A stretch of 64,000 nucleotides of DNA from positions 1-64,000 of the IMG/VR virus record IMGVR_UViG_3300046459_000548; one strand, 5' to 3'. This DNA is from a virus. The notes under the pieces were generated by a model. The model saw only the letters and a program-made list of their open reading frames with translations. It searched no databases and was not told the DNA's origin. A program made the position numbers and the translations under genes. This document shows, piece after piece, positions 1 through 64,000 of this stretch. Positions within the stretch are counted from its first letter, which is position 1, and every line of letters starts with the position of its first letter.

Positions 1-137
1 AGCCGCGTCTCCGACGCGATCGGCCGACCCTCCGTCCAGTCCCCGCGGGCGATCCGCGCTTTCAGGATCTCGGCGAGCTGCCGGTACGGGGTGATCGGAC
101 CCTCGTGGTCAATCTCAGCATCGGGATCTACGGCCAT
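1..137 (-). CDS. GntR-family winged-helix regulator (runs off window start)
   Basis: Manual translation from ATG at 137: MAVDPDAEIDHEGPITPYRQLAEILKARIARGDWTEGRPIASETR, a typical GntR N-terminus. Confidence 0.8.
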   Translation of the reverse strand, partial: MAVDPDAEIDHEGPITPYRQLAEILKARIARGDWTEGRPIASETR

Positions 138-297
138 GATCCGAAGCTAGACAGGGCGCCACAGACCAGCATCTTGGGCTACGTATCGATACGTCGTGAG
201 ACAGGCCGATACAAGTCGGGCTAGCCTGCAATTGCAAGAGCCCCCGGGGCAGCGGGCCACGCAGCCCCGGAGGCAGCCGACGAACGGAGCGTCGACA

Positions 298-507
298 ATG
301 AACCACCCTACGGAGCCGCAGCCCGCGCACCAGACCGCCGACACGACCGACGCCATAGAACCGGCCGGGCCCACCCCGTGCCGCTGCGGAAGCCGGGATC
401 ACGAGGCCATCAGGATCGGCGACCAGCTGTCGCCCACCGGATCCGCCGTGCGCACCGTCTACGTGTGCCCCGCCGTCTCCGCCACCGGCCTGGACGGTGT
501 CCTGTGA
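298..507 (+). CDS. small hypothetical protein (Cys motifs)
   Basis: ATG at 298 after GGAG; CxCG...C; overlaps next small ORF (GTGA). Confidence 0.45.
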   Translation: MNHPTEPQPAHQTADTTDAIEPAGPTPCRCGSRDHEAIRIGDQLSPTGSAVRTVYVCPAVSATGLDGVL

Positions 508-850
508 GGCCGCAGGTCATACGGGCCGCCCCGCCCACCCCGGAGTGGACCGCGCTCGTCAAGCACTTGCAGGCGTGCGAGAGGTGCCGGACCAGCGGGC
601 CGTGCGAGGCCGGGCAGCGGCTCGTCGAGGCGCACAAGGGTGCGCGCGGCTGACCATTGGCCTGGACCTACTGGACCTTGAAATTGCCTGTCAGGTAAGC
701 CGTGGCCAGCGTTTGACCTGCGGTTACGGAAACGTGCGGGGTACACAGAGAGCGCACAGAGATATGCGCCGCATGCGCTTCCCATACCGCCCCCGCGTGC
801 TGTTGAATCTGGGTCAATCGCGCGGTCAACCGTTGCCGCCTGTGGACCGT

Positions 851-1081
851 TTAGCCGTGAAGGAGGTCAGTCACATGCATCCTCAACGCCTCGGCCACCA
901 GCAGCAGGTGGCTGAGTTTCATCTCGCTGCCGGCTTCCATGCGCTGGATCGTCGACCGGTCGAGCCCGCTGGTGTAAGCGAGGGTCTCCTGCGTCATGTC
1001 GAGGTGCAGCCGGCGCACACGGATGCGGTCGCCGGTGGCCCGGCGGGCATCGAGAACCCACTGGGGCTGATCGGCTGGCAC
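851..1081 (-). CDS. XRE-family HTH regulator
   Basis: RIRVRRLHLDMTQETLAYTSGLDRSTIQRMEAG is an HTH_3-like sequence. Confidence 0.85.
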   Translation of the reverse strand: MPADQPQWVLDARRATGDRIRVRRLHLDMTQETLAYTSGLDRSTIQRMEAGSEMKLSHLLLVAEALRMHVTDLLHG

Positions 1082-1278
1082 CCGCTCAACGTCTTACGGA
1101 CCATGATCATAAGTCAGCAGCAGTTTTGCGGCATTCTTTGATCATGAAAGTCGCGCGACGGACCGTCAGGTCGCCCCCGTAGAACAGGTGGGTGCCCACC
1201 GCGGGCAGCCACGACAACACTCTCCGCTCGACCCTGCGGTATGGCATATGCCACAGAGGTCCCGGTAGTGTTCTGGAA

Positions 1279-1294
1279 TCGAACGAGTGTTCGC
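1279..1294. promoter_or_regulatory. putative LexA (SOS) box
   Basis: TCGAACgagtGTTCGc versus actinobacterial consensus TCGAAC-N4-GTTCGA (1 mismatch). Confidence 0.5.
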
Positions 1295-1455
1295 TCGAAA
1301 GGGTGAAGTATCGCTTCGGCCCAGATCCGTTGGGCACTACGGAAGGTCGAAGCCCATAGACGCGCCGGCCCCGCGACAGGGCGGCCCCCGTTGTGGTGGC
1401 TGGCGCAAGCGCTCCCCCTGGCATCCCAGCTGGGGGGAGCGCGCCCTTCTGTGGG

Positions 1456-1770
1456 TGGGAGATTTGGGAGGCGAATGGGAGATGATCAAGCAGATGGAAC
1501 CCGGAGAAACACCCAAGCAACCCCGAGCAACGCTGATGCAATCGGGAGTCATGCAGGCCAAACGCTGGTATCTCGCAGGCAGGAAGACCGCTGCCGTCCG
1601 CCTGGGGCGACGCGGGGGATCGTCTCAGGCGGACGGGCGCAGCAGGATTGCGGCGATGCTCCCGACCCGGCTCGCGCGCTGGTCAGGAGTGGTATCCGAC
1701 TAGGCCGCGGCCTCATCCTCTTGATCTTGGTTTTCAAGATTGGGAGATTTCTGGGAGATCAACTCGGGAG
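1456..1770. other. attP-like region: integrase arm-type direct repeats on both sides of a GC hairpin
   Basis: TGGGAGAT at 1456, 1476, 1741 and 1752 (variant at 1465); inverted repeat CCGTCCGCCTG...CAGGCGGACGG at about 1594-1635; abuts the integrase 3' end. Confidence 0.55.
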
Positions 1771-3025
1771 AGCCCTTCTCCTGCGGACGGCTCGGCGCCT
1801 CCCACTCCCTGCGGTCCACGACGACCTTCAGAGAGGCCTCCCACAACGCCTGCAGATCCGCCGCGATCTCCAGCTCCATCAGCAGCGTCGTGTGGGAGTA
1901 CACGCCCTCAACTCCACCAAGAACATGCCGCATCCGGTCCTCCACCGCAACCCTCGGATGCTTCAGCTCATCCAGCCACACCTTCATCGAATGCCGCAGC
2001 CCGTGCGGCCCGATGCCCTGGATACCCGCCACAGCCTCCAGGTACGGCAGCCGCGACGGCCGGCCCAGCCGGTCCGGCATCGCCGGGTGGCCGTCCGCCC
2101 ACAGCCGCCACACCTCCTCATAGAACGAGGTCGTGTTCAGCTTGCCGCCCTTCGGCCCCGTGAACACCCACTCAGCCTTGTGGGAGGCCAGCACCTGCCG
2201 CAGCAGCTCCGCAAGGAACGGCGGCAGGATGATGCTGCCCGACGAGCCGTACTTCGGACCCACCTGGGCCGGCTTGCCGTCGACGTACTGATGCTGCGCC
2301 TGCACGAGGAGCCGACAGCCCTGCCCGTGGTCTTCGAGGATGAGGTGCTCGCGGCGAAGGCCGACTACCTCAGAGATGCGCAGCCCGCAGTAGGCGATCG
2401 TGAGCACCAGCGTGTAGCCGACAAGGCCGCGCATCTTCTCGGCGTTCCGCGCCAGGAGCAGGGCCTGCCGCGGCGTGGCCAGCACGGTCTCGTCCTTCTG
2501 CTGCTTCCCCTTGTATCTGCCGCGGCGCCGCGACTTGAGCGTGGGAACCGGGTTGTCGCCGCGGACCTTCGAGGCGGCGGCGTCCTCGAACAGGACCCGC
2601 AGCACCGACATCACCGACTTCACGTAGCGCGGCTTGTACCGCGTGCGGAGTTCCTTCTCCCACGTCTTGACCGCGACCTCGGACACGTCCGCCATCGCGA
2701 TCGCCCCCCACTTCGGGAGGATCACGGACCGCAGGCGCTGCCGGTACGTCTTGTCGCTGCGGTTGGCCAGCTCCACGGACTCGATCCAGATCTGCGCCCA
2801 CTCGGCGACCGTGATACGGCCGCTCCGGGGATCAATGAACGTCTTGCGCCGCACGTCGGTTTCCAGGCCGACGGCGTACTCACGGGCAGCACGCTCCGTA
2901 TAGAACGGCTGCTTGCTGTCGTCCCGGCTGACGGAGCCCCAGGTGCCGTCGGGCTTCAGATACCTGCCGCGCCAACGCCACTTGCGGGCCTTCTTGTCGT
3001 AGCCGCGCTTCTCGGCATGGGCCAT
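1700..3025 (-). CDS. int: tyrosine recombinase / phage integrase
   Basis: GLRISE (catalytic R), HGLRH, MRH and YSH motifs; N-terminal arm-binding domain. Confidence 0.95.
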   Translation of the reverse strand: MAHAEKRGYDKKARKWRWRGRYLKPDGTWGSVSRDDSKQPFYTERAAREYAVGLETDVRRKTFIDPRSGRITVAEWAQIWIESVELANRSDKTYRQRLRSVILPKWGAIAMADVSEVAVKTWEKELRTRYKPRYVKSVMSVLRVLFEDAAASKVRGDNPVPTLKSRRRGRYKGKQQKDETVLATPRQALLLARNAEKMRGLVGYTLVLTIAYCGLRISEVVGLRREHLILEDHGQGCRLLVQAQHQYVDGKPAQVGPKYGSSGSIILPPFLAELLRQVLASHKAEWVFTGPKGGKLNTTSFYEEVWRLWADGHPAMPDRLGRPSRLPYLEAVAGIQGIGPHGLRHSMKVWLDELKHPRVAVEDRMRHVLGGVEGVYSHTTLLMELEIAADLQALWEASLKVVVDRREWEAPSRPQEKGSPELISQKSPNLENQDQEDEAAA

Positions 3026-3104
3026 CGATCACCTCGCAGGGGCGTGAAATGGAGCAGGGGTGCGGACGCCAGTGGGGGACGACGTCGCTGCCCCGTGCTC
3101 ATTC

Positions 3105-3320
3105 TCAACCAGTGATCGCCCTCAAGTTGCGGCGGACGAAGGAATAGTCCAGCCGCTTCCAGCCGGCAGCGTGCCGGCGGAGCACTCTCTCGAGGTGCTT
3201 CGCGCCCCGATCGGTGATCAGAGCGCGATCTATGTAGATCATGAAGTCTTCCTGGCTGTCGTCCAGCCAGATCTCAACGTTGCACGGCATACCAGACACT
3301 GCCAGAACCCGCACTGACAT
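3105..3320 (-). CDS. small protein between repressor and integrase
   Basis: ATG at 3320 with upstream G-rich RBS; MSVRVLAVSGMPCNVEIWLDD... Confidence 0.6.
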   Translation of the reverse strand: MSVRVLAVSGMPCNVEIWLDDSQEDFMIYIDRALITDRGAKHLERVLRRHAAGWKRLDYSFVRRNLRAITG

Positions 3321-3423
3321 AGGTCCCCCAAGACCACTGCGGGCGGCCCCCTTTGTGGTCCGCATATGACACCACACTTCCCGCTGTGACGGGAGGGGAT
3401 GACCACAGTCAATGAGCAGGCGC

Positions 3424-3975
3424 TTACGAACCGTTCGCAGCTTGGGCTTCCCCGCCGTCGTCGGGGAGTCGGCGCAGCTTCCGTTCGGCTTCACGCCAGG
3501 CGAGAAGGGCCTCCTGGATCTGCTCCGGCGTGGCGTCTGGCTGCCCGTGGACCACGACGGTCATGCGGGCGCCTTCGACACCGGGCAGGTCGATCACGGT
3601 GGAGTCGAGCAGGGGGTCCTCGCTCTCCAGCTCGTCGACGATCCGCAGGGGAAGCTTGCGCCGCAACTTGCCCTCGATGGACGTGACGTCGGCTGACGCT
3701 TCGGAGGCTGATGCGAGTTTCGGTTCCCCGCCGTCGAGGATGGCGCGGCCTGAGCCTGCCGCCCATCCGAGATGAGGCTCGAGCCTGGCAAGGGACTGCG
3801 GCATGCGGCTGCGCGGCTTGCCGCTCTCAAGGTTCTGGACGCTCCCCTCGCTGACGCCGGCGAGTTCGGCGAGTTTGGGCTGCGTGAGGCCGCGCGTCTC
3901 GCGCGCCGATCGGATGGCGGATGCGAGTTCGGCCCACCGCAGTTTGGTCCGGTCCTCTGTCATGAGTTTCATCAT
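3424..3975 (-). CDS. CI-like XRE immunity repressor
   Basis: AIRSARETRGLTQPKLAELAGVSEGSVQNLESG HTH; divergent from Cro-like gene. Confidence 0.85.
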   Translation of the reverse strand: MMKLMTEDRTKLRWAELASAIRSARETRGLTQPKLAELAGVSEGSVQNLESGKPRSRMPQSLARLEPHLGWAAGSGRAILDGGEPKLASASEASADVTSIEGKLRRKLPLRIVDELESEDPLLDSTVIDLPGVEGARMTVVVHGQPDATPEQIQEALLAWREAERKLRRLPDDGGEAQAANGS

Positions 3976-4231
3976 GCCGCACGGTCTGGCAACACGCACC
4001 CACCGAATCCCCTAATTGACCAGGATTGATCGGTCTTAGGGGCTCATTTTTGTTGCCTCGTTAGCGCCTTGTTACGCCTGCGTCACGTGTGCGCCCATGC
4101 ACGCCCCGCACACCTCTGGCCACAGATCAGGGCAACGAAACCGACAACACACCCAAGGAAGCCCGGGAAACACCCAACGAACCCCGCACAACACCTTGCG
4201 GCTCCCCTTCGTTGCGTCTAGGTTATGCCTT

Positions 4232-4450
4232 GTGAGACCCAACGGAGCCGCAATGAAAGCCATCCGCACGGCACGAGGGATCGGCCTGAGGCGGCTCGCC
4301 GAAGCCATCGGCATCGACCCCGGCTACCTCTCCCGCGTCGAAAACGGCCAACAAGGAGCAGGGGACGGGACCCTCCACCGCTACGCCGAAGAGCTCGACG
4401 TGCCCATCCAAGCCATAACCCACGAGGAGAAGCCCCGTGACCAGGAATGA
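4232..4450 (+). CDS. Cro-like XRE HTH protein
   Basis: IRTARGIGLRRLAEAIGIDPGYLSRVENG. Confidence 0.85.
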   Translation: MRPNGAAMKAIRTARGIGLRRLAEAIGIDPGYLSRVENGQQGAGDGTLHRYAEELDVPIQAITHEEKPRDQE

Positions 4451-4772
4451 CCTGGCTCCCCCCGCCGAGGCCGGCCGGGAGGCCATCCAGAACGCCGTCG
4501 ACACCACACTCATCCTGCGCCTGGCCAGTGCTGTCGAGCAGCTAACCGCCGTACAGAGCGCATCCGACCTCGAACTCCGCTGTTTCACCCCGGAAGAGGC
4601 CGCGCGAATCCTCGGCAAGACCGAGAACTGGGTCGTCGAGAACATCCAGGCCCGACGGATCCCCTTCACCTACGTCGGCAAGTCGCCCCGCCTCACCGCG
4701 GAGCACATCCGCTGGATCCGGGCGCAGGGCGAAGTGCTCCCGCACAAGTACGCCAAGCCCATCGCCGCCTAA
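4437..4772 (+). CDS. excisionase-like HTH protein
   Basis: FTPEEAARILGKTENWV...RIPFTYVGKSPRL resembles HTH_17/Xis. Confidence 0.75.
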   Translation: MTRNDLAPPAEAGREAIQNAVDTTLILRLASAVEQLTAVQSASDLELRCFTPEEAARILGKTENWVVENIQARRIPFTYVGKSPRLTAEHIRWIRAQGEVLPHKYAKPIAA

Positions 4773-4879
4773 ACGCGGCAAGCCCCCACCGCCGGGCTTC
4801 CACACACCGGCAGCAGGGGCCTCGCGGCCCGAGAGCCGCGCGATCCACCCGCAGATCCCTGAGAGAACAGGAGTGGACC

Positions 4880-5713
4880 TTGTCCACATCGTCGCACGAG
4901 GTCGTGAAACTCGATCTCACCGCCGGCTCCATCCACACCGCGCTGGTCGCCGGCCAGCCGCACATCGTGCTCAAGCCCGCCATCGAAGACCTGGGCCTCA
5001 GCTACGCCGCCCAGTACCGCAAGCTGCAGACCCGCTCGTGGGCCTCCGTTGCTCAGACGGCAATGCAGATGCCGGGCGACGACCAGGTGCGCAACCACCT
5101 GACCGTGCCGGTCCGCACGTTCCTGATGCTCCTCGCGAACGTCAACGAGAACCGCGTCGCCGAGGCCATCCGCCCGACCCTCATCGCCTTCCAGAACGAG
5201 ACCGCGGACGCGATCGAGGCGTACTGGACGCAGGGCGGCGCCATCAACGAGCGCGCCACCGATGAGCAGTTGGACGCGCTGGAGCAGCAGATCGAGGAGC
5301 GCCGCATCCGCCGCGCACTCGGCCTGGTCCAGCTGATCGCAGCGATGGACGAGAGCGTCGACCCGAAGTGGAAGCGGTCCCGGCAGCTGCACCACTACGC
5401 GGAGGCGGCCGGCGAGATTGCACAGATCGCCCCGGAAGACCGGGCGCTGCTGGTCGAGACGTACCTGAAGGACCGTGGCCTGTCCCGCGACGAGTCGAAG
5501 TCGGTCCGGTCGTCGTTCGGCCGACGGGTGTCGCTGGCGTATCAGATGAAGCACAACGGCGAGAAGCCGAAGGACTCGATCGGCCTGGTGGATGGCCGTG
5601 AGCGCTCGGTGAAGTCGTACACCGAGGCGGACCGCCCGATGTTCGACAAGGTGTGGGACGAGTTCTATGCCGACCGCTACCCCTCCCAGCAGTGGCTCGG
5701 TGAGGCGTCGTGA
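4880..5713 (+). CDS. phage antirepressor (P22 Ant N-terminal-like domain)
   Basis: PHIVLKPAIEDLGLSYAAQYRKL...FQNETADAIEAYWTQG. Confidence 0.8.
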   Translation: MSTSSHEVVKLDLTAGSIHTALVAGQPHIVLKPAIEDLGLSYAAQYRKLQTRSWASVAQTAMQMPGDDQVRNHLTVPVRTFLMLLANVNENRVAEAIRPTLIAFQNETADAIEAYWTQGGAINERATDEQLDALEQQIEERRIRRALGLVQLIAAMDESVDPKWKRSRQLHHYAEAAGEIAQIAPEDRALLVETYLKDRGLSRDESKSVRSSFGRRVSLAYQMKHNGEKPKDSIGLVDGRERSVKSYTEADRPMFDKVWDEFYADRYPSQQWLGEAS

Positions 5714-8700
5714 TCACGATGAACCTTCCCGACGTCCCGATGTCGGATCACGTCGCCGCCCACACGGGCTGCCAACTCCCGCTCCGCGTCTTGCACGCGG
5801 TCGAGGAGGCCCGCCTCGCCGTCGAGGACGTCCGTCGTTTCCGTGCCCCGCTGTACGCGGAGGACCGGGAGGACGCGCTGGCCCGTGTCGCCGCCGCGAA
5901 CAAGGTGCTCGCCGCCTGCAACCCGGGGCTCATCGTCCGGATCGGAGATGCGGCATGAGCATCCCCAACTTCCTGGCCACGCTTTCCGGTGGCGACCTGC
6001 CCGCGGATGCGGTGCGCGAGGACCGGTGCCTGAAGGCTCCGATCGGCTGCGGCCAGCCGCTCATCGCAGAGGACGCCACGGCCCGCGTCTTCTGGGACGA
6101 AGAGGAAGCCAGCCGCTACGAAGCCGAGTGGCGTATCACCGGCCTCTGCCCGGACTGCCAAGACGCCCTCGATGCAGGCGAACCAATCACCGATCTGGCC
6201 ACGGCCGTCGAGGTCATGGGCGCCCTGCCGATGCCCGCCGGACCGGCGCCCGCCGCCACCCCCCGCTGGCACCAGCTCCGCGCGGACCTGATCGCCACGT
6301 TCTCCCCCTACATGCCGGTGACGGGCGCGACCAAGGCAACCGACGTCCTGGATGCGCTGATCGTCGAGCTGGGCGCCCCCGGGCTCACCCCGCGCGGCGG
6401 AGCGGAGGCCGGGCGATGACGACGACCCCGCGCCCGATCCGCGACCTGGACGTACCGCCGGTCTGCCGCTTGTACGCCAGCCCCGACCACCGCGTGTGGC
6501 CCCTGGACCGCACCTACGTGGACGTCAACGGGAGCGAGTGGGAGTGGGACCGCCACGACTACGACCTCACCGCCGGCCCGGAGATGACGTCGTCGTCGTT
6601 CCCGTTCCTGCACCTGCCGCTGATCGGCCTCGCCGTGCACTGCGGCCTGCACTCGGACACCACCACCGCGACCGCCGCCGGGGAGCTGGTCTTCCAGATC
6701 CACGACGCCGCCGACGCCGGATACACGCCAGGAGACGACTCGTGACCACGCTGAGCCTGACCGACATGACGACCAGCTTCCGCGCCCTGGAAACCCTCGC
6801 CGAGGAGTACCCGCAGCTGCCCGCCGCCACCTTCCACCTTCGCGGTGTCACGCTCGCCGCCGAGCAGGTCATCGACGTCCAGCTGCACCACGAGCCGGCC
6901 GCGTTCACCGCCTGGTGCGATGCGTTCGGCGTTGACACGGCGCCGCTCGAGACCCGCGGAACCGGGTTCGGCTACTACACGCGGGCCGTCGTCCGGTACG
7001 CCGGGGTCACGTTCGTCATCGTCCTCGACCACCTGGACCGCGAGTGGCGGACCGCACCCCTGGCGGTGGCGGTATGAGTACCTTGACGGCCGCCTGCGCC
7101 GACTGCCGGGAAATTCAGGCCAACCGCGCCTGGGTCCTGCGAGCCCTCGGTCACCCGGACTGCATCGCAGCGATCCGCGCTGAGCAGCTCGCGGCCCGCA
7201 AGTTCTGGATCCGCATCAATCCGCAGGGCTGCGTGGAGGGTTCCGCGCTGGGCGACTACGTCGGCCCGCTCGTCGAGGACGCGCACAAGCAGTTCACGTC
7301 CCGCGTCCGTGACAGGCGGCGCGAGGCGGCCGAGGGGTACCGGCACGAGCTCGTCGGGCACGCCGAGTGGAAGCGCCGCGCCGAGCCGTGCCTGCGCGGC
7401 AAGTGTCAGCACCGGAAGGCGGCGTCTTGATGGGCGCCGAGCTCGCCGACTACGGCCCGCAGCCGACCACCTCGGACGCCGCCCTGCAGCGCCAGGCCGC
7501 GGTCCGCATCGCCGACCAGATCGCCGCCGAGCATCCGCACCCGCTCGACGACGTGATGCCGCGGATCGCCGGCGCGGTCATCGCGAAGGACCCGGCGATC
7601 GCCGCCGGGGTGCTGGAGCTCCTCGCCGCACTCGGCATCCGACCCGACCAGATCCGGAGGACGAAGTGATCGCCGGACTGTTCATCGCCGTCGCAGCCGT
7701 GGCCCTGCTCCTCGCCAGCGCCCGCGACGACCGCCGTAACCGCAACACCCGGGAGGGGCAGTGAGCACCACCATCTGGATCGCCGTCGCGGTCATCGGCT
7801 GCGTCTGGCTGCTGATCGTCGTCCGCGAAGTCCGCTACCTGTCCCAAACCGCCCCGGCGCAGCCCGCACCCGACCGGCTCGCGTGGATCGACGACCGGGC
7901 CCGCACCGAGACCGACATGTCCCGCCGCGCCGCCTGGCGCTCCCTCCGCCGCGCCGTGCAGGAAGAGGACGAGCTGTGACCACCCTGACCACCCCCACCG
8001 ACGCCGAGATAGCCGACCTCATCGGCAAGGCCGCCGACGTCATCGACACCAACGGGCACTGCAAGCGGGACCTGTACGACCACAAGCAGGCCGCGGGCGG
8101 CACCAAGCCGGCCAACTGCCGGGTCGACATCATCGGCGCCCTCAACATCGCCGCGCACGGCACGCCCGTCTACACCGGCCGCGACCTCCGCGTCTGGGCT
8201 GCTGAGCAGGCCATCCTCGCCCGGATCCCGGAGGCGGCGATCGTCTCCTGGAACGACGCCCGCGGCCACGGCAAGCGGGAAGCCGCCAAGCTCCTCCGCG
8301 ACACCGCGGCCAGCCTGAAGGCGGGGGTGGCGGCATGAGCCTCACCACCACCGCACCCGGCAAGCACACCGCCGCCTACCGCGAACTCGAAGCCCGCCTC
8401 GCCCAGGTGGAAGCCGACAACCAGGCGCTGATCGCCCGCAACGAAGAACTCGTCTGCGAGCTCACCGGCACCATCCTCTCCGCCAGCCGGTACTCCCTGC
8501 GGGCTGCCATAGCCGAGGACGAGAACGGTCGGCTGCTGAAGGCGAACGAGGGCCTGCGGCACAAGACGATCCGCGCGAAGGCCGAACAGGAGCGGCTCCG
8601 GCAGGCCGTCATCAACGCCCGGCCCCGCATCCGCGAGGTGCCGAGCGCCATGGTCCGCCCGTACTCGCCGGTCGTCGTCCTGCCCTACGTCTCCCCGGTC

Positions 8701-8802
8701 CCGCACCGCTCGACCGCCAACGACGCGACGCAGCAACTGCCGATCCTCGACCGGCCGCAGCCGGCCGTCTGGCCCGTGTACGCGACGCCCGCCACCACCT
8801 GA
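5710..8802 (+). other. chain of about 10 small translationally coupled early hypothetical genes (5710-5958, 5955-6419, 6416-6745, 6742-7077, 7074-7430, 7430-7669, 7666-7764, 7761-7979, 7976-8338, 8335-8802)
   Basis: Repeated ATGA/GTGA/TGATG start-stop overlaps; 7976-8338 resembles DUF6197-type actinophage proteins. Confidence 0.7.
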
Positions 8803-8883
8803 CTCCGCCGCCGCGCCGGATGAACCCGGCCGGCGAGGCGGCGGCCCAAAGCAGAAACCCCCGAGCGACGAAAGGAGAGGCGA

Positions 8884-9552
8884 ATGTCCGTATGGCGCTG
8901 CGAAGGCTGCGGGACCGAGGTGAACGGCAAGATCCGCCGCGGACGCTGCCAGCCCTGCTACCGCAAGCACCTCGCACGGCTACGCGAAGCCGGAGTGGGA
9001 GCTCCAGCGCAACCCAGGAAGTACCGGCCGCGGAAGCCCTTGCCTCGACTGGCTGCTGCGGAGCGCATCTTCCGGCACACCACTCCCGGCTGGGGAGGCT
9101 GCGTCCTCTACACGGGCCACCTGAGCGTGCAGGGGTACGGAGTGTCGACCGTCGACGGGCAGCCTGCGGGAGCGCACCGCCTGGTCTACCTCAGTCTCAT
9201 CGGCGAGATCTCTGACGGACTGATGCTCGACCACGTCTGCCACTCCAGTGACGCGGACTGCGCCGGCGGCCCGACCTGCATACATCGACGCTGCGTAAAT
9301 CCGAACCACCTCGAGCCCGTGACTGCCGCAGAGAACAACATGCGCGGCCGGAGCCGAAGCGCAGAGAACTTCCTGAAGACCCACTGCATGCACGGCCACC
9401 CCTTCACGCCGGAGAACACGCAGCTGCTGAAGAAGCTCCGGCACGACGGCCAGCCCCAGCGGCGATGCCGTGAATGCCGCCGCATCGCCAACAGGAAGTG
9501 GGCTGGCGGCAAGAAGAAGCGGCGCCAGCTTGTAGCCGCATCGCCCAAGTAG
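8884..9552 (+). CDS. HNH endonuclease with Zn fingers
   Basis: GYG...AHRLVY...LDHVC...CVNPNHLEPVTAAENNMRG; KTHCMHGH; CREC. Confidence 0.85.
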   Translation: MSVWRCEGCGTEVNGKIRRGRCQPCYRKHLARLREAGVGAPAQPRKYRPRKPLPRLAAAERIFRHTTPGWGGCVLYTGHLSVQGYGVSTVDGQPAGAHRLVYLSLIGEISDGLMLDHVCHSSDADCAGGPTCIHRRCVNPNHLEPVTAAENNMRGRSRSAENFLKTHCMHGHPFTPENTQLLKKLRHDGQPQRRCRECRRIANRKWAGGKKKRRQLVAASPK

Positions 9553-9611
9553 CAACGCCCCGCCGGGCGAATCGGCGGGGCATCCGACACCAGCATCCCA
9601 CGGAGTAGATC

Positions 9612-10115
9612 GTGACGACTGCAGTGACCGAGACCCAGGCGCAAGAGCGCGAGCGCCTCACCTACGAACAGCGCGAACTGGGCAAGACCATCCGCGAAGG
9701 CGGCACCGCCCCGGAGGCGCGCGAGCGGCTGCGCGCAGTCACCCTGCGCCTGCGGGAGATCGCGGCCACCGCGCCGCCCGGATATGCACTCCCGAAGGCA
9801 GCCGCAGATCTCGCCGCTCACGCGGAAGCGCACGGATGGATGGCCCTCGTGCAGTGGACTCCGCCCGCATACAGCGGCGAGCCCTACGTCAGCGTGCAGG
9901 TCGGGCGCCTGGTCACCGAAGCGGACGGATACCTCGGGCTCGGCGACCGCTGGAAGTTCGAGGTGTCGTGGCACTCCCGCGGATGCGCTCCGGGGAAGGT
10001 CCGCATGTTCGGCAACGGGCACGCGGTGACCCCGGCCAACCCGGGAGGCGGCTACGCCCCCTCGGTGAAGACGATCCGCGCCGTCATCGAGCAGCACTCG
10101 GCGCCCAGCGCCTGA
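9612..10115 (+). CDS. hypothetical protein
   Basis: ORF with GGAG RBS and GC-rich third codon positions. Confidence 0.6.
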   Translation: MTTAVTETQAQERERLTYEQRELGKTIREGGTAPEARERLRAVTLRLREIAATAPPGYALPKAAADLAAHAEAHGWMALVQWTPPAYSGEPYVSVQVGRLVTEADGYLGLGDRWKFEVSWHSRGCAPGKVRMFGNGHAVTPANPGGGYAPSVKTIRAVIEQHSAPSA

Positions 10116-10344
10116 CCCCCACCAGCCCGTCTGCGGGCGTCGATCCCGCATCCGCCCGCCGGCGCGACCACTTGGAGAACCCCATGAACGAGCACAGCAC
10201 CATCGAGACCACCACCGTCTTCCAGCCCGCTCTGTTCCCGCTGTCCGCGGTGCAGACCAGCGGCTACGCCACCCCCGAGCCCGAGTCGGACACCGAGGTC
10301 GTCGCCGACGACGACACCACGCAGCCCGCAGAGGACGCGGCCTG

Positions 10345-11478
10345 ATGCGGCTCACCATCCCGCAGCCGGAGCTGGCGGACGCCGTCAAGTGGGTCGAGAA
10401 GGGGCTGCCCGGCAACCCCCTCTACCCCGTGATGATGACCATGCGCTTCCAGGCCGCTGGCGACCGCCTGCTCATCTCCGGCTGGGACGGCGACACCGCG
10501 CTCCACGCCGAGCTGGACGCCGACGTCGAGGAGGAAGGCGTCGCGCTCCTGCCGGGCAGGTTCCTGGCCGGTGTCGTCGGCGCCCTGCGCAAGAGTGACC
10601 TGACGATCGAGTGCGGCAAGGGCCAGGGGGTCCTGACCGCGCCTGGCGTCCGGGTCGACATCCGCCCCAGCGATGCGGGCCAGTGGCCGGACCTGCCGAC
10701 TGCCCCCGCGGTCGCCGGGACGGTGGACGGGCCGGAGTTCATGCGGGCCTACACCCGCATCAAGCCCGCCTCCGTGAAGCCGAGCGAGGACGAGGTCAAC
10801 GAGCTCTCCGGCGTCGGCAGCGTGCGCCTGGTGGCCGCGGACGGCGAGCTCCGGCTGGCGACGACCGACCGCTTCAGGGTGGGCCTGGAGTCCGTCGCAT
10901 GGACGCCAAGCAGCGAGCTCGGGGACGCGTTCGCGCTCGTACCCACCCAGGCGATCGAGCGAGTGCGGCCGTTCGCCAAGGGCCGCCTCACGCTCGCCCT
11001 TCCGGCCAACGGCGCAGGTACGGCCGGCCTGAGCGGTGAGGGGCGCGAGGTCGTCACGAAGCTGTCGATCCCGAAGGCCTTCCCGAACGTCGACCGCGCG
11101 GTACCGAAGAAGATCGTGGCCAGCGCCCACCTGGAGGCCGCCGAGCTGATCGATGCGATCCGCACGGTCTCCATGGTCAACACGAAGATCACGCGCCCGG
11201 TCTGGCTGCGCTTCGACGGCGAGTCCGTGGCCGTCTCGGCGAGCGACCTGGACACGGCCGAGGTACGGATCGACGCCCGACTGGACGGCGATGTCGGCGA
11301 GTTCGAGGTCCCGTTCCGCGGCTACTACCTGACGGACGGACTCGCCCAGATCGAAGGCGCCGCACGGATCGACTTCAGCGGGCCGAAGCGTCCGGCGCTG
11401 ATCCAGGGCGCCGAGGGCGGCACCTACCGGTACGTCGTGCTGCCGATCGGCGATCCCGGCAGGGCGTCCACCACCTGA
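10345..11478 (+). CDS. dnaN: DNA polymerase III beta sliding clamp homolog
   Basis: 377 aa; LRLATTDRFRV, FPNVDRAVP, FRGYYLTDGL, YRYVVLPI C-terminus. Confidence 0.9.
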   Translation: MRLTIPQPELADAVKWVEKGLPGNPLYPVMMTMRFQAAGDRLLISGWDGDTALHAELDADVEEEGVALLPGRFLAGVVGALRKSDLTIECGKGQGVLTAPGVRVDIRPSDAGQWPDLPTAPAVAGTVDGPEFMRAYTRIKPASVKPSEDEVNELSGVGSVRLVAADGELRLATTDRFRVGLESVAWTPSSELGDAFALVPTQAIERVRPFAKGRLTLALPANGAGTAGLSGEGREVVTKLSIPKAFPNVDRAVPKKIVASAHLEAAELIDAIRTVSMVNTKITRPVWLRFDGESVAVSASDLDTAEVRIDARLDGDVGEFEVPFRGYYLTDGLAQIEGAARIDFSGPKRPALIQGAEGGTYRYVVLPIGDPGRASTT

Positions 11479-11495
11479 CCTCCACCTCCCATACC

Positions 11496-11581
11496 GCCGC
11501 GGCGAGCGCGCCCCCCTCGCGCTCCGCGGCATCCAGGGCCGCCAGCCTCGCGGCAACCCCCCAGCCAACAGGCGGCGGCCC
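11496..11581 (+). ncRNA. candidate 6C-like RNA: two hairpins, each with six C in the loop
   Basis: Stem 11496-11530 with loop CCCCCCT; stem 11536-11581 with loop AACCCCCCA; intergenic after dnaN. Confidence 0.4.
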
Positions 11582-11609
11582 CACCTCACGACACCCGAAA
11601 GCAGGAACC

Positions 11610-11945
11610 ATGAGCACCAACAGCCCCGCGATCCCGCCGGACGTTGCCGCGCACGTCCTGTTCCACTACGGCCGCGACGGCGGCTACCAGGCAGGCGGGT
11701 TCACCGAGAGCCTCGTCACCGCCATCGACCGGTCCGACCCCGCCAATCGGGACCGACTCGCCCTCGGCTTCCCCGAGTACGTCGCCGCCGTCGCCGCGGT
11801 CCAGTACGACCCGAACGGCATCGCCCATCTCCAGGACATCGCCGCCGGACGGTGCACCCGCTGCAAGCAGGACGACGGGCCCATCACCGAGACCGGCCAG
11901 TGCGAAGCGTGCGCCCAGCCGATGCCCCTGGACGGTGTCGCATGA
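11610..11945 (+). CDS. hypothetical protein, C-terminal Zn ribbon
   Basis: CTRC...CEAC; AGGA RBS. Confidence 0.65.
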   Translation: MSTNSPAIPPDVAAHVLFHYGRDGGYQAGGFTESLVTAIDRSDPANRDRLALGFPEYVAAVAAVQYDPNGIAHLQDIAAGRCTRCKQDDGPITETGQCEACAQPMPLDGVA

Positions 11946-12847
11946 CCACCACCCAGCCCTCCCCGCCCGCCGGCCGCCTGATCGGCACCTTCGAGCCCGG
12001 CACGCCCGACTGGCATGCCGCCCGCGCCAACGGGATCGGCGGCTCCGAGATCTCCGCCGTGCTCGACCTCAGCCCCTACGAGTCCCGGTTCTCTCTGTGG
12101 CACCGCAAGCAGGGCAACCTCGGACCGGTCCAGGAAACCCCGGAAATGTACTGGGGCAAGAAGCACGAGCCGACGATCTGCGCCGAGTTCACCGACCGCC
12201 ACCCCGAACTCCTCGTCCTTCCGGCCGGCACCTACGCGGCCGACGACGTGCCGTGGTGGATCGCCAACCCCGACCGGCTTGGCTTCACCGCCGACGGCGA
12301 ACTCGAAGTCATCGAGGCGAAGACCGCCTACGACGACTTCGAGTGGGGCGAGGAAGGCACCGACCAGATCCCCGTCCACTACAAGGCGCAGGTCCGCTGG
12401 TATTGCCGAGCGCTCGGAGCCCGCCGCGCCCGCGTCGCGGTCCTCTTCGGCCTGTCCGACTACCGCGAATACGTCGTCGAACCCGACGACGAGGACGCCC
12501 ACCTCATGTACGTCGCAGGTCGGGAGTTCATGGACTCCCTCGCTGCCGGCCAGATCCCCGACATCGACGGCCACGTCGCCACCTTCCAGGCCGTGAAGGC
12601 GCTCCCGGAAGGAATGGAAGACGTCGACGTCGACATCGAGGCAGCCCTCCGCGACCGCTACTTCGCCGCCCTGGACGCCTTCAAGGCCGCCGAGGAGGAG
12701 AAGCGCCACGCCTCCGGGCTGGTCCTCGACCAGATCGACACCGGCCGCCGCGCCGTCGTCGGCAAGGACCGCATCGCTACCCGCACCGTCCGCAACGGCA
12801 AGACCTACTCCCTTCAGCCCGCACGAAACAGGAGCACCGCCGCATGA
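11942..12847 (+). CDS. YqaJ/lambda-exonuclease-like recombinase (RecE)
   Basis: WHAARANGIGGSE, ANPD, IEAKT, YKAQVRWY. Confidence 0.9.
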   Translation: MTTTQPSPPAGRLIGTFEPGTPDWHAARANGIGGSEISAVLDLSPYESRFSLWHRKQGNLGPVQETPEMYWGKKHEPTICAEFTDRHPELLVLPAGTYAADDVPWWIANPDRLGFTADGELEVIEAKTAYDDFEWGEEGTDQIPVHYKAQVRWYCRALGARRARVAVLFGLSDYREYVVEPDDEDAHLMYVAGREFMDSLAAGQIPDIDGHVATFQAVKALPEGMEDVDVDIEAALRDRYFAALDAFKAAEEEKRHASGLVLDQIDTGRRAVVGKDRIATRTVRNGKTYSLQPARNRSTAA

Positions 12848-13677
12848 CCGATCAGACCGTCTCCAACGCCGTCGCCGTCCGCGACACCGGCCCCGCCGCC
12901 ATGGTCGAGCTGTACCGAGCCGACCTCGCCCTCGTCATGCCCAGCCACCTCCAGCAGCGCGTCGGCGCCTGGATCCGCTCCACCCAGGGCCTGCTGCGCC
13001 GCGACCCCAAACTGATGGAGGCCGCCCAGAACGATGTCGGCCAGTTCATCGCCGTCCTCATGGACGCCGGACGTCTCGGTCTGGAGCCCGGAACCGAGCA
13101 GTACTACCTCGTCCCCCGCTGGAACAAGAGGAAGCGCTGCACCGAGATCACCGGCGTGCGCGGCTACCAGGGCGAGATCGAGCTCATGTACCGGGCCGGC
13201 GCCATCTCCTCCGTGATCGTCGAAGTCGTCTACAGCAACGACGAGTTCCAGTTCCGGCCCGGCCGCGACGAGCGACCCGTGCACGACATCGACTGGGACG
13301 CCGAAGACCGCGGCGAACTCCGCCTCGCCTACGCCTACGCCGTCATGAAGGACGGAGCGACCAGCAAGGTCGTCGTCCTCAACAAGGGCCACATCGCGAA
13401 GGCCCTCGCCAAGTCCGACAGCGCGAGCGGCAAGTACCCCGAGCGCTCCCCGTGGAGCACGGACACCGAGGCGATGTGGCTGAAGACCGCGGCGCACCGG
13501 CTGACGAAGTGGGTGCCGACCTCCGCCGAGTACATGCGTGAGCAGCTGCGCTCCCAGGCTGTCGTCGCCGGTGAGCAGCACCCCGAGCCGCTGCCGCCGA
13601 CCGTCCCCATGCCAGCCCCCGGGACCGTCGACTCTGACTACGACGAGGGCCCCGTCGAGGGCGAAATCGTCGAATAA
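12844..13677 (+). CDS. recT: RecT-family ssDNA annealing protein
   Basis: GLEPG...YYLVP, GYQGEIELMYRAG, SPW...EAMWLKT; follows the exonuclease. Confidence 0.9.
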   Translation: MTDQTVSNAVAVRDTGPAAMVELYRADLALVMPSHLQQRVGAWIRSTQGLLRRDPKLMEAAQNDVGQFIAVLMDAGRLGLEPGTEQYYLVPRWNKRKRCTEITGVRGYQGEIELMYRAGAISSVIVEVVYSNDEFQFRPGRDERPVHDIDWDAEDRGELRLAYAYAVMKDGATSKVVVLNKGHIAKALAKSDSASGKYPERSPWSTDTEAMWLKTAAHRLTKWVPTSAEYMREQLRSQAVVAGEQHPEPLPPTVPMPAPGTVDSDYDEGPVEGEIVE

Positions 13678-13747
13678 CCCACCCCGATTCGGCGGCCGGC
13701 CGTACCCGAAATACGGCCGGTCGCCACCAGATAGGAGAGCACACCCC

Positions 13748-16046
13748 ATGGCCAAGAAGCCCGTCATCCACCTCGCCGACCTGATCGGCTCCGTCCGCCG
13801 CTCCCCGAAGGGCACGCAGCTCGCCGTCCTCTGGCCGTCCCCGCCGCACCCCGCCCGCTGGATGGTCACCGACCGCTGGGGCTCCACCGGATACGAGCCC
13901 GACGAGACCGTCGCCGCATGGCCCGTCGTCGGCGCCGTCCCCTTCAGTCCGGCCGCCGGCATGGAGCTCGCCGAAATCAAGGAGTCCGCGTCATGAGCCA
14001 CACCGCACCCGCGTTCGACGGCACCGAGCTCGTCGCCGCGGCCCCCGCCAAGACCCGCCGCATAGTCGACGACTTCGAGGCGTGGATCGACGAGGTCACG
14101 CCGTACTACGTGGCCGAGGCCGACACCGGCGAGCCGTTCACCATCGACGAGGTCGCCCGCAAGCACCAGCTGCCCGACCCGCCCAAGCCGAAGTCGATGT
14201 GGGGGAGCCTCCCGATCCGCCTCCAGAACGAGGGGATCATCCGCCACCACGGCGGCAGCACCAGCGCACGCGCCGGACACAGCATGGTCCACGAATGGAT
14301 CGGCGTCCCCGTCGCCATGCGGGAGATGGTCGCCGCCCGGCGCCGCGAAGAGCGCGCCGCACGACGGGCCGCCCGCCAGCAGGAGAGGCGGGCAGCGTGA
14401 AGGACATCGCCCTCTTCCTCGCCTGCCTCGCGCTCATGACCGGCATCGCCGCTGTCGCCTACGCCTCCATCACCGGGAGGCGGACGTGAGGGACAACCTG
14501 GCCGCCGTCCTCGACGCCGCCTACTGGGGCCTGGCCATATCCGCGACCGTCCTCGCCGTCACCACCGCGGCCGTGACCGTCATCGCCGGCTACTGGACCA
14601 CCCACTGCGCCATCTGGGCCGGACGCCGGATGCGGCACCACTGGGACCTCGCCCGCATGCAAAGCCGGCCCGCACCACGGCAGACCGCCACCCCGCAAGC
14701 CTGCGACGACTACTGGACCATCCGCCGCGCATGGCGACAGCCCACACGAGAGGAGGCCGGACGATGACCGGCACCACCGAAACCCACACCCCGTCCCGCG
14801 CCTGCTACCAGCGCGGATGCCGCCTGCCGGAATGTGCGCTCGAGGACTACCGCTACCGCAAGCAGATCCAACTCGAGCACTCCCGTGGGCGACGCCGGCA
14901 GGCCAGCGCCGACCAGCCCCGAATCCACGTACACCGCCTGCACGCCGCGAGCTGGAACGACTACGAGATCGCACGCGCCTCCGGGGTGTGCCGATCCACC
15001 ATCGCCAACGTGTCCAATGGGCAGCCCACCGTGCGCAACTGGGTCGCCCTCGCCATCCTGTCCGTCCCCATCGGACCGCCCCCCGCCCCGCAGAAGCCTG
15101 AGGTCGACGCCACCGGCAGCATCCGCCGCCTGCGAGCCCTCGCCGTCATCGGCCACCCCTTCCACACCGTTGCCCCCTTCGTCGGCTGCAGCGCCGACAA
15201 GCTGTGGCTGATCGCCAGGGGCTCCTACGAGACCGTCAACGCAGACACTGCAGCCGGCGTCGCCCGCGCCTACAAGGCACTCGCCACCAAGCCCGGAACC
15301 AGTCCGATCTCGCGAGCCCGCGCAGTCCGCCGCAACTGGCACGGCCCGCTCTCGTGGGACGACATCGACGACCCGAACTGCAAGCCGGAAGAGGCCAAGT
15401 CGTACAAGCCGGCCGACAAGTACCGGCGCGACCCCGACCGCACGCGGGAGATCGAACACCTCTACCTGCTCGGCGAATCTCCGCAGCAGATCGCCAAGAA
15501 GGTCGGCGGCAACGAGAAGTACATCAGCGACCAGCTCAACGCGGTTATCGCCAAGCGCGCCGCCAAAGCCGAACGGGAACGACTCGCGGCCAAGCGGCAG
15601 CGGAAGCAGGTGGCGGCGTGAACGGGCACCGCGTCGGCGCCGGCAGCCGCGAGCGCCTCTACGCCTCCACCACCAGCACCTTCGACCCCGACCAGGACCT
15701 CGACTACATCGCCATCGAGTACGCCCTCAACGGCGAACCCGTCACGCTGACCCGCCCGGAGAAGATCCACGCCGCCCGGATCCTCGACAGCCGTGGCCTC
15801 GAGCCCTCCGCCATCGCAAGGCGCATCGACTCCGACCGCACGACCGTGGCCGGCTGGAAAGCCAACGGCTGGAAGCCCGGAAAGCCTGCAGCGTCGGGCA
15901 AGCCGCGGCGTACCGAACCCGTCTGCGGCGAGGCCCGCATGTACCGCCGCCACCTCAAGGCAGGCGAGCGCTGTGACGTCTGCCGCGCCGCCAACGCCGC
16001 CGCCGACCGCCGCTACAAGGCCACCGGCAGCCGCAAAGCCGCCTAG
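13748..16046 (+). other. coupled hypothetical early genes (13748-13996, 13993-14400, 14397-14489, 14486-14767, 14764-15621 HTH/Zn-binding, 15618-16046)
   Basis: Overlapping starts and stops; 14764 has CYQRGCRLPEC and HTH-like segments. Confidence 0.65.
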
Positions 16047-16106
16047 CCCGGACACGACGAAGCCCCGCCGTACAGGCGGGGCCGGAGGAAGGAGGAGGAC
16101 GTGGAG

Positions 16107-16439
16107 TCAGGTCGAGTCGAGAGCACGGCGCTTCGCGATGTCGAGGGCCTCGCGGATGACGCGGGCGTCGCGCTTCGCGTCGGGCTTATCGCTCGCTTCC
16201 AAGTCGTCGAGGTGGCCGCGGAGCTCGCGCAGCAGGGTGATGTCTTCGTACTGCTCAGCCGGCACGACCATCGCCACGCGACTGCCGCGCTCCGTGAAGG
16301 CCCCGGGGCGCTTCCCCCAGCTGACCTCGCGGATGAGTGCGGTCAGCGCGGCGCGGGCGTGGGTCATCGGGACCTCGGCGACGCCGTCCTCTGCGATCTG
16401 AATGCGCTGGTCAGCAGGCATGAACAGAGTGTAAGTCAT
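16107..16439 (-). CDS. Phd/YefM-like antitoxin-domain protein
   Basis: VPMTHARAALTALIREV...FTERGSRVAMVVPAEQYE. Confidence 0.65.
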   Translation of the reverse strand: MTYTLFMPADQRIQIAEDGVAEVPMTHARAALTALIREVSWGKRPGAFTERGSRVAMVVPAEQYEDITLLRELRGHLDDLEASDKPDAKRDARVIREALDIAKRRALDST

Positions 16440-16549
16440 TTCCAATCCTTCCAATGTGGCCAATCTTTAAAGTAGTATGGCAGGTGCGACCAGGCACCGC
16501 CAGACGCCCTTGCTTCCGCATGTCCAAGATCAAGCCGAAAGAAGCCCTG

Positions 16550-17824
16550 ATGGCCGTCTCCAAGCGCCTCCGGTACGAGATCCTCCGCAGGGATCAGCAC
16601 ACGTGCAGGTACTGCGGCGCGGGTGCGCCCGAGGTTCCGCTGCGCGTCGATCACGTCACCCCTGTGGCGCTCGGCGGCACCGACACGCCCGACAACCTCG
16701 TCACCAGCTGCGAGCCCTGCAACAGCGGCAAGAGCAGCGCCACCGTCGACTCCGCGGTCGTCGCCAACGTCAGTGATGACGCGCTCCGTTGGGCCGACGC
16801 CATCAAGCAGGCCGCGGACGAACTGCGCTCCCAGGAGGAGCCGAAGCGCGCCTACCGCACCGCGTTCGAGCAGGCCTGGAACGGATGGACCTGGGAGCGC
16901 AACGGAAAGAAGGAGACCTTCACCCTCCCTGCGGGATGGAAGGCCAGCCTCGACAGCTTCCACGAGGCCGGACTGCCCCAGGAGGTCTGGGCCGACATCG
17001 TCGAGAAGACCATGACCAACAAGTCGGTCAGCAGCGAAAACCTCTTCCGCTACGCCTGCGGCATCGGCTGGCGCATGGTGCGCGAGCTGCATGACCGGGC
17101 GAAAGCCATCACGGGGCGGATGGAGCAGAGCAGCGACTCCGTCGACTCGGTGACCCGAGCCGCTTGGGACGTGTGGGAGAGCGAGCAGGCTGACGACGTC
17201 ACGCCAGAGTTGCGCGCGAGCTTCCGGGAGAGCGTCGCCAGCCTCGTCGGTAGTGAAGAAGGGCACCGCATCATCTTCGGCGCCCAGCAGGCCGCATGGT
17301 GCGGAGAGGCAGACGTAGCAGGAGCGCTACAGGCCAACGATCACAACGAGGCCTATCACCAATGGTGGTGCTCTTGGATCTCGACGGTTGGCGAGTATCC
17401 GTCAGATGAGCGCGGCGCTCGGATGCGAGAGCAGATCGACGCACTGCTTGCGGCGCGAGTATCGCGAGCCCGTATCGCGAGGGCCGCGGTGTACGCCGGC
17501 TCCCGTCACTCGGCACTACTTCACTTCGGGTTGGACCCAGAGGAGCTAAAGCTCGTCCGCGTGACGGACTGGTTCGCCCAGGCCATGGAGATCTGGCGCA
17601 GCGCCTTCTATGCCGCCGCTGGCCACTGGCCTGGCGAGGAGGCGCGGTCCGCCTTCATTGACAGCCTCAGCTGCGCCGCCTCCGACGACGACATCTTCAT
17701 TGCGGACATCCATGCGGCTGCCGCCGCGGCTGGCACCTATCAGGACCCCGAGATCAGCACCTGCCTGACGCGGCATCTGTCGGTGTTCGAGATCGCGTCC
17801 CGTCCTTTGGAGGTTGCTGCCTGA
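16550..17824 (+). CDS. HNH endonuclease with long C-terminal extension
   Basis: RYEILRRDQHTCRYCG...VDHVTPVALGG...NLVTSCEPCNSGK. Confidence 0.85.
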   Translation: MAVSKRLRYEILRRDQHTCRYCGAGAPEVPLRVDHVTPVALGGTDTPDNLVTSCEPCNSGKSSATVDSAVVANVSDDALRWADAIKQAADELRSQEEPKRAYRTAFEQAWNGWTWERNGKKETFTLPAGWKASLDSFHEAGLPQEVWADIVEKTMTNKSVSSENLFRYACGIGWRMVRELHDRAKAITGRMEQSSDSVDSVTRAAWDVWESEQADDVTPELRASFRESVASLVGSEEGHRIIFGAQQAAWCGEADVAGALQANDHNEAYHQWWCSWISTVGEYPSDERGARMREQIDALLAARVSRARIARAAVYAGSRHSALLHFGLDPEELKLVRVTDWFAQAMEIWRSAFYAAAGHWPGEEARSAFIDSLSCAASDDDIFIADIHAAAAAAGTYQDPEISTCLTRHLSVFEIASRPLEVAA

Positions 17825-18675
17825 TGGCCCGCATCCGTTCCATCAAGCCGGAGTTCTTCACCTCCCTCACGATCGCCGACCTTCCGCTGTCCGCCCGGCT
17901 GACGTTCATCGGGTTGTGGACCTACGTCGACGACAACGGGGTGGGGCCCGCCGACGCACGGCTGATTCGCGCCGCTGTGTGGCCGCTCGAAGAGACTCCG
18001 GACATCCTCCAGAGGACTCGCGAGGATCTCCAGAGGCTTCAAGAAGCCGGTCTCGTCACCCTGTACGAGGCCTCCGGAAGGCCTCTCGTGGCCGTGAACG
18101 GCTGGGAAGAGCACCAGAAAGTCAGCCACCCACGGAAGCCGCGATTCCTCACCCCGGACGAGCTTCCGCAGCGCCGTGACCAGGAATCTTTCGACTCTCC
18201 GGAGGGTCTCCAGAGTCCTCCGGAGGACTGCGAGAGCGCTCCGGAGGATGACGCCCCTGAGCAGGGAGCAGGGAGCAGGGAGCAGGGAAAAGGAATTGAG
18301 GGAAATTCGGAGCCTCCGGCATCCGACGAACCCTCTGCCCGTCCCGACGTCGAGCGCGTCTGTGAGCACCTTGCCGCCGTCATCGAAAAGGGCGGCGGCA
18401 AGAAGCAGCGGATCACCAAGACGTGGCGCAACGACGTCCGGCTGCTGCTCGACGTCGACGGCGTAACGCCCGACAAGGCCATCGCCGCCATCGACTGGGC
18501 GCACGCCGATGACTTCTGGAATGCGCACATCCTCAGCCCCGGAAAGCTCCGGACGAAGTACGAAACCCTCCGGCGCCAGGCCGCCTCGCAGCAGCGCAAG
18601 CGCGCACCCCAGGGCCCGCCCACGGCACCCCGCCACATGACCGAAGAGGAGAAGCAGAGTGCACTCGAATTCTGA
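17824..18675 (+). CDS. phage replication initiator / replisome organiser
   Basis: MARIRSIKPEFF N-terminus, low-complexity linker, FWNAHILSPGKLRTKYETL C-terminus; precedes DnaC and DnaB. Confidence 0.85.
   Translation: MARIRSIKPEFFTSLTIADLPLSARLTFIGLWTYVDDNGVGPADARLIRAAVWPLEETPDILQRTREDLQRLQEAGLVTLYEASGRPLVAVNGWEEHQKVSHPRKPRFLTPDELPQRRDQESFDSPEGLQSPPEDCESAPEDDAPEQGAGSREQGKGIEGNSEPPASDEPSARPDVERVCEHLAAVIEKGGGKKQRITKTWRNDVRLLLDVDGVTPDKAIAAIDWAHADDFWNAHILSPGKLRTKYETLRRQAASQQRKRAPQGPPTAPRHMTEEEKQSALEF
18007..18309. repeat. putative origin iterons inside the rep gene
   Basis: CTC-NN-GAG octamers at 18007, 18017, 18028, 18197, 18208, 18218 and 18239; (GAGCAGG)x4 at 18259-18286, then an A-rich tract. 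Confidence 0.6.
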
Positions 18676-19276
18676 CGAGCAGACCAGCCGCCAGTCGTGG
18701 ATCGACGAGCGCCGGGACGCGGCGGTCGCCACCTTCGCCGCCAAGATCCCGGGCATCTACCAGATGGATGTCGAGCTGGCCCCCGACATCGCGCGGTGGG
18801 CGGCCGGGGAATCCAACTGCCCCAGCCTTTTCATCGCCGGCCCGCTCGGCGTCGGCAAGACACACAGCGCCTGGCAGGCCATCCGCCGGTGGGTGCATAC
18901 CCAGTTCGGCGCCAACTACCGCGGCACCCCCGTCGTCGAAAGCTGGCGTTCCACCGCCCTGTTCGACGCCCTGCGGCCCGACGCGGACGGCAACTCCGGG
19001 CGGGCCATGGTCAAGCGGCTCCAGAACGTCGACCTGCTGTACCTCGACGACCTCGCCGCAGCCCGTCCGTCGTCGTGGACGCAGGAGCGCCTCTTCGAGA
19101 TCTTCGACGACCGGTACATCAACCGCCGGCCCGTCCTGATCACCAGCGACGTGCTGCCGAAGGAACTCCTGGACGTCACCGGCGAGCGCGTCCTGTCCCG
19201 CCTCGCCGAAATGTGCCGCGGCGGCGTGGTCCTCCTCGAGGGCGCCGACCGGCGGCGCGGCGTCGCTGCCGCCTAG
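18659..19276 (+). CDS. DnaC/IstB-like AAA+ helicase loader
   Basis: Walker A GPLGVGKT, Walker B LYLDDL, ERVLSRLAEM. Confidence 0.85.
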   Translation: MHSNSDEQTSRQSWIDERRDAAVATFAAKIPGIYQMDVELAPDIARWAAGESNCPSLFIAGPLGVGKTHSAWQAIRRWVHTQFGANYRGTPVVESWRSTALFDALRPDADGNSGRAMVKRLQNVDLLYLDDLAAARPSSWTQERLFEIFDDRYINRRPVLITSDVLPKELLDVTGERVLSRLAEMCRGGVVLLEGADRRRGVAAA

Positions 19277-19320
19277 AAGCCCCCAACTCCCACCCCAACC
19301 AGCAACCAGGAGATCAACGC

Positions 19321-20682
19321 GTGACCACCGAAACCGACATCTGGGGACCCGACGAGCTCGAGCCCACCACCGGGCCGGCCGACGTCGACGCCGAGCACGT
19401 CGTCGCCGCCTCCGTCATGGCCCGACCCGAACTCATCGACGAGACCGCCGCCGAGTTCGACCCTGCCGACATGACCATCGACTGGCTGCGCTGGGTATGG
19501 CACGCCACCGACGAGATCCGGCAGACCCTCACCAAGGGCGAGATCCGCTGGCAGGCCGTCCACCGGCAGCTCGTCGCCTGGAAGGCCTCCGGTTACCTGC
19601 CGATCCCGTGCCCCAGCGAGGACCAGGTCGCCGACCTGTACAACTCCGCCAACCCTGGCGCCATGGCCTGGTACGCGGCCCGCATCACCAAGGCGGCCGT
19701 CGCCGCCCGGCTCGTCGCCCACGGCCACAACGCGATCCTCCGCGGCCGGTCCGCGGCCTTCGACCCCGACGAGGACATCGCCGCCATCCAGGCCGAGTTG
19801 GACGGCGTCGCCCGCACCGGCGAGCAGGCCGACATCACGACGCTCAGCGATCTGCTCGGCGACTCCCTCGTCCGCGCCGTCACCGCGCCCACGCACGACG
19901 ACCGCATCCCGACCGGCTTCATCGACCTCGACGCCCTGCTCTGCGGGGGGTTCACCGCCGGCCAGCTCGTCGTCGTCGGCGCTCGACCGGCCATGGGCAA
20001 GACCACCCTCGCCCAGGACTTCGCGCGGGCGGCGGCCATCGCCAACGGGATTCCGACGCTCATCGAATCGCTGGAGATGACCAAGGAGGAACTCTCCGAC
20101 CGGATCCTGTGCGCCGAAGCCCGCATCGCCCACCACCATCTGAAGCAGGGCGCCGCCACCGACGTCGATATGGCACGTGCAGCTCGCCGTGTCCCCGACA
20201 TTCAGGCAGCTCCGCTCTACGTCAACGACTCGCCGATCCTGTCGATGCCGATGCTCCGCGGTCAGGTCCGCCACCTCGTCCGCACGGCGGGCCTCCGCCT
20301 CGTGATCATCGACTACCTGCAGCTGATGCAGGTCGCGAAGGCGGAGAACCGGCAGCAGGCCATTGCCGACCTGTCCCGCAGCCTGAAGCTCCTCGCCAAG
20401 GAGTTCGGCATCGTCGTGATCATCCTGTGCCAGCTCAACCGCGGCCCCGAACAGCGCACCGAGAAGAAGCCGATGGTCTCCGACCTGCGCGAGTCCGGGG
20501 CGATCGAGCAGGACGCCGACATGGTGATCCTCCTCCACCGCGAGGACGCCTACGAGAAGGAAAGCCCTCGAGCCGGTGAAGCCGACCTGATCGTCGGCAA
20601 GCACCGGGGCGGCCCCACCGCCACGATCACCTGCGCCTTCCAGGGCCATTACAGCCGATTCGTGGACATGGCTCAGACCTGA
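19321..20682 (+). CDS. dnaB: replicative DNA helicase
   Basis: GARPAMGKT, IIDYLQLM, QLNRG, SDLRESGAIEQDAD, KHRGG. Confidence 0.95.
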   Translation: MTTETDIWGPDELEPTTGPADVDAEHVVAASVMARPELIDETAAEFDPADMTIDWLRWVWHATDEIRQTLTKGEIRWQAVHRQLVAWKASGYLPIPCPSEDQVADLYNSANPGAMAWYAARITKAAVAARLVAHGHNAILRGRSAAFDPDEDIAAIQAELDGVARTGEQADITTLSDLLGDSLVRAVTAPTHDDRIPTGFIDLDALLCGGFTAGQLVVVGARPAMGKTTLAQDFARAAAIANGIPTLIESLEMTKEELSDRILCAEARIAHHHLKQGAATDVDMARAARRVPDIQAAPLYVNDSPILSMPMLRGQVRHLVRTAGLRLVIIDYLQLMQVAKAENRQQAIADLSRSLKLLAKEFGIVVIILCQLNRGPEQRTEKKPMVSDLRESGAIEQDADMVILLHREDAYEKESPRAGEADLIVGKHRGGPTATITCAFQGHYSRFVDMAQT

Positions 20683-23600
20683 TGGCCGCCAGCCTCGAGC
20701 CCGAGGACTTCGCCGCCCTCCGCAAGGACGGCGACCTCGTCGGCTTCCTGCTCGCGCTCACCAGCACCGCCCCGTCGAAGCCAGCCCCGGCCGAACCCGA
20801 AGCGCCGGCCGAACCCGAGTACTTCATAGCCCACCGCGGGGCCTGGCCCATCGGCACCGCACCCAGCGGACCAACCCCGATGAACGGCCGATGCAGCTGC
20901 CCGAATTGCAGCCGAGGAGCCGCCTGATGCCCCGCCCCTGGCTGCGTCACCCGCCCGCCACGATCCGCCCCACTACCTGCCCGTCGGGTCTGCCGCGGTA
21001 CGCGACGGTCCGGCTGGCGTCGGCGGCCGTCCTCGGCCACGTCGGCGCCGCCCGTCTCGCACCGGCCTGCTGTGACCGGTGTGGCGGCGTGCACCTGCAA
21101 GCCGCGTGACCTCGCCCGTTGTTTGCCGCCCGACCCTCGGGCCGGGGAAACGGCGCACACCAGCCCGGTGTGGGCGGGATGCGAAATGTGGACAAACCAA
21201 CTCACCGACAGGAGAAGCCTGATGACCACCGACACCCAGACCAACGTGATCACCGACCCGGAGACGGAGGCCACCCACTACGGAATCCCCGTCTGCCACA
21301 TCGGCGAGGACGGCGACATGCTCGCCCTCGGCCACCCCGGCACCCGCCGCGCGTTCGCCGCCTTCAACCGGCACGCCCGCGTCTTCTGCAACCTCGCCAA
21401 CCTCGCCGACGACCAGAACGCCAGCCTCGACGACTGGTCGGACGTGATCACCGAGCAGTGGGTCGTCTTCCGGAAGGCCGACCCGAACAACTGCTGGGAA
21501 GACCCGGACAGCGAGTGGTTCTTCGACCGGGTCACCGAAGGCACGCCCGGTGCGCAGCCCGTGACGATCCTCGACATCTCCTGACGCCGCGGCCCGCCCG
21601 CAGTAGGCACAAACCCCAGCGAACCGCCCACCGAACGGAGAACCCCATGACCGACCAGAAGCCCCCCACCGAGCAGCAGCTCGACGAGTACGCGCAGCTC
21701 GCCAACGCGGCCTACGTAGGCCCGTGGCGCAACGATCAGACGCAGGATGACACCGCCGTCGTCTACGCTCCGGCCACCACCGAGAAGGGCAGCGAGTACG
21801 CCCACGTCCTCTTCGGAGCCGACTGGGGCACTGACGCCGACGCTGCGTTCATCGCCGCCGCCCGGACTGCGGTGCCCGCCCTCGTCGCGGAAGTCCGCCG
21901 CCTGCGCGCCGAGCTGGCCACCGCTCTGCGCCCGAACACTCCGCGGCTGTGCGCATGCGGCCACAGCAACCTCGCCCACACGGTCCCGGCGCCGCACTCG
22001 TGCTTTGCGCACGGCCAGACCTGCCCGTGTCAGGGCTACCGACAGTTGCCGCATGACGAGGCCGTGGCCCAGCTCGCACGGAACCGACAGGCCGCCGCCG
22101 AACGCGCCGTCGTCGAGGAGGCGCACGTCGTCGCCGACGACAGCGATGACCCCGAGCACGTTGACGACTGCCCTGGCTGCGAAGCGTTCACCCTCACCGG
22201 CCACCGCGCCGCCCCACCGCAGCCCACCCCGTGACCGCACGCACGGCCGCCGCTGTTCGACCCAGCGGCGGCCGGCCCCCCAATCCTCTCGCACGATCAA
22301 GGAGCGGCAGCATGACCGACACCACCGACCCGCATCGCGGCTTCCGCGCCGTGTTCACCGTGACCATCGAGACCCGCAAGGGCGGCGACTACTACTTCGA
22401 CCACGCCGACTTCGTCCGCCACGTCGGCCCGTGGATCGAAGGCGACCTCGACGACCGCGACGACATCCGCACGGTGACGATCACCGAGCAGCCCGCCGAC
22501 CGGGCCGAGCTGTCCGGCGCCGAGCGGCAGTTCCTCACCTTCGCCCTGGACCTGGCCGCCGATCAGATGGCCTCGCGCGGCAACGAGTTCGGTGCCGAGG
22601 ACACCGCGGCCCTGGAGAAGCTGCGCGGCATGGCCGACGGGGCGCAGCAGCCCAAAATCTGCGAGCTCCCGCACCTCACGATCGCCGAGGAAGACGCCTG
22701 CGAGCAGCACCGGCTCGGCGGCGAGGCGCAGCAGCCCGAGACGCAGGGCGGCGACGAGTCGTTCGGCACGGCCGACTGCACCTGCATCCCGTTCGTCCGC
22801 GAGGGCGGTACGGCCCGCTACTGCCGACCCGGCGACACCGTCGACCAGATCAGCGGCTGGGAGCGGGGTGGCGACTGCCCGCACCACCGGCCGACCGTCG
22901 TCGTGGCGCGGCAGGCCGACACCGCGGGGGAGCAGCAGTGAGCTGGGACGAGACTCCGTGCACCAACGAGCGTTACCTCGCCCACTTCGGCTTGCAGGTC
23001 GACCCCTGGCTGCTCGACGAGTGCACCGAATGCGAGTTCTGCGGCAGCTGCGTGATCCACATCTGCTACCGCGACGACGCCGACACGCTGCTGCACCTCG
23101 ACTGGTTCAAGGACTTCGCCAACCCCGGCGAACCCGAGTGCGGTTCGGTCGGCGGCCCGCCGAACCTCGTGCCGTCGCAGTACCAGCCGCGCGCCTGCCA
23201 GTTGCCCGCCGGACACGACGGCAAGCACCGCGCCCGCATGGGCTGGCACTGGGCCGCCACGAAGACCGCGCCCACCGCCTGACCCCGCCCCTGCCGCCCC
23301 TGCGCCGCGGGGGCGGCACCCCGCACCGAAAGGCACTACCGATGACGACCCGGATCCTGCGGCTGCTGGTCGACGAAGAGTTCGGCCGCCTGCTCGCCCT
23401 GTACCTGCGGCGCGGCGAGAAGCCTCGCGGCGCCCTGCTGATCGCGCTCCGTCTGCGGGCTACCGCCGACGGGCTGCTCCTGCCCAACGGGCGGATCAAG
23501 AACGGGGGCCGACCGTGAGCGCTCCGTCGTCGGCCCCGCACGGCGAGCACGCCGGAACCCCGGGCGCCGGCTGGGAGACGGAACTCGGGTCGACCGGCGA

Positions 23601-24005
23601 GCAGTACGTGCCGGACGGGCAGCCGGATCCGACAGCGAACCGGGCGGCACGACGGGCGGCGAGACGGGGGCGGAAGCGCTCAGACGGCCGCACAGCGCTT
23701 CGGCAGGGTCCGACTGGACCTCAGGGGGCCCGAGAAGCCGCCTGTACGCCTCTCTCGCCGCCTAGCGGCCCGCCGCGGTCCCCGTCTTGCTTCGACCCCC
23801 TGAACGCCAGCGACAGCCTCCCTGCACCGCCGCCGACCCGAACGGAGACCCGATGACCCCCGAGCCGCCACCCCTCAAGCAGATGCTGCACCTCGTCGAC
23901 CGGGCCGAACGCGGCGTCATCCTCCCCGCCGAAGCCGCCCGACTCCGCATCGCCATACGGGCGTTGTATGCCCGCGCCTACCCGCAGGCGGGGGAGGGCC
24001 GGTGA
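20682..24005 (+). other. post-replication hypothetical genes (20682-20927, 20927-21109, 21222-21584, 21647-22234, 22312-22941, 22938-23282, 23342-23518, 23853-24005)
   Basis: RBS-preceded or coupled ORFs, several Cys/His-rich. Confidence 0.55.
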
Positions 24006-24369
24006 CCGGCCTCAGCTCGAACCGGCCGGGCCCGCCTCACCGCCGACGCCGTCCGGCTCCGCAGGCGTCGGGCGAGGCCGCTGCCGTGGCACTTTCTCCC
24101 TGGCCACCCCGGCAGCGGCGCGAGCCAACTGTGTCCGCAGCTGGTCGAACGCCTGAGGCGACAGATCCCGCATTTTCCGGCTCCTGGTCATGCGCCACTA
24201 ACGCCGCACCGGGCGAGCCGACACCGCAATACGGCCAAATGGGGCGCGGCGTGAACCTCGGCACCCACCTCGACTGGCGCTTCAACGCGCAACTGTCCGG
24301 TTCGCGACCTTGCCCCCGTCATGTCCCACCCCCACCCTGACCAGGTTGGCTGACAATCGAGGGGGGCTC

Positions 24370-25206
24370 GTGGCATTCGGCAACGGCGAAGCGTTACGGC
24401 AGATCGGCATCCAGCTCAGGCAGGCCTTGACGGACCTCGCCGCGGTGAAGCAGCAGCTCACAGACCAGCAGCACGCCATCGACCAGATCCGGTTCGACAC
24501 CACCGCGGCCATCAACACCGGGCTCACCGAGAACCGGGCCGTGATCCGCGACGGCCTCACCCGCGCCAACGAGACGATCTCCGACCCGCTCACCCAGATC
24601 GGCTCCGAACTCGTCGCCATCCGCGGCGGCATCGGGCAGTTGGACAACCAGATCAGGACCGCAGCAGCAGCGGCGGTCGTTCAGCAACCGGCGCCCGAGC
24701 CAGCTCAGGAACCGGAGGCCGCGCCCGTCGAAGACCAAGCGCCCCCGGCGCCCGAGCCGGCCGTCGAACCAGAACCCGAGGCGCCGCACTGGGTCGAACA
24801 CGACCTCGACACCCTCCGAGCCGCAGCCGGCATCTCCGCGGCCAAACTCCACGCCCACCGCGACCTGTGGGCATTCCTCGTAGAACACGCAGGCCGCGAC
24901 CCGCACTTCCACATCCCCGGCGACGTCACCGCCAAGGGGGGAACCGTCCAAGTCGACGTCTCCGGGCGGAGCCTCGTCGCCGCACTCACCAGCCTCCGCT
25001 CCGTCTACCGGGCCGCCCATGTCGATCCGGGCACTGGAGCGATTGCCGAGCACCTGTACGAGCGCATCGCCAAGACCGTGAAGGACATCGCGGCATCGCC
25101 CCACAGCGGGGACGGTGCGGATCCCGTGGTCATCGTCATCGACGACCGGATCAAGCCAGAGGGCGAGCGGCCGCCAGCGCCATCCGAGCCCAACGACGAG
25201 AGCTGA
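24370..25206 (+). CDS. hypothetical coiled-coil protein with P/E/A linker
   Basis: GTG at 24370 after GAGGGGGG; heptad-like N-terminus. Confidence 0.65.
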   Translation: MAFGNGEALRQIGIQLRQALTDLAAVKQQLTDQQHAIDQIRFDTTAAINTGLTENRAVIRDGLTRANETISDPLTQIGSELVAIRGGIGQLDNQIRTAAAAAVVQQPAPEPAQEPEAAPVEDQAPPAPEPAVEPEPEAPHWVEHDLDTLRAAAGISAAKLHAHRDLWAFLVEHAGRDPHFHIPGDVTAKGGTVQVDVSGRSLVAALTSLRSVYRAAHVDPGTGAIAEHLYERIAKTVKDIAASPHSGDGADPVVIVIDDRIKPEGERPPAPSEPNDES

Positions 25207-25213
25207 ACGCGAA

Positions 25214-25249
25214 GCGCCCCCGCCCGGATTGCTCCGTGGCGGGGGCGCT
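25214..25249. terminator. hairpin between convergent genes
   Basis: AGCGCCCCCGCC...GGCGGGGGCGCT. Confidence 0.6.
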
Positions 25250-25260
25250 GTGCTGTGCCG

Positions 25261-25620
25261 TCAGGCGGCGAGTAGCTCGATCTCGATCGCGAGGGCGCCC
25301 AGCGCCTCCTTCTCGGGCGGGTAGATCCCGCGGATGTTCGCGAGCTGCTCATCGCGGCCAGCTGCCGGGTTCACGTTCGCCGGCCCCTCACCGTCCAGGA
25401 GCGCCTCGAAGTCCGGGTATGCGGTGACCCGCTTCACGAGTACGTCGCACGTCTCGTCGGTGCCCTTGATCCGGAACCGGATCGTGTCCCCGGCAGCCAT
25501 GTCCGCGAGGTGCGGATACCGCACCCGGACCTCGATCGATTTGCGGCCCGCGGCGACGAGATCGAAGTATCTGCGGTACAGATTCAGGTCGTGTCTGCGG
25601 GCGGTGGTCGTGTCGCTCAT
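25261..25620 (-). CDS. ASCH (PUA-like) domain protein
   Basis: YFDLVAAGRKSIEVR...GDTIRF...YPDFEALL matches the ASCH GxKxxExR motif. Confidence 0.9.
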   Translation of the reverse strand: MSDTTTARRHDLNLYRRYFDLVAAGRKSIEVRVRYPHLADMAAGDTIRFRIKGTDETCDVLVKRVTAYPDFEALLDGEGPANVNPAAGRDEQLANIRGIYPPEKEALGALAIEIELLAA

Positions 25621-26726
25621 GGGGTGGTGACGCTCCTTGTCGGGTTGGACATGAGGCGGCCGAGTTCGCCGGCCGAATACGCGCGGAAGAAGTGCCGCGG
25701 ATCGGCGAGCAGGACGTCGGCCATGTCGAGCAGTTGGCTGGCGTACTCGGACAACGATCCCTGCCACAGGCGGGTATCGAGCATCCACGGGGCAGCGCCC
25801 TCCGGCAATGCTGCCTTGCCCTCCCGGATGAGGCTCTTGGACAGCTTCGCCCCGGTGTCCGTGACGACCTGCGGGCAGAACAGCCGCGTCGGCAACTGCC
25901 CGGCCGTGAGCCCGATCGCCGTCAGGGCGTTGTCGACGAGAGTCGAGCCGAACACCCAGTCGCCACCCTTGACCATCACACTCAAGCGTTCGCGGTCCGT
26001 GCTGGCGGCGAGCTCCTTGACGAGATTGCGGTACAGCGTCGCGAGGTCGAGATAGCCGCCGCTGCCGGGGGCGATGACGACCTCGTATGGGCCGTGATGC
26101 AGGCAGACGGCGTGCACCACGGCGTAGTCGTCGCCGAGTAGAACACGGGTCCGCTCCGCATGCTTCTCCGCCCACCCGCAATCAGGCTGCGGGCAGGGAA
26201 CGCGGACGTGCGGGCTGCCGTGAGCCGGGTCCAGCCACCAGCGGGCAGCATCGATCCGGCGGTGAGCACGCAGCCAGGTCAGCCGGAAGTGCTCGCCGGC
26301 CTGCTGGCGGGAGTACATCGCGATCGAGTACGGGACCGACAGGCGGTCGGACAGCGCGGCGAACAGAGGCCGGTACAACTCGTCGACCTGGCCGGCGAGA
26401 GTGTCCTCGCCGAGGGCCTGGGCGTAGGCGCGCTGATACCGGTGCCCCGACGCCGGGTCGGTGACGATCTCGTGCGGGGCGTTGTCGAGGGCGCCGAACA
26501 TGACGTCGACGGGGATGCCGAAGCGGTCTCGGGCCCGGGCCGCGGCGGCGAAAGTCAGGGACTGCACCAGCGAGGTGCCCAGATGGGGCACACCGTTGAT
26601 CTGGGTGCCGACCACGAACGTGATACGCGAAGGGCGTGTGGTCCGCACGCGGGGTGAGAGGACGTCCTCGACGGCGCCGAGCGCGTTGGCCAGCACCGTG
26701 TTCGGAGAAACGGGAAATGCAGGCAT
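25617..26726 (-). CDS. class I aminoacyl-tRNA synthetase-like protein (class I LysRS-like catalytic core, no anticodon domain)
   Basis: HIGH-like PHLGT, KMSKS-like GAKLSKS, Zn site CPQPDC...CLHH; 369 aa. Confidence 0.8.
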   Translation of the reverse strand: MPAFPVSPNTVLANALGAVEDVLSPRVRTTRPSRITFVVGTQINGVPHLGTSLVQSLTFAAAARARDRFGIPVDVMFGALDNAPHEIVTDPASGHRYQRAYAQALGEDTLAGQVDELYRPLFAALSDRLSVPYSIAMYSRQQAGEHFRLTWLRAHRRIDAARWWLDPAHGSPHVRVPCPQPDCGWAEKHAERTRVLLGDDYAVVHAVCLHHGPYEVVIAPGSGGYLDLATLYRNLVKELAASTDRERLSVMVKGGDWVFGSTLVDNALTAIGLTAGQLPTRLFCPQVVTDTGAKLSKSLIREGKAALPEGAAPWMLDTRLWQGSLSEYASQLLDMADVLLADPRHFFRAYSAGELGRLMSNPTRSVTTP

Positions 26727-26749
26727 GTCTGCTCCCTGGACGGGGCTGG

Positions 26750-27061
26750 TCAGATTTCCGTGGTGACGAACGGCGCCGGCAACTGCGGCAGGTCGACGTC
26801 AAAGACCTGGGCGAGCAGATAGCGGGCCACAGTGTCGTGCTCCAGCTCGCTACGCCCGGCAGGCATGGACAGGATGATCTCGCCGCTCTTGCGCTGGACG
26901 ACCGCGCCGTAGAAGCCGGCGTCCGCGATCGAGCTCTCGAAGAGCTCCACCCCGGTCTCGATCAGGAGGTCAGGCAGCGGGGCGTCGAGCAGACGATCGG
27001 GCGTGACGGACGCCGCAGGGGCGGAGGTGGCGACGGCGGGAGCAGGGATTGCTAAGGTCAT
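26750..27061 (-). CDS. small hypothetical protein, first gene of the aaRS-like/ASCH operon
   Basis: AAGGA RBS; 103 aa; loosely ImmA/IrrE N-lobe-like but no HEXXH. Confidence 0.7.
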   Translation of the reverse strand: MTLAIPAPAVATSAPAASVTPDRLLDAPLPDLLIETGVELFESSIADAGFYGAVVQRKSGEIILSMPAGRSELEHDTVARYLLAQVFDVDLPQLPAPFVTTEI

Positions 27062-27170
27062 GGGTGTAGTCCTTTTCTGACGGGACGGATTGCAGATCAG
27101 CGGCTGGAACCGCTGGTTGATGAACTGGCCGGGCGTTCGAGCGCCCGGCCGTTCGCTTTTGTGCGGTGAC

Positions 27171-27929
27171 CTACTCGGGGTCAGGGACTGCGACGTAGAG
27201 AATCTGAGGGCGGCCCACCTTGGGTTTCCTTTTGCCAGCCACCCTGAATCGTCCAGTTGCAGTCAAGCGCCGCGAGTAGACGCGCACGGTGCCCTCCGGA
27301 GCGCCCAGCCGCTCCCTTAGGTCTGACTGGCTGAAGGGCTGGTCACCGAATGCTTTCAAGGCGAGCCCGTGAAGGCGGCGAGCCTCGAAGCGCTTCGGCT
27401 CGCGATCCGCACCCCGGCGCCGTTTAGCCTCCCGATTCCGAAAGAAGGGCTCAATCGCGGCCCACGAGAACAGCCAAGTGCCGCTTACTTGGCACCAGTC
27501 GCTTTGAGGGACAGGCCACAGTGGGTCCGACTGGGCAATCCTGATGAGCCCGGTTCGCGTCAGGGGTGCGGTGTAGCCGAGCGCGACCGCGCGCCGGACC
27601 ATCTCTGAGAACGTGACCAGGTCATCCTGGTCGACGGTGGGGAATGGGCCCCTTGGGCGGGCCGACACTCGCGTCGCATCGAGGGCGTGCCTTTTGTTGT
27701 GGAGTGGCTTCTCTTCCCTGATGGCGCGGACCTCGGCCAGCGCCGCCTCCAGCCGACTGGGATACCAGCTGGTCTCCGATGAGGCCGCGGTGGGCCACCA
27801 TGTCAGCGCAGCGTCGCGTGCGTGTTGGGAGAATCTTGCGTTCGGACTGTTGGTTATCCCGACATAGAGCAGGGTTCCGTCAGGGTCGAAGAACCGGTAG
27901 AGCGCGGTGCGCTCGGGAGATGCGGGCAT
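27171..27929 (-). CDS. GIY-YIG nuclease fused to HTH domains
   Basis: TALYRFFD...LLYVGIT...RFSQH...AEVRAIREEKPLHN. Confidence 0.8.
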   Translation of the reverse strand: MPASPERTALYRFFDPDGTLLYVGITNSPNARFSQHARDAALTWWPTAASSETSWYPSRLEAALAEVRAIREEKPLHNKRHALDATRVSARPRGPFPTVDQDDLVTFSEMVRRAVALGYTAPLTRTGLIRIAQSDPLWPVPQSDWCQVSGTWLFSWAAIEPFFRNREAKRRRGADREPKRFEARRLHGLALKAFGDQPFSQSDLRERLGAPEGTVRVYSRRLTATGRFRVAGKRKPKVGRPQILYVAVPDPE

Positions 27930-28068
27930 GCCGCTCCTTACTGAGCGTGTGGCGTGGGCCACTCGCACGGACAGAACCGTAAGGCTTACTCATTCAGGTA
28001 TCAAGCCCGAGCGTTCGGATATGCAAAAGCCCCCGGTCGGAGGCCGGGGGCGTGCAAGTGGGAGACAG

Positions 28069-28833
28069 TCAGGGGCAGTCGACGCTGTACGCCATCTTGA
28101 AGCGGTGCGCCGGCTTCGTGAGCAGCGAGACCTCGATCGGCCGCTGCTCGTCGCTGTACACGACGCGGAAGATCTCGATCACCGGTACATCGCGCGGGAT
28201 CTCGAGGTGTACGTACTCCTCGGTGGTGGCCGGTCGCGCGCCAAGCACGTCATCCTGTGAGCGGGTCGGGTATCCCATCTCCTCCAGTAGGAGCGGCGAT
28301 CCGCCCGGGATGAGCCTCCGGTCCTCGAGCCGCGTCCCGCGCGCCAGCTCGATCGGGTAGTACGAATGCACCAGTTCGGCTGGCTTGCCATCGAGGTAGC
28401 CGATGCGGGACCGGCGCATCGCCGTCCCGTCCTCGTCTAGGCCGAGAGCGAGGCGGACTTGTTTCGGCGGTTTCACCTCGCCGACCTCGAGCATCTTGTA
28501 CTTGCCGTGCTGCTGGTTCTTCGTGGCCTCGGTCAGCCACCGGTACGGCTGCCCCGGCTCGGAGGGGCGCAGGCTGTGTGCGGGGCTGATTGCCTGGGAG
28601 CCTTCGTTGCGCACGAAGACGCCGACTCCAGTCTGGCCCTCGAGGAACCTTTCGTCTTTGAGGATCTGGAGGGCGCGCTGAATGGTCACGTTCGACGTTT
28701 CGAACTGTTCCCTCAGCTTCTCGTTTGTGGGGACCCGGGCTCCAGGTTCCCAGTCGCCCGACATGATCAGCTTTCTGATCTCGGCGGCGATGCGCTCACC
28801 GAGGGGGCGCTTGTCCTCGTGCGGCTCGGGCAT
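28069..28833 (-). CDS. GntR/HutC-family regulator with UTRA domain (KorA/KorSA/TraR-like)
   Basis: RIAAEIRKLIMSGDWEPGARVPT...TIQRALQILKDE...GVGVFVR plus UTRA. Confidence 0.9.
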   Translation of the reverse strand: MPEPHEDKRPLGERIAAEIRKLIMSGDWEPGARVPTNEKLREQFETSNVTIQRALQILKDERFLEGQTGVGVFVRNEGSQAISPAHSLRPSEPGQPYRWLTEATKNQQHGKYKMLEVGEVKPPKQVRLALGLDEDGTAMRRSRIGYLDGKPAELVHSYYPIELARGTRLEDRRLIPGGSPLLLEEMGYPTRSQDDVLGARPATTEEYVHLEIPRDVPVIEIFRVVYSDEQRPIEVSLLTKPAHRFKMAYSVDCP

Positions 28834-28834
28834 G

Positions 28835-29365
28835 TCAGTCGACCTCGATCTCGTAGTGGAGGCGGCGAGGCGCCTTCATGACCATGAACTGCACTTCGAT
28901 GGGGCTCCCGTCTTCGGCGGTGGTCGTGCGTAGCAGCGTCAGGACACTCGAGCCCTCAGGGAGGGAGAGCGCGGTGCGCTCGAAGTCGTCCGCCTCCCGG
29001 AACTCCAGATCCTCGGAGACGTGCCGGGCGTGGTAGCCGAGTTCGGCCAGCAGTGTGGGTGCGCCGCCTTTGATCTTCTTCTTCTCGAGGAGCGCTGTAC
29101 CGCGCGCGATCTCGAGCGGGTAATACGAGTCGGCGAGTTCGATCGCTTCATCGTCGAGCAGGATGACCCGGCGGCGAACAGCGACCTTCTCGCCGGCTCC
29201 GAGAGAGAGGGTGGCGGCCACCTCTCGCGGCGGCACGACCTCGGCGACCTCGGTGAGTTGCTGACCGCCTCGTTGCCGCATCTCCTCACTCCAGGCGTCC
29301 GCTTGCCCCTGTTCGCGAGGCGTGACGTAGGCGAGTGAGTCATTCCGTCGCTGATTCTCGGCCAT
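28835..29365 (-). CDS. stand-alone UTRA domain protein
   Basis: ELADSYYPLEIARGT...GGAPTLLAELGY, paralogous to the neighbour's UTRA; no HTH. Confidence 0.85.
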   Translation of the reverse strand: MAENQRRNDSLAYVTPREQGQADAWSEEMRQRGGQQLTEVAEVVPPREVAATLSLGAGEKVAVRRRVILLDDEAIELADSYYPLEIARGTALLEKKKIKGGAPTLLAELGYHARHVSEDLEFREADDFERTALSLPEGSSVLTLLRTTTAEDGSPIEVQFMVMKAPRRLHYEIEVD

Positions 29366-29537
29366 CTCTTGAGCCTCCCCTCCACTGATGATGCTCGTTC
29401 TGACCTCCCAACCTTAAGCCCTTGATGATTACAGATGCCTGCACCCGCTTGGCCGAATCTGCGTCGCGAGGCTTGCTACGTTATGCATCAAGGCTTTAAG
29501 GTCGTTGACAGATGCGAAACCCGCGATCGGAGGCGCA

Positions 29538-29738
29538 ATGCTGCGAGTTCGGGACGTCGCGACGCACTTCCGAGTGCACCCCGCGACCGTCTATCGATGG
29601 ATCCACCAGGGCTTTGTTCCTGCCTACAGGAACGGCCAGCCCTACCAGCCCGGAGACGGTGCCACCGGCACGCTCCGCATTCCCGAGTCCGTCCTGAATT
29701 CGACGGACACCCCTCAGCCGTCCACGGAGGTGGCCTGA
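29538..29738 (+). CDS. excisionase-like HTH_17 protein
   Basis: MLRVRDVATHFRVHPATVYRWIHQG. Confidence 0.85.
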   Translation: MLRVRDVATHFRVHPATVYRWIHQGFVPAYRNGQPYQPGDGATGTLRIPESVLNSTDTPQPSTEVA

Positions 29739-31646
29739 TGTCCAGCATCACCACAACCCCCACCCAGGCCACCTCGATGTCGCCGGCCGACCGCATGGCC
29801 CACGACGACTCCTCCCACGTGACGTGGCGGGCCCGCGAGAAGTATCTGCGCGGCCTGAACGTCAACGGTCGTATCCGCACCGCAGGCGACCAGCTGCTCG
29901 CCGACATGGCCGGCCGGTGGGCGCTCATCGAGGTCACCGTCGAATACGTGTCCCCGGTCTCCCCGGACGGCAGCATCGTCCTCGTGGTCGCCGGACGCGA
30001 CCGGCAGGGTGAGGCCCTCGTTCAGATGGACGCCCAGGACCGGGCCGAAGCGCTCGACTGGATGGACCGGGACTACGCCTCCCTCCTCGGCAAGGCGACC
30101 GTCCTGTACGGGCAGCCCGCACTCGACCTGCGGCGCGTCACCCTCGCCCAGCCGCAGAGCGTGAAGGCGGCGGCGTGATGGCCACGGCGACCCGTCCGGC
30201 GATGCCCGCCGAGTTCTCCGACTCGCTGGATCTCGCGATCTACCGCGAGACCAAGAACCAGGTGCCGGCCGACGAGCGCTCCACCTGCCCGCTGCACCTG
30301 AACTGGCGGGACCGTTGCTCCCAGCTGCACGTGGCGGGTGGTCGCTGATGGACCCCGCTCTGATCCGGGCCGTCGCCGCGCAGCTGACCCGCCTGTCACT
30401 GCGTGAGCCGGGCGAGGCGACCTGCCGCATCATGCTGGGCGGTCTGCCGCTGGCCAGTGCTTTCGACTGCTGGCACAGCGTGGACTTGTCGGCTGCGGGA
30501 CTCCACCGGGCAGCCGTGCTCCTCGAAGTTCCGGGCGTGACACCCCGACTGGCGCCGGTCCTGCAGCTCCGGCGCTAGACCCCCAAGACCGCCGCGGCAG
30601 CGGTCCGACAATCCCCCCGTCCCGCTGCCGCGGCTTTCCACCCCGCACCACCCCTCATCCCGGCATGACCAACCGAGGAGATCAGCCATGCCTTCTACCG
30701 ACCAGGCCGTCCGCTCCAGCATCGAGGACGTCGACGATGCCGTGGGCAAACTGCGGATCGACTACCGTCGCGCAGGCTTCCAGGGCATCCACACCGGAGC
30801 CGTCCCGTTCGGCCGATTCGGCAACCTCGTCGGCTCCGAGGTCACGGCAGAGCAGCGCATCGACGTCGGCAACACCGGCGAGTACGTGTCCGTCCGCCAC
30901 ACCTTCGTCGTCACCTGCACTGGCTTCGGCTGCACCGACCCCGTCGCCGAAGTCGCGACACGCAACCTGATCTTCGACTGTGACCACGGCGACATCACCG
31001 AAGAGGGTCGGCTCGCCGCCCGCAAGCAGGCCCAAGCCCACGCCGAGACGTGCCGCGCCCTGCCCCGCACCACCGCCTGACCCCACCCCCCATCCCATTC
31101 CTGATTGACCACCTTGAAGGGCACCCCCATGTCTCTGACTCTGATCACCTCCGCCCCGTCGTCGGATGCCGAGTACCGCACCGGCCTGATCTCCCGCTAC
31201 CTGACCGCCCGCAGCTCGCGGACACGGAAGGCGCTGCGGGCCGAGGCCGCGGCCTACGACCGGGCCAACAAGGACGCCCCGTCTCTGACGGATGAGCTGT
31301 TCGGCGCGAGCCTCGGCGACGTCGCCTGAGCCCCTAGACCGCCGTGGCGGCGAGGAACCCAATCCCCCGCGGACTCGCCGCCACGGTCTACGACCCCGCC
31401 CCCACCCCAGCCCCAACCCGAGAGGAACCCGCGATGAGCAGCACCGAGTCCGACTACTTCGAGATCGCCACCGACAAGGCCCTGTTCAAGAAGGACGGAG
31501 CTGCCCCCTTCGGCGCCCCGGCCGGCACCCGCGTCGAGTCGTTCAAGGAGACCGGCGACTGGGTCGACATCCACCTGTCCAGCGGCTACCAGATCAGCCT
31601 GCACGAGTCGCGGATCGCCTACATCCTCACCCGCAACGCCGCCTGA
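29738..31646 (+). other. small hypothetical genes of the transfer module (29738-30178, 30178-30348, 30348-30578, 30688-31080, 31129-31329, 31434-31646)
   Basis: TGATG couplings and strong RBSs. Confidence 0.6.
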
Positions 31647-32059
31647 TGGCCGACGTGGTGATCGTGTCGTTCGGCTTCCTGCACGATTCCGCCCCGGATG
31701 CGGACGTGGTTCTGGATTTGCGGCGTGCGTTCCGTGACCCGCACGTCGACCCGCGCATGCGGGAGTTGACCGGCCGCGACCGGCTCGTCCAGCGGACCGT
31801 GCTCGGAACGCTCGGGGTTCGCCCCCTGCTGCGGGCCACCGTCCGGCAGGTCGCCGCCTACAGCCAGGGCCCGTCCGTCGACCGGATCGTCATCGGCTCC
31901 GGATGTGCGGGCGGCAGGCACCGGTCGGTGGTTGTCGCCGAACGGCTCGCCCGACGGCTCCGGCGCCGTGGCCACCGCGTCACCGTCACCCACCGCGACC
32001 TGCACCAGCCCGTCGTGCAGCGCCCCAACACCACCACACCTCCCGAGAGGAGCGCCTGA
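31646..32059 (+). CDS. RapZ C-terminal domain-like protein
   Basis: VSFGFLH...ADVVLDLR...RDPH...LTGRD...GCAGGRHRSV. Confidence 0.85.
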   Translation: MADVVIVSFGFLHDSAPDADVVLDLRRAFRDPHVDPRMRELTGRDRLVQRTVLGTLGVRPLLRATVRQVAAYSQGPSVDRIVIGSGCAGGRHRSVVVAERLARRLRRRGHRVTVTHRDLHQPVVQRPNTTTPPERSA

Positions 32060-32292
32060 TGAGCGCGTCGACCACGAGCTACTGCTTGATCATGACGGTC
32101 CAGCCTGCGCAGCGGGACCGCGGCGTTACGGCTCTCGCCACGATCAGCAGGGTCATTGACGTCCCCGCAGGCACGACCCGCGATCAGCTCTTCAACGACG
32201 CCTGCGAGTACGTAGCCGGCCAGTTGCGGGACAAGGGCCTGCCGGGCGGCCACAACGTCCTCTTCTACTCCCTTGAACCCAACGATCTTTAA
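32059..32292 (+). CDS. hypothetical protein
   Basis: GAGGAG RBS; ends VLFYSLEPNDL. Confidence 0.65.
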   Translation: MSASTTSYCLIMTVQPAQRDRGVTALATISRVIDVPAGTTRDQLFNDACEYVAGQLRDKGLPGGHNVLFYSLEPNDL

Positions 32293-32301
32293 GGAGGAAT
32301 C

Positions 32302-33417
32302 ATGAGCTTCACCGACAAGTTCAAGGCCCCGGGCCGCCGCCTGGACGTGTTCGCCGTCGTCGAGAAGCTACTGACGCTCGCCTCGCTCACCCTGGTCGCC
32401 ATCACGGTCGGCGGGCAGCTGGGCGAGATGATCGGCCTGCACGGCAGGGTCGGCATGCTCGTCGGCTGGTCGATCGCCGTCGTGTACGACGCCCTGTGGA
32501 TCGGGGCGCTGCGCATGTCGGAGATCGCGATCCGGCAGCGCTCGAAGGTCGGCATGGCCGTCATGCTCGGCCTGTCCGCCGTCGCGGTCGGCGTCTCGGC
32601 AACGATCCTGCTGATCCTCGGCCACGCCAAGGTATTCGCCTTCGTACCGGTCGCCGCCGCCCTGTTCATGGGGCTGCGCCTGTTCGCCAGCAACGTCCTT
32701 GCCGACCCGGCGACGGCCGCCCGCATCGCCGAGCAGTCCGCGGCGGACCGCAACGCCCGAGCCCTGGCCGCGGCCGGCGCCCGGCATCTGCGGTCCGAGG
32801 CGACGACGGATGTGCTGACGGAGACCGCCGGCCATCTCGCGGAGATGCAGCGGCAGATCGCCCGAGCCGATGTTCTGACGAAGGCGCAGGCTGAAATCAA
32901 CGAGGCCCGCGCCAACGCCGAGAAGCGCCTGCAGGACTCCGAGAAGAAGCACGGTGTGGCGGCGCTGGCCTTCGCCGAACGCGACCTGATTCTGACCGTC
33001 TCCCGGCCCGCGGTCACGGCAGGCGGAGACACCCCGCCCGAGCTGGAGGGTCACACGGTGGTCACACAGGCCACCCCGGAAATCGCGACCGTGACCACAC
33101 CCCCCGTGACCGAGCCCGAAACCGAGGTCCCGGTTGCGGGGGAGACGCTGCCCCGGCAGGCGCCAGTAGCCAACCCGATGGAGCTCTCCGAGCTGGCCGT
33201 GGCGGCGGGCGTACCGCTGCCGAAGCCGGGGGCGAAGCTCACCGACGAGCAGCTGTCCGTGGTGCTGCGCTGGCTGCGGTACGCCATGGAGCCGCCGCGC
33301 TCTTACCGCCAGGCGCAGAAGGACTTCCGTGACGCCGGGTTCACCGCCCGAGAGGAGCGCATCCGCCACGCCTGGGCGGAGATCGAGGAGCGCGAGACCG
33401 GCGCCCTCACTAGCTAG
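32302..33417 (+). CDS. SpdB-like membrane spread protein
   Basis: About 4 N-terminal TM helices, coiled coil, P/T-rich linker and small C-terminal domain; AAGGAGG RBS. Confidence 0.7.
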   Translation: MSFTDKFKAPGRRLDVFAVVEKLLTLASLTLVAITVGGQLGEMIGLHGRVGMLVGWSIAVVYDALWIGALRMSEIAIRQRSKVGMAVMLGLSAVAVGVSATILLILGHAKVFAFVPVAAALFMGLRLFASNVLADPATAARIAEQSAADRNARALAAAGARHLRSEATTDVLTETAGHLAEMQRQIARADVLTKAQAEINEARANAEKRLQDSEKKHGVAALAFAERDLILTVSRPAVTAGGDTPPELEGHTVVTQATPEIATVTTPPVTEPETEVPVAGETLPRQAPVANPMELSELAVAAGVPLPKPGAKLTDEQLSVVLRWLRYAMEPPRSYRQAQKDFRDAGFTAREERIRHAWAEIEERETGALTS

Positions 33418-33503
33418 CCGGCATGCCCAGTGAGGCCCAGCCCCCACGGTCTGGTCCTTGCTGAGACTGCCGGAAGCAGTCGACATAGCAAAACCGCAGG
33501 TCA

Positions 33504-33560
33504 AGCCCGGTGAGTGAACCGGTGAGCGGAACCCTCGCAGACCCGGCAAGCAGACCCGGA
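33504..33560 (+). repeat. clt-like array of 8-bp direct repeats
   Basis: AGCCCGGT 33504, GAACCGGT 33516, GAACCCTC 33529, GACCCGGC 33540, GACCCGGA 33553. Confidence 0.45.
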
Positions 33561-33911
33561 CAGGGTCGCGCCCGACACCACCACCCATGAGAGGAGATCA
33601 GCAGACGTGAGCGGATCAACGTACTGGCCCACAGAGATCAAGCGGGCGGACAGGCGCTCACCCAAGGCGGGCGCGACCCGCCGGCTGGACCGGCTGCGCA
33701 GCACCTTGCGCGACCTCGACCCAGTCATCGCCAACCGGGCATGGGGCGAGATCGGTGAAGCCCTCCAGCGCATCACCGACCGCTACACGCAGTAAACGTT
33801 CACTCGTTCATTCACCCCAGGGACAGATGAACATTCCCTGTGCTACGCGCGCACGTGCGCGCACAAAGCAGACGTTCACCCGCCCCAGTCACGGACCGTG
33901 AAAGGAAAACG

Positions 33912-35159
33912 ATGGAGATCCTGCTCATCGCGGCATGCGCGTGGCTCGTCCACACGGCAGGCGCGCAGAGCGAGCAGTCGAAAATGGGGCTGTCCCCGGC
34001 ACAGCGCGACATCCTGCGCGAGACGACCCGGCACGAGAAAGCCGTCCAGAAGATCGCCGACAGGCACGGCGTCGCCCCGCCAGCCGGCAACAAGCCTGGC
34101 GTCTCGCCGTGGAAGGAACCGCCGTCCACGGAGAACGGGCCGGCGCTCACCCTCCCGGAGGCGTTCCGGTCCGGCTACCGGAACCGCACCGCCGTCGAAC
34201 GGGTGGCCACCCCGATAGGGCGTCGGGCCGGCGGATGGACCGCGCAGGGCGTGGCCTGGGTCCAGGACACAGGCAAGGGTGCGCTGCGCGAATACCGCAA
34301 GCGCCGACGTGCCGGCGGCCACGAAGATCCGGCGCCGGTGCTCGTGCCGATGCCGCCCGCCCAACCGCCGATCGTTCCGCCGATGCCGACGGAGCCGCCG
34401 ATAGCGGGCACCGACGACGGCGTGACGGTCAAGAAGCCCGAGGTCACAGACGAAACCGACCCATCCAGCATCCCGAAGGCGGCAACGGCTCCCGAAGCCG
34501 CCGCAGATGGGGCCGAGCCGGAACCGAAGGCTCTCGGGCCGGAGGAGTTCGACGAGTGGGTCAAGGGCCCCCTCGAGGTTCCAGTCGACCGTGACACCTC
34601 CGGGGATACGAAGCCCGCCGCTACGGCCCCCGCTGCCGACCCCGCGCCGACGGCGCCGGAGTCCCAGCCGGCCGTAACCGAACCCGCGAACGACAAGGAG
34701 CCGGCTGCCGCCGGTGAAGGAGTAGGACGCATGGCAGCAGAAGTCACCTACGAGTCCGTCATGGACGAGAGCGACGAGCTCTCCCTGATGTGCGACGACG
34801 ACGTCAGGGTCTACGGCCGGATCCGTATCCGGTCGGAGCGTGAGATCGGACGCGGCGACGCGCTGATCGCCGCCCTGGAAAACGCCGGATTCGGCCCGTC
34901 CGTCATCGGCTGGGTCGCCCGCTGCAAGGAGCAGTACCAGGTGATCCACGGCCAGCTCGACGAGCTGGAGACCAACACGATCGCCCAAGGCGAGCAGGTC
35001 GTGAAGGCCAAGGCCTTGTTGGAGGCCGGGCAGGGGGTCTACGCCGACATCGCCAAGGACATGGAGTCGGTCGCCGAGCGGGGCTCCTACGTCTCCGATG
35101 CCGTCGACGCCGAGGACACCTCCGCCCACACCGAGGTCTACGAGACGAAGGCGGCCTGA
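33912..35159 (+). CDS. transfer-associated protein (hydrophobic N-terminus, Pro/Ala linker, helical C-terminal domain; possible internal start at 34731)
   Basis: AAAGGA RBS; internal GAAGGAG-N8-ATG in frame. Confidence 0.7.
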   Translation: MEILLIAACAWLVHTAGAQSEQSKMGLSPAQRDILRETTRHEKAVQKIADRHGVAPPAGNKPGVSPWKEPPSTENGPALTLPEAFRSGYRNRTAVERVATPIGRRAGGWTAQGVAWVQDTGKGALREYRKRRRAGGHEDPAPVLVPMPPAQPPIVPPMPTEPPIAGTDDGVTVKKPEVTDETDPSSIPKAATAPEAAADGAEPEPKALGPEEFDEWVKGPLEVPVDRDTSGDTKPAATAPAADPAPTAPESQPAVTEPANDKEPAAAGEGVGRMAAEVTYESVMDESDELSLMCDDDVRVYGRIRIRSEREIGRGDALIAALENAGFGPSVIGWVARCKEQYQVIHGQLDELETNTIAQGEQVVKAKALLEAGQGVYADIAKDMESVAERGSYVSDAVDAEDTSAHTEVYETKAA

Positions 35160-35161
35160 CC

Positions 35162-35554
35162 ATGAGCGAAACGAGCACCGCACGATCGGTCGTCACTTAC
35201 GCCGCCGTGCTCGCCAGGGCTGCGGCCTACGGCATCCGGGCCAGCACCACCAGGCGGGCCGTGGAGCGGCTCCAGTCGCGCTTCCAGGAGCGCGCCGACT
35301 CGGCCCGGTATCTGTCCGAGGCGATGACCGTCCTGCATGTCGACGAGCCCACCACCACCGCCTACATGGAGATCGCGACCCTGTCGAACGCGATGGCCGG
35401 GAACGTCGGCCAGATCGTCTCCGCCTCCGACTCGCTGGCCACCTCAGCCCAAGGCCTGGACTCGGAGACGAAGGCCCAGCACGGGCGGATGGCCGACGCC
35501 AACCGCACCCACAGCGTGCAGATGGCCGACCGCGAGTTCATCAAGCGCCAGTAG
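35162..35554 (+). CDS. small helical transfer-associated protein
   Basis: 130 aa, directly upstream of the TraB-like gene. Confidence 0.75.
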   Translation: MSETSTARSVVTYAAVLARAAAYGIRASTTRRAVERLQSRFQERADSARYLSEAMTVLHVDEPTTTAYMEIATLSNAMAGNVGQIVSASDSLATSAQGLDSETKAQHGRMADANRTHSVQMADREFIKRQ

Positions 35555-35630
35555 AGGCCAGACACGCCCCACGAAGGGCGGGGCCAGCCCTGACCCCGCC
35601 CTTCACCACCGCAGACTCGGAGAGAACCGG

Positions 35631-38192
35631 ATGGCAACGCCGACCCTAACCAAGCCCGAAGCTAAGACCGAAGAGCCGCAGCAGGAACTCACTGGACTGC
35701 GCGCCCGCATGGAGCAGTCGATCAACCCCGGCCTGTACGTCGGCGCCGGGCTGGGCGTCGCCTCGGCGTACCTCACCGGCGACCCGCTGCTGCTGACCAC
35801 CGTCGGCGCCACCGGTGTCGCTGCCGGCTGGGCCGCGTTGGGCATGAACCCCGGCCCGTGGCGGTGGCTGCCCGGCCAGGGAGAGCCGTGGGAATGGATG
35901 TGCCGCCGCAGCAACCGCAGCTACCGGCGCAAGGTCCGTCGGATGCGTATTCGGCTCGACTCCGACGCGCAGGCCGTCGCGGTCGGCCCGGGCAAGACGA
36001 AGCCGATCATCATCGGCGTCACCGACGGCTGGCGCACCCGCGACGACCGGCCGGAACTGGTCCGCGAGGCCACCGCCGAAGCCCACCGGGTCCGCTGCGC
36101 TCTCCTCCGCAAGGTGTGGGCGCAGGCGCTGCCGAACTGGAACTCCGGCTGGTGGCGCAAGTACACGGCCGCCGAGATGGCGCTCCGGGCCGGACCGCTT
36201 GCCGCAATCCCCGCCAGCGGATTCGTCGAGATGCCCTGGTGGGCACACCTCACGGTCGTCAGCATCGGAGCCGGCTGGGGATCCCGCACCTGGCACCGCC
36301 CCGCCCCCGCGGCCATCGACACGGCCGGCCCGAAGGGCGCCGACTGGTATGTGGCCCGCTGGGCGGAGTGGATCGCCTGCGAGCGAGGCCCGCTGCCCGA
36401 CTCCAAGCTGGCCAGTGTCGCCGTCGACGCCGACAAGCTCACCGCGATCATCGTGTCCACCACGGCGAAGCCGGCACTGTCCGTCGACCAGGACTCGATC
36501 AGCATCGCGTTCGGGGTGCCGCCCCGGGCAGTGAACGTGTACCGGCCCGACGACATGGCCGCCTCCCGGGCCAAGCTGACGGTGCGGCTGCGCACCAAGG
36601 CCGCCGAGCTGGACATGGGCGATCTCGTGGCCGTCTGGGACGAGTACAGCCCCTACACGGGCAGCGAGCTGCACGAGCCGGAGAAGACCGAGTTCGGGCG
36701 CCGCTTCCAGCTGCTCATGCCGCGGAAGGGCTCTTCCGTCGCCGACGTGCAGCCGCGCGCCATTGCCCAGGCCCTAGACCTCAAAGGCGAAGACGCCGTA
36801 TCCCGCCTTCACCTGCGGGTCATCGACGCCCGCCGCATCGAGGTCAACGAGATGAGCACCAACCCGCTTCAGGGCGGCGTGGCGCTCGACCTGGATGCCC
36901 TGACCATGGACGACCAGGGCTACATCACGGTCGGCAAGGACATCTACGGCCGCCCGGCCAAGTGGCGGCTGCTGAAATTCGACCGCAAGCGCCGCGGCCT
37001 GTCCGGGCAGCCGTCCGCGTCCGCCGTGCACTCCTTCGGCTCCGGCACCACCGGCTCCGGTAAGACCAGCCTCGAAGAAGACCTCCAGGTCGCACAGCGA
37101 AAGAACGGCTTCATCTCCTGGCTCGCCGACGGCAAGGGCGGCGCCGGGTATGCCTCCTGGCTGACCGAACTCGACTGGCTCCTCAAGTCGCCCTACGGGG
37201 CGATGCTCATGGGGCAGGCAGCCAACTCGGTCAGCGAGTACCGGTTCGCCGAGCAGATGAAACTGCAGTGGCTCGACGACGAAGGCTTCACCGAGAACGG
37301 GCGCAGTTTCTTCGTCATGAACGACCCGTTCAAGCCCATGGTCTGCACGTGGGACGAGTTCAACGAGATGATCCTCAAGGACCCGACCGCGTTCCACGTC
37401 AAGCCGCTCCTGCGGTCCGTGTCCAGCATCGGACGCCTCTCCCGCGCCGCCGGGATGGCCGCCCGCGTGCTGCTCCAGATCCCCAACCTGGACTCGATCG
37501 GCTCAGACGCGTCCGCCAACGCCATCCGCGACATGCTGCAGTCCGGCAACATCGCGCTGTTCCGCACCGCCCGCTCCGACGTGGACCTCATGTCGCTCGG
37601 ATCCCGGACCCCCGAGTTCCGGCTCGCCCCGCTGCTCGAGCGTTTCCCGGACGGCTCCGAGACCGGCGGCCTGTTCTACATCGCCGACGGCAAAGCCCAG
37701 TACACCGCCTCCCGGGCCATGTTCCACAGCAACCCCGCCCGCATCGCCCGCCAGTTCCCCCTGCATGCCATCAGCTGGCAGGAAGCCGACGCCGCCTGCA
37801 AGGCCGGGCCCGCCGGGCTCGCCTACCTGCGGCGCGACGAATACCGCAACCTCGACGCCGGCGACGAGGAGGCGTTCCTCCGCGAGCTCGTCGCCAAAGA
37901 GCAGGAGGGCAGCAAGAAGGGCAAGACCGTCATCGACGTCAAGCCCGCAGTGGCCGCCGAGGTTGATGACGACGACCTCGACGACCTTGTCCCGCCCACC
38001 CGCTCGCAGCTCGTCTGGCACGCGGTCGACGGCGGCGCCCGCCGCAACAAGCAGATCGCCGAGGTCACCGACCTGACCCGCACCAACGTCGCCGGCGCAA
38101 CAGCCCGCCTGGAGCGCCTCGGCAAGCTCGCCAAGAAGGAACGTGACTGGCACACCGCAGAACCGCTCGACACCGCATCCATCAGCGCCTAA
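35631..38192 (+). CDS. TraB-like FtsK/SpoIIIE DNA translocase
   Basis: N-terminal TM segments, Walker A GTTGSGKT, DGKGG, Walker B CTWDE, RLSRAAG, C-terminal winged helix. Confidence 0.8.
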   Translation: MATPTLTKPEAKTEEPQQELTGLRARMEQSINPGLYVGAGLGVASAYLTGDPLLLTTVGATGVAAGWAALGMNPGPWRWLPGQGEPWEWMCRRSNRSYRRKVRRMRIRLDSDAQAVAVGPGKTKPIIIGVTDGWRTRDDRPELVREATAEAHRVRCALLRKVWAQALPNWNSGWWRKYTAAEMALRAGPLAAIPASGFVEMPWWAHLTVVSIGAGWGSRTWHRPAPAAIDTAGPKGADWYVARWAEWIACERGPLPDSKLASVAVDADKLTAIIVSTTAKPALSVDQDSISIAFGVPPRAVNVYRPDDMAASRAKLTVRLRTKAAELDMGDLVAVWDEYSPYTGSELHEPEKTEFGRRFQLLMPRKGSSVADVQPRAIAQALDLKGEDAVSRLHLRVIDARRIEVNEMSTNPLQGGVALDLDALTMDDQGYITVGKDIYGRPAKWRLLKFDRKRRGLSGQPSASAVHSFGSGTTGSGKTSLEEDLQVAQRKNGFISWLADGKGGAGYASWLTELDWLLKSPYGAMLMGQAANSVSEYRFAEQMKLQWLDDEGFTENGRSFFVMNDPFKPMVCTWDEFNEMILKDPTAFHVKPLLRSVSSIGRLSRAAGMAARVLLQIPNLDSIGSDASANAIRDMLQSGNIALFRTARSDVDLMSLGSRTPEFRLAPLLERFPDGSETGGLFYIADGKAQYTASRAMFHSNPARIARQFPLHAISWQEADAACKAGPAGLAYLRRDEYRNLDAGDEEAFLRELVAKEQEGSKKGKTVIDVKPAVAAEVDDDDLDDLVPPTRSQLVWHAVDGGARRNKQIAEVTDLTRTNVAGATARLERLGKLAKKERDWHTAEPLDTASISA

Positions 38193-38205
38193 AGGAGATC
38201 AACTC

Positions 38206-38433
38206 ATGACCATCGCTATCAGCACCCTGTTCTTCCTCGCCTGCGTCGGCATGGCCTGGTGGTTCAAGAAGGACTCCTCGTTCCGCCCCCGCGAGTTCAT
38301 CGCCGTCTCCGTGTTCTGGATCCTCCTCGTCGCCACCCCCTTCGGCGGCGGCCTCGTCGACAAGATGCAGACCGTGATCGGGAACAGCGCCCGGGCGGGC
38401 GTCGACAGCGTCAGCTCCGTCTCCAGCAAGTAG
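38206..38433 (+). CDS. small two-TM membrane protein (Spd-like)
   Basis: AAGGAG RBS; two hydrophobic helices. Confidence 0.7.
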   Translation: MTIAISTLFFLACVGMAWWFKKDSSFRPREFIAVSVFWILLVATPFGGGLVDKMQTVIGNSARAGVDSVSSVSSK

Positions 38434-38514
38434 CCCAAGCCTGGCGGCCCGCAACCGGCGGGCCGCCTGCATCAACCAGACCCCGCGCCGCCTGGCCCGG
38501 AAGGAGCCCAGCCC

Positions 38515-39006
38515 ATGCCCGCACAGCCTGAGCCCACCGACCGGGCCGAAATCCAGAAGCTCGCCAACGCCGTCGAGGAGGCGCTCGCGGGGGAGATGCG
38601 GACCTCGTACCGCGACGACAGCTCCGACGTGCCGTCATGGCGGGACGGATCCCGCATCGGCACCACCCCGCCCGTTCAGCAGCCCGACAGCCGGATCGCA
38701 CCCCAGTGGGCCGTCGGCATCGCCGTCGCGTCCGTCGGCGTCGGAGCCGGCTCGACCGGCCTCGGCTGCGCGGCGTGGCTCCTCTTCAAGGGGCTGTCGC
38801 TCGTCAGCGTCCCGGGCCTCGAGCGATTCGCGCTCATCGTCATCGCCCCGTTCGCCGGTGCGGCCATGGTGGTCACCGCCATCGGCGCCGCAATCGGCAA
38901 AGCCCGGACCACGATCACCACCATCCACAACCACGGCCCGGTGGACCAGCGGGAGATCCACACTAAGACCACCGGCGTGTGGGCCAAAACCAACAACCAG
39001 CAGTGA
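38515..39006 (+). CDS. membrane protein (SpdD-like architecture)
   Basis: Pro-rich N-terminus, two TM segments, T/H-rich tail. Confidence 0.6.
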   Translation: MPAQPEPTDRAEIQKLANAVEEALAGEMRTSYRDDSSDVPSWRDGSRIGTTPPVQQPDSRIAPQWAVGIAVASVGVGAGSTGLGCAAWLLFKGLSLVSVPGLERFALIVIAPFAGAAMVVTAIGAAIGKARTTITTIHNHGPVDQREIHTKTTGVWAKTNNQQ

Positions 39007-39059
39007 AGCGACCGCACCCGCCGATAGCCTGCCGACTCCAACATCCCTGGGGGGAATGT

Positions 39060-39311
39060 ATGACCAGCTACAGCGACGTACAGAAGGCCGTGAGAGTCGA
39101 GAAGTTCAGGATCTGGTTCGCGTGGGCGTGCGGCGGCTGGGTCGGCCTGGGCGTAGCCTTCGCCACTCAGCGCATCCACATCGTCAGCGTCGTCACGCAG
39201 GTTCTGTTCGTCGGACTGGGGGCCCTGTCCACCATCGCCGCAGTGCGGATGAGCAACGCCCTCAATCGCAAGGCCGAAGCCGCACGCAAGGAAGTGCTGG
39301 GCGACCTGTAA
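39060..39311 (+). CDS. small membrane protein
   Basis: Two TM helices. Confidence 0.6.
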   Translation: MTSYSDVQKAVRVEKFRIWFAWACGGWVGLGVAFATQRIHIVSVVTQVLFVGLGALSTIAAVRMSNALNRKAEAARKEVLGDL

Positions 39312-39324
39312 GCGCGGCTGGCCG

Positions 39325-39528
39325 TCAGCCGGAAACGCCAGGGCCCCGATCCTCACGGACCGGGGCCTTCGTCGTGCGGGCGGGGACGGCGCGGGCGACC
39401 CAGTCGCGGCCGGCCGCGTCCGTCGGGCTCGTCACCGGTACCGCCCCCATGCGCTCGCAGATCAGGTCCAGTTCCCGCTGGCAGGAGGCCTCGCTCTTCG
39501 CGCGCACCATGTAGACGACGTCGCTCAT
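39325..39528 (-). CDS. small hypothetical protein
   Basis: MSDVVYMVRAKSEASCQRELD... Confidence 0.5.
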   Translation of the reverse strand: MSDVVYMVRAKSEASCQRELDLICERMGAVPVTSPTDAAGRDWVARAVPARTTKAPVREDRGPGVSG

Positions 39529-39580
39529 ACCGGCAGTGTGCCCGGGGTGGCGGGGGAGACGGGGCGGAATGCGGGAAGCG

Positions 39581-39931
39581 CTACGGGCGCCACGCCTCGT
39601 CGTAGCCGGGACGGTCGGCGTAGGGCAGCGCCATGATCTGGATCTGCATGGCAACAGCCCCAGCCGCGAGACGGTATGCCCGCTCGCCGCCGGTCGCGAG
39701 TCTACGGAACTCGGCGTAGTGGTCGAGGGCCTGCCGCTTGGCGTCGATCTCCCGCAGCAGTCGAGCCGGAACGCCGCAGTCGCAGGTCCCGGTCTCCCGG
39801 TCGGGGTAGAGCACCTCCGGTAGCGACTCGCAGTCGCGGGCATGCCAGGCCTTTTCCGTGCGTGGGTCGGCGATCTTTGCCGCATCCTCGTCGAGTTGGG
39901 CGCGCAGCCACTCGGGCAGGCCGTCGGTCAT
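39581..39931 (-). CDS. DUF6221-like protein
   Basis: WLRAQLDED...PARLLREIDAKR...MALPYADRPGYDEAWRP. Confidence 0.75.
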   Translation of the reverse strand: MTDGLPEWLRAQLDEDAAKIADPRTEKAWHARDCESLPEVLYPDRETGTCDCGVPARLLREIDAKRQALDHYAEFRRLATGGERAYRLAAGAVAMQIQIMALPYADRPGYDEAWRP

Positions 39932-39989
39932 GGCGTCCATCCTTCCTGATAGTCGCGCGCCCCGGCGTGTTCCCAGGCGAGGAGCCGGA

Positions 39990-40431
39990 GTTGCTGATCG
40001 TTCACCCCGCCGAGACCCGCAGTCTCGCGATCCCCTTCGCACTGTACATAGTGGGCCTCTCGTACATCCGGTCCGTCCGGTACCTGGTGGTGCGGCGCCC
40101 CGACCAGTCGTACCGGTCGCAGCTCATCACCTTCGCCCTCGCCCCGCTGTCGAGCCTGCTCAACGTGTACCTGTGCAGCATCCTGCAGTACGCGGGCCTC
40201 GCCACGTTCCTCAAGACGGGCTGGTCGACGCGGGCGCACGTCGAGGTGTCCATCGGCGAAGCACCCGACCTGGCGCCGGCCACTGTCATCGGCGTCGAAG
40301 GAACCGACCCGGACGACACGACCCCCATGCCGCGCGCCGAGGCGCCCACTGTGCAGCTGGCGAAGCTCCTTGACCCGCTGACGGACGCGACGCTGGAGAT
40401 GCGGCTCCCCGGGCGGGAGGGCGCCGCTTGA
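39990..40431 (+). pseudogene. 3' fragment of a processive GT2 (hyaluronan/chitin synthase-like) membrane glycosyltransferase
   Basis: C-terminal TM helices ending TGWSTR; no DxD/QxxRW catalytic domain upstream. Confidence 0.5.
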
Positions 40432-40578
40432 CGCCGCGGCGATGACCCGCACCGCGCAGGGCCCGCCTCCAGTCCGGGGCGGGCCCTGCTACGCAACTTG
40501 CACACCTTGTCAGCGCGATGATGCACCATTGGTATAACGCATCACTCGCTTCCCGTACCACCGTCGAGGAGCACCGTC

Positions 40579-41277
40579 ATGCACGACCCCACACCTCTCC
40601 CGCCCGCCAAGCTCTGCGAGTGCGGATGCGGTAAGCCCACACCCCTTGCCAAGCAGAACCAGTCGTGGTCCGGGAGGAAGAAGGGTGAGCCAGCCCGCTT
40701 TATTGCGGGCCATAACGCCCGACTTGGAAAGCCTGAAGTGTGTGAAGCGCCGGACTGCGCAAGTAAGCCCTTCGGGGGCGGCCTCTGTTCGAAGCACTAT
40801 CAACGCCAGCGGCGGCACGGAAACCTGACCGGCAAGGTTCCGCAGGGGCCCGCCGAAGAGCGCTTCTGGCGATACGTCGATAAGACGGACGAGTGCTGGA
40901 CCTGGACGGGAGGGCGGGCCAACGACGGTTACGGCCGCTTCTTCATCAGCGAAGGCGACGGTAACGTCGCGGCGCACCGCTTCTCGTACCAACTGCACAA
41001 CGGCGAAATACCGGCCGGCCTCATCATCTGCCACCGATGCGACAACCCTCCGTGCGTGAGGCCAGACCATCTGTTCCTAGGCACTCACCTCGACAACGTG
41101 CAGGACATGTTCAGTAAGGGCCGCAACGTCAACGGTTACGCCAGAAGGACCCACTGTAAGAACGGCCATCCATTCGACGAGGAAAACACTCTGGTTCAGC
41201 CCGGTGGGTGGCGTCGCTGCCGAGCATGCCGCCACCTCGGCTACGTCAAACGGGTCGCAAAGAAGCGAGGTGCCTGA
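40579..41277 (+). CDS. HNH endonuclease
   Basis: CWTWTG...GYG...AHRFSY...CHRCDNPPCVRPDHLFLGTHLDN. Confidence 0.9.
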   Translation: MHDPTPLPPAKLCECGCGKPTPLAKQNQSWSGRKKGEPARFIAGHNARLGKPEVCEAPDCASKPFGGGLCSKHYQRQRRHGNLTGKVPQGPAEERFWRYVDKTDECWTWTGGRANDGYGRFFISEGDGNVAAHRFSYQLHNGEIPAGLIICHRCDNPPCVRPDHLFLGTHLDNVQDMFSKGRNVNGYARRTHCKNGHPFDEENTLVQPGGWRRCRACRHLGYVKRVAKKRGA

Positions 41278-41927
41278 TGACTGAGGCCATCCACGACGAC
41301 GGCTACATCTGGCCGACCTGCGACCCCTGCGGACGGCAGCTCCGCCACGACGAACTCGGCCGCCGGGCTTGCCGCCTCTGCCAGGACCGTGTCGACCAAG
41401 CGCTCCGCCAACTGCCCGGACCCGACGGCCTATACGCCCAACTCGCCACCCGGCTCGCCCCAGGCCGAGGAGGCGACGGCCAGGTCGTGTCCGTCTCCCG
41501 CACCGCGCCGCTCCCACTCCGTCTCGAACCCCTCAGCCTCATGGCCCGCGGTGGCGTCGTCACCGTCCTCCAGGCCTGGCAGGTCGACTGGCACGAGCTC
41601 CTCGGCTGGCCCCATCCGCGCTGGCAGGGTGGCCTTCAGCAGCAACTCGACAACGCGGTCAAAGCATTGCGCGCCAACCTCGACTGGGCGGCCACTGAAC
41701 ACCCGGCCTTCGGCGACTTCACGCACGAGACTCACAGCCTGGTCCGCCAGTGCGAGCGGCAGATAACCGGCGAGCGGCCCGAACGCCCAATCGCCGTCGC
41801 CTGCCCGTGCGGGACAGTTCTGCGGGTCACCGTCTCCACCCCGGGCTCACGCTGCCGCGGCTGCGGAACGCAGTACGCGCGCACCGAAGTTCTCGACCTG
41901 CCGCTGGCCGAACGATCTGCTGCGTAA
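41277..41927 (+). CDS. Zn-finger protein, possible late-gene regulator
   Basis: CxxC pairs at both termini; lies before the late genes. Confidence 0.6.
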   Translation: MTEAIHDDGYIWPTCDPCGRQLRHDELGRRACRLCQDRVDQALRQLPGPDGLYAQLATRLAPGRGGDGQVVSVSRTAPLPLRLEPLSLMARGGVVTVLQAWQVDWHELLGWPHPRWQGGLQQQLDNAVKALRANLDWAATEHPAFGDFTHETHSLVRQCERQITGERPERPIAVACPCGTVLRVTVSTPGSRCRGCGTQYARTEVLDLPLAERSAA

Positions 41928-42067
41928 TCACCCAATCACCCAACGAATCTGCGCTTGCGCAGGTCACCGGCCGTATGTCACAGTGCCCACATCCGGATAC
42001 TCGTGTGTCCGCAGCTACAACAGCCCCCAGCTTCCGGCCGGGGGCTTTCTGCATGTCGGGGGTGAGC

Positions 42068-42313
42068 GTGAACGTCACCGAGCTGTACCCCGAAGATCTC
42101 GTCTTCGAGCATGAGGCAACCGCAGTAACCGGCGTGCCTGGCACGGTGATTCGGCAGTGGGCCCGGCGCGGGAAGATTCGCCGCTTCACCGGTCGGCCCG
42201 GCGAGTACTCGGGTCAGGGACACGAGTTCAAGACCATGTACGCCCTCCCCGAAGTGCAGGCTCTTGCCTCCGCCTACCGGCCGATGCCCCAACGGGCACC
42301 CCGCGCCGCCTAG
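42068..42313 (+). CDS. small HTH DNA-binding protein
   Basis: EATAVTGVPGTVIRQWARRGKI. Confidence 0.7.
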   Translation: MNVTELYPEDLVFEHEATAVTGVPGTVIRQWARRGKIRRFTGRPGEYSGQGHEFKTMYALPEVQALASAYRPMPQRAPRAA

Positions 42314-42729
42314 AACCCCTGCGTCGGTGGTGACGCAGGCCGGGCCTTGAAGCGCTACGCGCTCGGCCCACCTCGTCCGCCCGGTCCTGTGGGGGGCCGG
42401 GCGGACGCAAACTTCCCGGGAAGGCGGTGCGTATGGCGGCAGTCGGCACGAGCACTCTTCGCTGCCCCATCTGCGCCATCGACCTCGACGCGCCAGTCTC
42501 GGCGATCCCCTACGAGCGTCGCTCCGGCCCGACGATGTACCTGTCGTTCGACCTGGCCCAGGTCCGCGACCACATTGCCGAGCACGACCTCGGATCGGCT
42601 GTCGCCACAGACCTGCCGCTCCCAAGCACCCCCTAGACCCGGGTCCTGCCGCTCATCAGGCCCCGACGTCCCGCCGCCCCACATTCCCCCCGTCGGGCGG
42701 CGGGACGGCCCGACACCCAGAGGAGCTCC

Positions 42730-42948
42730 GTGCGCCGCCCCCTCGTTACCGCCCTGTTCGTCGCCGCATTCCTAGTCGGGCCGGTCGCCTGCACCCACGA
42801 CAGTCCCATCCCGGCGCCCAGCACCACGCGGCCGACACCGAGCAAGACGCCCAGCACGGCGCCGTCCCCGACGCTCGCACCGACTTCACCCGTACCGAGC
42901 CCGAGCGGACCGCCGGTCAGCAGCCAGGCCTCATCCGACGGACCCTGA
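42730..42948 (+). CDS. putative small lipoprotein, P/S/T-rich
   Basis: Signal peptide ending VAC followed by a mucin-like tail. Confidence 0.55.
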   Translation: MRRPLVTALFVAAFLVGPVACTHDSPIPAPSTTRPTPSKTPSTAPSPTLAPTSPVPSPSGPPVSSQASSDGP

Positions 42949-42958
42949 GGAGACTGCC

Positions 42959-43405
42959 GTGGCCGGCATCGTTTTCAACATCGCCCTCGGGCGGCTCGCC
43001 TACTACACGTCCCTGCCCGCCGCGAACGACGGCCTCGTCCTGATCGCCCTGGAAAGCAGCGGGCTGGAGACCGACGCCGTCCTGCGCGACAAGGACGACT
43101 TCGCCGCAGTGGTCGCCGGTAGCACCAACGAGCAGGCCACCGTCGGACGCAAGCCGCTCACCGGCGTCACCGTCACCGTCGACGACACCAACGACCGCGT
43201 CGCGCTCGATGCCTCCGACGTCACCTGGTCATCGCCGACGGGCAACGCCATCGGTGCGGTGGTGATCTGCTACGACCCCGACACCACCGGCGGGACAGAC
43301 GCCGACCTGATCCCGCTCACCAAGCACGACCTGGCCTGGACCCCGGACGGCAACACCTTCAACCTGACCATCACGGACTTCGCCCGGGTCACCTCCGCCG
43401 CGTAA
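42959..43405 (+). CDS. putative virion structural protein
   Basis: T/D/G-rich beta protein; GAGGAG RBS. Confidence 0.65.
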   Translation: MAGIVFNIALGRLAYYTSLPAANDGLVLIALESSGLETDAVLRDKDDFAAVVAGSTNEQATVGRKPLTGVTVTVDDTNDRVALDASDVTWSSPTGNAIGAVVICYDPDTTGGTDADLIPLTKHDLAWTPDGNTFNLTITDFARVTSAA

Positions 43406-43435
43406 GCAGTCCGGCGAAGGGAGCGGGAGGTCGCC

Positions 43436-44506
43436 GTGGCGAGCTTCACCGACGACTTTAATCGCGCCAACAGCACCGACCTGGGCGCCGGGTGGGTCGA
43501 GGTCTCAGGCGACTGGTCGATCGTCTCCAACCAGCTCTCGCCGGGCGCAGCGGGCGGCACGATCATTCTGCGCGCCGCCGGTGCGATGGCGGGCAACGAC
43601 AACTACGCGCAAGCCACGATCGCCGCCACCACCACAGCGAGCCAAGGCGTGTGGTGCCGCGGCAACAGCAACATCACCCAGGGCTACCTGTGGCGCAACA
43701 ACGGCACGACCTGGGACCTTTTCCAGGTCTTCGGAGGCTCTTTCACCAACATCGGCACCTATGCGGCAGCAGCCGTCGCAGGTGACGTCGCGAAAGTCCA
43801 GGCCGTCGGCACGACGATCAAAGGGTTCGTCAACGGTGTCCAGCGGGTCAGCGTCACGGACACCGCCGTCACGACGGGCACCAGCGTCGGTATCCGCTCG
43901 GACTCGGCTGGCGCGGTCCGCTACGACGATTTCGCCGCCGCGGACGTGACCGCCGGTGCGACCCTCGCCACCGCAGCCGCCACCGAGACCGCACAGCCGT
44001 TGACCGGCGCCAAGACGACAACGCTCAACCCCGCAGCCGCCACCCACACAGCGCAGCCCCTTACAGGCGCGAAGACCGGGACCCTCACCGCAGCCGCCAC
44101 GCCGGAGTCAGCGCAGCCACTTGCCGGCAGCAAGACGGTCACGCTCGGCACCGCACTTGAAACCGCCGCTACGCAAGCCCTCGCCGGAGCCAAGACGGCA
44201 CCGCTGTCTGCCGTGGCACAAACCGAGACCGCCCAGCCCCTCGCGGTCGTGACCAGCCGAAGTCTCGGCACAGCCATCGTCGTTGAGGCAGCCTGGCCGC
44301 TGTCGGGCGCCAAGAGCGCCGCCCTCGGCCCAGCGTTGGAGACCAGCATCGCGAGGCCACTCGTTACAGCCGGCGGACCCGACGTGGACATCGACGTCAC
44401 CGTCGGCAGTCCGTACAGCCCGTGGACGGCAGGCCAGCCCTACGCGTCCGCCTGGACTGTGCATGCGGGCCGGGCCAGCGACTGGGAGGTGGGCGCACCG
44501 TGCTGA
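43436..44506 (+). CDS. putative fibre protein: beta-sandwich head plus seven 20-aa repeats
   Basis: FTDDFNRAN...YDDF domain; repeats like TLxxAAATETAQPLTGAKT at about 43958-44377. Confidence 0.7.
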   Translation: MASFTDDFNRANSTDLGAGWVEVSGDWSIVSNQLSPGAAGGTIILRAAGAMAGNDNYAQATIAATTTASQGVWCRGNSNITQGYLWRNNGTTWDLFQVFGGSFTNIGTYAAAAVAGDVAKVQAVGTTIKGFVNGVQRVSVTDTAVTTGTSVGIRSDSAGAVRYDDFAAADVTAGATLATAAATETAQPLTGAKTTTLNPAAATHTAQPLTGAKTGTLTAAATPESAQPLAGSKTVTLGTALETAATQALAGAKTAPLSAVAQTETAQPLAVVTSRSLGTAIVVEAAWPLSGAKSAALGPALETSIARPLVTAGGPDVDIDVTVGSPYSPWTAGQPYASAWTVHAGRASDWEVGAPC

Positions 44507-44787
44507 TCCCCGCCACCTCCACTGAATACCTGCACGTGCCGGTCACCGCCCCATCCGGGACCGACCTCACCGGCGTCCCGGTACGGATCGCGGTGGTCGC
44601 CCACCGCGCTGACCCCGCCGACAGCGAGTGGCAGGCCGCGGACTGGGTGGACGGGGCGGCCCGGCTCCTCGTCGGCCCCGACAGCGGCCTGGTCCTCGCC
44701 ACAGGCGACTACCGGGTGTGGATCAACATCGACCCGCCCGGAGCCGAGAACGTCGTCCGCAAAGCCGGAATCCTCAGCGTCACCTAG
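44500..44787 (+). CDS. small Ig/BppU-like structural protein
   Basis: EYLHVPVTAP...GDYRVW...ENVVRKAG. Confidence 0.6.
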   Translation: MLIPATSTEYLHVPVTAPSGTDLTGVPVRIAVVAHRADPADSEWQAADWVDGAARLLVGPDSGLVLATGDYRVWINIDPPGAENVVRKAGILSVT

Positions 44788-44802
44788 AAGGGGGCGAGTC
44801 CG

Positions 44803-45186
44803 ATCGCGGACAACCTGAGCAACACCGCCGAGAACCGCACGATGGACTGGATGATGGGCTCGACCACCACGGCACCCACCACCCCCCTCAAGGTCGCGCT
44901 CGTCACCGCAGCAGGCGACGATGCAACCGCGGGCACCGAAGTCACCGGCGGCTCCTACACCCGCAAGACCCTCACCGTCGCCGCTGCGTCAGGCGGCAGC
45001 GTTGCCAACAGTGCGGACCTCGACTGGACCGGCATGCCCGCGTGCACCATCGTCGGCTGGGAGATCTGGGACTCCGCAGGCACGCCCATCCGCTGGTGGT
45101 ACGGGCCGCTCGACGCGAGCAAGACCCTCGCCGCCGGTGACGAGTTCAAGCTGACCGCCGGATCGCTCACGCTGTCGCTGAGCTGA
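44803..45186 (+). CDS. tail-fibre-like structural protein (possible ATC start; first ATG at 44842)
   Basis: GTEVTGGSYTR...EIWDS...LAAGDEFKL. Confidence 0.65.
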   Translation: MADNLSNTAENRTMDWMMGSTTTAPTTPLKVALVTAAGDDATAGTEVTGGSYTRKTLTVAAASGGSVANSADLDWTGMPACTIVGWEIWDSAGTPIRWWYGPLDASKTLAAGDEFKLTAGSLTLSLS

Positions 45187-45198
45187 CAGGAGGCGCGC

Positions 45199-46320
45199 GT
45201 GCCGTCCTTCAGTAGCCTCTCCGACAACTTCAACGACGGCGTGATCGGCCCGAACTGGGGAAACTCCTACGGCGGTGCCAACGAGACCGGCGGGCAGGCG
45301 CGCGTCCCCTGCGTGGCAGGCTCCTACGGCGGCTATCAGACCGCCTACTCGTGGACGCTCGCCGGCGCCACCATCTTCATGAAAGTCGTCACCGTGCCTG
45401 CCGCATCGACAGCGACGGACGCGTACTGCGGGGTCCTCGTCAACGCCCCCGATATCGCCACGAGCGGCGTCCGTATCGGGTTCACGATCAACGCCGTGAC
45501 GGGGATGCTGCGGATGCAGTCCGACACCGGCTACTACGACCCCACCGGCGTCGAGATCACCTACGATCCGGTGGCACACGCCTTCCTGAGGCTGTCCGAA
45601 GACGGCACCAACGTGCACTGGGACACCAGCCCCGACGGCACCACATGGACCAACCGGCGCACCCTCGCGACCCCGGCCTGGATTCCCGCCAGCATCGACA
45701 CGTGCGCCCTCGACATGTCCGCACACCGCGACGCCGGAACCACCGACTATGCGGCCTACGACCTGTTCAACACCCTGTCCGACGGCGCCGTATACACCGG
45801 CAGCGGCAGCGGGACGGCCCAGTCGACGGTCACCGCCGCAGGTATCCACATCGGCGTCGGCAGCGGCAGCGGCAGCGCGCAGACCGCGTCCGCCGCCAGC
45901 GGACTCGCCGTCTATCACGGCTCGGCTATCGGCAGCGCCCAGACCGACGCGGTGGCCTCCGCCTCAGCCGGACCCGAATACCCGGAGGTGGCCGGATTGA
46001 GCGCGGGCGACTGGGACCTCTACATCGAGCAGGGCAGCACGTTCGTTCAGACGTACACGGTCACCGACCCCGGTTTCACCTGGGATGGCTGGGCTGCGCG
46101 TGCGCAGATCAGGGCGACAGCCGCGACGGACGCCGAACTCCTCCTCGATCTCACCTCGCACCTCACCGTCACCGGCCCTGCTATCCGCCTGGCGATCCCC
46201 GCATCCGTGACCGAGACCCTGACCCGTAACGGCCGCTGGGACCTGGAAGTTTTCCAGGGCGCCACGGTGGTGCGCCTCCTCAACGGGAAGGCGACCGTCT
46301 CCCCGGAGGTGACCCAGTGA
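45199..46320 (+). CDS. putative structural protein (lectin-like domain, GS-rich repeats, LtfC-like C-terminus)
   Basis: DNFND N-terminus; GSGSAQT repeats; DLYIEQGSTF...RWDLEV. Confidence 0.65.
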   Translation: MPSFSSLSDNFNDGVIGPNWGNSYGGANETGGQARVPCVAGSYGGYQTAYSWTLAGATIFMKVVTVPAASTATDAYCGVLVNAPDIATSGVRIGFTINAVTGMLRMQSDTGYYDPTGVEITYDPVAHAFLRLSEDGTNVHWDTSPDGTTWTNRRTLATPAWIPASIDTCALDMSAHRDAGTTDYAAYDLFNTLSDGAVYTGSGSGTAQSTVTAAGIHIGVGSGSGSAQTASAASGLAVYHGSAIGSAQTDAVASASAGPEYPEVAGLSAGDWDLYIEQGSTFVQTYTVTDPGFTWDGWAARAQIRATAATDAELLLDLTSHLTVTGPAIRLAIPASVTETLTRNGRWDLEVFQGATVVRLLNGKATVSPEVTQ

Positions 46321-49300
46321 AACTCGAGGTCACAGGCGAGCGGCCCGTCGACGCCATCAACGTCACCAGCGGCCAGCAGTCCACCGTCATCGACGTCACT
46401 GCAGGAACCGTCACCTCCGTCAACGGCCGCACCGGCGCCGTCACCATCAGCTCCAGCGACGTCGGCGCCCCCGACTGGATCAACGTCGTGCAGCGGGGGG
46501 CAGTAGGCGACGGCATCGCCGACGACACGGCAGCCCTCCAGGCCGCCATCGACGCCTGCCAGCCCGGCGGAACTGTGTACCTGCCGCGCGGCGTCTACAA
46601 GACGACCGCCACGCTGGACCTGAAGAACGGCGTCACCCTGCGCGGCTCCCACGCCAACCTGATGGTCGGGCCCGGCATGGGCGATGCCGACTACCCGTGC
46701 TACATCCAGGCAGCCGGCCCGTTCACCGGCACCTCGGTGATCCAGATCATCGGTGACGCCGACGGCATCCATCCGGCCATCTCCGGTGAGCAGCGCATCC
46801 TCAACCTGATGATCGACGGCTCCCAGCTCGGCGGATCGTCGGTCGACGGTCTGTTCGCCCGCGGTAACGTACAGAACGTCGTCCTCGACAACGTGACGAT
46901 CCGGCAGATGCCGAACAACGGGATCGTCACCGCGAGCCGCGGCGACGGCACGTTCCCGTACTCGTGGCGCCTCCACCATGTCATGGTCGACAACTGCCAC
47001 GCCAACGGCATTCTCTTCACCGGCAATACGGATATCACGCTCGACGACGTGCAGGTCATCGGCTGCTGGGCGCAAGGCTTCGTCCTCACCAACTGCACGA
47101 ACGCCCAGCTCATTGCCTGCCGGGCCGAATGGATGGGCAGCCACGGCTACCACCTGACCGGCGCTTGGGGAGACTGGGCCGGATCCGGCGGCATGCAGAT
47201 GACCGGCTGCTCCACCGACCGCAACGGCCAGCACGGCGTCCTCGTCGACGCCACCGGCAACACTCCGATCCTCATCTCCAGCCTCCAGACCCGCCGCGAC
47301 GGCCGCAACGGCGGCGCCGGCGGCGGTGGATACGCCGGCCTGGCCGTCATTGGCGCCACCGTGCCCGTCACCATCGACGGCATCAACTGCTACCCCGGCG
47401 TCGACGACGGAGGCGCTTCCATCAACTCGCCGCAGTACGGGGCGCGCCTGTCCGGTTCCTCCACGGTCACGCTCGACAACGCGCTCCTGCACGCCGACAC
47501 CGCGGGCCTCCTCGATGACGGCACCAACACCCTGATCTCCCTCGGCTCCAACATCGTCACCGCTGCGGGTGCCACCACCTCCACGGCCCGCACCCTACGG
47601 CCGCGCATCCTCGACTGGGTCAACGTCAAGCAGCGAGGCGCCAAAGGCGACGGCACCACCGACGACACTGCCGTCATCCAGGCGGCCCTCACCGCGGCGC
47701 AGCCCGGCGACACGATCTACCTGCCGGCCGGTACCTACCGGACGAGCGCGCCCCTCACGGTGCCGCCCGGCGTCACGCTCCGCGGCTCGCATGGCGATCA
47801 CTTCGACAACCTCACCGGCTGGACGCAGGTCAACGCCCGCATCAAGCCGCTCGCGACGTTCTCCGGGGTGGCCTGCATCCTCATCCTGGACGCGCCCCTC
47901 GGCGGGTATGCGGCCAAGTCGTGCGAGCAGCGACTCCTGGACCTCACCCTCGACGGCACCGCCCTGCCCGGCGGCAACACGGTCGACGGCATTCAGGCGC
48001 AGGGCACCATCCGGGGGATGATCTACGAGAACCTGTCGATCAAGAAGTTCGGCGGGCACGCGATCTACTTCACCTACAACTTCTCGGCCCCGCCAGGCCT
48101 CCCGCAAGCCCCGTATTCGAACCGGCTGCGCCGCATCGTCGCCTCCGACTGCGGCGGCAACACGTACTCCTTCAACAACATGACCGACTCGACGCTCATG
48201 GACGTCGAGTCGATCGGCAGTGCGGGCTACGGCTTCTTCTTGTCCGGCTGCGGCAACAGCACCCTCATCGCCTGCCGTGCCGAATGGAATCTCCGCGGCT
48301 TCCACATCGTGCCCGGCAACGCGCAGCTGTCCCTGATCGGCTGCTCGACGGACCGCAACACCCAGAACGGCATGCTGATCACCGGTGGCAGCGCGGGTGC
48401 CACGGTGGCCATCACCAACGCACGGTTGAACCGGGATGGCCGCAACGGCAACAGCGGCGGCGGAGGCTACGCAGGCCTCACCGTCGACACCTGCCCCGCC
48501 ATGGTCGTCGCCACCGACATCAACGTCCTCACCGGCGTCGACGACGACGGCAGCGGAACCCGCAGCCCCCAGTACGGCGTCAACGTCCTCGGCTCCGCCT
48601 ACGTTGCTGTTACCAGCGGCATCCTCAACGCGGCCACCACCGGATTCCGGGACGGCGGCACCAACACCACACTGCTGCGCGGCCCCAACGTTGGCGAACT
48701 CGTCGGCAACCCCGCGTCGCCCAGCTCGACCACGTCCTACGGGCTGCGCTCCACCCCGACCGCAGCCCAGTTCATCGACAGCTCGGCCGTCGCGCACAAC
48801 CTCATCCGGCCCTCCGCGCCGCTGCCCGTGGACCACGGCTTCCTCGCCTGGGCATACGACCCTTCACCCGCCGGAACCTTCACGGTCTTCACTGGCGGCG
48901 TCATCCAGCTCGTCCGCATCCCCATCCGGGCGACCCGCACCATCACCAACATCTGCCTATACATCGGTACCGCAGGCAACACCCTCACCGCAGGCGCCAG
49001 CTGGGCAGGCCTCTATGACTCCACTGGAGCCCGCCTCGGCCAAACCGCTGACCAGGCCGCCGCGTGGATCAGCACCGGCCTCAAGACCATGGCCATCGCG
49101 GGCGGCCCGGTCACCTTGAACGAGGGCTACTACTGGGTTGCCTGCGTGTCCACCGGCACCACCATCCCCGCCCTCCTGCGGGCATCCGGTGTCGGCGGAG
49201 GCCCTATCAACGTCGGGCTCAGCGCGTCGAACACCAGGTTCGGAACGTTCGGCACCAGCCAGACGACGCTGCCGACGACGATCACGCCCGGCTCCATCGG

Positions 49301-49337
49301 ACAGGCCAACAACGCCTACTGGGCGGCCCTGAGCTAA
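46317..49337 (+). CDS. tailspike-like right-handed beta-helix protein with two tandem pectate_lyase_3-like modules
   Basis: DWINVVQRGAVGDGIADDTAALQAAI and DWVNVKQRGAKGDGTTDDTAVIQAAL; duplicated CSTDRN and RDGRNG motifs. Confidence 0.85.
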   Translation: MKLEVTGERPVDAINVTSGQQSTVIDVTAGTVTSVNGRTGAVTISSSDVGAPDWINVVQRGAVGDGIADDTAALQAAIDACQPGGTVYLPRGVYKTTATLDLKNGVTLRGSHANLMVGPGMGDADYPCYIQAAGPFTGTSVIQIIGDADGIHPAISGEQRILNLMIDGSQLGGSSVDGLFARGNVQNVVLDNVTIRQMPNNGIVTASRGDGTFPYSWRLHHVMVDNCHANGILFTGNTDITLDDVQVIGCWAQGFVLTNCTNAQLIACRAEWMGSHGYHLTGAWGDWAGSGGMQMTGCSTDRNGQHGVLVDATGNTPILISSLQTRRDGRNGGAGGGGYAGLAVIGATVPVTIDGINCYPGVDDGGASINSPQYGARLSGSSTVTLDNALLHADTAGLLDDGTNTLISLGSNIVTAAGATTSTARTLRPRILDWVNVKQRGAKGDGTTDDTAVIQAALTAAQPGDTIYLPAGTYRTSAPLTVPPGVTLRGSHGDHFDNLTGWTQVNARIKPLATFSGVACILILDAPLGGYAAKSCEQRLLDLTLDGTALPGGNTVDGIQAQGTIRGMIYENLSIKKFGGHAIYFTYNFSAPPGLPQAPYSNRLRRIVASDCGGNTYSFNNMTDSTLMDVESIGSAGYGFFLSGCGNSTLIACRAEWNLRGFHIVPGNAQLSLIGCSTDRNTQNGMLITGGSAGATVAITNARLNRDGRNGNSGGGGYAGLTVDTCPAMVVATDINVLTGVDDDGSGTRSPQYGVNVLGSAYVAVTSGILNAATTGFRDGGTNTTLLRGPNVGELVGNPASPSSTTSYGLRSTPTAAQFIDSSAVAHNLIRPSAPLPVDHGFLAWAYDPSPAGTFTVFTGGVIQLVRIPIRATRTITNICLYIGTAGNTLTAGASWAGLYDSTGARLGQTADQAAAWISTGLKTMAIAGGPVTLNEGYYWVACVSTGTTIPALLRASGVGGGPINVGLSASNTRFGTFGTSQTTLPTTITPGSIGQANNAYWAALS

Positions 49338-49345
49338 GGAGCGCC

Positions 49346-50053
49346 ATGGCCGACGACCTTCTCGTCATCATCCCGACCCGCGGCAGGCCCGGCGCCGTGC
49401 CGGAGATCGTGCAGACGTGGGACGACACCGGGGCCACGGCCGACCTGCTGTTCGCGGTCGACACCGACGATCCGGAGCTCGCCGCGTACAAGAAGCACGC
49501 CGCCGCGCTCAAGGGTGACAGGCGGGTGCGGTTCACGTTCGGCAAGCGGCGCCGCATGGTCGGCACGCTCAACACGCAGGCAGTGAAGGCGGCGAAGAGC
49601 TATCGGTTCCTCGCCTTCCTCGGAGACGACCATCGGCCCCGGCCAGCCGACCGTCCGTGGGACGCCCGCTTCCGCGAGTGCCTGTCGGGCGGGCCCGGCA
49701 TCGTCTACGGCAACGACCTGCTGCAGGGCGAGAACATGCCGACGGCCGTCGCGATGACGTCGGACATCGTGGCCACACTGGACTACATGGCGCCGCCCGC
49801 GATGGTGCATCTCTGCGTCGACCTGGTCTGGAAGGACTGGGGGACCGGCATGCAGCGGATCACCTACCTCGACGACGTAATCATCGAGCACCTGCACCCG
49901 GCGAACGGCAAGGCCGAGGTCGACGCGGGCTACGAAGAGGTCAACAGCCCCGAGCAGGTGTCCAGCGACTCAGCCGCCTACTACGACTACCGCGACAACG
50001 GCGGCCTCGAAGCCGACCTGGAGAAGCTGCGAGCGCTCGTCGCGTCCGCCTGA
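49346..50053 (+). CDS. GT-A fold (GT2-like) glycosyltransferase
   Basis: LLVIIPTRGRP, FLGDDH, IIEHLHP. Confidence 0.8.
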   Translation: MADDLLVIIPTRGRPGAVPEIVQTWDDTGATADLLFAVDTDDPELAAYKKHAAALKGDRRVRFTFGKRRRMVGTLNTQAVKAAKSYRFLAFLGDDHRPRPADRPWDARFRECLSGGPGIVYGNDLLQGENMPTAVAMTSDIVATLDYMAPPAMVHLCVDLVWKDWGTGMQRITYLDDVIIEHLHPANGKAEVDAGYEEVNSPEQVSSDSAAYYDYRDNGGLEADLEKLRALVASA

Positions 50054-50146
50054 CCCACAACACCCATACGCCTGCGGCTGATCCCCGCAGGAAGGAAGCC
50101 CCGGCGGCCCCGAGCTCCGGGGCTTCCGCATATCTCGGGAGCCCCA

Positions 50147-50593
50147 ATGGACGTGCAGTTCACCGACCGATATGAGGCGCTCGGCATCGAGCCCCCCAGC
50201 CTGCTCACCGTCTGTCGAGGGCAGTGCGAGGGAACGGGTGTCGTGCCCGTGTTCATGGACACGCCCACGGCGGCCCAGCGACGAGGGCGCAACGGAATCG
50301 TGGGCCCGGACGAAACGGACCCAGAACTGATCAGGCAGTGGCGCATTGCCGAGGCGCTGGACCCCAGCGACGACGGATGGCACTTCGTTACCTGCCCACG
50401 GTGCATCGGGACGGGGAAGCGCAGAGGCCGCTTCCCGCGCCTTCACAACCTGCCGAATCTCGTCCACTGCCAGTGGCGATTCTTCAGAAGTTGCATTCTC
50501 AACATGGACTGCCGAGTCGACCCGGATGCTCGCTGGTCGAGGGTCAAGCACCTGAAGCTCGCGGTGCCCATCCTCTTCGGTAGGCGTCCGTGA
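50147..50593 (+). CDS. hypothetical protein with CxxCxGxG motifs
   Basis: CRGQCEGTG, CPRCIGTG. Confidence 0.55.
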   Translation: MDVQFTDRYEALGIEPPSLLTVCRGQCEGTGVVPVFMDTPTAAQRRGRNGIVGPDETDPELIRQWRIAEALDPSDDGWHFVTCPRCIGTGKRRGRFPRLHNLPNLVHCQWRFFRSCILNMDCRVDPDARWSRVKHLKLAVPILFGRRP

Positions 50594-51462
50594 TGCGCGT
50601 CCTCCTCACCGGCCACAAGGGGTTCGTAGGTCGTCACCTGCACGCCGCACTCGAAGCTCAAGGCGACGACGTGACCGGCATCGACCTCGCCGACGGCAGT
50701 GGTGACGCCCTCGACTTCTTCCGGACCGACGACACCCGCTACGACCTCGCGGTCCACGCTGCGGCGATCGTCGGCGGCCGGGCCAGCATCGACGGATCGC
50801 CCCTCAGTGTCGGCACGAACCTGGCCCTCGACGCCTGGTACATGCGCTGGCTCATCCGCACCGGAACGCCGAGGGCCGTGTACTTCAGCTCGTCTGCCGC
50901 GTATCCGGTCGCGCTTCAGCAGCCCGGCGACGTGCGGCGTCTGTACGAAGAGGACATCAATCTCTCGTACATGGAAGAGCCCGACGCCACCTATGGCTGG
51001 GCGAAGCTGACGGGGGAGAAGCTCGCCTCCTACGCCGAAGCCGAAGGTTGCCGCATCCTCATCCCGCGCCCGTTCAGCGGCTACGGCGAAGACCAGGACC
51101 AGGCGTACCCGTTCCCGGCCTTCATCCAGCGGGCCAAGCGGCGCGACGACCCGTTCGAGATCTGGGGATCCGGCGACTCCACACGCGACTGGATCCACAT
51201 CGACGACCTGATCGGCGCCACCCTTGCACTCCTCGACGCCGACGTCACTGGGCCCGTCAACCTCGGCTGGGGCAGGGCGACCAGCTTCGACGAGCTCGCC
51301 CGCATCGTGTGCTCGGCCGCCGGCTACCGGCCGCATCTGAAGCACCGGGCAAACGCACCCCGAGGCGTCCACCACCGCGTCAGCGACCCGGCACGGATGC
51401 TCGACCACTACGTACCCACCGTGACCCTCGAAGAGGGTGTGCGGCGGGCGCTCGAAGCCTGA
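50590..51462 (+). CDS. NAD-dependent epimerase/dehydratase
   Basis: TGHKGFVG, SSSAAY, YGWAK, RDWIHIDD. Confidence 0.95.
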   Translation: MMRVLLTGHKGFVGRHLHAALEAQGDDVTGIDLADGSGDALDFFRTDDTRYDLAVHAAAIVGGRASIDGSPLSVGTNLALDAWYMRWLIRTGTPRAVYFSSSAAYPVALQQPGDVRRLYEEDINLSYMEEPDATYGWAKLTGEKLASYAEAEGCRILIPRPFSGYGEDQDQAYPFPAFIQRAKRRDDPFEIWGSGDSTRDWIHIDDLIGATLALLDADVTGPVNLGWGRATSFDELARIVCSAAGYRPHLKHRANAPRGVHHRVSDPARMLDHYVPTVTLEEGVRRALEA

Positions 51463-51475
51463 CGGGAGGCACCGC

Positions 51476-52170
51476 ATGAATGCCGCGCAGCAGTTCGGCT
51501 ACCGCCACATCCCCAGCTTCAAGCGCGAGGAAGGCGGCCTCTACAACCTGTACGTGGGCGTCTACTCGCGGGTCTACGCCGCCCGCATGCGCTACCTCCA
51601 CAAGCGTGGACGCCACGGACGCGGCGCCCCACACAGCATCGCTCCGCGCTGCCAGTGGTGCGGCGACCCCATCACCTGAACCCACGGAGCCCGCGCCATG
51701 GCCAGGTATCTGATCTGCCATCCGATCGGGCAACAGCGCGAGGACATGCTCCTCGAAGACGACGCGCTCACCCTCGAATTCATCGGCGATTGGGCAATCT
51801 TCAGCGACGCCAGCGGCATCTGCCTCGCCATCCCGGCAGCGCAAGGCGCCCACATACAGCGGGTCGACGAGGACCAGGAGCCGCAGGTGCAGAGGAGTGA
51901 TGTCGCATGACCGCAGGACGCGAAGCCACCCCCAAGGATGCGGCGGCAACCGAGCGACTCATGCGCTACTGGGCGGAAGGGGCCGGCGCAGCGAAGATCC
52001 AATGGGGCGTGCCGGGAGACTTCGATCGCTGCGTGGTCGAACTCGGGAAGTACGTCAGCCCCAGTGTCGTGAAGGGCCTATGCAGCAGCCTCCACGTGCG
52101 GGCCACAGGTGCGCGGCCGGGCCACGCTCCTGGCGAAGAGGCCGCGGGTAAGACGAAGGACGGCGGCTGA
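51476..52170 (+). other. three small genes (51476-51679, 51698-51910, 51907-52170)
   Basis: RBS-preceded ORFs; 51907 has YWAEGAGAAKIQWGVPGDFDRC. Confidence 0.55.
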
Positions 52171-52481
52171 TGGGCAGCCAGGGCCGGCGCTCAGCACCGC
52201 TTCCCAAGGGCTGGCACCGCATCCGTGCCCGCGTCCTCAGGCGTGACCGCTGGGTGTGCCAGTGGCCCATCATCACGGGCGGCATCTGCGGCGAACCCGC
52301 CAACCAGGTCGACCACAAGGTCGGCGCGGCACAAGGCGTCGACGACCATAGCGATGCGAACCTTTGGGCGTTGTGCGAGTGGCACCACAACCAGAAGACC
52401 GGGCGCGAGGCATCGGCCGTGGCTCACGCGCTACAGCCGAGAGCAAGGCCACAAGAGAAGCACCCAGGGTTCATCAACTGA
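52170..52481 (+). CDS. terminase-associated HNH endonuclease
   Basis: W..IRARVLRRD..C...VDH...NLWALCEWHHNQKT. Confidence 0.85.
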   Translation: MGSQGRRSAPLPKGWHRIRARVLRRDRWVCQWPIITGGICGEPANQVDHKVGAAQGVDDHSDANLWALCEWHHNQKTGREASAVAHALQPRARPQEKHPGFIN

Positions 52482-52498
52482 CCTGGGACAATGGGGAG

Positions 52499-53191
52499 AT
52501 GAAGCCCTGTCTTGTCTGCGCCACGCCCATTGAACGAGGCAGACGCAAGGGCGGGCCGCTTCCCACCTATTGCTCAACGGCATGCAAGAACAGGTCACGC
52601 CAAGAGCGCGACCGCGAGAACGGCGTCACGGAGACGCGCAAGCTTCAGGCCCGCGAGAAGGCCGAGCGGCACCGTGCTCAACGTCCCGTCCGTCCCTGCC
52701 CGTACTGCAGCGACCCCATGGCCGGCAACCGTCGGAAGCAGTGCGGCAAGACTGAGTGCGTGAAGCGGGCCAAGGCGGATCGCATGCGGGAGTACATGCG
52801 CACGCGTAGGGCTGACCCCGAGATTGCTGCCAAGCATCTTGAGTACGACCGCAAGGCGCAGCAAAAGCGCCTTGAGACAGTGGGCCATTGGCGCACGGTC
52901 TACCCCGAGCATGCGGCCCGCCTGGATGCCCAGCGCCGCATGCTTATACAGGTCGCCACAGTCGAGGAGTTCGCACCTCGCGATGTCTATGAGCGCGACG
53001 GGTGGGCGTGCCGGCTCTGCTCTCTACCCATCGACCCGACTGTTGCCTGGCCCGACTCCATGAGCGCATCGGTCGACCACGTCGTGCCCCTGTCTAAGGG
53101 CGGCGAGCACTCCATGGCCAACACGCAGGCCGCCCACCTCGGGTGCAACAGCCGCAAGGGTGATCGACTGGCCGGCCGGGATCTCGCGTGA
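52499..53191 (+). CDS. HNH endonuclease with N-terminal Zn fingers
   Basis: CRLC...SVDHVVPLSKGGEH...NTQAAHLGCNSRKG. Confidence 0.85.
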   Translation: MKPCLVCATPIERGRRKGGPLPTYCSTACKNRSRQERDRENGVTETRKLQAREKAERHRAQRPVRPCPYCSDPMAGNRRKQCGKTECVKRAKADRMREYMRTRRADPEIAAKHLEYDRKAQQKRLETVGHWRTVYPEHAARLDAQRRMLIQVATVEEFAPRDVYERDGWACRLCSLPIDPTVAWPDSMSASVDHVVPLSKGGEHSMANTQAAHLGCNSRKGDRLAGRDLA

Positions 53192-53300
53192 TCACGATTC
53201 CAAGATCACCTGGGGGGTCCCCCCAAGATCATCAAAATTTACGGATCGGCCACGTTAGCAAGGCTGGGCGTGAGCAACACTGGGACTTGTTGATCATGGG
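53187..53300. other. candidate cos/packaging region
   Basis: Palindrome TGGGGGG-T-CCCCCCA at 53211-53225, repeated GATCA and an AT-rich patch between HNH and terminase. Confidence 0.4.
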
Positions 53301-53430
53301 CTGACCTGCGGTGATGCGAAAGGCGTCATGGTGATCTATCGCACGGCTCGAAAGGCCGGCGACTTGACCTGACATCATTTCCGCACGTCAGAGGCTTGTA
53401 GCCGTTACGCATAGCCGCTACGCTGGTGCC

Positions 53431-54033
53431 ATGACGACGAAGCGCTGCGAGCACTGCGGGGGACCACTTCCGGTCCTGGCTCGCGGTGACGCGCGCTTCT
53501 GTTCGGGTCGTTGCCGCACCGCGGCCTGTCGCCGGCGACAGCGGGCGACAGATCCGGTTCCTTCGGCGATGACTCGGCGCCGACAGTGGGTGCGACACAC
53601 GGACCGGAAGGTGCCACTGGCTGTTGGCCGGCGGCACGTCGGGCCTGCATCATCGACTGATTCGTCGACGTGGGCCACGTACCGCACCGCAGACCGGTCA
53701 CCGGCAGGGCAAGGCCTGGGGTTCGTCCTCACCGCCGAGGACCGCATCGTGTGCATCGACTTGGACCACGCCATGCGCGACGGTGAACTGCTGCCGTGGG
53801 CGCGGAACATCGTGGACCGTCTGCCAGCCTCGTACATCGAGGTGTCGCCCTCCGGGACCGGGCTGCATATCTGGGGGACTGGCGAGGTTGGCCGGGGCCG
53901 GAAGGTTCGCCGCGGCGAGGTCGCGATCGAGGTGTATGACCGGGCCCGGTACATCACGGTGACCCGTCAGCCGTTTGAAGATGCTCCGTCGAAGCTCGCC
54001 GACCTGTCGAAGGTAATTGCCGACTTGCTGTGA
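53431..54033 (+). CDS. Zn finger plus AEP primase-polymerase-like domain
   Basis: CEHC...FCSGRC; CIDLDH; EVSPSGTGLHIW. Confidence 0.75.
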   Translation: MTTKRCEHCGGPLPVLARGDARFCSGRCRTAACRRRQRATDPVPSAMTRRRQWVRHTDRKVPLAVGRRHVGPASSTDSSTWATYRTADRSPAGQGLGFVLTAEDRIVCIDLDHAMRDGELLPWARNIVDRLPASYIEVSPSGTGLHIWGTGEVGRGRKVRRGEVAIEVYDRARYITVTRQPFEDAPSKLADLSKVIADLL

Positions 54034-54046
54034 GGGGGTGGCCCTG

Positions 54047-54505
54047 ATGGCTGGTCGCGGCATGGCACCGAAGGCGACGCGCTCGCGTTCGACGGACGCC
54101 AAGGCCCGGGATGCGGAGATGCGGCGCATCGAGGACGACGGCGAGTTGCGCGGACCTCCCCTGCCTGAGGGAGTCCTCCCGGATGGTGAGGACTGGCACC
54201 CTCGAACTCGGCAGTGGTGGGACACCTGGCGAAGGTCTCCGCAAGCTCAGACGTTTATCGACACCGACTGGGACTTCCTTCTCGACACGGCACTTCTCCA
54301 CGCGATCATGTGGAGCCGCGGTAGATGGGAATTCGCCTCCGAGGTCCGTCTGCGGGCCGCGAAGTACGGGGCGACGCCGGAGGACCCGATGCGCCTGAAG
54401 TTGAAGATCGAGACTCCGGCGGACAGGCAGCCTCCTGCCGAGACGCCGCGGACGACGTCGGATCGTCGTAAGAACCTGCGGATCGTTGACGACGCCGCCG
54501 GGTAG
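54047..54505 (+). CDS. terminase small subunit
   Basis: WHPRTRQWWDTWRRSPQA...EVRLRAAKYGATPED; upstream of TerL. Confidence 0.85.
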   Translation: MAGRGMAPKATRSRSTDAKARDAEMRRIEDDGELRGPPLPEGVLPDGEDWHPRTRQWWDTWRRSPQAQTFIDTDWDFLLDTALLHAIMWSRGRWEFASEVRLRAAKYGATPEDPMRLKLKIETPADRQPPAETPRTTSDRRKNLRIVDDAAG

Positions 54506-54513
54506 GGGGTGCC

Positions 54514-57177
54514 GTGCCTTGGAATGGCGGTACGCCCGAGCAGCCCTTTCCATCGCTGGGCCCGCAGATCGTCGAGCACATCGAGGAGTTCCTCTGCCAC
54601 GGCCCTGGCGACGTTGTCGGCGAGCCGATCGAACTGGACGATGAGTTCTACGCGTTCATCGTCAAGGCCTACCGTCTCGACCCGGAGACGGGCCGCCGTA
54701 TGTACCGGCGGGCGTTCCTGTCACGCGCGAAAGGGCGGGCCAAGTCGGAGATCGCCGGGATGCTCGTGTGCGCGGAGGCCCTGTTCCCGGTCCGCTTCGA
54801 CGGATGGGATGCGAACGGGGAGCCGGTCGGACGGCCGGTGAAGTCGCCGTTCATCCGCTGCCTGGCCACGGAAGAAGGCCAGTCGGGAAACACCTACGAC
54901 AACGTCTCGACGATGCTCGAGTATCTGGTCGAGAACCACGGTGACGACTTCCCGGGGATCGACATCGGCAAGTCGGCGCAGTCGTCGAGCCGGATCATCC
55001 TGCATCACCAGCGCGGCGAAATCACCCCGTCGACGGCGTCGTCTGCGGCGAAGGACGGCGGCAAGGAGACCTTCGCGGTGTTTGATGAGCCCATGGCTCT
55101 CGACACCCCCATACCAACCCCCGACGGCTGGAAGCAGATTGGCGACCTGAAAACCGGCGACTACGTCTACGGCGTGGACGGCCGCCCGATCCTCGTCTGG
55201 GGCGTAGCGCCGATCAAGCGCGATCGCCCCTGCTTCCGCGTGACCTTCGATGACGGCGCATCGGTGGTTACCGACGCCACTCACCGCTGGCACGTCTTCG
55301 ACCGCAAGTCCACTAAAAAGTGGGCCGAGTGGACGACGCAGCAGATGGCGGACGCCAACTGGTACGGCGGCAAGCGGTTCGCCGTGGCGCAGGCTGCAGC
55401 GCTGGAAGCCGACGAAACGACGCTCCCGCTGGACCCGTATGTCCTGGGATTGTGGCTCGGCGACGGAGACGAGCGCGCTGCAACGCTCGCCGTGGGTCGC
55501 GACGACCTCGACGGCATGCTCGCAGAGCTTCACCGCGTCGGGTTCACGACCTCCGTCTACGACTACTCGGAAGATCGGGGCGCCGTCGCGGTCCGGTTCA
55601 ACCACGGCCAGCGGTACGGCAAGAGCGGCACCTCGCAAGGCGCGCTGCGGGCGCTGGGAGTGCTGGAGAACAAGCATGCTCCGGACTCCTACCTATGGGC
55701 GTCCCGCGAGCAGCGCTTGGCGCTCCTGCAGGGCCTGATGGACAGCGACGGCTACGTCAACGAGCGCGGGAACTGCATCTTCACGAGCTCCTCGCGCGCC
55801 CTGGCGGACGCTGTTGTCCAGCTGGTGCGCTCGCTGGGCTGGCGCACGAGCGCAGGCCACTGGAGTTCGGACGAGCGCTGGAAGTCGCGGGTCACGGGAA
55901 CGTGGCGGGTCTCTTTCACGCCGTCAGGGATGGTTCCGTTCCGCATGAAGCGCAAGGCGGAGCGCTGCCGCCCGGTGGTCGCCGAGAAGACTCGGGCGAT
56001 CACGTCCATTGAGCCGGTGGAGTCGGTACCTGTCCGCTGCATCGCGGTGGACTCCGAAGATCACCTGTTCCTGGCTGGCGAGTCGATGCTTCCGACGCAC
56101 AACACGCACCTGTACGTGCTTCCGGAGCTGCGGCGCATGCACGGCACGGTCCGCCGCAACCTGCGGAAGCGCAAGGAAGCTGAACCGTGGTGCCTTGAGA
56201 CGTCGACGATGTACGAGCCGGGCCAGGACTCGGTGGCCGAAGCGACGCACACGTACTACAAGGCGATCAAGGAGGGGCGAGTTCGGGACGCGGACGCTGC
56301 CGGTCTCCTCTTCGATCATCGTCAGGCGAAGGACGGTACGGACCTCGCGGATCGTGACGCGCTCCTTGCTGGGCTCCGCGAGGCTTACGGGCCGGCCGCG
56401 GCCTGGATGGATCTGGACGGCATCGTTGCGGAGATTTGGGATCCGCAGTCGGCGCCTTCGGATTCGCGCCGGTACTGGTTGAACCAGCCGGTTGCGGCGG
56501 AGGATGCGCTGCTGGATCCGGCGGAGTGGGCGAAGTGTGCGTCGGAGCTTCGGCTCGAGGACGGCGACGACATCGTTCTCGGCTTCGATGGCGGCAAGTC
56601 GGATGACGCGACCGCGCTGGTCGCAATGCGGGTGTCGGACCGTCTCGTGCAGCCGCTGGGAATCTGGGAGCGCCCGGATGGTCCGCTGGCGAAGGGCTGG
56701 GAGGTCGACCGTAAGCAGGTCTCTGATCTGGTGGCGCATGCCTTCGGCCGCTACGGGGTGCGGGCGTTTTTCGCCGACGTGAAGCTGTGGGAGTCGTACA
56801 TCGACGAGTGGACGGACACCTACCGGGATGAACTGTTGGCGAAGGCGTCTGCGAAGTCGCTGATCGGCTACGACATGCGGGGGCATCAGCAGGAGTTGAC
56901 GAAGGCGACTGAGGCGCTGGTGCAGGCGATCGCAGACGGCAAGCTCCCGCACACGAACCATCCGATCTTGAACCGGCATGTCGGCAACGCGCGGCGCCGG
57001 CCGAACCGTTTCGGCGTCAGCTTCGGCAAGGAGTCGCGTGAGTCGCCAAAGAAAGTGGACGGGTTCGCGGCGATGCAGCTGGCGGATATGGCGAGGCGGG
57101 CGCTGCTCGCGTCGTCTGAGTGGACGAAGCGGCAGAAGAAGCGGCAGCGGACGGGGCGGGTTCATGGCTTTGGGTGA
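54514..57177 (+). CDS. terL: terminase large subunit (intein-containing)
   Basis: RAKGRAKS Walker A, VFDE Walker B, GFDGGKSDD and KVDG nuclease motifs. Confidence 0.95.
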   Translation: MPWNGGTPEQPFPSLGPQIVEHIEEFLCHGPGDVVGEPIELDDEFYAFIVKAYRLDPETGRRMYRRAFLSRAKGRAKSEIAGMLVCAEALFPVRFDGWDANGEPVGRPVKSPFIRCLATEEGQSGNTYDNVSTMLEYLVENHGDDFPGIDIGKSAQSSSRIILHHQRGEITPSTASSAAKDGGKETFAVFDEPMALDTPIPTPDGWKQIGDLKTGDYVYGVDGRPILVWGVAPIKRDRPCFRVTFDDGASVVTDATHRWHVFDRKSTKKWAEWTTQQMADANWYGGKRFAVAQAAALEADETTLPLDPYVLGLWLGDGDERAATLAVGRDDLDGMLAELHRVGFTTSVYDYSEDRGAVAVRFNHGQRYGKSGTSQGALRALGVLENKHAPDSYLWASREQRLALLQGLMDSDGYVNERGNCIFTSSSRALADAVVQLVRSLGWRTSAGHWSSDERWKSRVTGTWRVSFTPSGMVPFRMKRKAERCRPVVAEKTRAITSIEPVESVPVRCIAVDSEDHLFLAGESMLPTHNTHLYVLPELRRMHGTVRRNLRKRKEAEPWCLETSTMYEPGQDSVAEATHTYYKAIKEGRVRDADAAGLLFDHRQAKDGTDLADRDALLAGLREAYGPAAAWMDLDGIVAEIWDPQSAPSDSRRYWLNQPVAAEDALLDPAEWAKCASELRLEDGDDIVLGFDGGKSDDATALVAMRVSDRLVQPLGIWERPDGPLAKGWEVDRKQVSDLVAHAFGRYGVRAFFADVKLWESYIDEWTDTYRDELLAKASAKSLIGYDMRGHQQELTKATEALVQAIADGKLPHTNHPILNRHVGNARRRPNRFGVSFGKESRESPKKVDGFAAMQLADMARRALLASSEWTKRQKKRQRTGRVHGFG
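55090..56103 (+). mobile_element. class 3 intein with LAGLIDADG homing endonuclease (338 aa)
   Basis: Begins PMALDTPIPT, ends PTHN/T; HRW, VRCIAV and TH N give the W-C-T triad; PYVLGLWLGDG and LLQGLMDSDG. Confidence 0.9.
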
Positions 57178-57192
57178 GGGGGTGGGCGGCGC

Positions 57193-58608
57193 GTGGTGAT
57201 GGGCACGAATGAGACGGTGTCGACGGCGCAGCGCCTGCTAAAGCTGCGGGCCGATGAGCAGGTCCGGCTGAAGAAGATCGCCGACTATATGGCTGGCCGG
57301 CATGCGAGCGTGTATGTGCCGCGGGGTGCGCGGGCGGAGTACCGGTGGCTGCTGGAGCGGGCCAAGGTCAAGATCCTGCCGCTGATCGTGACGGTCGTCG
57401 CGCAGAACATGTACGTCGACGGGTACCGGCCGGCAGGCAAGGACGAGAACGCAGCGCCGTGGGCGACGTGGCAGGCGAACCGTCTGGATGCCCGTCAGCA
57501 TGGCGTCCACCGGGCGGCGCTGACGTATGGGGCCGCGTATACGGTGGTGATGCCGGGCACTCCGACGCCGGTGGTCACCCCGTTTTCGCCGCGTCGGTTG
57601 ACGGCCTTGTATGCGGATCCGGTGAATGACGAGTGGCCGCTGTATGCGGTCGAGGACCGGGTGGAGAACACGCCGGACGGTCAGCAGCGTGTGGTCCGCG
57701 TCTATGACGATCAGGCCAGGTATTCGCTGGTGTCGAAGGTCGACGGCTCGGACTTGCGGGCGGCGAAGGATACGCCGGTTCAGGAGCATGGTCTGGGCGT
57801 GTGTCCGGTGGTCCGGTTCGTCAACACCGACGATCTGGACGGCGACGGGGTGATGGGCGAGGTCGAGCCACTGATCGACGCCCAGGATCAGCTGAACATG
57901 ACCACCTTCAATCTGATGATGGCGCAGCAGTATGCGGCGTTCCGGCAGCGCTGGGTGACGGGCATGGTGCCTCCGGAGGACGAGTCAGGGAATCCGGTGG
58001 AGCCGTTCCGGTCCCGGGTGGATGGCCTGTTCGTCGCCGAGGACGCCGACACGAAGTTCGGCGAGTTCGGCGCTACGGACCTGAAGGGCTACCTGGACTC
58101 GACGGAGGCGACGATCCGGCACATTGCGACGCTGTCGCAGGTGCCTCCGTATCACCTGCTCGGGCACATGACGAACCTGTCGGCGGAAGCGCTGGCTGCG
58201 GCCCGGGACGGCCTGGACCGCAAGTGCGGTGAGCGCGAGTCGTCGTTCGGTGAGGCGTGGGAGCAGACGCTGCGTCTGGCGGGTCTCGCCGCTGGCGATC
58301 GGGAGGCGTGGGCGGACACTTCAGCGCAGGTCGTGTGGCGGGATACGTCGGCGCGGTCGCTGGCTCAGACAGTCGATGCGCTCGGCAAGCTGGTGACGAT
58401 GCTGGGTGTGCCGCCGCAGGAGCTTTGGGAGCGGGTACCGGGTGTGACGCAGACGGATGTGGAGCGCTGGAAGACGGCTGCCCACGAGACGGATGCGATG
58501 GCCCGCATGAACGACATCATCGCCAAGCAGATGGCTCCGCAGGTGCAGCAGCTCAATGGGGCGACTCCGGCTTCTCCGCCGCCTGCTGATCCGAAGGTAG
58601 CGGCGTGA
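57193..58608 (+). CDS. portal protein (SPP1 gp6-like)
   Basis: 471 aa after TerL; VCPVVRFVN, NLSAEAL. Confidence 0.9.
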   Translation: MVMGTNETVSTAQRLLKLRADEQVRLKKIADYMAGRHASVYVPRGARAEYRWLLERAKVKILPLIVTVVAQNMYVDGYRPAGKDENAAPWATWQANRLDARQHGVHRAALTYGAAYTVVMPGTPTPVVTPFSPRRLTALYADPVNDEWPLYAVEDRVENTPDGQQRVVRVYDDQARYSLVSKVDGSDLRAAKDTPVQEHGLGVCPVVRFVNTDDLDGDGVMGEVEPLIDAQDQLNMTTFNLMMAQQYAAFRQRWVTGMVPPEDESGNPVEPFRSRVDGLFVAEDADTKFGEFGATDLKGYLDSTEATIRHIATLSQVPPYHLLGHMTNLSAEALAAARDGLDRKCGERESSFGEAWEQTLRLAGLAAGDREAWADTSAQVVWRDTSARSLAQTVDALGKLVTMLGVPPQELWERVPGVTQTDVERWKTAAHETDAMARMNDIIAKQMAPQVQQLNGATPASPPPADPKVAA

Positions 58609-59384
58609 CGGCGAGTTCGCAGTTGGCGTCGGGATATCGGCGGACGCAGGCGCTGCTGGCGGCCCGACTGGTGCAGCAGATCGCCAGGACGTGGCGGCAG
58701 CTGGTGAACCCGGCGAACGTCGATGCGTCGTGGCCTGCTCTGCGGGCGCTGCTGGTTCCGCTGGTGCAGCAGACCCGGGCGCAGTCGGCGACGCTGGCTG
58801 CCTCGGCATATATGCAGGCGCGGCATGCGGCTGGGGTTGAGGATGGGCTGTTCCATCCGCCCGTGCCGAGCGCCTTGGAGTTGCCGCGGCTGGAGGCCAT
58901 GTTGGATGTGACCGGCCCGGTGGAGTTCAAGCGTGCCATCGCCGCAGGCAAGACCGAGCAGCAGGCGGTGGACGCCGCGGCGGTGCGGATGGCGGGGTCG
59001 ACGCAGTATCTGGCGTTGGAGGGCGGCCGGTCGGTCATGCAGGAGGCGATCCGGCATGACGAGCGGGCGACGGGCTGGTCGCGGGTCACGGACAACGATC
59101 CGTGTGCATGGTGCGCGATGCTCGCCTCCCGCGGCCCGGTGTACAAGTCGGCGAAGACTGCGGGAGATCCACGGAAGGGCGGCACCTCGTACCACGACCA
59201 CTGCGGGTGCCAGGCGTGGCCTGCGTTCACGATGGACGAGCCGTTCGTCGGCCTCGCCGAGAAGCTGTATGAGGACTGGCGGCGTGAGACGCGGGGCACT
59301 GGCGGCCAGGATGCGGTGAACGCATTCCGTCGGTGGTGGGAAGCCGAAGGCCGGGCCGGGTACACGGCTCCGGCTCGACCGTAG
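58605..59384 (+). CDS. minor head / MuF-like capsid maturation protein
   Basis: PCAWCAMLASRGPVY...YHDHCGC. Confidence 0.8.
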   Translation: MTASSQLASGYRRTQALLAARLVQQIARTWRQLVNPANVDASWPALRALLVPLVQQTRAQSATLAASAYMQARHAAGVEDGLFHPPVPSALELPRLEAMLDVTGPVEFKRAIAAGKTEQQAVDAAAVRMAGSTQYLALEGGRSVMQEAIRHDERATGWSRVTDNDPCAWCAMLASRGPVYKSAKTAGDPRKGGTSYHDHCGCQAWPAFTMDEPFVGLAEKLYEDWRRETRGTGGQDAVNAFRRWWEAEGRAGYTAPARP

Positions 59385-59399
59385 CGAGGGGAGGTGATC

Positions 59400-59663
59400 A
59401 TGGCGCAGCAGTCAGACCAGGAGATGCAGGATCTGGTGAAGGCCGGCAAGGCGATGCCCGCACCCGGGAAGTCGCCGGGCCGTTTCCCGATCGAGAACCG
59501 TCAGGACCTGGAGAACGCGATCCGCGCGGTGGGCCGGGTTCAGCCCAACACCGATGCGGCACGGGCTTCCGTGCGCCGCTTCATCCAGAAGCGGGCCGGC
59601 GAGCTCAAGCTGGAGAGCCTCATCCCGTCCAACTGGGCGGCGGACGGTTCACTGAAGCCCTGA
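59400..59663 (+). CDS. small head-module protein
   Basis: RFPIENRQDLENAIRAVGR...IPSNW. Confidence 0.7.
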   Translation: MAQQSDQEMQDLVKAGKAMPAPGKSPGRFPIENRQDLENAIRAVGRVQPNTDAARASVRRFIQKRAGELKLESLIPSNWAADGSLKP

Positions 59664-59816
59664 CCGCCCTCGGGGTGCCGGGTCGCCGCCGACAGGCAGC
59701 GGCTACCGGCAGCCCCCTATTTTGTGCGCTTGCCGACACGGCGGGCGCCTTTTTCATGCCCGAACGCCGTCTGCCCGGCAGGGCGAGGCGGCCATCCCGA
59801 CACGGGAGTCTCCATC

Positions 59817-60458
59817 ATGTCCGAATCCACTCCTGAGGCGGCCGTGGAGCCGTCCGGTGATGCGCAGGCGCAGCAAATGATTGCCGACGCTGTCACCGCA
59901 GGCCAGTTCCTCAACAAGCCCCAGGCTCCCCAGCCTGCGGCCACCCCCGTTACCCCGGCGGGCACCGAACCGGAGCCGAAGGACTGGGAGTCCGAGGCGA
60001 CGAAATGGAAGGCCCTGGCCAGGCAGCACGAGAACAAGCACCTGGCCGCTCTCGGCTTCAAGTCGAAGGACGAGATCGAAGCGCTGCGGCAGGCCGCCCA
60101 GAAGCACCAGGAAGCCGAGGACGCCCAGAAGACGGAGATCCAGCGGGCGACCGAGCGGGCGCAGACCTTCGAACAGCAGCTCGCCGACATGAAGGCGACG
60201 AACGCCCGGCTACTGGCCGCCGCGACACACAACATCCCCCCGGAGCTCATCGACCTCCTCGGATCGGGCACGGACGAAGAGATCAGCTCGCGGGCCGAAC
60301 TCCTCGCCGAACGTCTCAAGGCGTCGGCGCCGACCCCTGCAGTACCCAGCACGCAGCGCCCTGTTGAGGCGCTGACCGCCGGAGCGGCCCCGGCTTCCAG
60401 TTCGGCCGCCGCGACCCCGGACCAGTGGATTCGCAGCATGGCCGGCCGCACCCCCTGA
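59817..60458 (+). CDS. capsid scaffolding protein
   Basis: KWKALARQHE, coiled coil, directly precedes the capsid gene. Confidence 0.8.
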   Translation: MSESTPEAAVEPSGDAQAQQMIADAVTAGQFLNKPQAPQPAATPVTPAGTEPEPKDWESEATKWKALARQHENKHLAALGFKSKDEIEALRQAAQKHQEAEDAQKTEIQRATERAQTFEQQLADMKATNARLLAAATHNIPPELIDLLGSGTDEEISSRAELLAERLKASAPTPAVPSTQRPVEALTAGAAPASSSAAATPDQWIRSMAGRTP

Positions 60459-60532
60459 CCTGACCTGATCGCAGCTACCGGAGTTCCCACGCTACGGGGC
60501 CGGGGCCGCTGCATGCTCGGAAGGAGCACCCC

Positions 60533-61486
60533 GTGGCAACGACGTACAACTCTCTCATCAGCCGGGACGCCAGCAATGACCCGCTGGTGCCCACCCCTGT
60601 CAGCGCCGAGATCATCCAGGAGCTGCCGTCGATGTCGGCGCTGCTCACGCGGGCCAAGCAGGTCCCGATGAGCACGAAGACGCAGCGCCAGCCCGTCCTC
60701 GACGTGATGCCGCTCGCCTACTTCGTGGGCGGCGACACGGGTCTGAAGCAAACCACGGCGCAGGACTGGAAGAACGTCGACCTGATCGTCGAGGAGATCG
60801 CGGCGATCGTCCCGATCCCCGAGGCGTACCTCGACGACGCGCAGATGCCGATCTGGGACCAGGTCCGGCCGCGCCTCGTGGAGGCCATCGGCTCGAAGAT
60901 CGACGGCGCGGGTCTGTTCGGCACGGACAAGCCGTCGACGTGGCCGACCGCGATCTACCAGTCGGCGGTGGCCGCCGGAAACGTGGTCGTGTCCGGTGCG
61001 GGCGCCGACTTCGCGGTGGACGTCGCGTCCGCGGCGGGCAAGGTGTCCGAGGACGGGTTCGCCGTCAACGGCTTCGTGTCCCGCCCGGGTCTGACGTGGA
61101 AGCTGAACGGCATCCGGTCCGCCCAGGGCGTGCCGATCTACCAGCCGAACCTGCAGGGAACGCCGGGCGGCACGCTGTACGGCTACCCCATGTCGGAGCT
61201 CGCCAACGGCGCCTGGGTCTCCTCTGAGGCCGAGGTCATCATGGGCGACTGGTCGAAGGCCATCATCGGCCTGCGGCAGGACATCAGCTTCAAGATGTTC
61301 ACCGAGGGTGTCATCTCGGACGACAACGGCAAGGTCATCCTCAACCTGATGCAGCAGGACTCGGTGGCGATGCGCGTCGTCATGCGGGTGGCGTTCGCCA
61401 CGGCCAACCCGGCGACCCGGATCAACACGAACTCGGCGACCCGGTCCCCGTTTGCGGTCGTCCAGGCGACGACGCACCAGTCCTGA
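60533..61486 (+). CDS. major capsid protein (HK97 fold)
   Basis: 317 aa; EEIAAIVPI, GTLYGYP, NLMQQDSVAMRVVMRVAF. Confidence 0.9.
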   Translation: MATTYNSLISRDASNDPLVPTPVSAEIIQELPSMSALLTRAKQVPMSTKTQRQPVLDVMPLAYFVGGDTGLKQTTAQDWKNVDLIVEEIAAIVPIPEAYLDDAQMPIWDQVRPRLVEAIGSKIDGAGLFGTDKPSTWPTAIYQSAVAAGNVVVSGAGADFAVDVASAAGKVSEDGFAVNGFVSRPGLTWKLNGIRSAQGVPIYQPNLQGTPGGTLYGYPMSELANGAWVSSEAEVIMGDWSKAIIGLRQDISFKMFTEGVISDDNGKVILNLMQQDSVAMRVVMRVAFATANPATRINTNSATRSPFAVVQATTHQS

Positions 61487-61553
61487 TTCCGCCCCGGCGG
61501 CCGGCTTCTCCCGCGCCGAGCCGGCCGCCGCCCGGTGGAGATCGGAGACCCTG

Positions 61554-62567
61554 GTGCGTGTTCTGGCAATGCTTCACGCCTACCCCCCGGCGCACAATGC
61601 GGGGGCCGAATGGGCAGCTCACGGGCTGCTGAGAGATTTGGCGGCCCGCGGCCATCAGGTCGATGTGCTGTTGTCCCAGTCAGCCGGCGTGACTGTCGGC
61701 TACGAACTCGACGGGGTCAGGGTTCATCCGTACCGCGGCAAGGGCGATCCGATGCCCTGGATGCGCGGCGACGGCCGGGCGCACGTGGTGGTGACTCACC
61801 TGGAGAACACGCCGCGCGCGTCGATCCTCGCCGACTTGAACGCGATTCCGGTCGTGCACCTGCTGCACAACACGTTCTCCTTCACCAAGGCGTGGCTGGT
61901 CAAGGGCCTTCCGTCGCTGGTGGTGTACAACACGGCGTGGATGCGTGCCGACGTGGAGGCGTGGTGGGAGGCGGACCGGGGCGACCGGCCGATGCCTCCC
62001 GGCATGGTGGTCCGGCCCCCGGTGTACGTCGACGATTACCGGGCCACGCCGGGAAGCTGCGTCACCCTGATCAACCTGACGGAAGAGAAGGGCGCCAAGG
62101 TCTTCTACGGACTCGCCGAGCGGATGCCGCGCCGCAAATTTCTGGGCGTGGTCGGCGGCTATGGGCAGCAGATCGTCCGCGACGACCTCCCGAACGTGGA
62201 AATAGTCGAGCACACTCCTGGCCACGACATGGCCAAGCAGGTGTACGGGCGAACGAAAGTGCTGCTGGTGCCGTCGGTGTACGAGTCCTACGGGCGCGTC
62301 GCCGTGGAGGCCATGTGCTCGGGCATCCCCGTTGTCGCGCACCCCACGCCGGGGCTACTGGAGTCGTGCAGCGACGCCGGGGTCTTCTGTGACCGGGACG
62401 ACCTGGACGCGTGGGAGGCCGCAGTGAAGCGCCTCAACTCGCCGAAAATCTATCCGGAGGCATCGAAGGCCGCAGCGGCGCGAGCTGCTGAACTCGACCC
62501 GCGGACCCAACTCGATGCCTGGTGCACGGCGGTGGAGGGGGTGGCTGCACGTGGACGCCCTCGCTGA
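61554..62567 (+). CDS. GT4-family glycosyltransferase
   Basis: HAYPPAHNAGAEW; PSVYESYGRVAVEAMCSGIPVVA (EX7E). Confidence 0.9.
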   Translation: MRVLAMLHAYPPAHNAGAEWAAHGLLRDLAARGHQVDVLLSQSAGVTVGYELDGVRVHPYRGKGDPMPWMRGDGRAHVVVTHLENTPRASILADLNAIPVVHLLHNTFSFTKAWLVKGLPSLVVYNTAWMRADVEAWWEADRGDRPMPPGMVVRPPVYVDDYRATPGSCVTLINLTEEKGAKVFYGLAERMPRRKFLGVVGGYGQQIVRDDLPNVEIVEHTPGHDMAKQVYGRTKVLLVPSVYESYGRVAVEAMCSGIPVVAHPTPGLLESCSDAGVFCDRDDLDAWEAAVKRLNSPKIYPEASKAAAARAAELDPRTQLDAWCTAVEGVAARGRPR

Positions 62568-63180
62568 CCTGACCGCCCTGGCGGCCCGTCTCGGACGGCC
62601 ACTCCTGTCTGCGGAAGCCGACCGGGCCAGCGTCCTGCTGGACGACGCATCCGCGATGGTGCGCTCCTATACCGGGCAGACGTTCGCCCGGACCGACAAC
62701 GACACGATTGTGGTCCGCGCCCAGCAGGGCGAGATCCGGCTTCCCCAGCGCCCCGTCCGCGACGTGACGGTCGTGATCGCTGTCGGCGCGGGCGGCGCCC
62801 CGGACCTTCCGGTCGTCGGCTGGCAGTGGGACGGCCTGGACATCATCCGTACCTGCCAGGAATCGCCGGTGATCAACCTGCCGGAACGCTGGCACGAGGA
62901 AGACATTGCGGCCTATCCGGGCACCTATCGGGTGACCTACAGCCACGGCGGCACTGTCCCGCCCGACGTGGTGGCCGTTGTGGCGCGCATGGTGCTGCGG
63001 ACGCTGACCGCGCCGACGATGGCGGGCGGCGTGACGGGCGAGACCCTCGGCCCGTACAGCTACCGCACGGACGGGTCCGGCGTGGGCACGGGCGTGGTCA
63101 TGACGGACGACGACCGCAAGACGCTGGCCCTGGCCGGCTACCGGCGTAAGGCGGCCATGTCGATGGTGAGGTTCCGGTGA
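62551..63180 (+). CDS. head-to-tail adaptor
   Basis: LAARLGR...LLDDASAMVR...VTYSHG...ETLGPYSY. Confidence 0.8.
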   Translation: MDALADLTALAARLGRPLLSAEADRASVLLDDASAMVRSYTGQTFARTDNDTIVVRAQQGEIRLPQRPVRDVTVVIAVGAGGAPDLPVVGWQWDGLDIIRTCQESPVINLPERWHEEDIAAYPGTYRVTYSHGGTVPPDVVAVVARMVLRTLTAPTMAGGVTGETLGPYSYRTDGSGVGTGVVMTDDDRKTLALAGYRRKAAMSMVRFR

Positions 63181-64000
63181 CCGGGCTGAATGTGGTGGCG
63201 CGGCTGCACGCCTATCCGCCGGACCACAATGCGGGCGCTGAGTGGATGGTCCACGAGATGCTGCGCGCCCTCGTGCAGCGCGGACACCGGGCGACGGTGT
63301 GGCTGTCGCAGTGGGCGGAAACCCGCGAGCCGTATGACGTGGACGGTGTTCACGTGATGCCGGACGGGTCCGGCGGGAATTTCGCTCTGGCGGCGGCCAG
63401 GGCGGATGCGCTGGTCAGTCATCTGGAGAGCGTGCCGTATGCGGCAGCCTTGGCTCGCGGCCACGGCGTCCCCTTGATCGTGGTGTGCCACAACACGTTC
63501 GACCTGACATGGCAGCCGATGAGGGAGGGGTCGACGGCGCTCGCGGTCGCCAACTCGCAGTGGATGCTCACCGAGGCCGAGGCTTTCTTCGAGGGCCGCA
63601 CGTGCGGGCCGGACCGGTGGCTGACGGTACGGCCGCCCGTACACGCTGCCGAGTACCAGACACGCCCCGGCGACTGCATCACGCTGATCAACTGCACGAT
63701 GACCAAGGGGGCGGGGGTTCTGGCCGAGCTCGCGGAACGCATGCCGGACCGCAAGTTCCTGGCGGTGCGCGGCGGATACGGTGAGCAGCAGCCGCCCGAC
63801 CTGCCGAACGTCGCCGTCCTGGACCACGTCCCGGGCCGTGCCATGCGGGATGAGGTGTATGCCCGCACCCGGATCCTGCTGATGCCGTCGGACTACGAAT
63901 CGTGGGGCCGTGTAGGCGTGGAGGCCGTGGCCTCCGGTATCCCCGTCATCGCACACCCCACCGAAGGCCTCACGGAATCCCTCGGCCCAGCGGGCACCTT
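63177..64000 (+). CDS. second GT4-family glycosyltransferase (runs off window end)
   Basis: Manual translation MTGLNVVARLHAYPPDHNAGAEW...PSDYESWGRVGVEAVASGIPVIAHP. Confidence 0.85.
   Translation, partial: MTGLNVVARLHAYPPDHNAGAEWMVHEMLRALVQRGHRATVWLSQWAETREPYDVDGVHVMPDGSGGNFALAAARADALVSHLESVPYAAALARGHGVPLIVVCHNTFDLTWQPMREGSTALAVANSQWMLTEAEAFFEGRTCGPDRWLTVRPPVHAAEYQTRPGDCITLINCTMTKGAGVLAELAERMPDRKFLAVRGGYGEQQPPDLPNVAVLDHVPGRAMRDEVYARTRILLMPSDYESWGRVGVEAVASGIPVIAHPTEGLTESLGPAGT

What the first reader, a model, noticed from the sequence alone, without database searches (positions are those of the whole stretch)
25261..27061. Three-gene operon: anticodon-less class I aaRS paralog coupled to an ASCH protein
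Seen: a counter-oriented operon of a 103-aa protein, a 369-aa enzyme with HLGT, KLSKS and Zn motifs that ends soon after KMSKS, and an ASCH gene overlapping its stop (ATGA). Known: aaRS catalytic paralogs (GluQ, EpmA, MshC) ligate amino acids onto non-canonical acceptors; the ASCH protein YqfB hydrolyses N4-acylcytidines. Inference: a writer/eraser pair that aminoacylates a nucleobase, tRNA or nucleotide and reverses it, acting as a toxin-antitoxin, anti-phage defence or counter-defence system.
Basis: partly seen in the sequence, partly recalled or inferred. Interest (0 to 1): 0.85.

Follow-up and report, generated by a model that had tools for sequence, protein, structure and literature searches.

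The report
LysRS-like ligase core paired with ASCH
A temperate Streptomyces phage carries an uncharacterised enzyme that looks like the catalytic half of a class I lysyl-tRNA synthetase. Its gene sits next to, or is fused with, an ASCH (N4-acylcytidine-hydrolase-type) gene in nearly every relative checked, which points to an unknown amino-acid-to-nucleobase chemistry rather than ordinary tRNA charging.

Summary
On the minus strand, 27061-25261, lie a 103-aa gene, a 369-aa gene and a 119-aa ASCH gene that overlaps it by ATGA. Two very stable hairpins bracket the unit.

- **The 369-aa protein.** It has no Pfam, NCBIfam or PDB sequence match. Its AlphaFold model (pLDDT 93) is a class I aaRS catalytic core closest to class I LysRS (Z 19.9), then BshC (Z 17.5). 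PHLGT, GGDW, GAKLSKS and a CPx4C...CxxHG knuckle are conserved across the family. There is no anticodon-binding domain.
- **Link to ASCH.**
  - An ASCH gene follows in 90 of 90 close loci.
  - The two are fused into one ORF in a sister clade, with all motifs kept.
  - A ZmASCH-type partner is adjacent in 20 of 20 loci of a Bacillota-like clade only about 25% identical, in either orientation.
  - The ASCH catalytic Lys/Glu/Arg are invariant.
- **Distribution.** The pair is patchy mobile cargo: 43 of 301 Streptomyces species, plus phages Picard and Mojorita, plasmids and islands.
- **The 103-aa gene.** It is a lineage-restricted add-on.
- **Reading.** I read the pair as one cooperating two-part enzyme that makes or controls an aminoacyl-nucleobase conjugate. 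The fusions argue against a toxin-antitoxin pair, and a defence role is unshown. I found no paper describing the pair.

The parts
25617..26726 (-). 369-aa stand-alone class I aaRS-like catalytic core, closest to class I LysRS, with no anticodon-binding domain
   Evidence: ORF. No Pfam, NCBIfam or PDB sequence match. PHROG 35625 full length, E 2e-178. AF2 model pLDDT 93.2, pTM 0.92. 1irx Z 19.9 and BshC Z 17.5.
26574..26588 (-). PHLGT, the HIGH-type ATP-binding motif (residues 47-51)
   Evidence: P47, H48 and G50 are invariant in 49 sequences; position 51 is T or S in all.
26475..26489 (-). LDNAP motif at the end of strand 2. D81 lies where class I enzymes place the acid that binds the substrate's alpha-amino group (inference from memory, not tested).
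   Evidence: L80 and N82 are at least 90% conserved; position 81 is D or E in 47 of 49 sequences.
26091..26195 (-). Putative zinc knuckle in the CP1-type insertion: CPQPDC (178-183) ... CLHHG (208-212)
   Evidence: C178, C183, C208 and H211 are each present in 47 of 49 sequences.
25956..25967 (-). GGDW (residues 254-257), which the profile aligns with the G-[ED]-[ED]-[HW] motif of GluRS
   Evidence: D256 and W257 are invariant.
25833..25853 (-). GAKLSKS, the KMSKS-type loop (residues 292-298)
   Evidence: G292, K294 and K297 are invariant.
25261..25620 (-). 119-aa ASCH protein, translationally coupled to the ligase gene (ATGA overlap at 25617-25620)
   Evidence: Pfam PF04266 E 1.7e-9. PHROG 19935 E 7e-44. 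Closest solved relatives are Pyrococcus ASCH proteins 2z0t and 1xne, E 1e-7. An ASCH gene follows the ligase gene in 90 of 90 loci.
25525..25548 (-). ASCH octapeptide GRKSIEVR (G-x-K-x-x-E-x-R, the 'GKER' type)
   Evidence: K27, E30 and R32 are invariant in 18 partner ASCH sequences. The equivalent Lys and Glu are catalytically essential in TthASCH, EOLA1 and TRIP4 (bioRxiv 10.64898/2026.02.27.708502).
26750..27061 (-). 103-aa acidic protein (pI 4.1) of no known family; a lineage-restricted first gene of the local unit
   Evidence: No Pfam, PHROG or PADLOC hit. AAAGGA lies upstream of its ATG. It is found upstream of the pair in only 8 of 90 loci. It has 216 clusters; every source-named hit among the 120 listed is a Streptomyces hypothetical protein.
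25215..25247 (.). GC-rich hairpin between the convergent ends of the ASCH gene and the plus-strand gene 24310-25206; likely a two-way terminator
   Evidence: -39.2 kcal/mol, z -6.9, 0 of 200 shuffles fold as well.
27126..27151 (.). GC-rich hairpin between the GIY-YIG gene and the 103-aa gene; the upstream boundary of the three-gene unit
   Evidence: 11-pair stem; -31.2 kcal/mol, z -4.5.

Best explanation
The 369-aa gene encodes a free-standing catalytic core of a class I aminoacyl-tRNA synthetase. Its fold is nearest to class I LysRS and it lacks the anticodon-binding domain. Together with the ASCH protein from the overlapping downstream gene it forms one conserved two-part enzyme, which a sister clade encodes as a single polypeptide. 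Inferred mechanism: the core uses ATP (HIGH- and KMSKS-type motifs are intact) to activate an amino acid, or a related carboxylate, as an acyl-adenylate. It then transfers the acyl group to an amino group of a cytosine-type base on a nucleoside, a nucleotide or an RNA. The ASCH domain works with the ligase, either as the pocket that presents the acceptor base or as a product-specific amidohydrolase that proofreads or resets it. It does not act as an independent antitoxin. The pair is horizontally mobile cargo of temperate Streptomyces phages, plasmids and genomic islands. What it gives its carrier is unknown; a role in phage-host conflict is possible but not shown. The 103-aa gene is a local add-on. 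Shown here: fold, motifs, family, linkage, fusion and distribution. Inferred: substrate, acceptor, and whether ASCH binds or hydrolyses.
For: Fold: AF2 pLDDT 93.2. Foldseek top hit is class I LysRS 1irx, E 1.8e-9. VIA-align gives 1irx Z 19.9 over 289 residues of the catalytic part (chain residues 3-338), then BshC Z 17.5, then CysRS, ArgRS, MshC and GluRS at 13-15. Motifs are invariant across 49 members down to 22% identity, and position 81 is D or E in 47 of 49. Linkage: an ASCH gene lies directly downstream in 90 of 90 Streptomyces and IMG/VR loci. A single continuous ORF holds both domains in five independent loci (Prauserella and Amycolatopsis plasmids, two IMG/VR contigs, one genome), in database proteins P0123, P0133 and P0239 with all motifs kept, and in a 246-member cluster of about 491 aa in the ESM Atlas. 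The fusion model has pLDDT 94.1 and pTM 0.91, with the linker at 88-94. In a clade about 25% identical (gut-metagenome contigs), a 191-204-aa partner with G-x-K-x-x-E-x-R is adjacent in 20 of 20 informative loci: 17 upstream on the same strand and 3 downstream, convergent. That partner's profile hits the ZmASCH structures 5GUQ/5GUS at E 2e-8. A Macrococcoides plasmid keeps a homologous partner (hhalign probability 95.7%). The ASCH residues K27, E30 and R32 are invariant and match the catalytic residues of tested ASCH amidohydrolases. Precedent: TmcAL ligates acetate to N4 of a tRNA cytidine by an aminoacylation-like mechanism (PMC11109946). Nucleotide enzymes recur nearby in unrelated hosts: NUDIX, AAA_28 kinase, HAD with a weak pyrimidine-nucleotidase match, LOG/TIGR00730 and Ham1.
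Against: There is no biochemical evidence; donor, acceptor and the ASCH activity are all inferred. A Pantoea relative has no ASCH gene within 4 kb, so the partnership does not cover the whole superfamily. The distant partners resemble ZmASCH, which is reported to be a single-stranded RNA nuclease inactive on ac4C (PMC5615036). This ASCH is acidic (pI 5.4), unlike the basic ASCH proteins that bind nucleic acid. I could not see the interface or a PAE map, and the complex predictor was closed, so 'rigid docking' rests on pTM alone. The recurrence of nucleotide-enzyme neighbours is anecdotal and was not tested for enrichment. BshC, the second-best structural match, acts on an amino sugar rather than a base.
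Confidence: 0.45

Rival explanations
1. An enzyme that modifies tRNA or another RNA, working like GluQRS or TmcAL. The core aminoacylates or acylates a base in a specific tRNA, and ASCH replaces the missing anticodon-binding domain as the RNA- and base-recognition module.
For: GluQRS also lacks an anticodon domain (4a91, Z 12.2). TmcAL sets the precedent. ASCH/PUA domains bind RNA, and ASCH proteins remove ac4C from tRNA. The CP1-type insertion that contacts the acceptor end in true synthetases is retained. The gut-clade partners are basic (median pI 8.4) and carry a C-terminal extension.
Against: The Streptomyces/phage ASCH is small and acidic (pI 5.4). No tRNA gene lies in the window. Neighbours in other hosts are nucleotide enzymes, transporters and ATP-grasp ligases rather than translation genes. 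Invariant catalytic Lys/Glu suggest chemistry and not only binding.
Confidence: 0.2
2. One reading: an antagonistic writer/eraser pair in which the ligase is a toxin and ASCH its antidote, acting as a toxin-antitoxin, abortive-infection or counter-defence system.
For: The two genes are tightly coupled on phages, plasmids and islands with a patchy distribution (43 of 301 Streptomyces species). Degraded copies exist. In Picard the pair lies beside the integrase and immunity region. On one Streptomyces plasmid it follows a gene annotated as a Pycsar effector family protein. A neighbouring NUDIX protein matches PADLOC candidate PDC-S07 at E 3e-13, and the neighbouring methyltransferase weakly matches mad2. 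GNAT-EVE conflict operons also carry ASCH genes (PMC7641849).
Against: A whole clade fuses both domains with both active sites intact, and the fusion folds as one body, which is unusual for a toxin and its antitoxin. Neither protein matches a PADLOC model. The ASCH gene lies downstream of the presumed toxin. In three loci the partner is convergently transcribed and so not co-regulated.
Confidence: 0.15
3. A small-molecule ligase of the MshC/BshC kind. It joins an amino acid to an amino sugar or another metabolite, or acts on N4-acylcytosine-type nucleoside antibiotics, with ASCH serving as an amidase in the same pathway or as a resistance enzyme.
For: BshC is the second-best structural match (Z 17.5) and MshC scores about 13. 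Relatives lie in small clusters with two ATP-grasp ligases and an MFS transporter (Macrococcoides plasmid) or with a methyltransferase, LOG, a DMT exporter and Ham1 (Pantoea plasmid). The ASCH protein YqfB acts on free N4-acylcytosine compounds (PMC6972931).
Against: In Streptomyces and its phages the module is only two genes, with no further biosynthetic genes conserved around it. It is carried by small temperate phages such as Picard (39.5 kb). This reading overlaps the best explanation if the metabolite is a nucleoside.
Confidence: 0.12
4. An ordinary phage-encoded aminoacyl-tRNA synthetase, as the Picard annotation 'tRNA synthetase' implies, that supplements host tRNA charging.
For: The class I fold with HIGH- and KMSKS-type motifs, and the PHROG and GenBank name.
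Against: There is no anticodon-binding domain. No Pfam or NCBIfam synthetase model matches. Identity to any solved synthetase is only 10-14%. The ASCH partner is found in nearly all relatives checked. The gene is present in only about 14% of Streptomyces species.
Confidence: 0.03

Closest known systems
Class I lysyl-tRNA synthetase (LysRS-I; PDB 1irx; Pfam PF01921)
   Same: Best structural match: Z 19.9, 289 residues aligned over the catalytic Rossmann/CP1/stem-contact part. It has HIGH- and KMSKS-type motifs. The ESM Atlas places truncated PF01921 clusters nearby.
   Different: About 10-14% identity and no PF01921 hit. The anticodon-binding and C-terminal domains are missing. It has an ASCH partner in nearly all relatives checked. 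It is accessory and mobile rather than a housekeeping gene.
BshC and MshC (cysteine ligases of bacillithiol and mycothiol synthesis)
   Same: Class I synthetase cores that act without tRNA on a non-tRNA amine acceptor. BshC scores Z 17.5 and MshC about 13.
   Different: There is no sequence relationship and no thiol-pathway context. The partner here is a domain that recognises nucleobases.
GluQRS (YadB) and TmcAL
   Same: Synthetase-like enzymes that put an acyl or aminoacyl group on a tRNA base rather than the 3' end. GluQRS lacks an anticodon domain (Z 12.2). TmcAL makes N4-acetylcytidine, the substrate type of ASCH enzymes.
   Different: No sequence match. Neither is reported with an ASCH partner in the papers read. 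TmcAL did not appear among the listed structural matches.
ASCH amidohydrolases (YqfB, TthASCH, Pyrococcus ASCH) and ZmASCH
   Same: PF04266 match, GxKxxExR octapeptide and a size of about 120 aa. The closest solved relatives are the Pyrococcus proteins PH0355 and PF0469. The distant partners resemble ZmASCH.
   Different: Known ASCH enzymes are not described as partners of a ligase, either as a separate gene or as a fusion. This one is acidic. Its substrate is unknown.
Streptomyces phage Picard gp28/gp29 (also Mojorita)
   Same: The same gene pair at 69% protein identity, overlapping in the same way, in a cultured temperate phage.
   Different: There the pair lies next to a serine integrase and follows an HATPase_c_2 / XRE-DUF5753 / DUF397 set. 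It has no 103-aa gene. It is annotated only as 'tRNA synthetase' and 'RNA-binding protein'.

Membership tests
Class I aminoacyl-tRNA synthetase catalytic-domain superfamily | Rossmann-type catalytic fold with a CP1 insertion | tested here: met
   Model pLDDT 93.2. The matches listed are class I synthetases or their catalytic paralogues (BshC, MshC, GluQRS, a cyclodipeptide synthase, PyrN), Z 9-20.
Class I aminoacyl-tRNA synthetase catalytic-domain superfamily | HIGH and KMSKS signature motifs | tested here: met
   PHLGT (47-51) and KLSKS (294-298). H48, G50, K294 and K297 are invariant in 49 sequences.
Canonical aminoacyl-tRNA synthetase (a tRNA-charging enzyme) | Anticodon-binding domain | tested here: not met
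   The protein ends 71 residues after KLSKS. The alignment to 1irx stops at chain residue 338 of a chain listed at 507-508 residues.
Canonical aminoacyl-tRNA synthetase (a tRNA-charging enzyme) | Esterifies an amino acid to the 3' end of a tRNA | not testable with these tools
   This needs an aminoacylation assay.
Class I LysRS (Pfam PF01921 tRNA-synt_1f) | Match to the family's sequence model | tested here: not met
   No Pfam or NCBIfam hit at E up to 1. The family profile against PDB sequences reaches only GluRS, at E 2e-4.
ASCH domain (Pfam PF04266) | Match to the family's sequence model above the gathering score | tested here: met
   38.7 bits against 21.2, E 1.7e-9. PDB relatives 2z0t and 1xne at E 1e-7.
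ASCH domain (Pfam PF04266) | Octapeptide G-x-K-x-x-[ETS]-x-R with catalytic Lys and Glu | tested here: met
   GRKSIEVR at residues 25-32. K27, E30 and R32 are invariant in 18 partners and are kept in the fusions. Their roles are described.
ASCH N4-acylcytidine amidohydrolase (YqfB / TthASCH type) | Hydrolyses N4-acylcytidine | not testable with these tools
   This needs an enzyme assay. The NCBIfam YqfB equivalog scores only 13 bits against a cut-off of 93.
Known anti-phage defence systems (PADLOC-DB 2.0) | Match of any component to a defence-system model | tested here: not met
   No hit for the three proteins or the GIY-YIG neighbour. Only weak hits for neighbours in other genomes.
Type II toxin-antitoxin pair | Two separate, antagonistic proteins, with a toxin neutralised by its partner | tested here: inconclusive
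   Toxicity was not testable. Natural fusions that keep both active sites and a convergently placed partner argue against it.

The most novel reading that the evidence does not exclude
The pair writes, and edits or reads, a so far undescribed N-aminoacyl-cytidine-type mark on a nucleotide or on tRNA. Temperate phages and plasmids would use it in conflict with the host or with rival phages, for example by altering a cytidine-based signalling nucleotide or protecting or disabling a tRNA. That would make it a new class of nucleobase aminoacylation system with a dedicated PUA-like partner.
Probability: 0.2. Interest if true: 0.85.

Novelty: new variant of a known kind. Interest (0 to 1): 0.68.

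Why it matters
Synthetase paralogues that have lost tRNA charging have repeatedly revealed new chemistry; examples are GluQRS, MshC, PoxA, TmcAL and the cyclodipeptide synthases. This is a large family with no Pfam or NCBIfam model:

- It has at least 329 clusters at 50% identity.
- It is present in about one in seven of the Streptomyces species sampled.
- It also occurs in Bacillota and Proteobacteria.

Its near-constant partner is a domain only recently shown to remove N4-acyl groups from cytidine and tRNA. The pairing gives a concrete biochemical hypothesis that is cheap to test, and it can be studied in a cultured phage (Picard, on S. venezuelae). It also shows that the database label 'tRNA synthetase' for these phage genes is misleading.

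Tried and rejected
- **Sequence searches on the 369-aa protein.** Pfam, NCBIfam, PADLOC and PDB phmmer gave nothing. Only a family profile reached GluRS, weakly.
- **Searches that could not run or found nothing.** Scans of viral contigs with the Photorhabdus and Acinetobacter relatives found nothing, so their neighbourhoods are unknown. The 'longer' protein search found no forms above 646 aa.
- **hhalign.** The gut-clade partner alignment against the Streptomyces ASCH alignment gave nothing. The link to ASCH came instead from a profile-to-PDB hit on ZmASCH.
- There is therefore no complex prediction with controls, no neighbourhoods by identity look-up and no expression data.
- **RNA features.** There is no tRNA gene in the window. 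No Rfam family lies near the unit apart from a sub-threshold CRISPR-repeat match on the 27126-27151 hairpin, which I take as chance.
- **TmcAL.** It was not among the structural matches listed; this says nothing about relatedness.
- **Picard gp27.** It is not similar to the 'Pycsar effector family' gene that precedes the pair on a Streptomyces plasmid.
- **GntR/UTRA genes.** I rejected them as part of the module. A terminator-like site follows the GntR gene (28051-28029), they are shared with only a few loci, and earlier notes assign them to a neighbouring transfer module.
- **Literature.** Searches found no paper on a synthetase-like/ASCH pair.
Full report
**Where the window comes from.** The window is the first 64 kb of a 92,199-bp IMG/VR virus record that CheckV rates complete. 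GC is about 69%. It carries a tyrosine integrase (1700-3025), a DnaB helicase (18697-20682) and a large terminase (54514-57177) that is 39% identical to that of Gordonia phage JonJames. It is therefore a temperate actinophage, most likely of Streptomyces.

**Observation.**
- The three minus-strand ORFs lie at 26750-27061 (103 aa), 25617-26726 (369 aa) and 25261-25620 (119 aa).
- The last two overlap by ATGA at 25617-25620.
- The unit is bracketed by two GC-rich hairpins. One, at 27126-27151, follows the upstream GIY-YIG/HTH gene. The other, at 25215-25247, lies between the ASCH gene and the convergent plus-strand gene. Their energies are -31.2 and -39.2 kcal/mol (z -4.5 and -6.9), and no shuffle folds as well.
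- AAAGGA lies upstream of the first ATG.
- So a three-gene transcription unit is plausible in this phage.

**The 369-aa protein.**
- It matches no Pfam or NCBIfam model and no PDB sequence. It matches PHROG 35625 ('tRNA synthetase') over its full length, E 2e-178.
- An exhaustive HMMER search found 329 representatives at 50% identity, nearly all 340-390 aa. The word-indexed search found more than 690 clusters at 90% identity. Among the 120 best listed, those with a source name are almost all Streptomyces 'hypothetical protein'.
- In an alignment of 49 members down to 22% identity, P47, H48, G50, R233, D256, W257, P285, G292, K294 and K297 are invariant. C178, P179, C183, C208, H211, G212, N82, R148, R175, R348 and Y350 are at least 90% conserved. 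These residues correspond to a HIGH-type motif (PHLGT), a KMSKS-type loop (GAKLSKS), a GxDW motif and a Cys3His knuckle. The profile aligns the GxDW motif with the G-[ED]-[ED]-[HW] motif of GluRS.
- Position 81 is Asp or Glu in 47 of 49 sequences. By its place after strand 2, it sits where I recall class I synthetases placing the acid that binds the alpha-amino group. This is an inference I did not test. It favours an amino acid over a simple carboxylate as substrate.
- The AlphaFold model is confident (pLDDT 93.2, pTM 0.92). Foldseek ranks class I LysRS 1irx first, E 1.8e-9.
- VIA-align scores, both as a second look and as an independent scan of 48,161 chains:

| Match | Z | Aligned residues |
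|---|---|---|
| Class I LysRS 1irx | 19.5-19.9 | 289-291, ending at chain residue 338 |
| BshC 4wbd | 17.5 | 291 |
| ArgRS, CysRS, MshC, GluRS | 13-15 | 219-269 |
| GluQRS | 12.2 | 216 |

- The protein is thus the catalytic part of a class I enzyme without the anticodon-binding domains.

**The ASCH partner.** The 119-aa protein passes the Pfam ASCH threshold. Its closest solved relatives are the Pyrococcus ASCH proteins. It carries GRKSIEVR, the G-x-K-x-x-E-x-R octapeptide. K27, E30 and R32 are invariant in 18 partner sequences. A 2026 preprint shows that the equivalent Lys and Glu are essential for removal of ac4C from tRNA by TthASCH, EOLA1 and TRIP4, and that several Pyrococcus ASCH proteins hydrolyse ac4C. 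This ASCH is acidic (pI 5.4), unlike the basic ASCH proteins that bind nucleic acid.

**Linkage.** Four observations, taken together, tie the two genes into one functional unit:
- In 80 Streptomyces genome loci and 10 IMG/VR loci found with the ligase as query, an ASCH gene lies directly downstream in all 90.
- In five independent loci the two domains share one uninterrupted ORF: the Prauserella and Amycolatopsis plasmids, two viral contigs and one genome. Database proteins of 443-489 aa, including a RefSeq Nonomuraea protein, keep the HIGH-type, KMSKS-type, knuckle and octapeptide motifs. The ESM Atlas holds a 246-member cluster of about 491 aa carrying ASCH. A model of the 484-aa fusion has pLDDT 94.1 and pTM 0.91 with a well-ordered linker. 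This suggests a fixed arrangement of the two domains. I could not inspect the interface.
- In a clade only 22-26% identical (contigs largely from gut metagenomes; the Atlas's nearest clusters are Bacillota), a 191-204-aa gene carrying G-x-K-x-x-E-x-R is adjacent in all 20 informative loci. It is upstream and co-directional in 17 and downstream and convergent in 3. It has no Pfam hit, but its profile matches the ZmASCH structures 5GUQ/5GUS at E 2e-8.
- A Macrococcoides plasmid has a homologous partner overlapping the ligase gene.

A different ASCH subtype, a different gene order and even a different orientation all keep the adjacency. That points to a functional unit, not to inherited synteny. 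One exception was seen: a Pantoea megaplasmid relative has no ASCH gene within 4 kb. It lies instead between a methyltransferase, a LOG/TIGR00730 protein, a DMT transporter and a Ham1 pyrophosphatase.

**The 103-aa gene.** This gene has no known family and is acidic (pI 4.1). It occurs upstream of the pair in only 8 of the 90 loci, namely those closest to this phage. It has 216 clusters, and every source-named hit among the 120 listed is from Streptomyces. It is an add-on and not part of the core.

**Distribution and context.**
- The ligase was found in 43 of 301 sampled Streptomyces species and in 5 of 401 sampled Actinomycetota. Some genomes hold truncated remnants or second copies.
- It lies in phages Picard and Mojorita next to the serine integrase, after an HATPase_c_2 / XRE-DUF5753 / DUF397 set.
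- Many Streptomyces loci share the order relaxase, SAM methyltransferase, HATPase_c_2, the pair, XRE-DUF5753, NUDIX.
- It also lies on plasmids of Streptomyces, Amycolatopsis, Prauserella, Macrococcoides/Macrococcus and Pantoea.
- Nucleotide-handling genes recur nearby in unrelated hosts: NUDIX, an AAA_28 kinase, a HAD hydrolase with a weak pyrimidine-nucleotidase match, LOG and Ham1. One Macrococcoides plasmid adds two ATP-grasp ligases and an MFS transporter. One Streptomyces plasmid has a 'Pycsar system effector family' gene just upstream. These neighbours are anecdotes, not statistics.
- No component matches PADLOC.

**Interpretation.** The fold and the intact ATP motifs make adenylate-forming ligase chemistry very likely. 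The missing anticodon domain, the absence of any synthetase family match and the accessory distribution make ordinary tRNA charging very unlikely. The family-wide partnership with a PUA-like domain whose characterised members hydrolyse N4-acylcytidine points to an acyl- or aminoacyl-cytosine-type conjugate. So does the precedent of TmcAL, a synthetase-like enzyme that writes ac4C by an aminoacylation-like mechanism. The two proteins are fused with both active sites kept, and the fusion folds as one body. I therefore read ASCH as a cooperating module, either an acceptor pocket or a proofreading or resetting hydrolase. Synthetase editing domains and bifunctional synthetase/amidases (examples from my own knowledge) show that this combination is not futile. 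I do not read it as an antidote to a toxin. Whether the acceptor is a free nucleotide, which the acidic ASCH and the nucleotide-enzyme neighbours favour, or an RNA, which ASCH biology and the basic distant partners favour, remains open. A benefit in phage-host conflict is plausible from the mobile context but unsupported by any test here.

**Comparison and novelty.** The enzyme works like the known non-canonical synthetase paralogues but belongs to none of them. It fails the sequence model and the domain architecture of LysRS-I and shows no sequence relationship to GluQRS, MshC or BshC. TmcAL was not compared directly and was not among the structural matches listed. Eight full-text searches found no description of a synthetase-like/ASCH pair; the only label is the GenBank and PHROG name 'tRNA synthetase'. 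I class it as a new variant of a known kind: a tRNA-independent or base-directed synthetase paralogue with a novel partner found in nearly all relatives checked.

**Limits.** No coordinates or PAE could be examined. The neighbourhoods of the Photorhabdus and Acinetobacter relatives were not reached.

Noticed in passing
window 27171-27968 (-): A 265-aa protein with an N-terminal GIY-YIG nuclease domain (Pfam E 9e-6; PHROG endonuclease E 7e-19) and a weak C-terminal winged-HTH match lies directly upstream of the unit. It travels with the pair in the closest phage-like loci (92-93% identity in L005 and L084). It may be a homing-type endonuclease that helps move the cassette.
   Followed up: partly
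window 28069-29365 (-): A GntR-UTRA regulator and a solo UTRA protein, followed by a terminator-like site at 28051-28029. They face a plus-strand Xis/MerR-like HTH ORF at 29505-29738. Earlier notes on this genome tie them to a TraB/Spd-type transfer module, not to the ligase unit.
   Followed up: partly
L127 (Pantoea sp. JZ29 plasmid pJZ29-01, record 74546-78326): A distant family member lies in an apparent operon: SAM methyltransferase, ligase, LOG/TIGR00730 protein, DMT transporter, Ham1 NTP pyrophosphatase. No ASCH gene is present. It looks like a nucleotide-derived metabolite pathway.
   Followed up: partly
L126 (Macrococcoides bohemicum plasmid p19Msa0383-2, record 13886-17800): Two ATP-grasp ligases, the synthetase-like gene and an overlapping ZmASCH-like 137-aa gene lie beside an HTH regulator and an MFS transporter. 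It looks like a small biosynthetic cluster on a mobilisable plasmid.
   Followed up: partly
L128 and L129 (Prauserella marina and Amycolatopsis sp. AA4 plasmids): The ligase and ASCH domains lie in one continuous ORF, yet the plasmid gene table lists only a 126-aa 'ASCH domain-containing protein'. The ligase part has no listed gene, which may be an annotation gap or may reflect the incompleteness of the PLSDB table. An AAA_28 (NadR-like kinase) gene precedes the fusion in both plasmids.
   Followed up: partly
L130 (Streptomyces sp. CRCS-T-1 linear plasmid, record 23163-25835): The pair directly follows genes annotated 'RRQRL motif-containing zinc-binding protein' and 'Pycsar system effector family protein'. 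This hints at a defence neighbourhood, but it is a single case.
   Followed up: no
L095 and L096 (genome G002, Streptomyces sp. NBC_01384): Besides the intact pair, this genome holds a decayed copy (a ligase remnant plus an ASCH gene with an internal TAG). It also holds a stand-alone ASCH paralogue, 47% identical, with no ligase within 1.5 kb.
   Followed up: partly
L001 (Streptomyces phage Picard, gp24-gp29): In Picard the pair follows an HATPase_c_2 protein, an XRE-DUF5753 regulator and a DUF397 protein. From memory, this is the WhiJ-type trio common in Streptomyces. The same trio members flank the pair in many chromosomal loci. The GenBank names 'tRNA synthetase' and 'RNA-binding protein' are probably misleading.
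   Followed up: partly

What the first reader, a model, noticed from the sequence alone, without database searches (positions are those of the whole stretch)
28069..39311. Virion-encoding phage carrying a Streptomyces-type conjugation module (possible conjugative prophage)
Seen: between the replication and late genes lie a GntR/UTRA repressor divergent from Xis, then an SpdB-like membrane protein, 8-bp repeats, an FtsK/SpoIIIE ATPase with TM anchor and C-terminal wHTH, and small membrane proteins. I see no second integrase or replication initiator in the block. Known: Kor/TraR + TraB + Spd + clt is the dsDNA transfer and spreading kit of Streptomyces plasmids and AICEs (pIJ101, pSAM2, pSVH1). 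Inference: the phage uses its own Int and replisome and has two transmission routes, virion and hypha-to-hypha transfer, the second bypassing receptors and extracellular exposure.
Basis: partly seen in the sequence, partly recalled or inferred. Interest (0 to 1): 0.9.

Follow-up and report, generated by a model that had tools for sequence, protein, structure and literature searches.

The report
Streptomyces phage carrying a TraB conjugation cassette
A complete 92-kb temperate Streptomyces phage carries an intact plasmid-type DNA-transfer cassette (FtsK-like TraB pump, SpdB-like membrane protein, repeat-bearing control DNA); related phages and prophages carry the same or an analogous cassette at the same place, so these phages probably can also move hypha-to-hypha without virions, as shown in 2010 for the plasmid-phage pZL12.

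Summary
Window 28069-39311 holds a GntR/UTRA regulator divergent from an HTH_17 gene. It is followed by a six-gene cassette (32302-38433): SpdB-like membrane protein, 62-, 415- and 130-aa proteins, an 853-aa FtsK-fold ATPase with a C-terminal wHTH, and a 75-aa membrane protein. Two more small membrane proteins follow.

The cassette is 42-74% identical, gene for gene, to cassettes on large Streptomyces plasmids. The ATPase escapes Pfam, NCBIfam and PHROGs. Profile and fold searches place it with the conjugative coupling protein TcpA, with FtsK motors and, weakly, with pIJ101 Tra.

The record is a complete 92-kb phage genome with overlapping ends, integrase, replisome and virion genes, and no ParAB. 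It is not a nested AICE: the block has no integrase, Rep or att repeats.

The same cassette sits at the same early/late junction in three other IMG/VR phages with different head genes. It also lies in at least four isolate prophages, including one in S. xanthochromogenes JCM 4612. The nearest portal relatives lack it, but every near-complete one has another FtsK-like gene in that slot.

Transfer function is inferred, not shown. pZL12 is a direct precedent, so this is a new variant of a known kind. The scan also noted this stretch in another window of the same genome.

The parts
28069..28833 (-). GntR/UTRA (HutC-type) regulator, Kor/TraR-like
   Evidence: Pfam GntR 8.7e-16 and UTRA 5.9e-20. 27% identical to pIJ101 KorA, E 2e-11. 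61% orthologue in relative G001.
28835..29365 (-). Stand-alone UTRA-domain protein without HTH
   Evidence: Pfam UTRA 2.2e-19. 54% orthologue in G001.
29411..29502 (.). Divergent promoter/operator region with a 17-nt inverted repeat
   Evidence: Arms 29411-29427 and 29486-29502, 88% complementary.
29538..29738 (+). HTH_17 (Xis/MerR-like) DNA-binding protein, first gene of the rightward operon
   Evidence: Pfam PF12728 9.3e-9. Orthologues in G001 (56%) and in the G035 prophage (39%). Excisionase function not shown.
29738..32292 (+). Nine small ORFs of unknown function, including a RapZ C-terminal-domain protein (31646-32059)
   Evidence: GC3 gene call. PapZ_C 1.7e-28. RapZ_C homologues lie next to the cassette in G009, G035 and the CdTB01 plasmid.
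32302..33417 (+). SpdB-like polytopic membrane protein (371 aa), first gene of the shared cassette
   Evidence: Three hydrophobic helices. C-terminus matches pIJ101 SpdB, E 3e-6. 60-75% orthologues in phages G007-G009 and G047. No Pfam hit and no similarity to the DUF2637 protein of pSTRVI01.
33418..33606 (.). Conserved non-coding element, candidate clt or operator
   Evidence: Hairpin GACTGC-CGGAA-GCAGTC (33465-33481), CCGGTGAG x2 (33507-33514, 33519-33526) and AGACCCGG x2 (33539-33546, 33552-33559). Blocks are invariant across four phage and two plasmid loci. The repeat occurs three times in the plasmids.
33607..33795 (+). 62-aa conserved cassette protein
   Evidence: 64-78% identical in plasmids and phages.
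33796..33911 (.). Conserved promoter/operator region with a 16-bp palindrome
   Evidence: Palindrome GCGCGCACGTGCGCGC at 33847-33862, plus a TTCACTCGTTCATTCA box. Aligned in seven loci. The plasmid copies keep the palindrome through paired changes.
33912..35159 (+). 415-aa Pro/Ala-rich cassette protein
   Evidence: 52-71% orthologues. No family hit.
35162..35554 (+). 130-aa cassette protein
   Evidence: 66-84% orthologues.
35573..35604 (+). GC-rich 11-bp stem-loop just upstream of the traB-like start
   Evidence: MFE -36.4 kcal/mol for 35550-35635, z -3.1. Stem kept in seven loci with changed sequence.
35631..38192 (+). TraB-like FtsK-family dsDNA translocase (853 aa): N-terminal hydrophobic helices, motor ATPase, C-terminal wHTH
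   Evidence: Walker A/B. Profile hit to TcpA 6o1w, E 2.4e-5. Foldseek TcpA 1.4e-7 and FtsK motor 2.6e-6. Broad profile hits pIJ101 Tra, E 9e-10, collinear over ATPase and wHTH. dN/dS 0.19-0.36.
38206..38433 (+). 75-aa two-helix membrane protein, last gene of the shared cassette
   Evidence: Hydropathy. 42-56% orthologues.
38515..39006 (+). 163-aa membrane protein (Spd-like by position only)
   Evidence: Hydropathy. phrog_19266 1.1e-13. 95% in G006 and 30-39% in prophages.
39060..39311 (+). 83-aa membrane protein
   Evidence: Hydropathy. No homologue found in the compared loci.

Best explanation
Window 32302-39311, with its upstream GntR/UTRA switch, is a genuine Streptomyces-type double-stranded-DNA transfer and spreading cassette. 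It is a stable, selected module of a group of integrase-based temperate Streptomyces siphophages, not a passenger element.

Shown:
- The 853-aa protein is a TraB-like FtsK-family motor with a C-terminal wHTH.
- The first cassette gene ends in an SpdB-like motif.
- Small membrane proteins follow the ATPase gene.
- A conserved non-coding block carries direct AGACCCGG repeats.
- The six genes travel as a unit between large plasmids and several phage lineages.

Inferred mechanism:
1. When the GntR/UTRA repressor is relieved, the operon is expressed.
2. TraB-like hexamers in the membrane bind the repeat block on the circular, replicating phage genome through the wHTH.
3. They pump unprocessed dsDNA into a contacting hypha and, with the Spd-like proteins, across septal cross-walls.
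4. In the recipient, the phage's own integrase and replisome establish it.

This would give a virion-independent route of spread, as was shown for the plasmid-phage pZL12.

My confidence that it is an integral TraB-type cassette is about 0.85. My confidence that it actually moves the phage genome between or within mycelia is about 0.5.
For: Identity of the ATPase:
- Walker motifs.
- Profile match to the conjugative coupling protein TcpA.
- Fold matches to TcpA and FtsK motors at probability 1.0.
- Collinear profile match to pIJ101 Tra over ATPase and wHTH, E 9e-10.

Other kit parts:
- SpdB C-terminal motif.
- KorA-like GntR.
- Membrane proteins.
- Conserved repeats.

Plasmid origin:
- Gene-for-gene synteny at 42-74% identity with the CdTB01 plasmid, S. 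albidoflavus linear plasmids and pSTRVI01.

Integral to phages:
- The record is 100% complete with overlapping ends.
- TerL, portal, protease and MCP are present, as are integrase, dnaN, RecT and DnaB.
- No ParA or ParB.
- The same cassette is in phages G007, G008 and G009, with different portal/MCP types.
- It is also in prophages of four GTDB genomes, next to portal or MCP genes.
- The JCM 4612 prophage has the same overall gene order.
- All four near-complete portal relatives have an FtsK_SpoIIIE gene in the same slot.
- The ORFs are intact, with dN/dS 0.19-0.36.

Precedent:
- pZL12 transfer needs a tra gene and two neighbours (PMC3583192).
Against: - No functional data exist for this protein family. 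Every homologue is annotated 'hypothetical'.
- The ATPase has no Pfam, NCBIfam or PHROG hit.
- The link to characterised Tra proteins is weak: 23 bits to pIJ101 Tra, 19 bits to pZL12.71c.
- Only two repeat copies are present, the motif is not enriched in the window, and the block could be a promoter/operator rather than a clt.
- The large plasmids that share the cassette also carry a second, canonical FtsK-like gene. It is therefore not certain that this cassette is their transfer system.
- The structure model is of modest quality (mean pLDDT 58), and the membrane anchor is poorly supported.
- About 19 of 24 genomic occurrences show no phage marker within 10 kb.
Confidence: 0.55

Rival explanations
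1. Intramycelial spreading only. The cassette does not mediate mating between mycelia. It moves phage DNA across septal cross-walls inside an already infected or lysogenised mycelium, so that one infection event reaches many compartments and spores.
For: The Spd/TraB complex is what drives intramycelial plasmid spreading, and SpdB2 homologues on actinophages were proposed to spread phage DNA (PMC4447253). The cassette contains an SpdB-like protein and several small membrane proteins. The slot is conserved across the phage lineage.
Against: In plasmids the same TraB protein does both steps, so nothing in the sequence separates the two. pZL12 showed true conjugal transfer (PMC3583192).
Confidence: 0.2
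2. Another phage function for the membrane FtsK-like pump. Examples: superinfection exclusion or expulsion of incoming DNA, or delivery or retention of the phage genome in spore compartments during sporulation septation.
For: FtsK-like ATPases serve segregation and defence roles elsewhere. The G001-type protein matches the ATPase part of SspH in PADLOC and PHROG files FtsK-like genes as morons. The relatives carry non-orthologous FtsK-like genes, so the slot may select for a general pump.
Against: The window's cassette has no PADLOC hit. It is shared as a six-gene unit with plasmids in a Kor-Tra-Spd-like arrangement. It has an SpdB motif and a sequence-specific wHTH conserved together with a repeat block.
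Confidence: 0.12
3. Inert cargo. A plasmid fragment was captured recently by recombination and has no role in the phage.
For: Closest full-length matches include large plasmids. The nearest portal relatives lack the orthologue. Plasmid and phage copies are interleaved in the TraB tree.
Against: All genes are intact and under purifying selection. The same unit is at the same junction in phages whose TerL and portal are only 39% and 26% identical, and in prophages of isolates. Phage copies form two coherent clades.
Confidence: 0.06
4. A decayed AICE or small integrative element nested inside the phage.
For: The GntR + HTH_17 (Xis-like) + Tra + Spd content resembles AICE backbones (PMC2440964).
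Against: There is no integrase, Rep, tRNA or flanking direct repeat. The best repeats are chance-level imperfect matches of 21 nt or less. The GntR/UTRA/HTH_17 trio is conserved in relative G001, which lacks this cassette.
Confidence: 0.03
5. Assembly chimera of a phage and a plasmid in a metagenome.
For: The record is an IMG/VR contig of unknown assembly history.
Against: The same junctions (early genes, GntR, cassette, late genes) occur in independent contigs and in isolate genomes. GC and skew are even across the block.
Confidence: 0.02

Closest known systems
Streptomyces plasmid-phage pZL12 / phiZL12 (GQ919031; Zhong et al. 2010, J Bacteriol 192:3747) and its relative pSLE1
   Same: A roughly 90-kb virion-encoding temperate Streptomyces element. 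It also carries a GntR regulator divergent from an operon that ends in a membrane protein and an FtsK/SpoIIIE-like gene (pZL12.80.73c-.71c). Conjugal transfer needing a tra gene plus two adjacent genes is reported (PMC3583192). pSLE1 is described as syntenic with it (PMC4487206).
   Different: - pZL12 is maintained as a plasmid with ParA/ParB. The window's element has an integrase and no ParA/ParB.
- The tra proteins are not orthologous: no BLASTP match, and only 19 bits with a broad profile.
- The virion genes are unrelated at the level searched.
pIJ101 / pSVH1 conjugation system (KorA/TraR, Tra/TraB, SpdA/SpdB, clt)
   Same: - GntR repressor divergent from the transfer operon.
- FtsK-like motor with a C-terminal wHTH: profile E 9e-10, collinear.
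- SpdB C-terminal motif.
- Short direct repeats in non-coding DNA, as clt loci have (PMC4447253, PMC3583192).
   Different: - Very low sequence identity.
- The ATPase is about 200 aa longer.
- Three extra conserved proteins (62, 415 and 130 aa) lie between the SpdB-like gene and traB.
- The regulator lies about 3.5 kb upstream of the cassette and about 6.8 kb upstream of the traB-like gene.
- The candidate clt lies 2 kb upstream of traB rather than at its 3' end.
- The replicon is a phage.
Uncharacterised six-gene cassette of large Streptomyces plasmids (pSTRVI01 NC_015951, Streptomyces sp. CdTB01 plasmid NZ_CP013744, S. albidoflavus linear plasmids)
   Same: Orthologous genes in the same order at 42-74% identity, with the same conserved intergenic blocks.
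   Different: Plasmid backbone with ParAB and a second canonical FtsK-like gene, and no virion genes within 20 kb. The repeat block has three copies instead of two.
AICEs (pSAM2, SLP1, pMEA300)
   Same: Integrase-based maintenance combined with TraB-type dsDNA transfer under a GntR (KorSA-like) regulator (PMC2440964, PMC3218068).
   Different: AICEs are roughly 10-20 kb (pSAM2 10.9, pMEA300 13.3, SLP1 17.3 kb; PMC2440964), have a Rep and no virion genes. Here the replisome and integrase are phage-type and a full head-tail-lysis set is present. The Tra protein would be missed by the PF01580 screen used to find AICEs.
TcpA, FtsK-like coupling protein of Clostridium perfringens pCW3 (PDB 6o1w-6o1z)
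   Same: Best sequence-profile and fold match of the ATPase domain.
   Different: 13-16% identity. TcpA works with a multi-protein Tcp apparatus (from my own knowledge of the Tcp system, not checked here). It shows no match to the window protein's C-terminal wHTH region.

Membership tests
Streptomyces Tra/TraB conjugative dsDNA translocases | FtsK/SpoIIIE-type motor ATPase with Walker A and B | tested here: met
   Motifs in the translation. Profile hit to TcpA, E 2.4e-5. Foldseek hits to TcpA and FtsK motors, E 1e-7 to 6e-5.
Streptomyces Tra/TraB conjugative dsDNA translocases | [quoted passage not shown] | tested here: met
   Helices 791-800, 806-813 and 817-829 at pLDDT about 80. Aligns to the C-terminal HTH region of pIJ101 Tra (hhalign E 0.085; profile domain iE 4e-5). 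Residues are invariant across 24 family members.
Streptomyces Tra/TraB conjugative dsDNA translocases | N-terminal membrane anchor | tested here: inconclusive
   Predicted helices 33-47, 54-72 and 203-221 are Gly/Ala-rich and moderately hydrophobic. They fall below my Kyte-Doolittle cut-off of 1.5 and have pLDDT below 50.
Streptomyces Tra/TraB conjugative dsDNA translocases | Detectable homology to an experimentally characterised Tra protein | tested here: met
   A profile of the family plus 113 remote relatives hits pIJ101 Tra at E 9e-10 (23 bits, single-comparison E-value) over ATPase and wHTH. It hits pZL12.71c at 2e-8. Weak: no BLASTP match.
Streptomyces Tra/TraB conjugative dsDNA translocases | Match to Pfam FtsK_SpoIIIE (PF01580), the usual operational criterion | tested here: not met
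   No hit even at E 10. This is a criterion of screens, not of the biology.
Streptomyces Tra/TraB conjugative dsDNA translocases | Binds 8-bp direct repeats of a clt and drives transfer and pock formation | not testable with these tools
   Candidate repeats AGACCCGG x2 lie in a conserved non-coding block. Binding and transfer need experiments.
Spd (spread) proteins, SpdB type | Polytopic membrane protein homologous to SpdB | tested here: met
   Three hydrophobic helices. The C-terminal 90 residues match pIJ101 SpdB, E 3e-6. No DUF2637 or other family hit, so membership is weak.
Kil-Kor regulation (KorA/TraR GntR repressor) | GntR-family repressor divergent from the transfer operon | tested here: met
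   GntR+UTRA, divergent intergenic inverted repeat, 27% identity to KorA. Repression of the cassette is not shown.
AICE (actinomycete integrative and conjugative element) nested in the phage | Own integrase, Rep and flanking att repeats | tested here: not met
   No integrase or Rep hit in 28-39 kb. No att-like direct repeats and no tRNA.
Phage-plasmid of the pZL12 type | Plasmid partition genes parA/parB | tested here: not met
   PF02195 and PF13614 are absent from the whole 92-kb record, while the controls ring.
Temperate tailed phage (Caudoviricetes) | Terminase, portal, protease, major capsid, tail, lysis and integrase genes in one complete genome | tested here: met
   PHROG hits: TerL 1e-70, portal 7e-120, protease 4e-52, MCP 5e-48, tail 2e-165. 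Amidase. Integrase weak, 23 bits. CheckV completeness 100%.

The most novel reading that the evidence does not exclude
Virion-independent, TraB-driven hyphal transfer is a regular second transmission route of a whole group of integrase-based temperate Streptomyces siphophages. Every near-complete member keeps a membrane FtsK/TraB-type translocase cassette at the early/late junction. These cassettes are swapped with conjugative plasmids. The version seen here belongs to a large, unannotated Tra family that current ICE/AICE and phage annotation pipelines cannot see.
Probability: 0.35. Interest if true: 0.8.

Novelty: new variant of a known kind. Interest (0 to 1): 0.62.

Why it matters
- **A second way in.** If the cassette works, these phages can enter new mycelia without receptors or exposure outside the cell, and can spread through a multicellular host without lysis. 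That would blur the line between prophage, AICE and plasmid in the main antibiotic-producing genus.
- **Effects on host-range and gene-flow estimates.** It would change how host range, receptor-based resistance and phage-mediated gene flow, including possible chromosome mobilisation by TraB, are assessed in Streptomyces.
- **A blind spot in annotation.** A Tra family of more than 110 protein clusters is invisible to PF01580-based screens, so conjugative potential in Streptomyces genomes is under-counted.
- **Testable now.** Prophages with the cassette sit in culturable strains, for example S. xanthochromogenes JCM 4612, so the idea can be tested directly.

Tried and rejected
- **Family libraries.** Pfam (also at E 10), NCBIfam, PHROGs and PADLOC gave nothing for the 853-, 371-, 415-, 130-, 62- and 75-aa proteins.
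- **Phage collection.** Megablast of 28-48 kb and tblastn of the ATPase against 50,697 phage records found nothing.
- **DUF2637.** The 371-aa protein shows no similarity to the DUF2637 protein at the same position in pSTRVI01.
- **pZL12 and slot neighbours.** BLASTP of the ATPase against pZL12.20c, pZL12.71c and the G001/G002 FtsK-like proteins gave no significant match.
- **Repeats.** Generic tandem and direct repeat finders did not single out a clt. GACCCGG is not enriched in the window.
- **Whole-block conservation.** The 115-column non-coding core is no more conserved overall than traB coding DNA (0.746 against 0.755). Only its blocks are invariant.
- **att search.** Only chance-level matches and no tRNA.
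- **Rfam.** No hits.
- **pSVH1 motif.** I recall the pSVH1 TraB recognition sequence as GACCCGGA, which would match the repeat here. I could not confirm it in the held papers, so it is not used as evidence.
- **Access limits.** The pZL12 paper (PMC2897331) is not held.


Full report
**What the record is**

The window is the first 64 kb of a 92,199-bp IMG/VR virus record. Bases 4-129 recur at 92074-92199, and CheckV rates the record 100% complete. It is therefore a complete, circular or terminally redundant genome without host flanks, not an integrated prophage.

GC is about 69%, so genes were called by third-position GC. Gene content, from left to right:
- Weak tyrosine integrase (1700-3025, -) and XRE repressor (3424-3975, -).
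- Rightward early genes: antirepressor, DNA pol III beta clamp, YqaJ/RecT, a DnaA/DnaC-like loader and DnaB.
- Tail-fibre, glycosyltransferase and epimerase genes at 43.4-51.5 kb.
- Terminase large subunit (54514-57177), portal, protease and major capsid.
- Beyond the window: a 1532-aa protein that I take to be the tape measure from its size and position, minor tail genes, an amidase lysin, a serine resolvase, an IS256-type transposase and Ku.
- ParB and ParA families are absent, while the control genomes ring.

**The block itself**

- 28069-28833 (-) is a GntR+UTRA regulator and 28835-29365 (-) is a UTRA-only paralogue.
- 29538-29738 (+) is an HTH_17 protein. A 17-nt inverted repeat lies between the divergent genes.
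- Nine small ORFs follow, one with a RapZ C-terminal domain.
- Then come a 371-aa membrane protein, 62-, 415- and 130-aa proteins, an 853-aa protein, and membrane proteins of 75, 163 and 83 aa.

The 853-aa protein:
- It has Walker A GSGTTGSGKTS and Walker B WDEFNE.
- It has no Pfam, NCBIfam, PHROG or PADLOC hit.
- A profile of 24 family members matches the pCW3 conjugation coupling protein TcpA (E 2.4e-5).
- An AlphaFold model (mean pLDDT 58; about 75-85 over residues 330-760) matches TcpA (1.4e-7), the FtsK motors of P. aeruginosa and E. coli (3e-6 to 6e-5) and EccC.
- A broader profile, the family plus 113 remote relatives from a search of 1.8 billion proteins, hits pIJ101 Tra. The match is collinear over the ATPase and the C-terminal wHTH (E 9e-10 for a single comparison). 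It also hits pZL12.71c (2e-8).

Other kit parts:
- The C-terminus of the 371-aa protein matches that of pIJ101 SpdB (E 3e-6).
- The GntR protein is 27% identical to pIJ101 KorA.

**Origin and unit character**

- By tblastn, the ATPase is 65-71% identical to 'hypothetical proteins' on eight large Streptomyces plasmids.
- In three plasmids inspected, the 62-aa to 75-aa genes are syntenic at 42-74% identity. The SpdB-like C-terminus is shared with two of them.
- The protein family has more than 110 clusters. All are in Streptomyces or Streptacidiphilus, and all are unnamed.
- In 24 GTDB species representatives, 5-6 of the six genes are present together, except where the contig ends.

Two intergenic regions are conserved across four phage and two to three plasmid loci.
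- The first (33418-33606) has a GACTGC/GCAGTC hairpin, two CCGGTGAG and two AGACCCGG spaced 13 nt apart. The plasmids have three AGACCCGG.
- The second (33796-33911) has a 16-bp palindrome that the plasmids keep through paired changes.
- A GC-rich stem-loop precedes the ATPase gene (z -3.1), and its stem is kept with changed sequence.
- clt loci of Streptomyces plasmids are known to consist of short direct and inverted repeats recognised by the TraB wHTH (PMC4447253, PMC3583192). The first block is therefore my candidate clt.
- With two copies and no window-wide enrichment, this stays a hypothesis.

**Is it part of the phage?**

No integrase, Rep, tRNA or att-like duplication bounds the block, so a nested AICE is unlikely.

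Portal relatives at 74-82% identity (proviruses G001, G002, G005 and contig G003):
- They lack the orthologue.
- G001 keeps the GIY-YIG, GntR/UTRA, UTRA and HTH_17 genes in the same order at 51-61% identity.
- G001 and G002 have, in the same slot, a pair of roughly 385-aa and 680/698-aa proteins that pass the Pfam FtsK_SpoIIIE cut-off.
- G003 has a 746-aa distant relative of the window's ATPase, next to a GntR/UTRA gene.
- All four relatives that are at least 90% complete have an FtsK_SpoIIIE match. The fragments, which mostly cover structural genes, do not.

Other phages with the window's cassette:
- It is complete in IMG/VR phages G007 (a 70-kb provirus), G008 (61.8 kb, 99% complete) and G009 (54.4 kb, 100% complete), and partly in fragment G006.
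- G008 has the same overall order: early genes, GntR, cassette, fibre/GT, terminase, head, tail. Yet its terminase and portal are only 39% and 26% identical.
- G007 and G009 have PF04860-type portals, and G009 has a different HK97 capsid gene.

Isolate genomes:
- An HK97 capsid and/or portal gene lies 8-13 kb downstream on the same strand in four of the 24 genomes.
- A fifth locus, on a 15-kb S. candidus contig, shares phage flank genes.
- In S. xanthochromogenes JCM 4612 the cassette lies inside a GC-poor island of about 78 kb in a 383-kb contig.
- That island has a G000-like order: integrase, antirepressor, dnaN, YqaJ/RecT, DnaC-like, DnaB (66%), GIY-YIG/GntR, cassette (38-84%), portal, and further on resolvase and Ku (63%).

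Selection and phylogeny:
- The ATPase ORF is intact in all copies, with dN/dS 0.19-0.36 between phage copies.
- In a quick FastTree tree, the phage copies fall in two clades plus one separate branch, with plasmid copies interleaved. I did not assess branch support.

**Reading**

The structural claim is well supported: this is a TraB/Spd-type cassette under a Kor-like switch, built into a virion-encoding, integrase-based phage and its relatives.

The functional claim, a second conjugative or intramycelial route, rests on analogy. [quoted passage not shown] Its record shows the same arrangement of a GntR gene, a membrane protein and an FtsK-like gene. [quoted passage not shown]

What is new here:
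- Maintenance is by integrase, not ParAB.
- The Tra family is a different, unannotated one.
- The slot is conserved across a phage group, with exchange of cassettes with plasmids.

I rate it a new variant of a known kind.

**Limits**

- The pZL12 paper itself was not available.
- The structure model is modest.
- The plasmid cassette has no experimental characterisation that I could find.
- The large plasmids also carry a second FtsK-like gene.
- An earlier first-reader note on another window of this same genome made the same suggestion. It is not independent evidence.

Noticed in passing
window 4-129 and record 92074-92199: A 126-bp exact repeat at both ends of the 92,199-bp record, with 128 of 129 bases matching if extended. 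This implies a circular or terminally redundant genome. IMG/VR classes the record as 'linear', probably because the repeat is offset by 3 bases.
   Followed up: partly
window 17951-18300: CTCCGGA/CCTCCGGA occurs 5-8 times within 300 bp, inside the 283-aa gene just upstream of the DnaC-like and DnaB genes. This looks like an iteron-type replication origin inside an initiator gene.
   Followed up: no
window 7400-7800: CGGCGATC occurs 6 times in 300 bp among small early ORFs. Not examined.
   Followed up: no
window 33847-33862: A perfect 16-bp palindrome GCGCGCACGTGCGCGC upstream of the 415-aa gene. The plasmid copies change it symmetrically (…GCGTACGTACGC…), which suggests an operator for a dimeric protein.
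   Followed up: partly
window 35573-35604: An 11-bp GC stem-loop between the 130-aa gene and the traB-like start. It is kept in seven loci with changed stem sequence. It may be a terminator or attenuator limiting expression of a potentially toxic (kil-type) gene.
   Followed up: partly
L082:16344-19574 (G001), L088:7183-10449 (G002), L094:6987-14311 (G003): Portal relatives carry other FtsK-like modules in the same slot. G001 and G002 have a roughly 385-aa protein plus a 680/698-aa PF01580 protein (phrog_1358). G003 has a 412/258/676/188/746-aa set next to a GntR/UTRA gene, reminiscent of pZL12.73c-.71c.
   Followed up: partly
window 35631-38192 and its family: More than 110 protein clusters of this TraB-like family are all annotated 'hypothetical' and have no Pfam domain. 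Screens for AICEs and conjugative plasmids that rely on PF01580 would miss them.
   Followed up: partly
window 42959-51462: Tail-fibre/depolymerase-like genes (a 1006-aa protein, phrog_11699) lie upstream of the terminase, away from the main tail operon, and are followed by a glycosyltransferase and a nucleotide-sugar epimerase. CGCTGCCG occurs 6 times near 45.6-45.9 kb, probably a coding repeat.
   Followed up: no
record 81905-87618 (L003:6905-12618): The right arm holds a serine resolvase, an IS256/Mutator-family transposase (an insertion sequence inside the phage) and a Ku homologue. Resolvase and Ku are also in the JCM 4612 prophage.
   Followed up: no
window 38515-39006: The 163-aa membrane protein is the only gene of the block with a PHROG family (phrog_19266, unknown function), so it has been seen in sequenced phages before.
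   Followed up: no
plasmid hits H95-H105: A set of 85-93-kb Streptomyces plasmids (including S. ambofaciens ATCC 23877, S. californicus and several NBC strains) carry a distant relative annotated 'type IV secretory system conjugative DNA transfer family protein'. At least two plasmids of this size class (NBC_01369 and NBC_01005) have phage portal genes, and NBC_01369 is in both lists. They look like further pZL12/pSLE1-type plasmid-phages.
   Followed up: no
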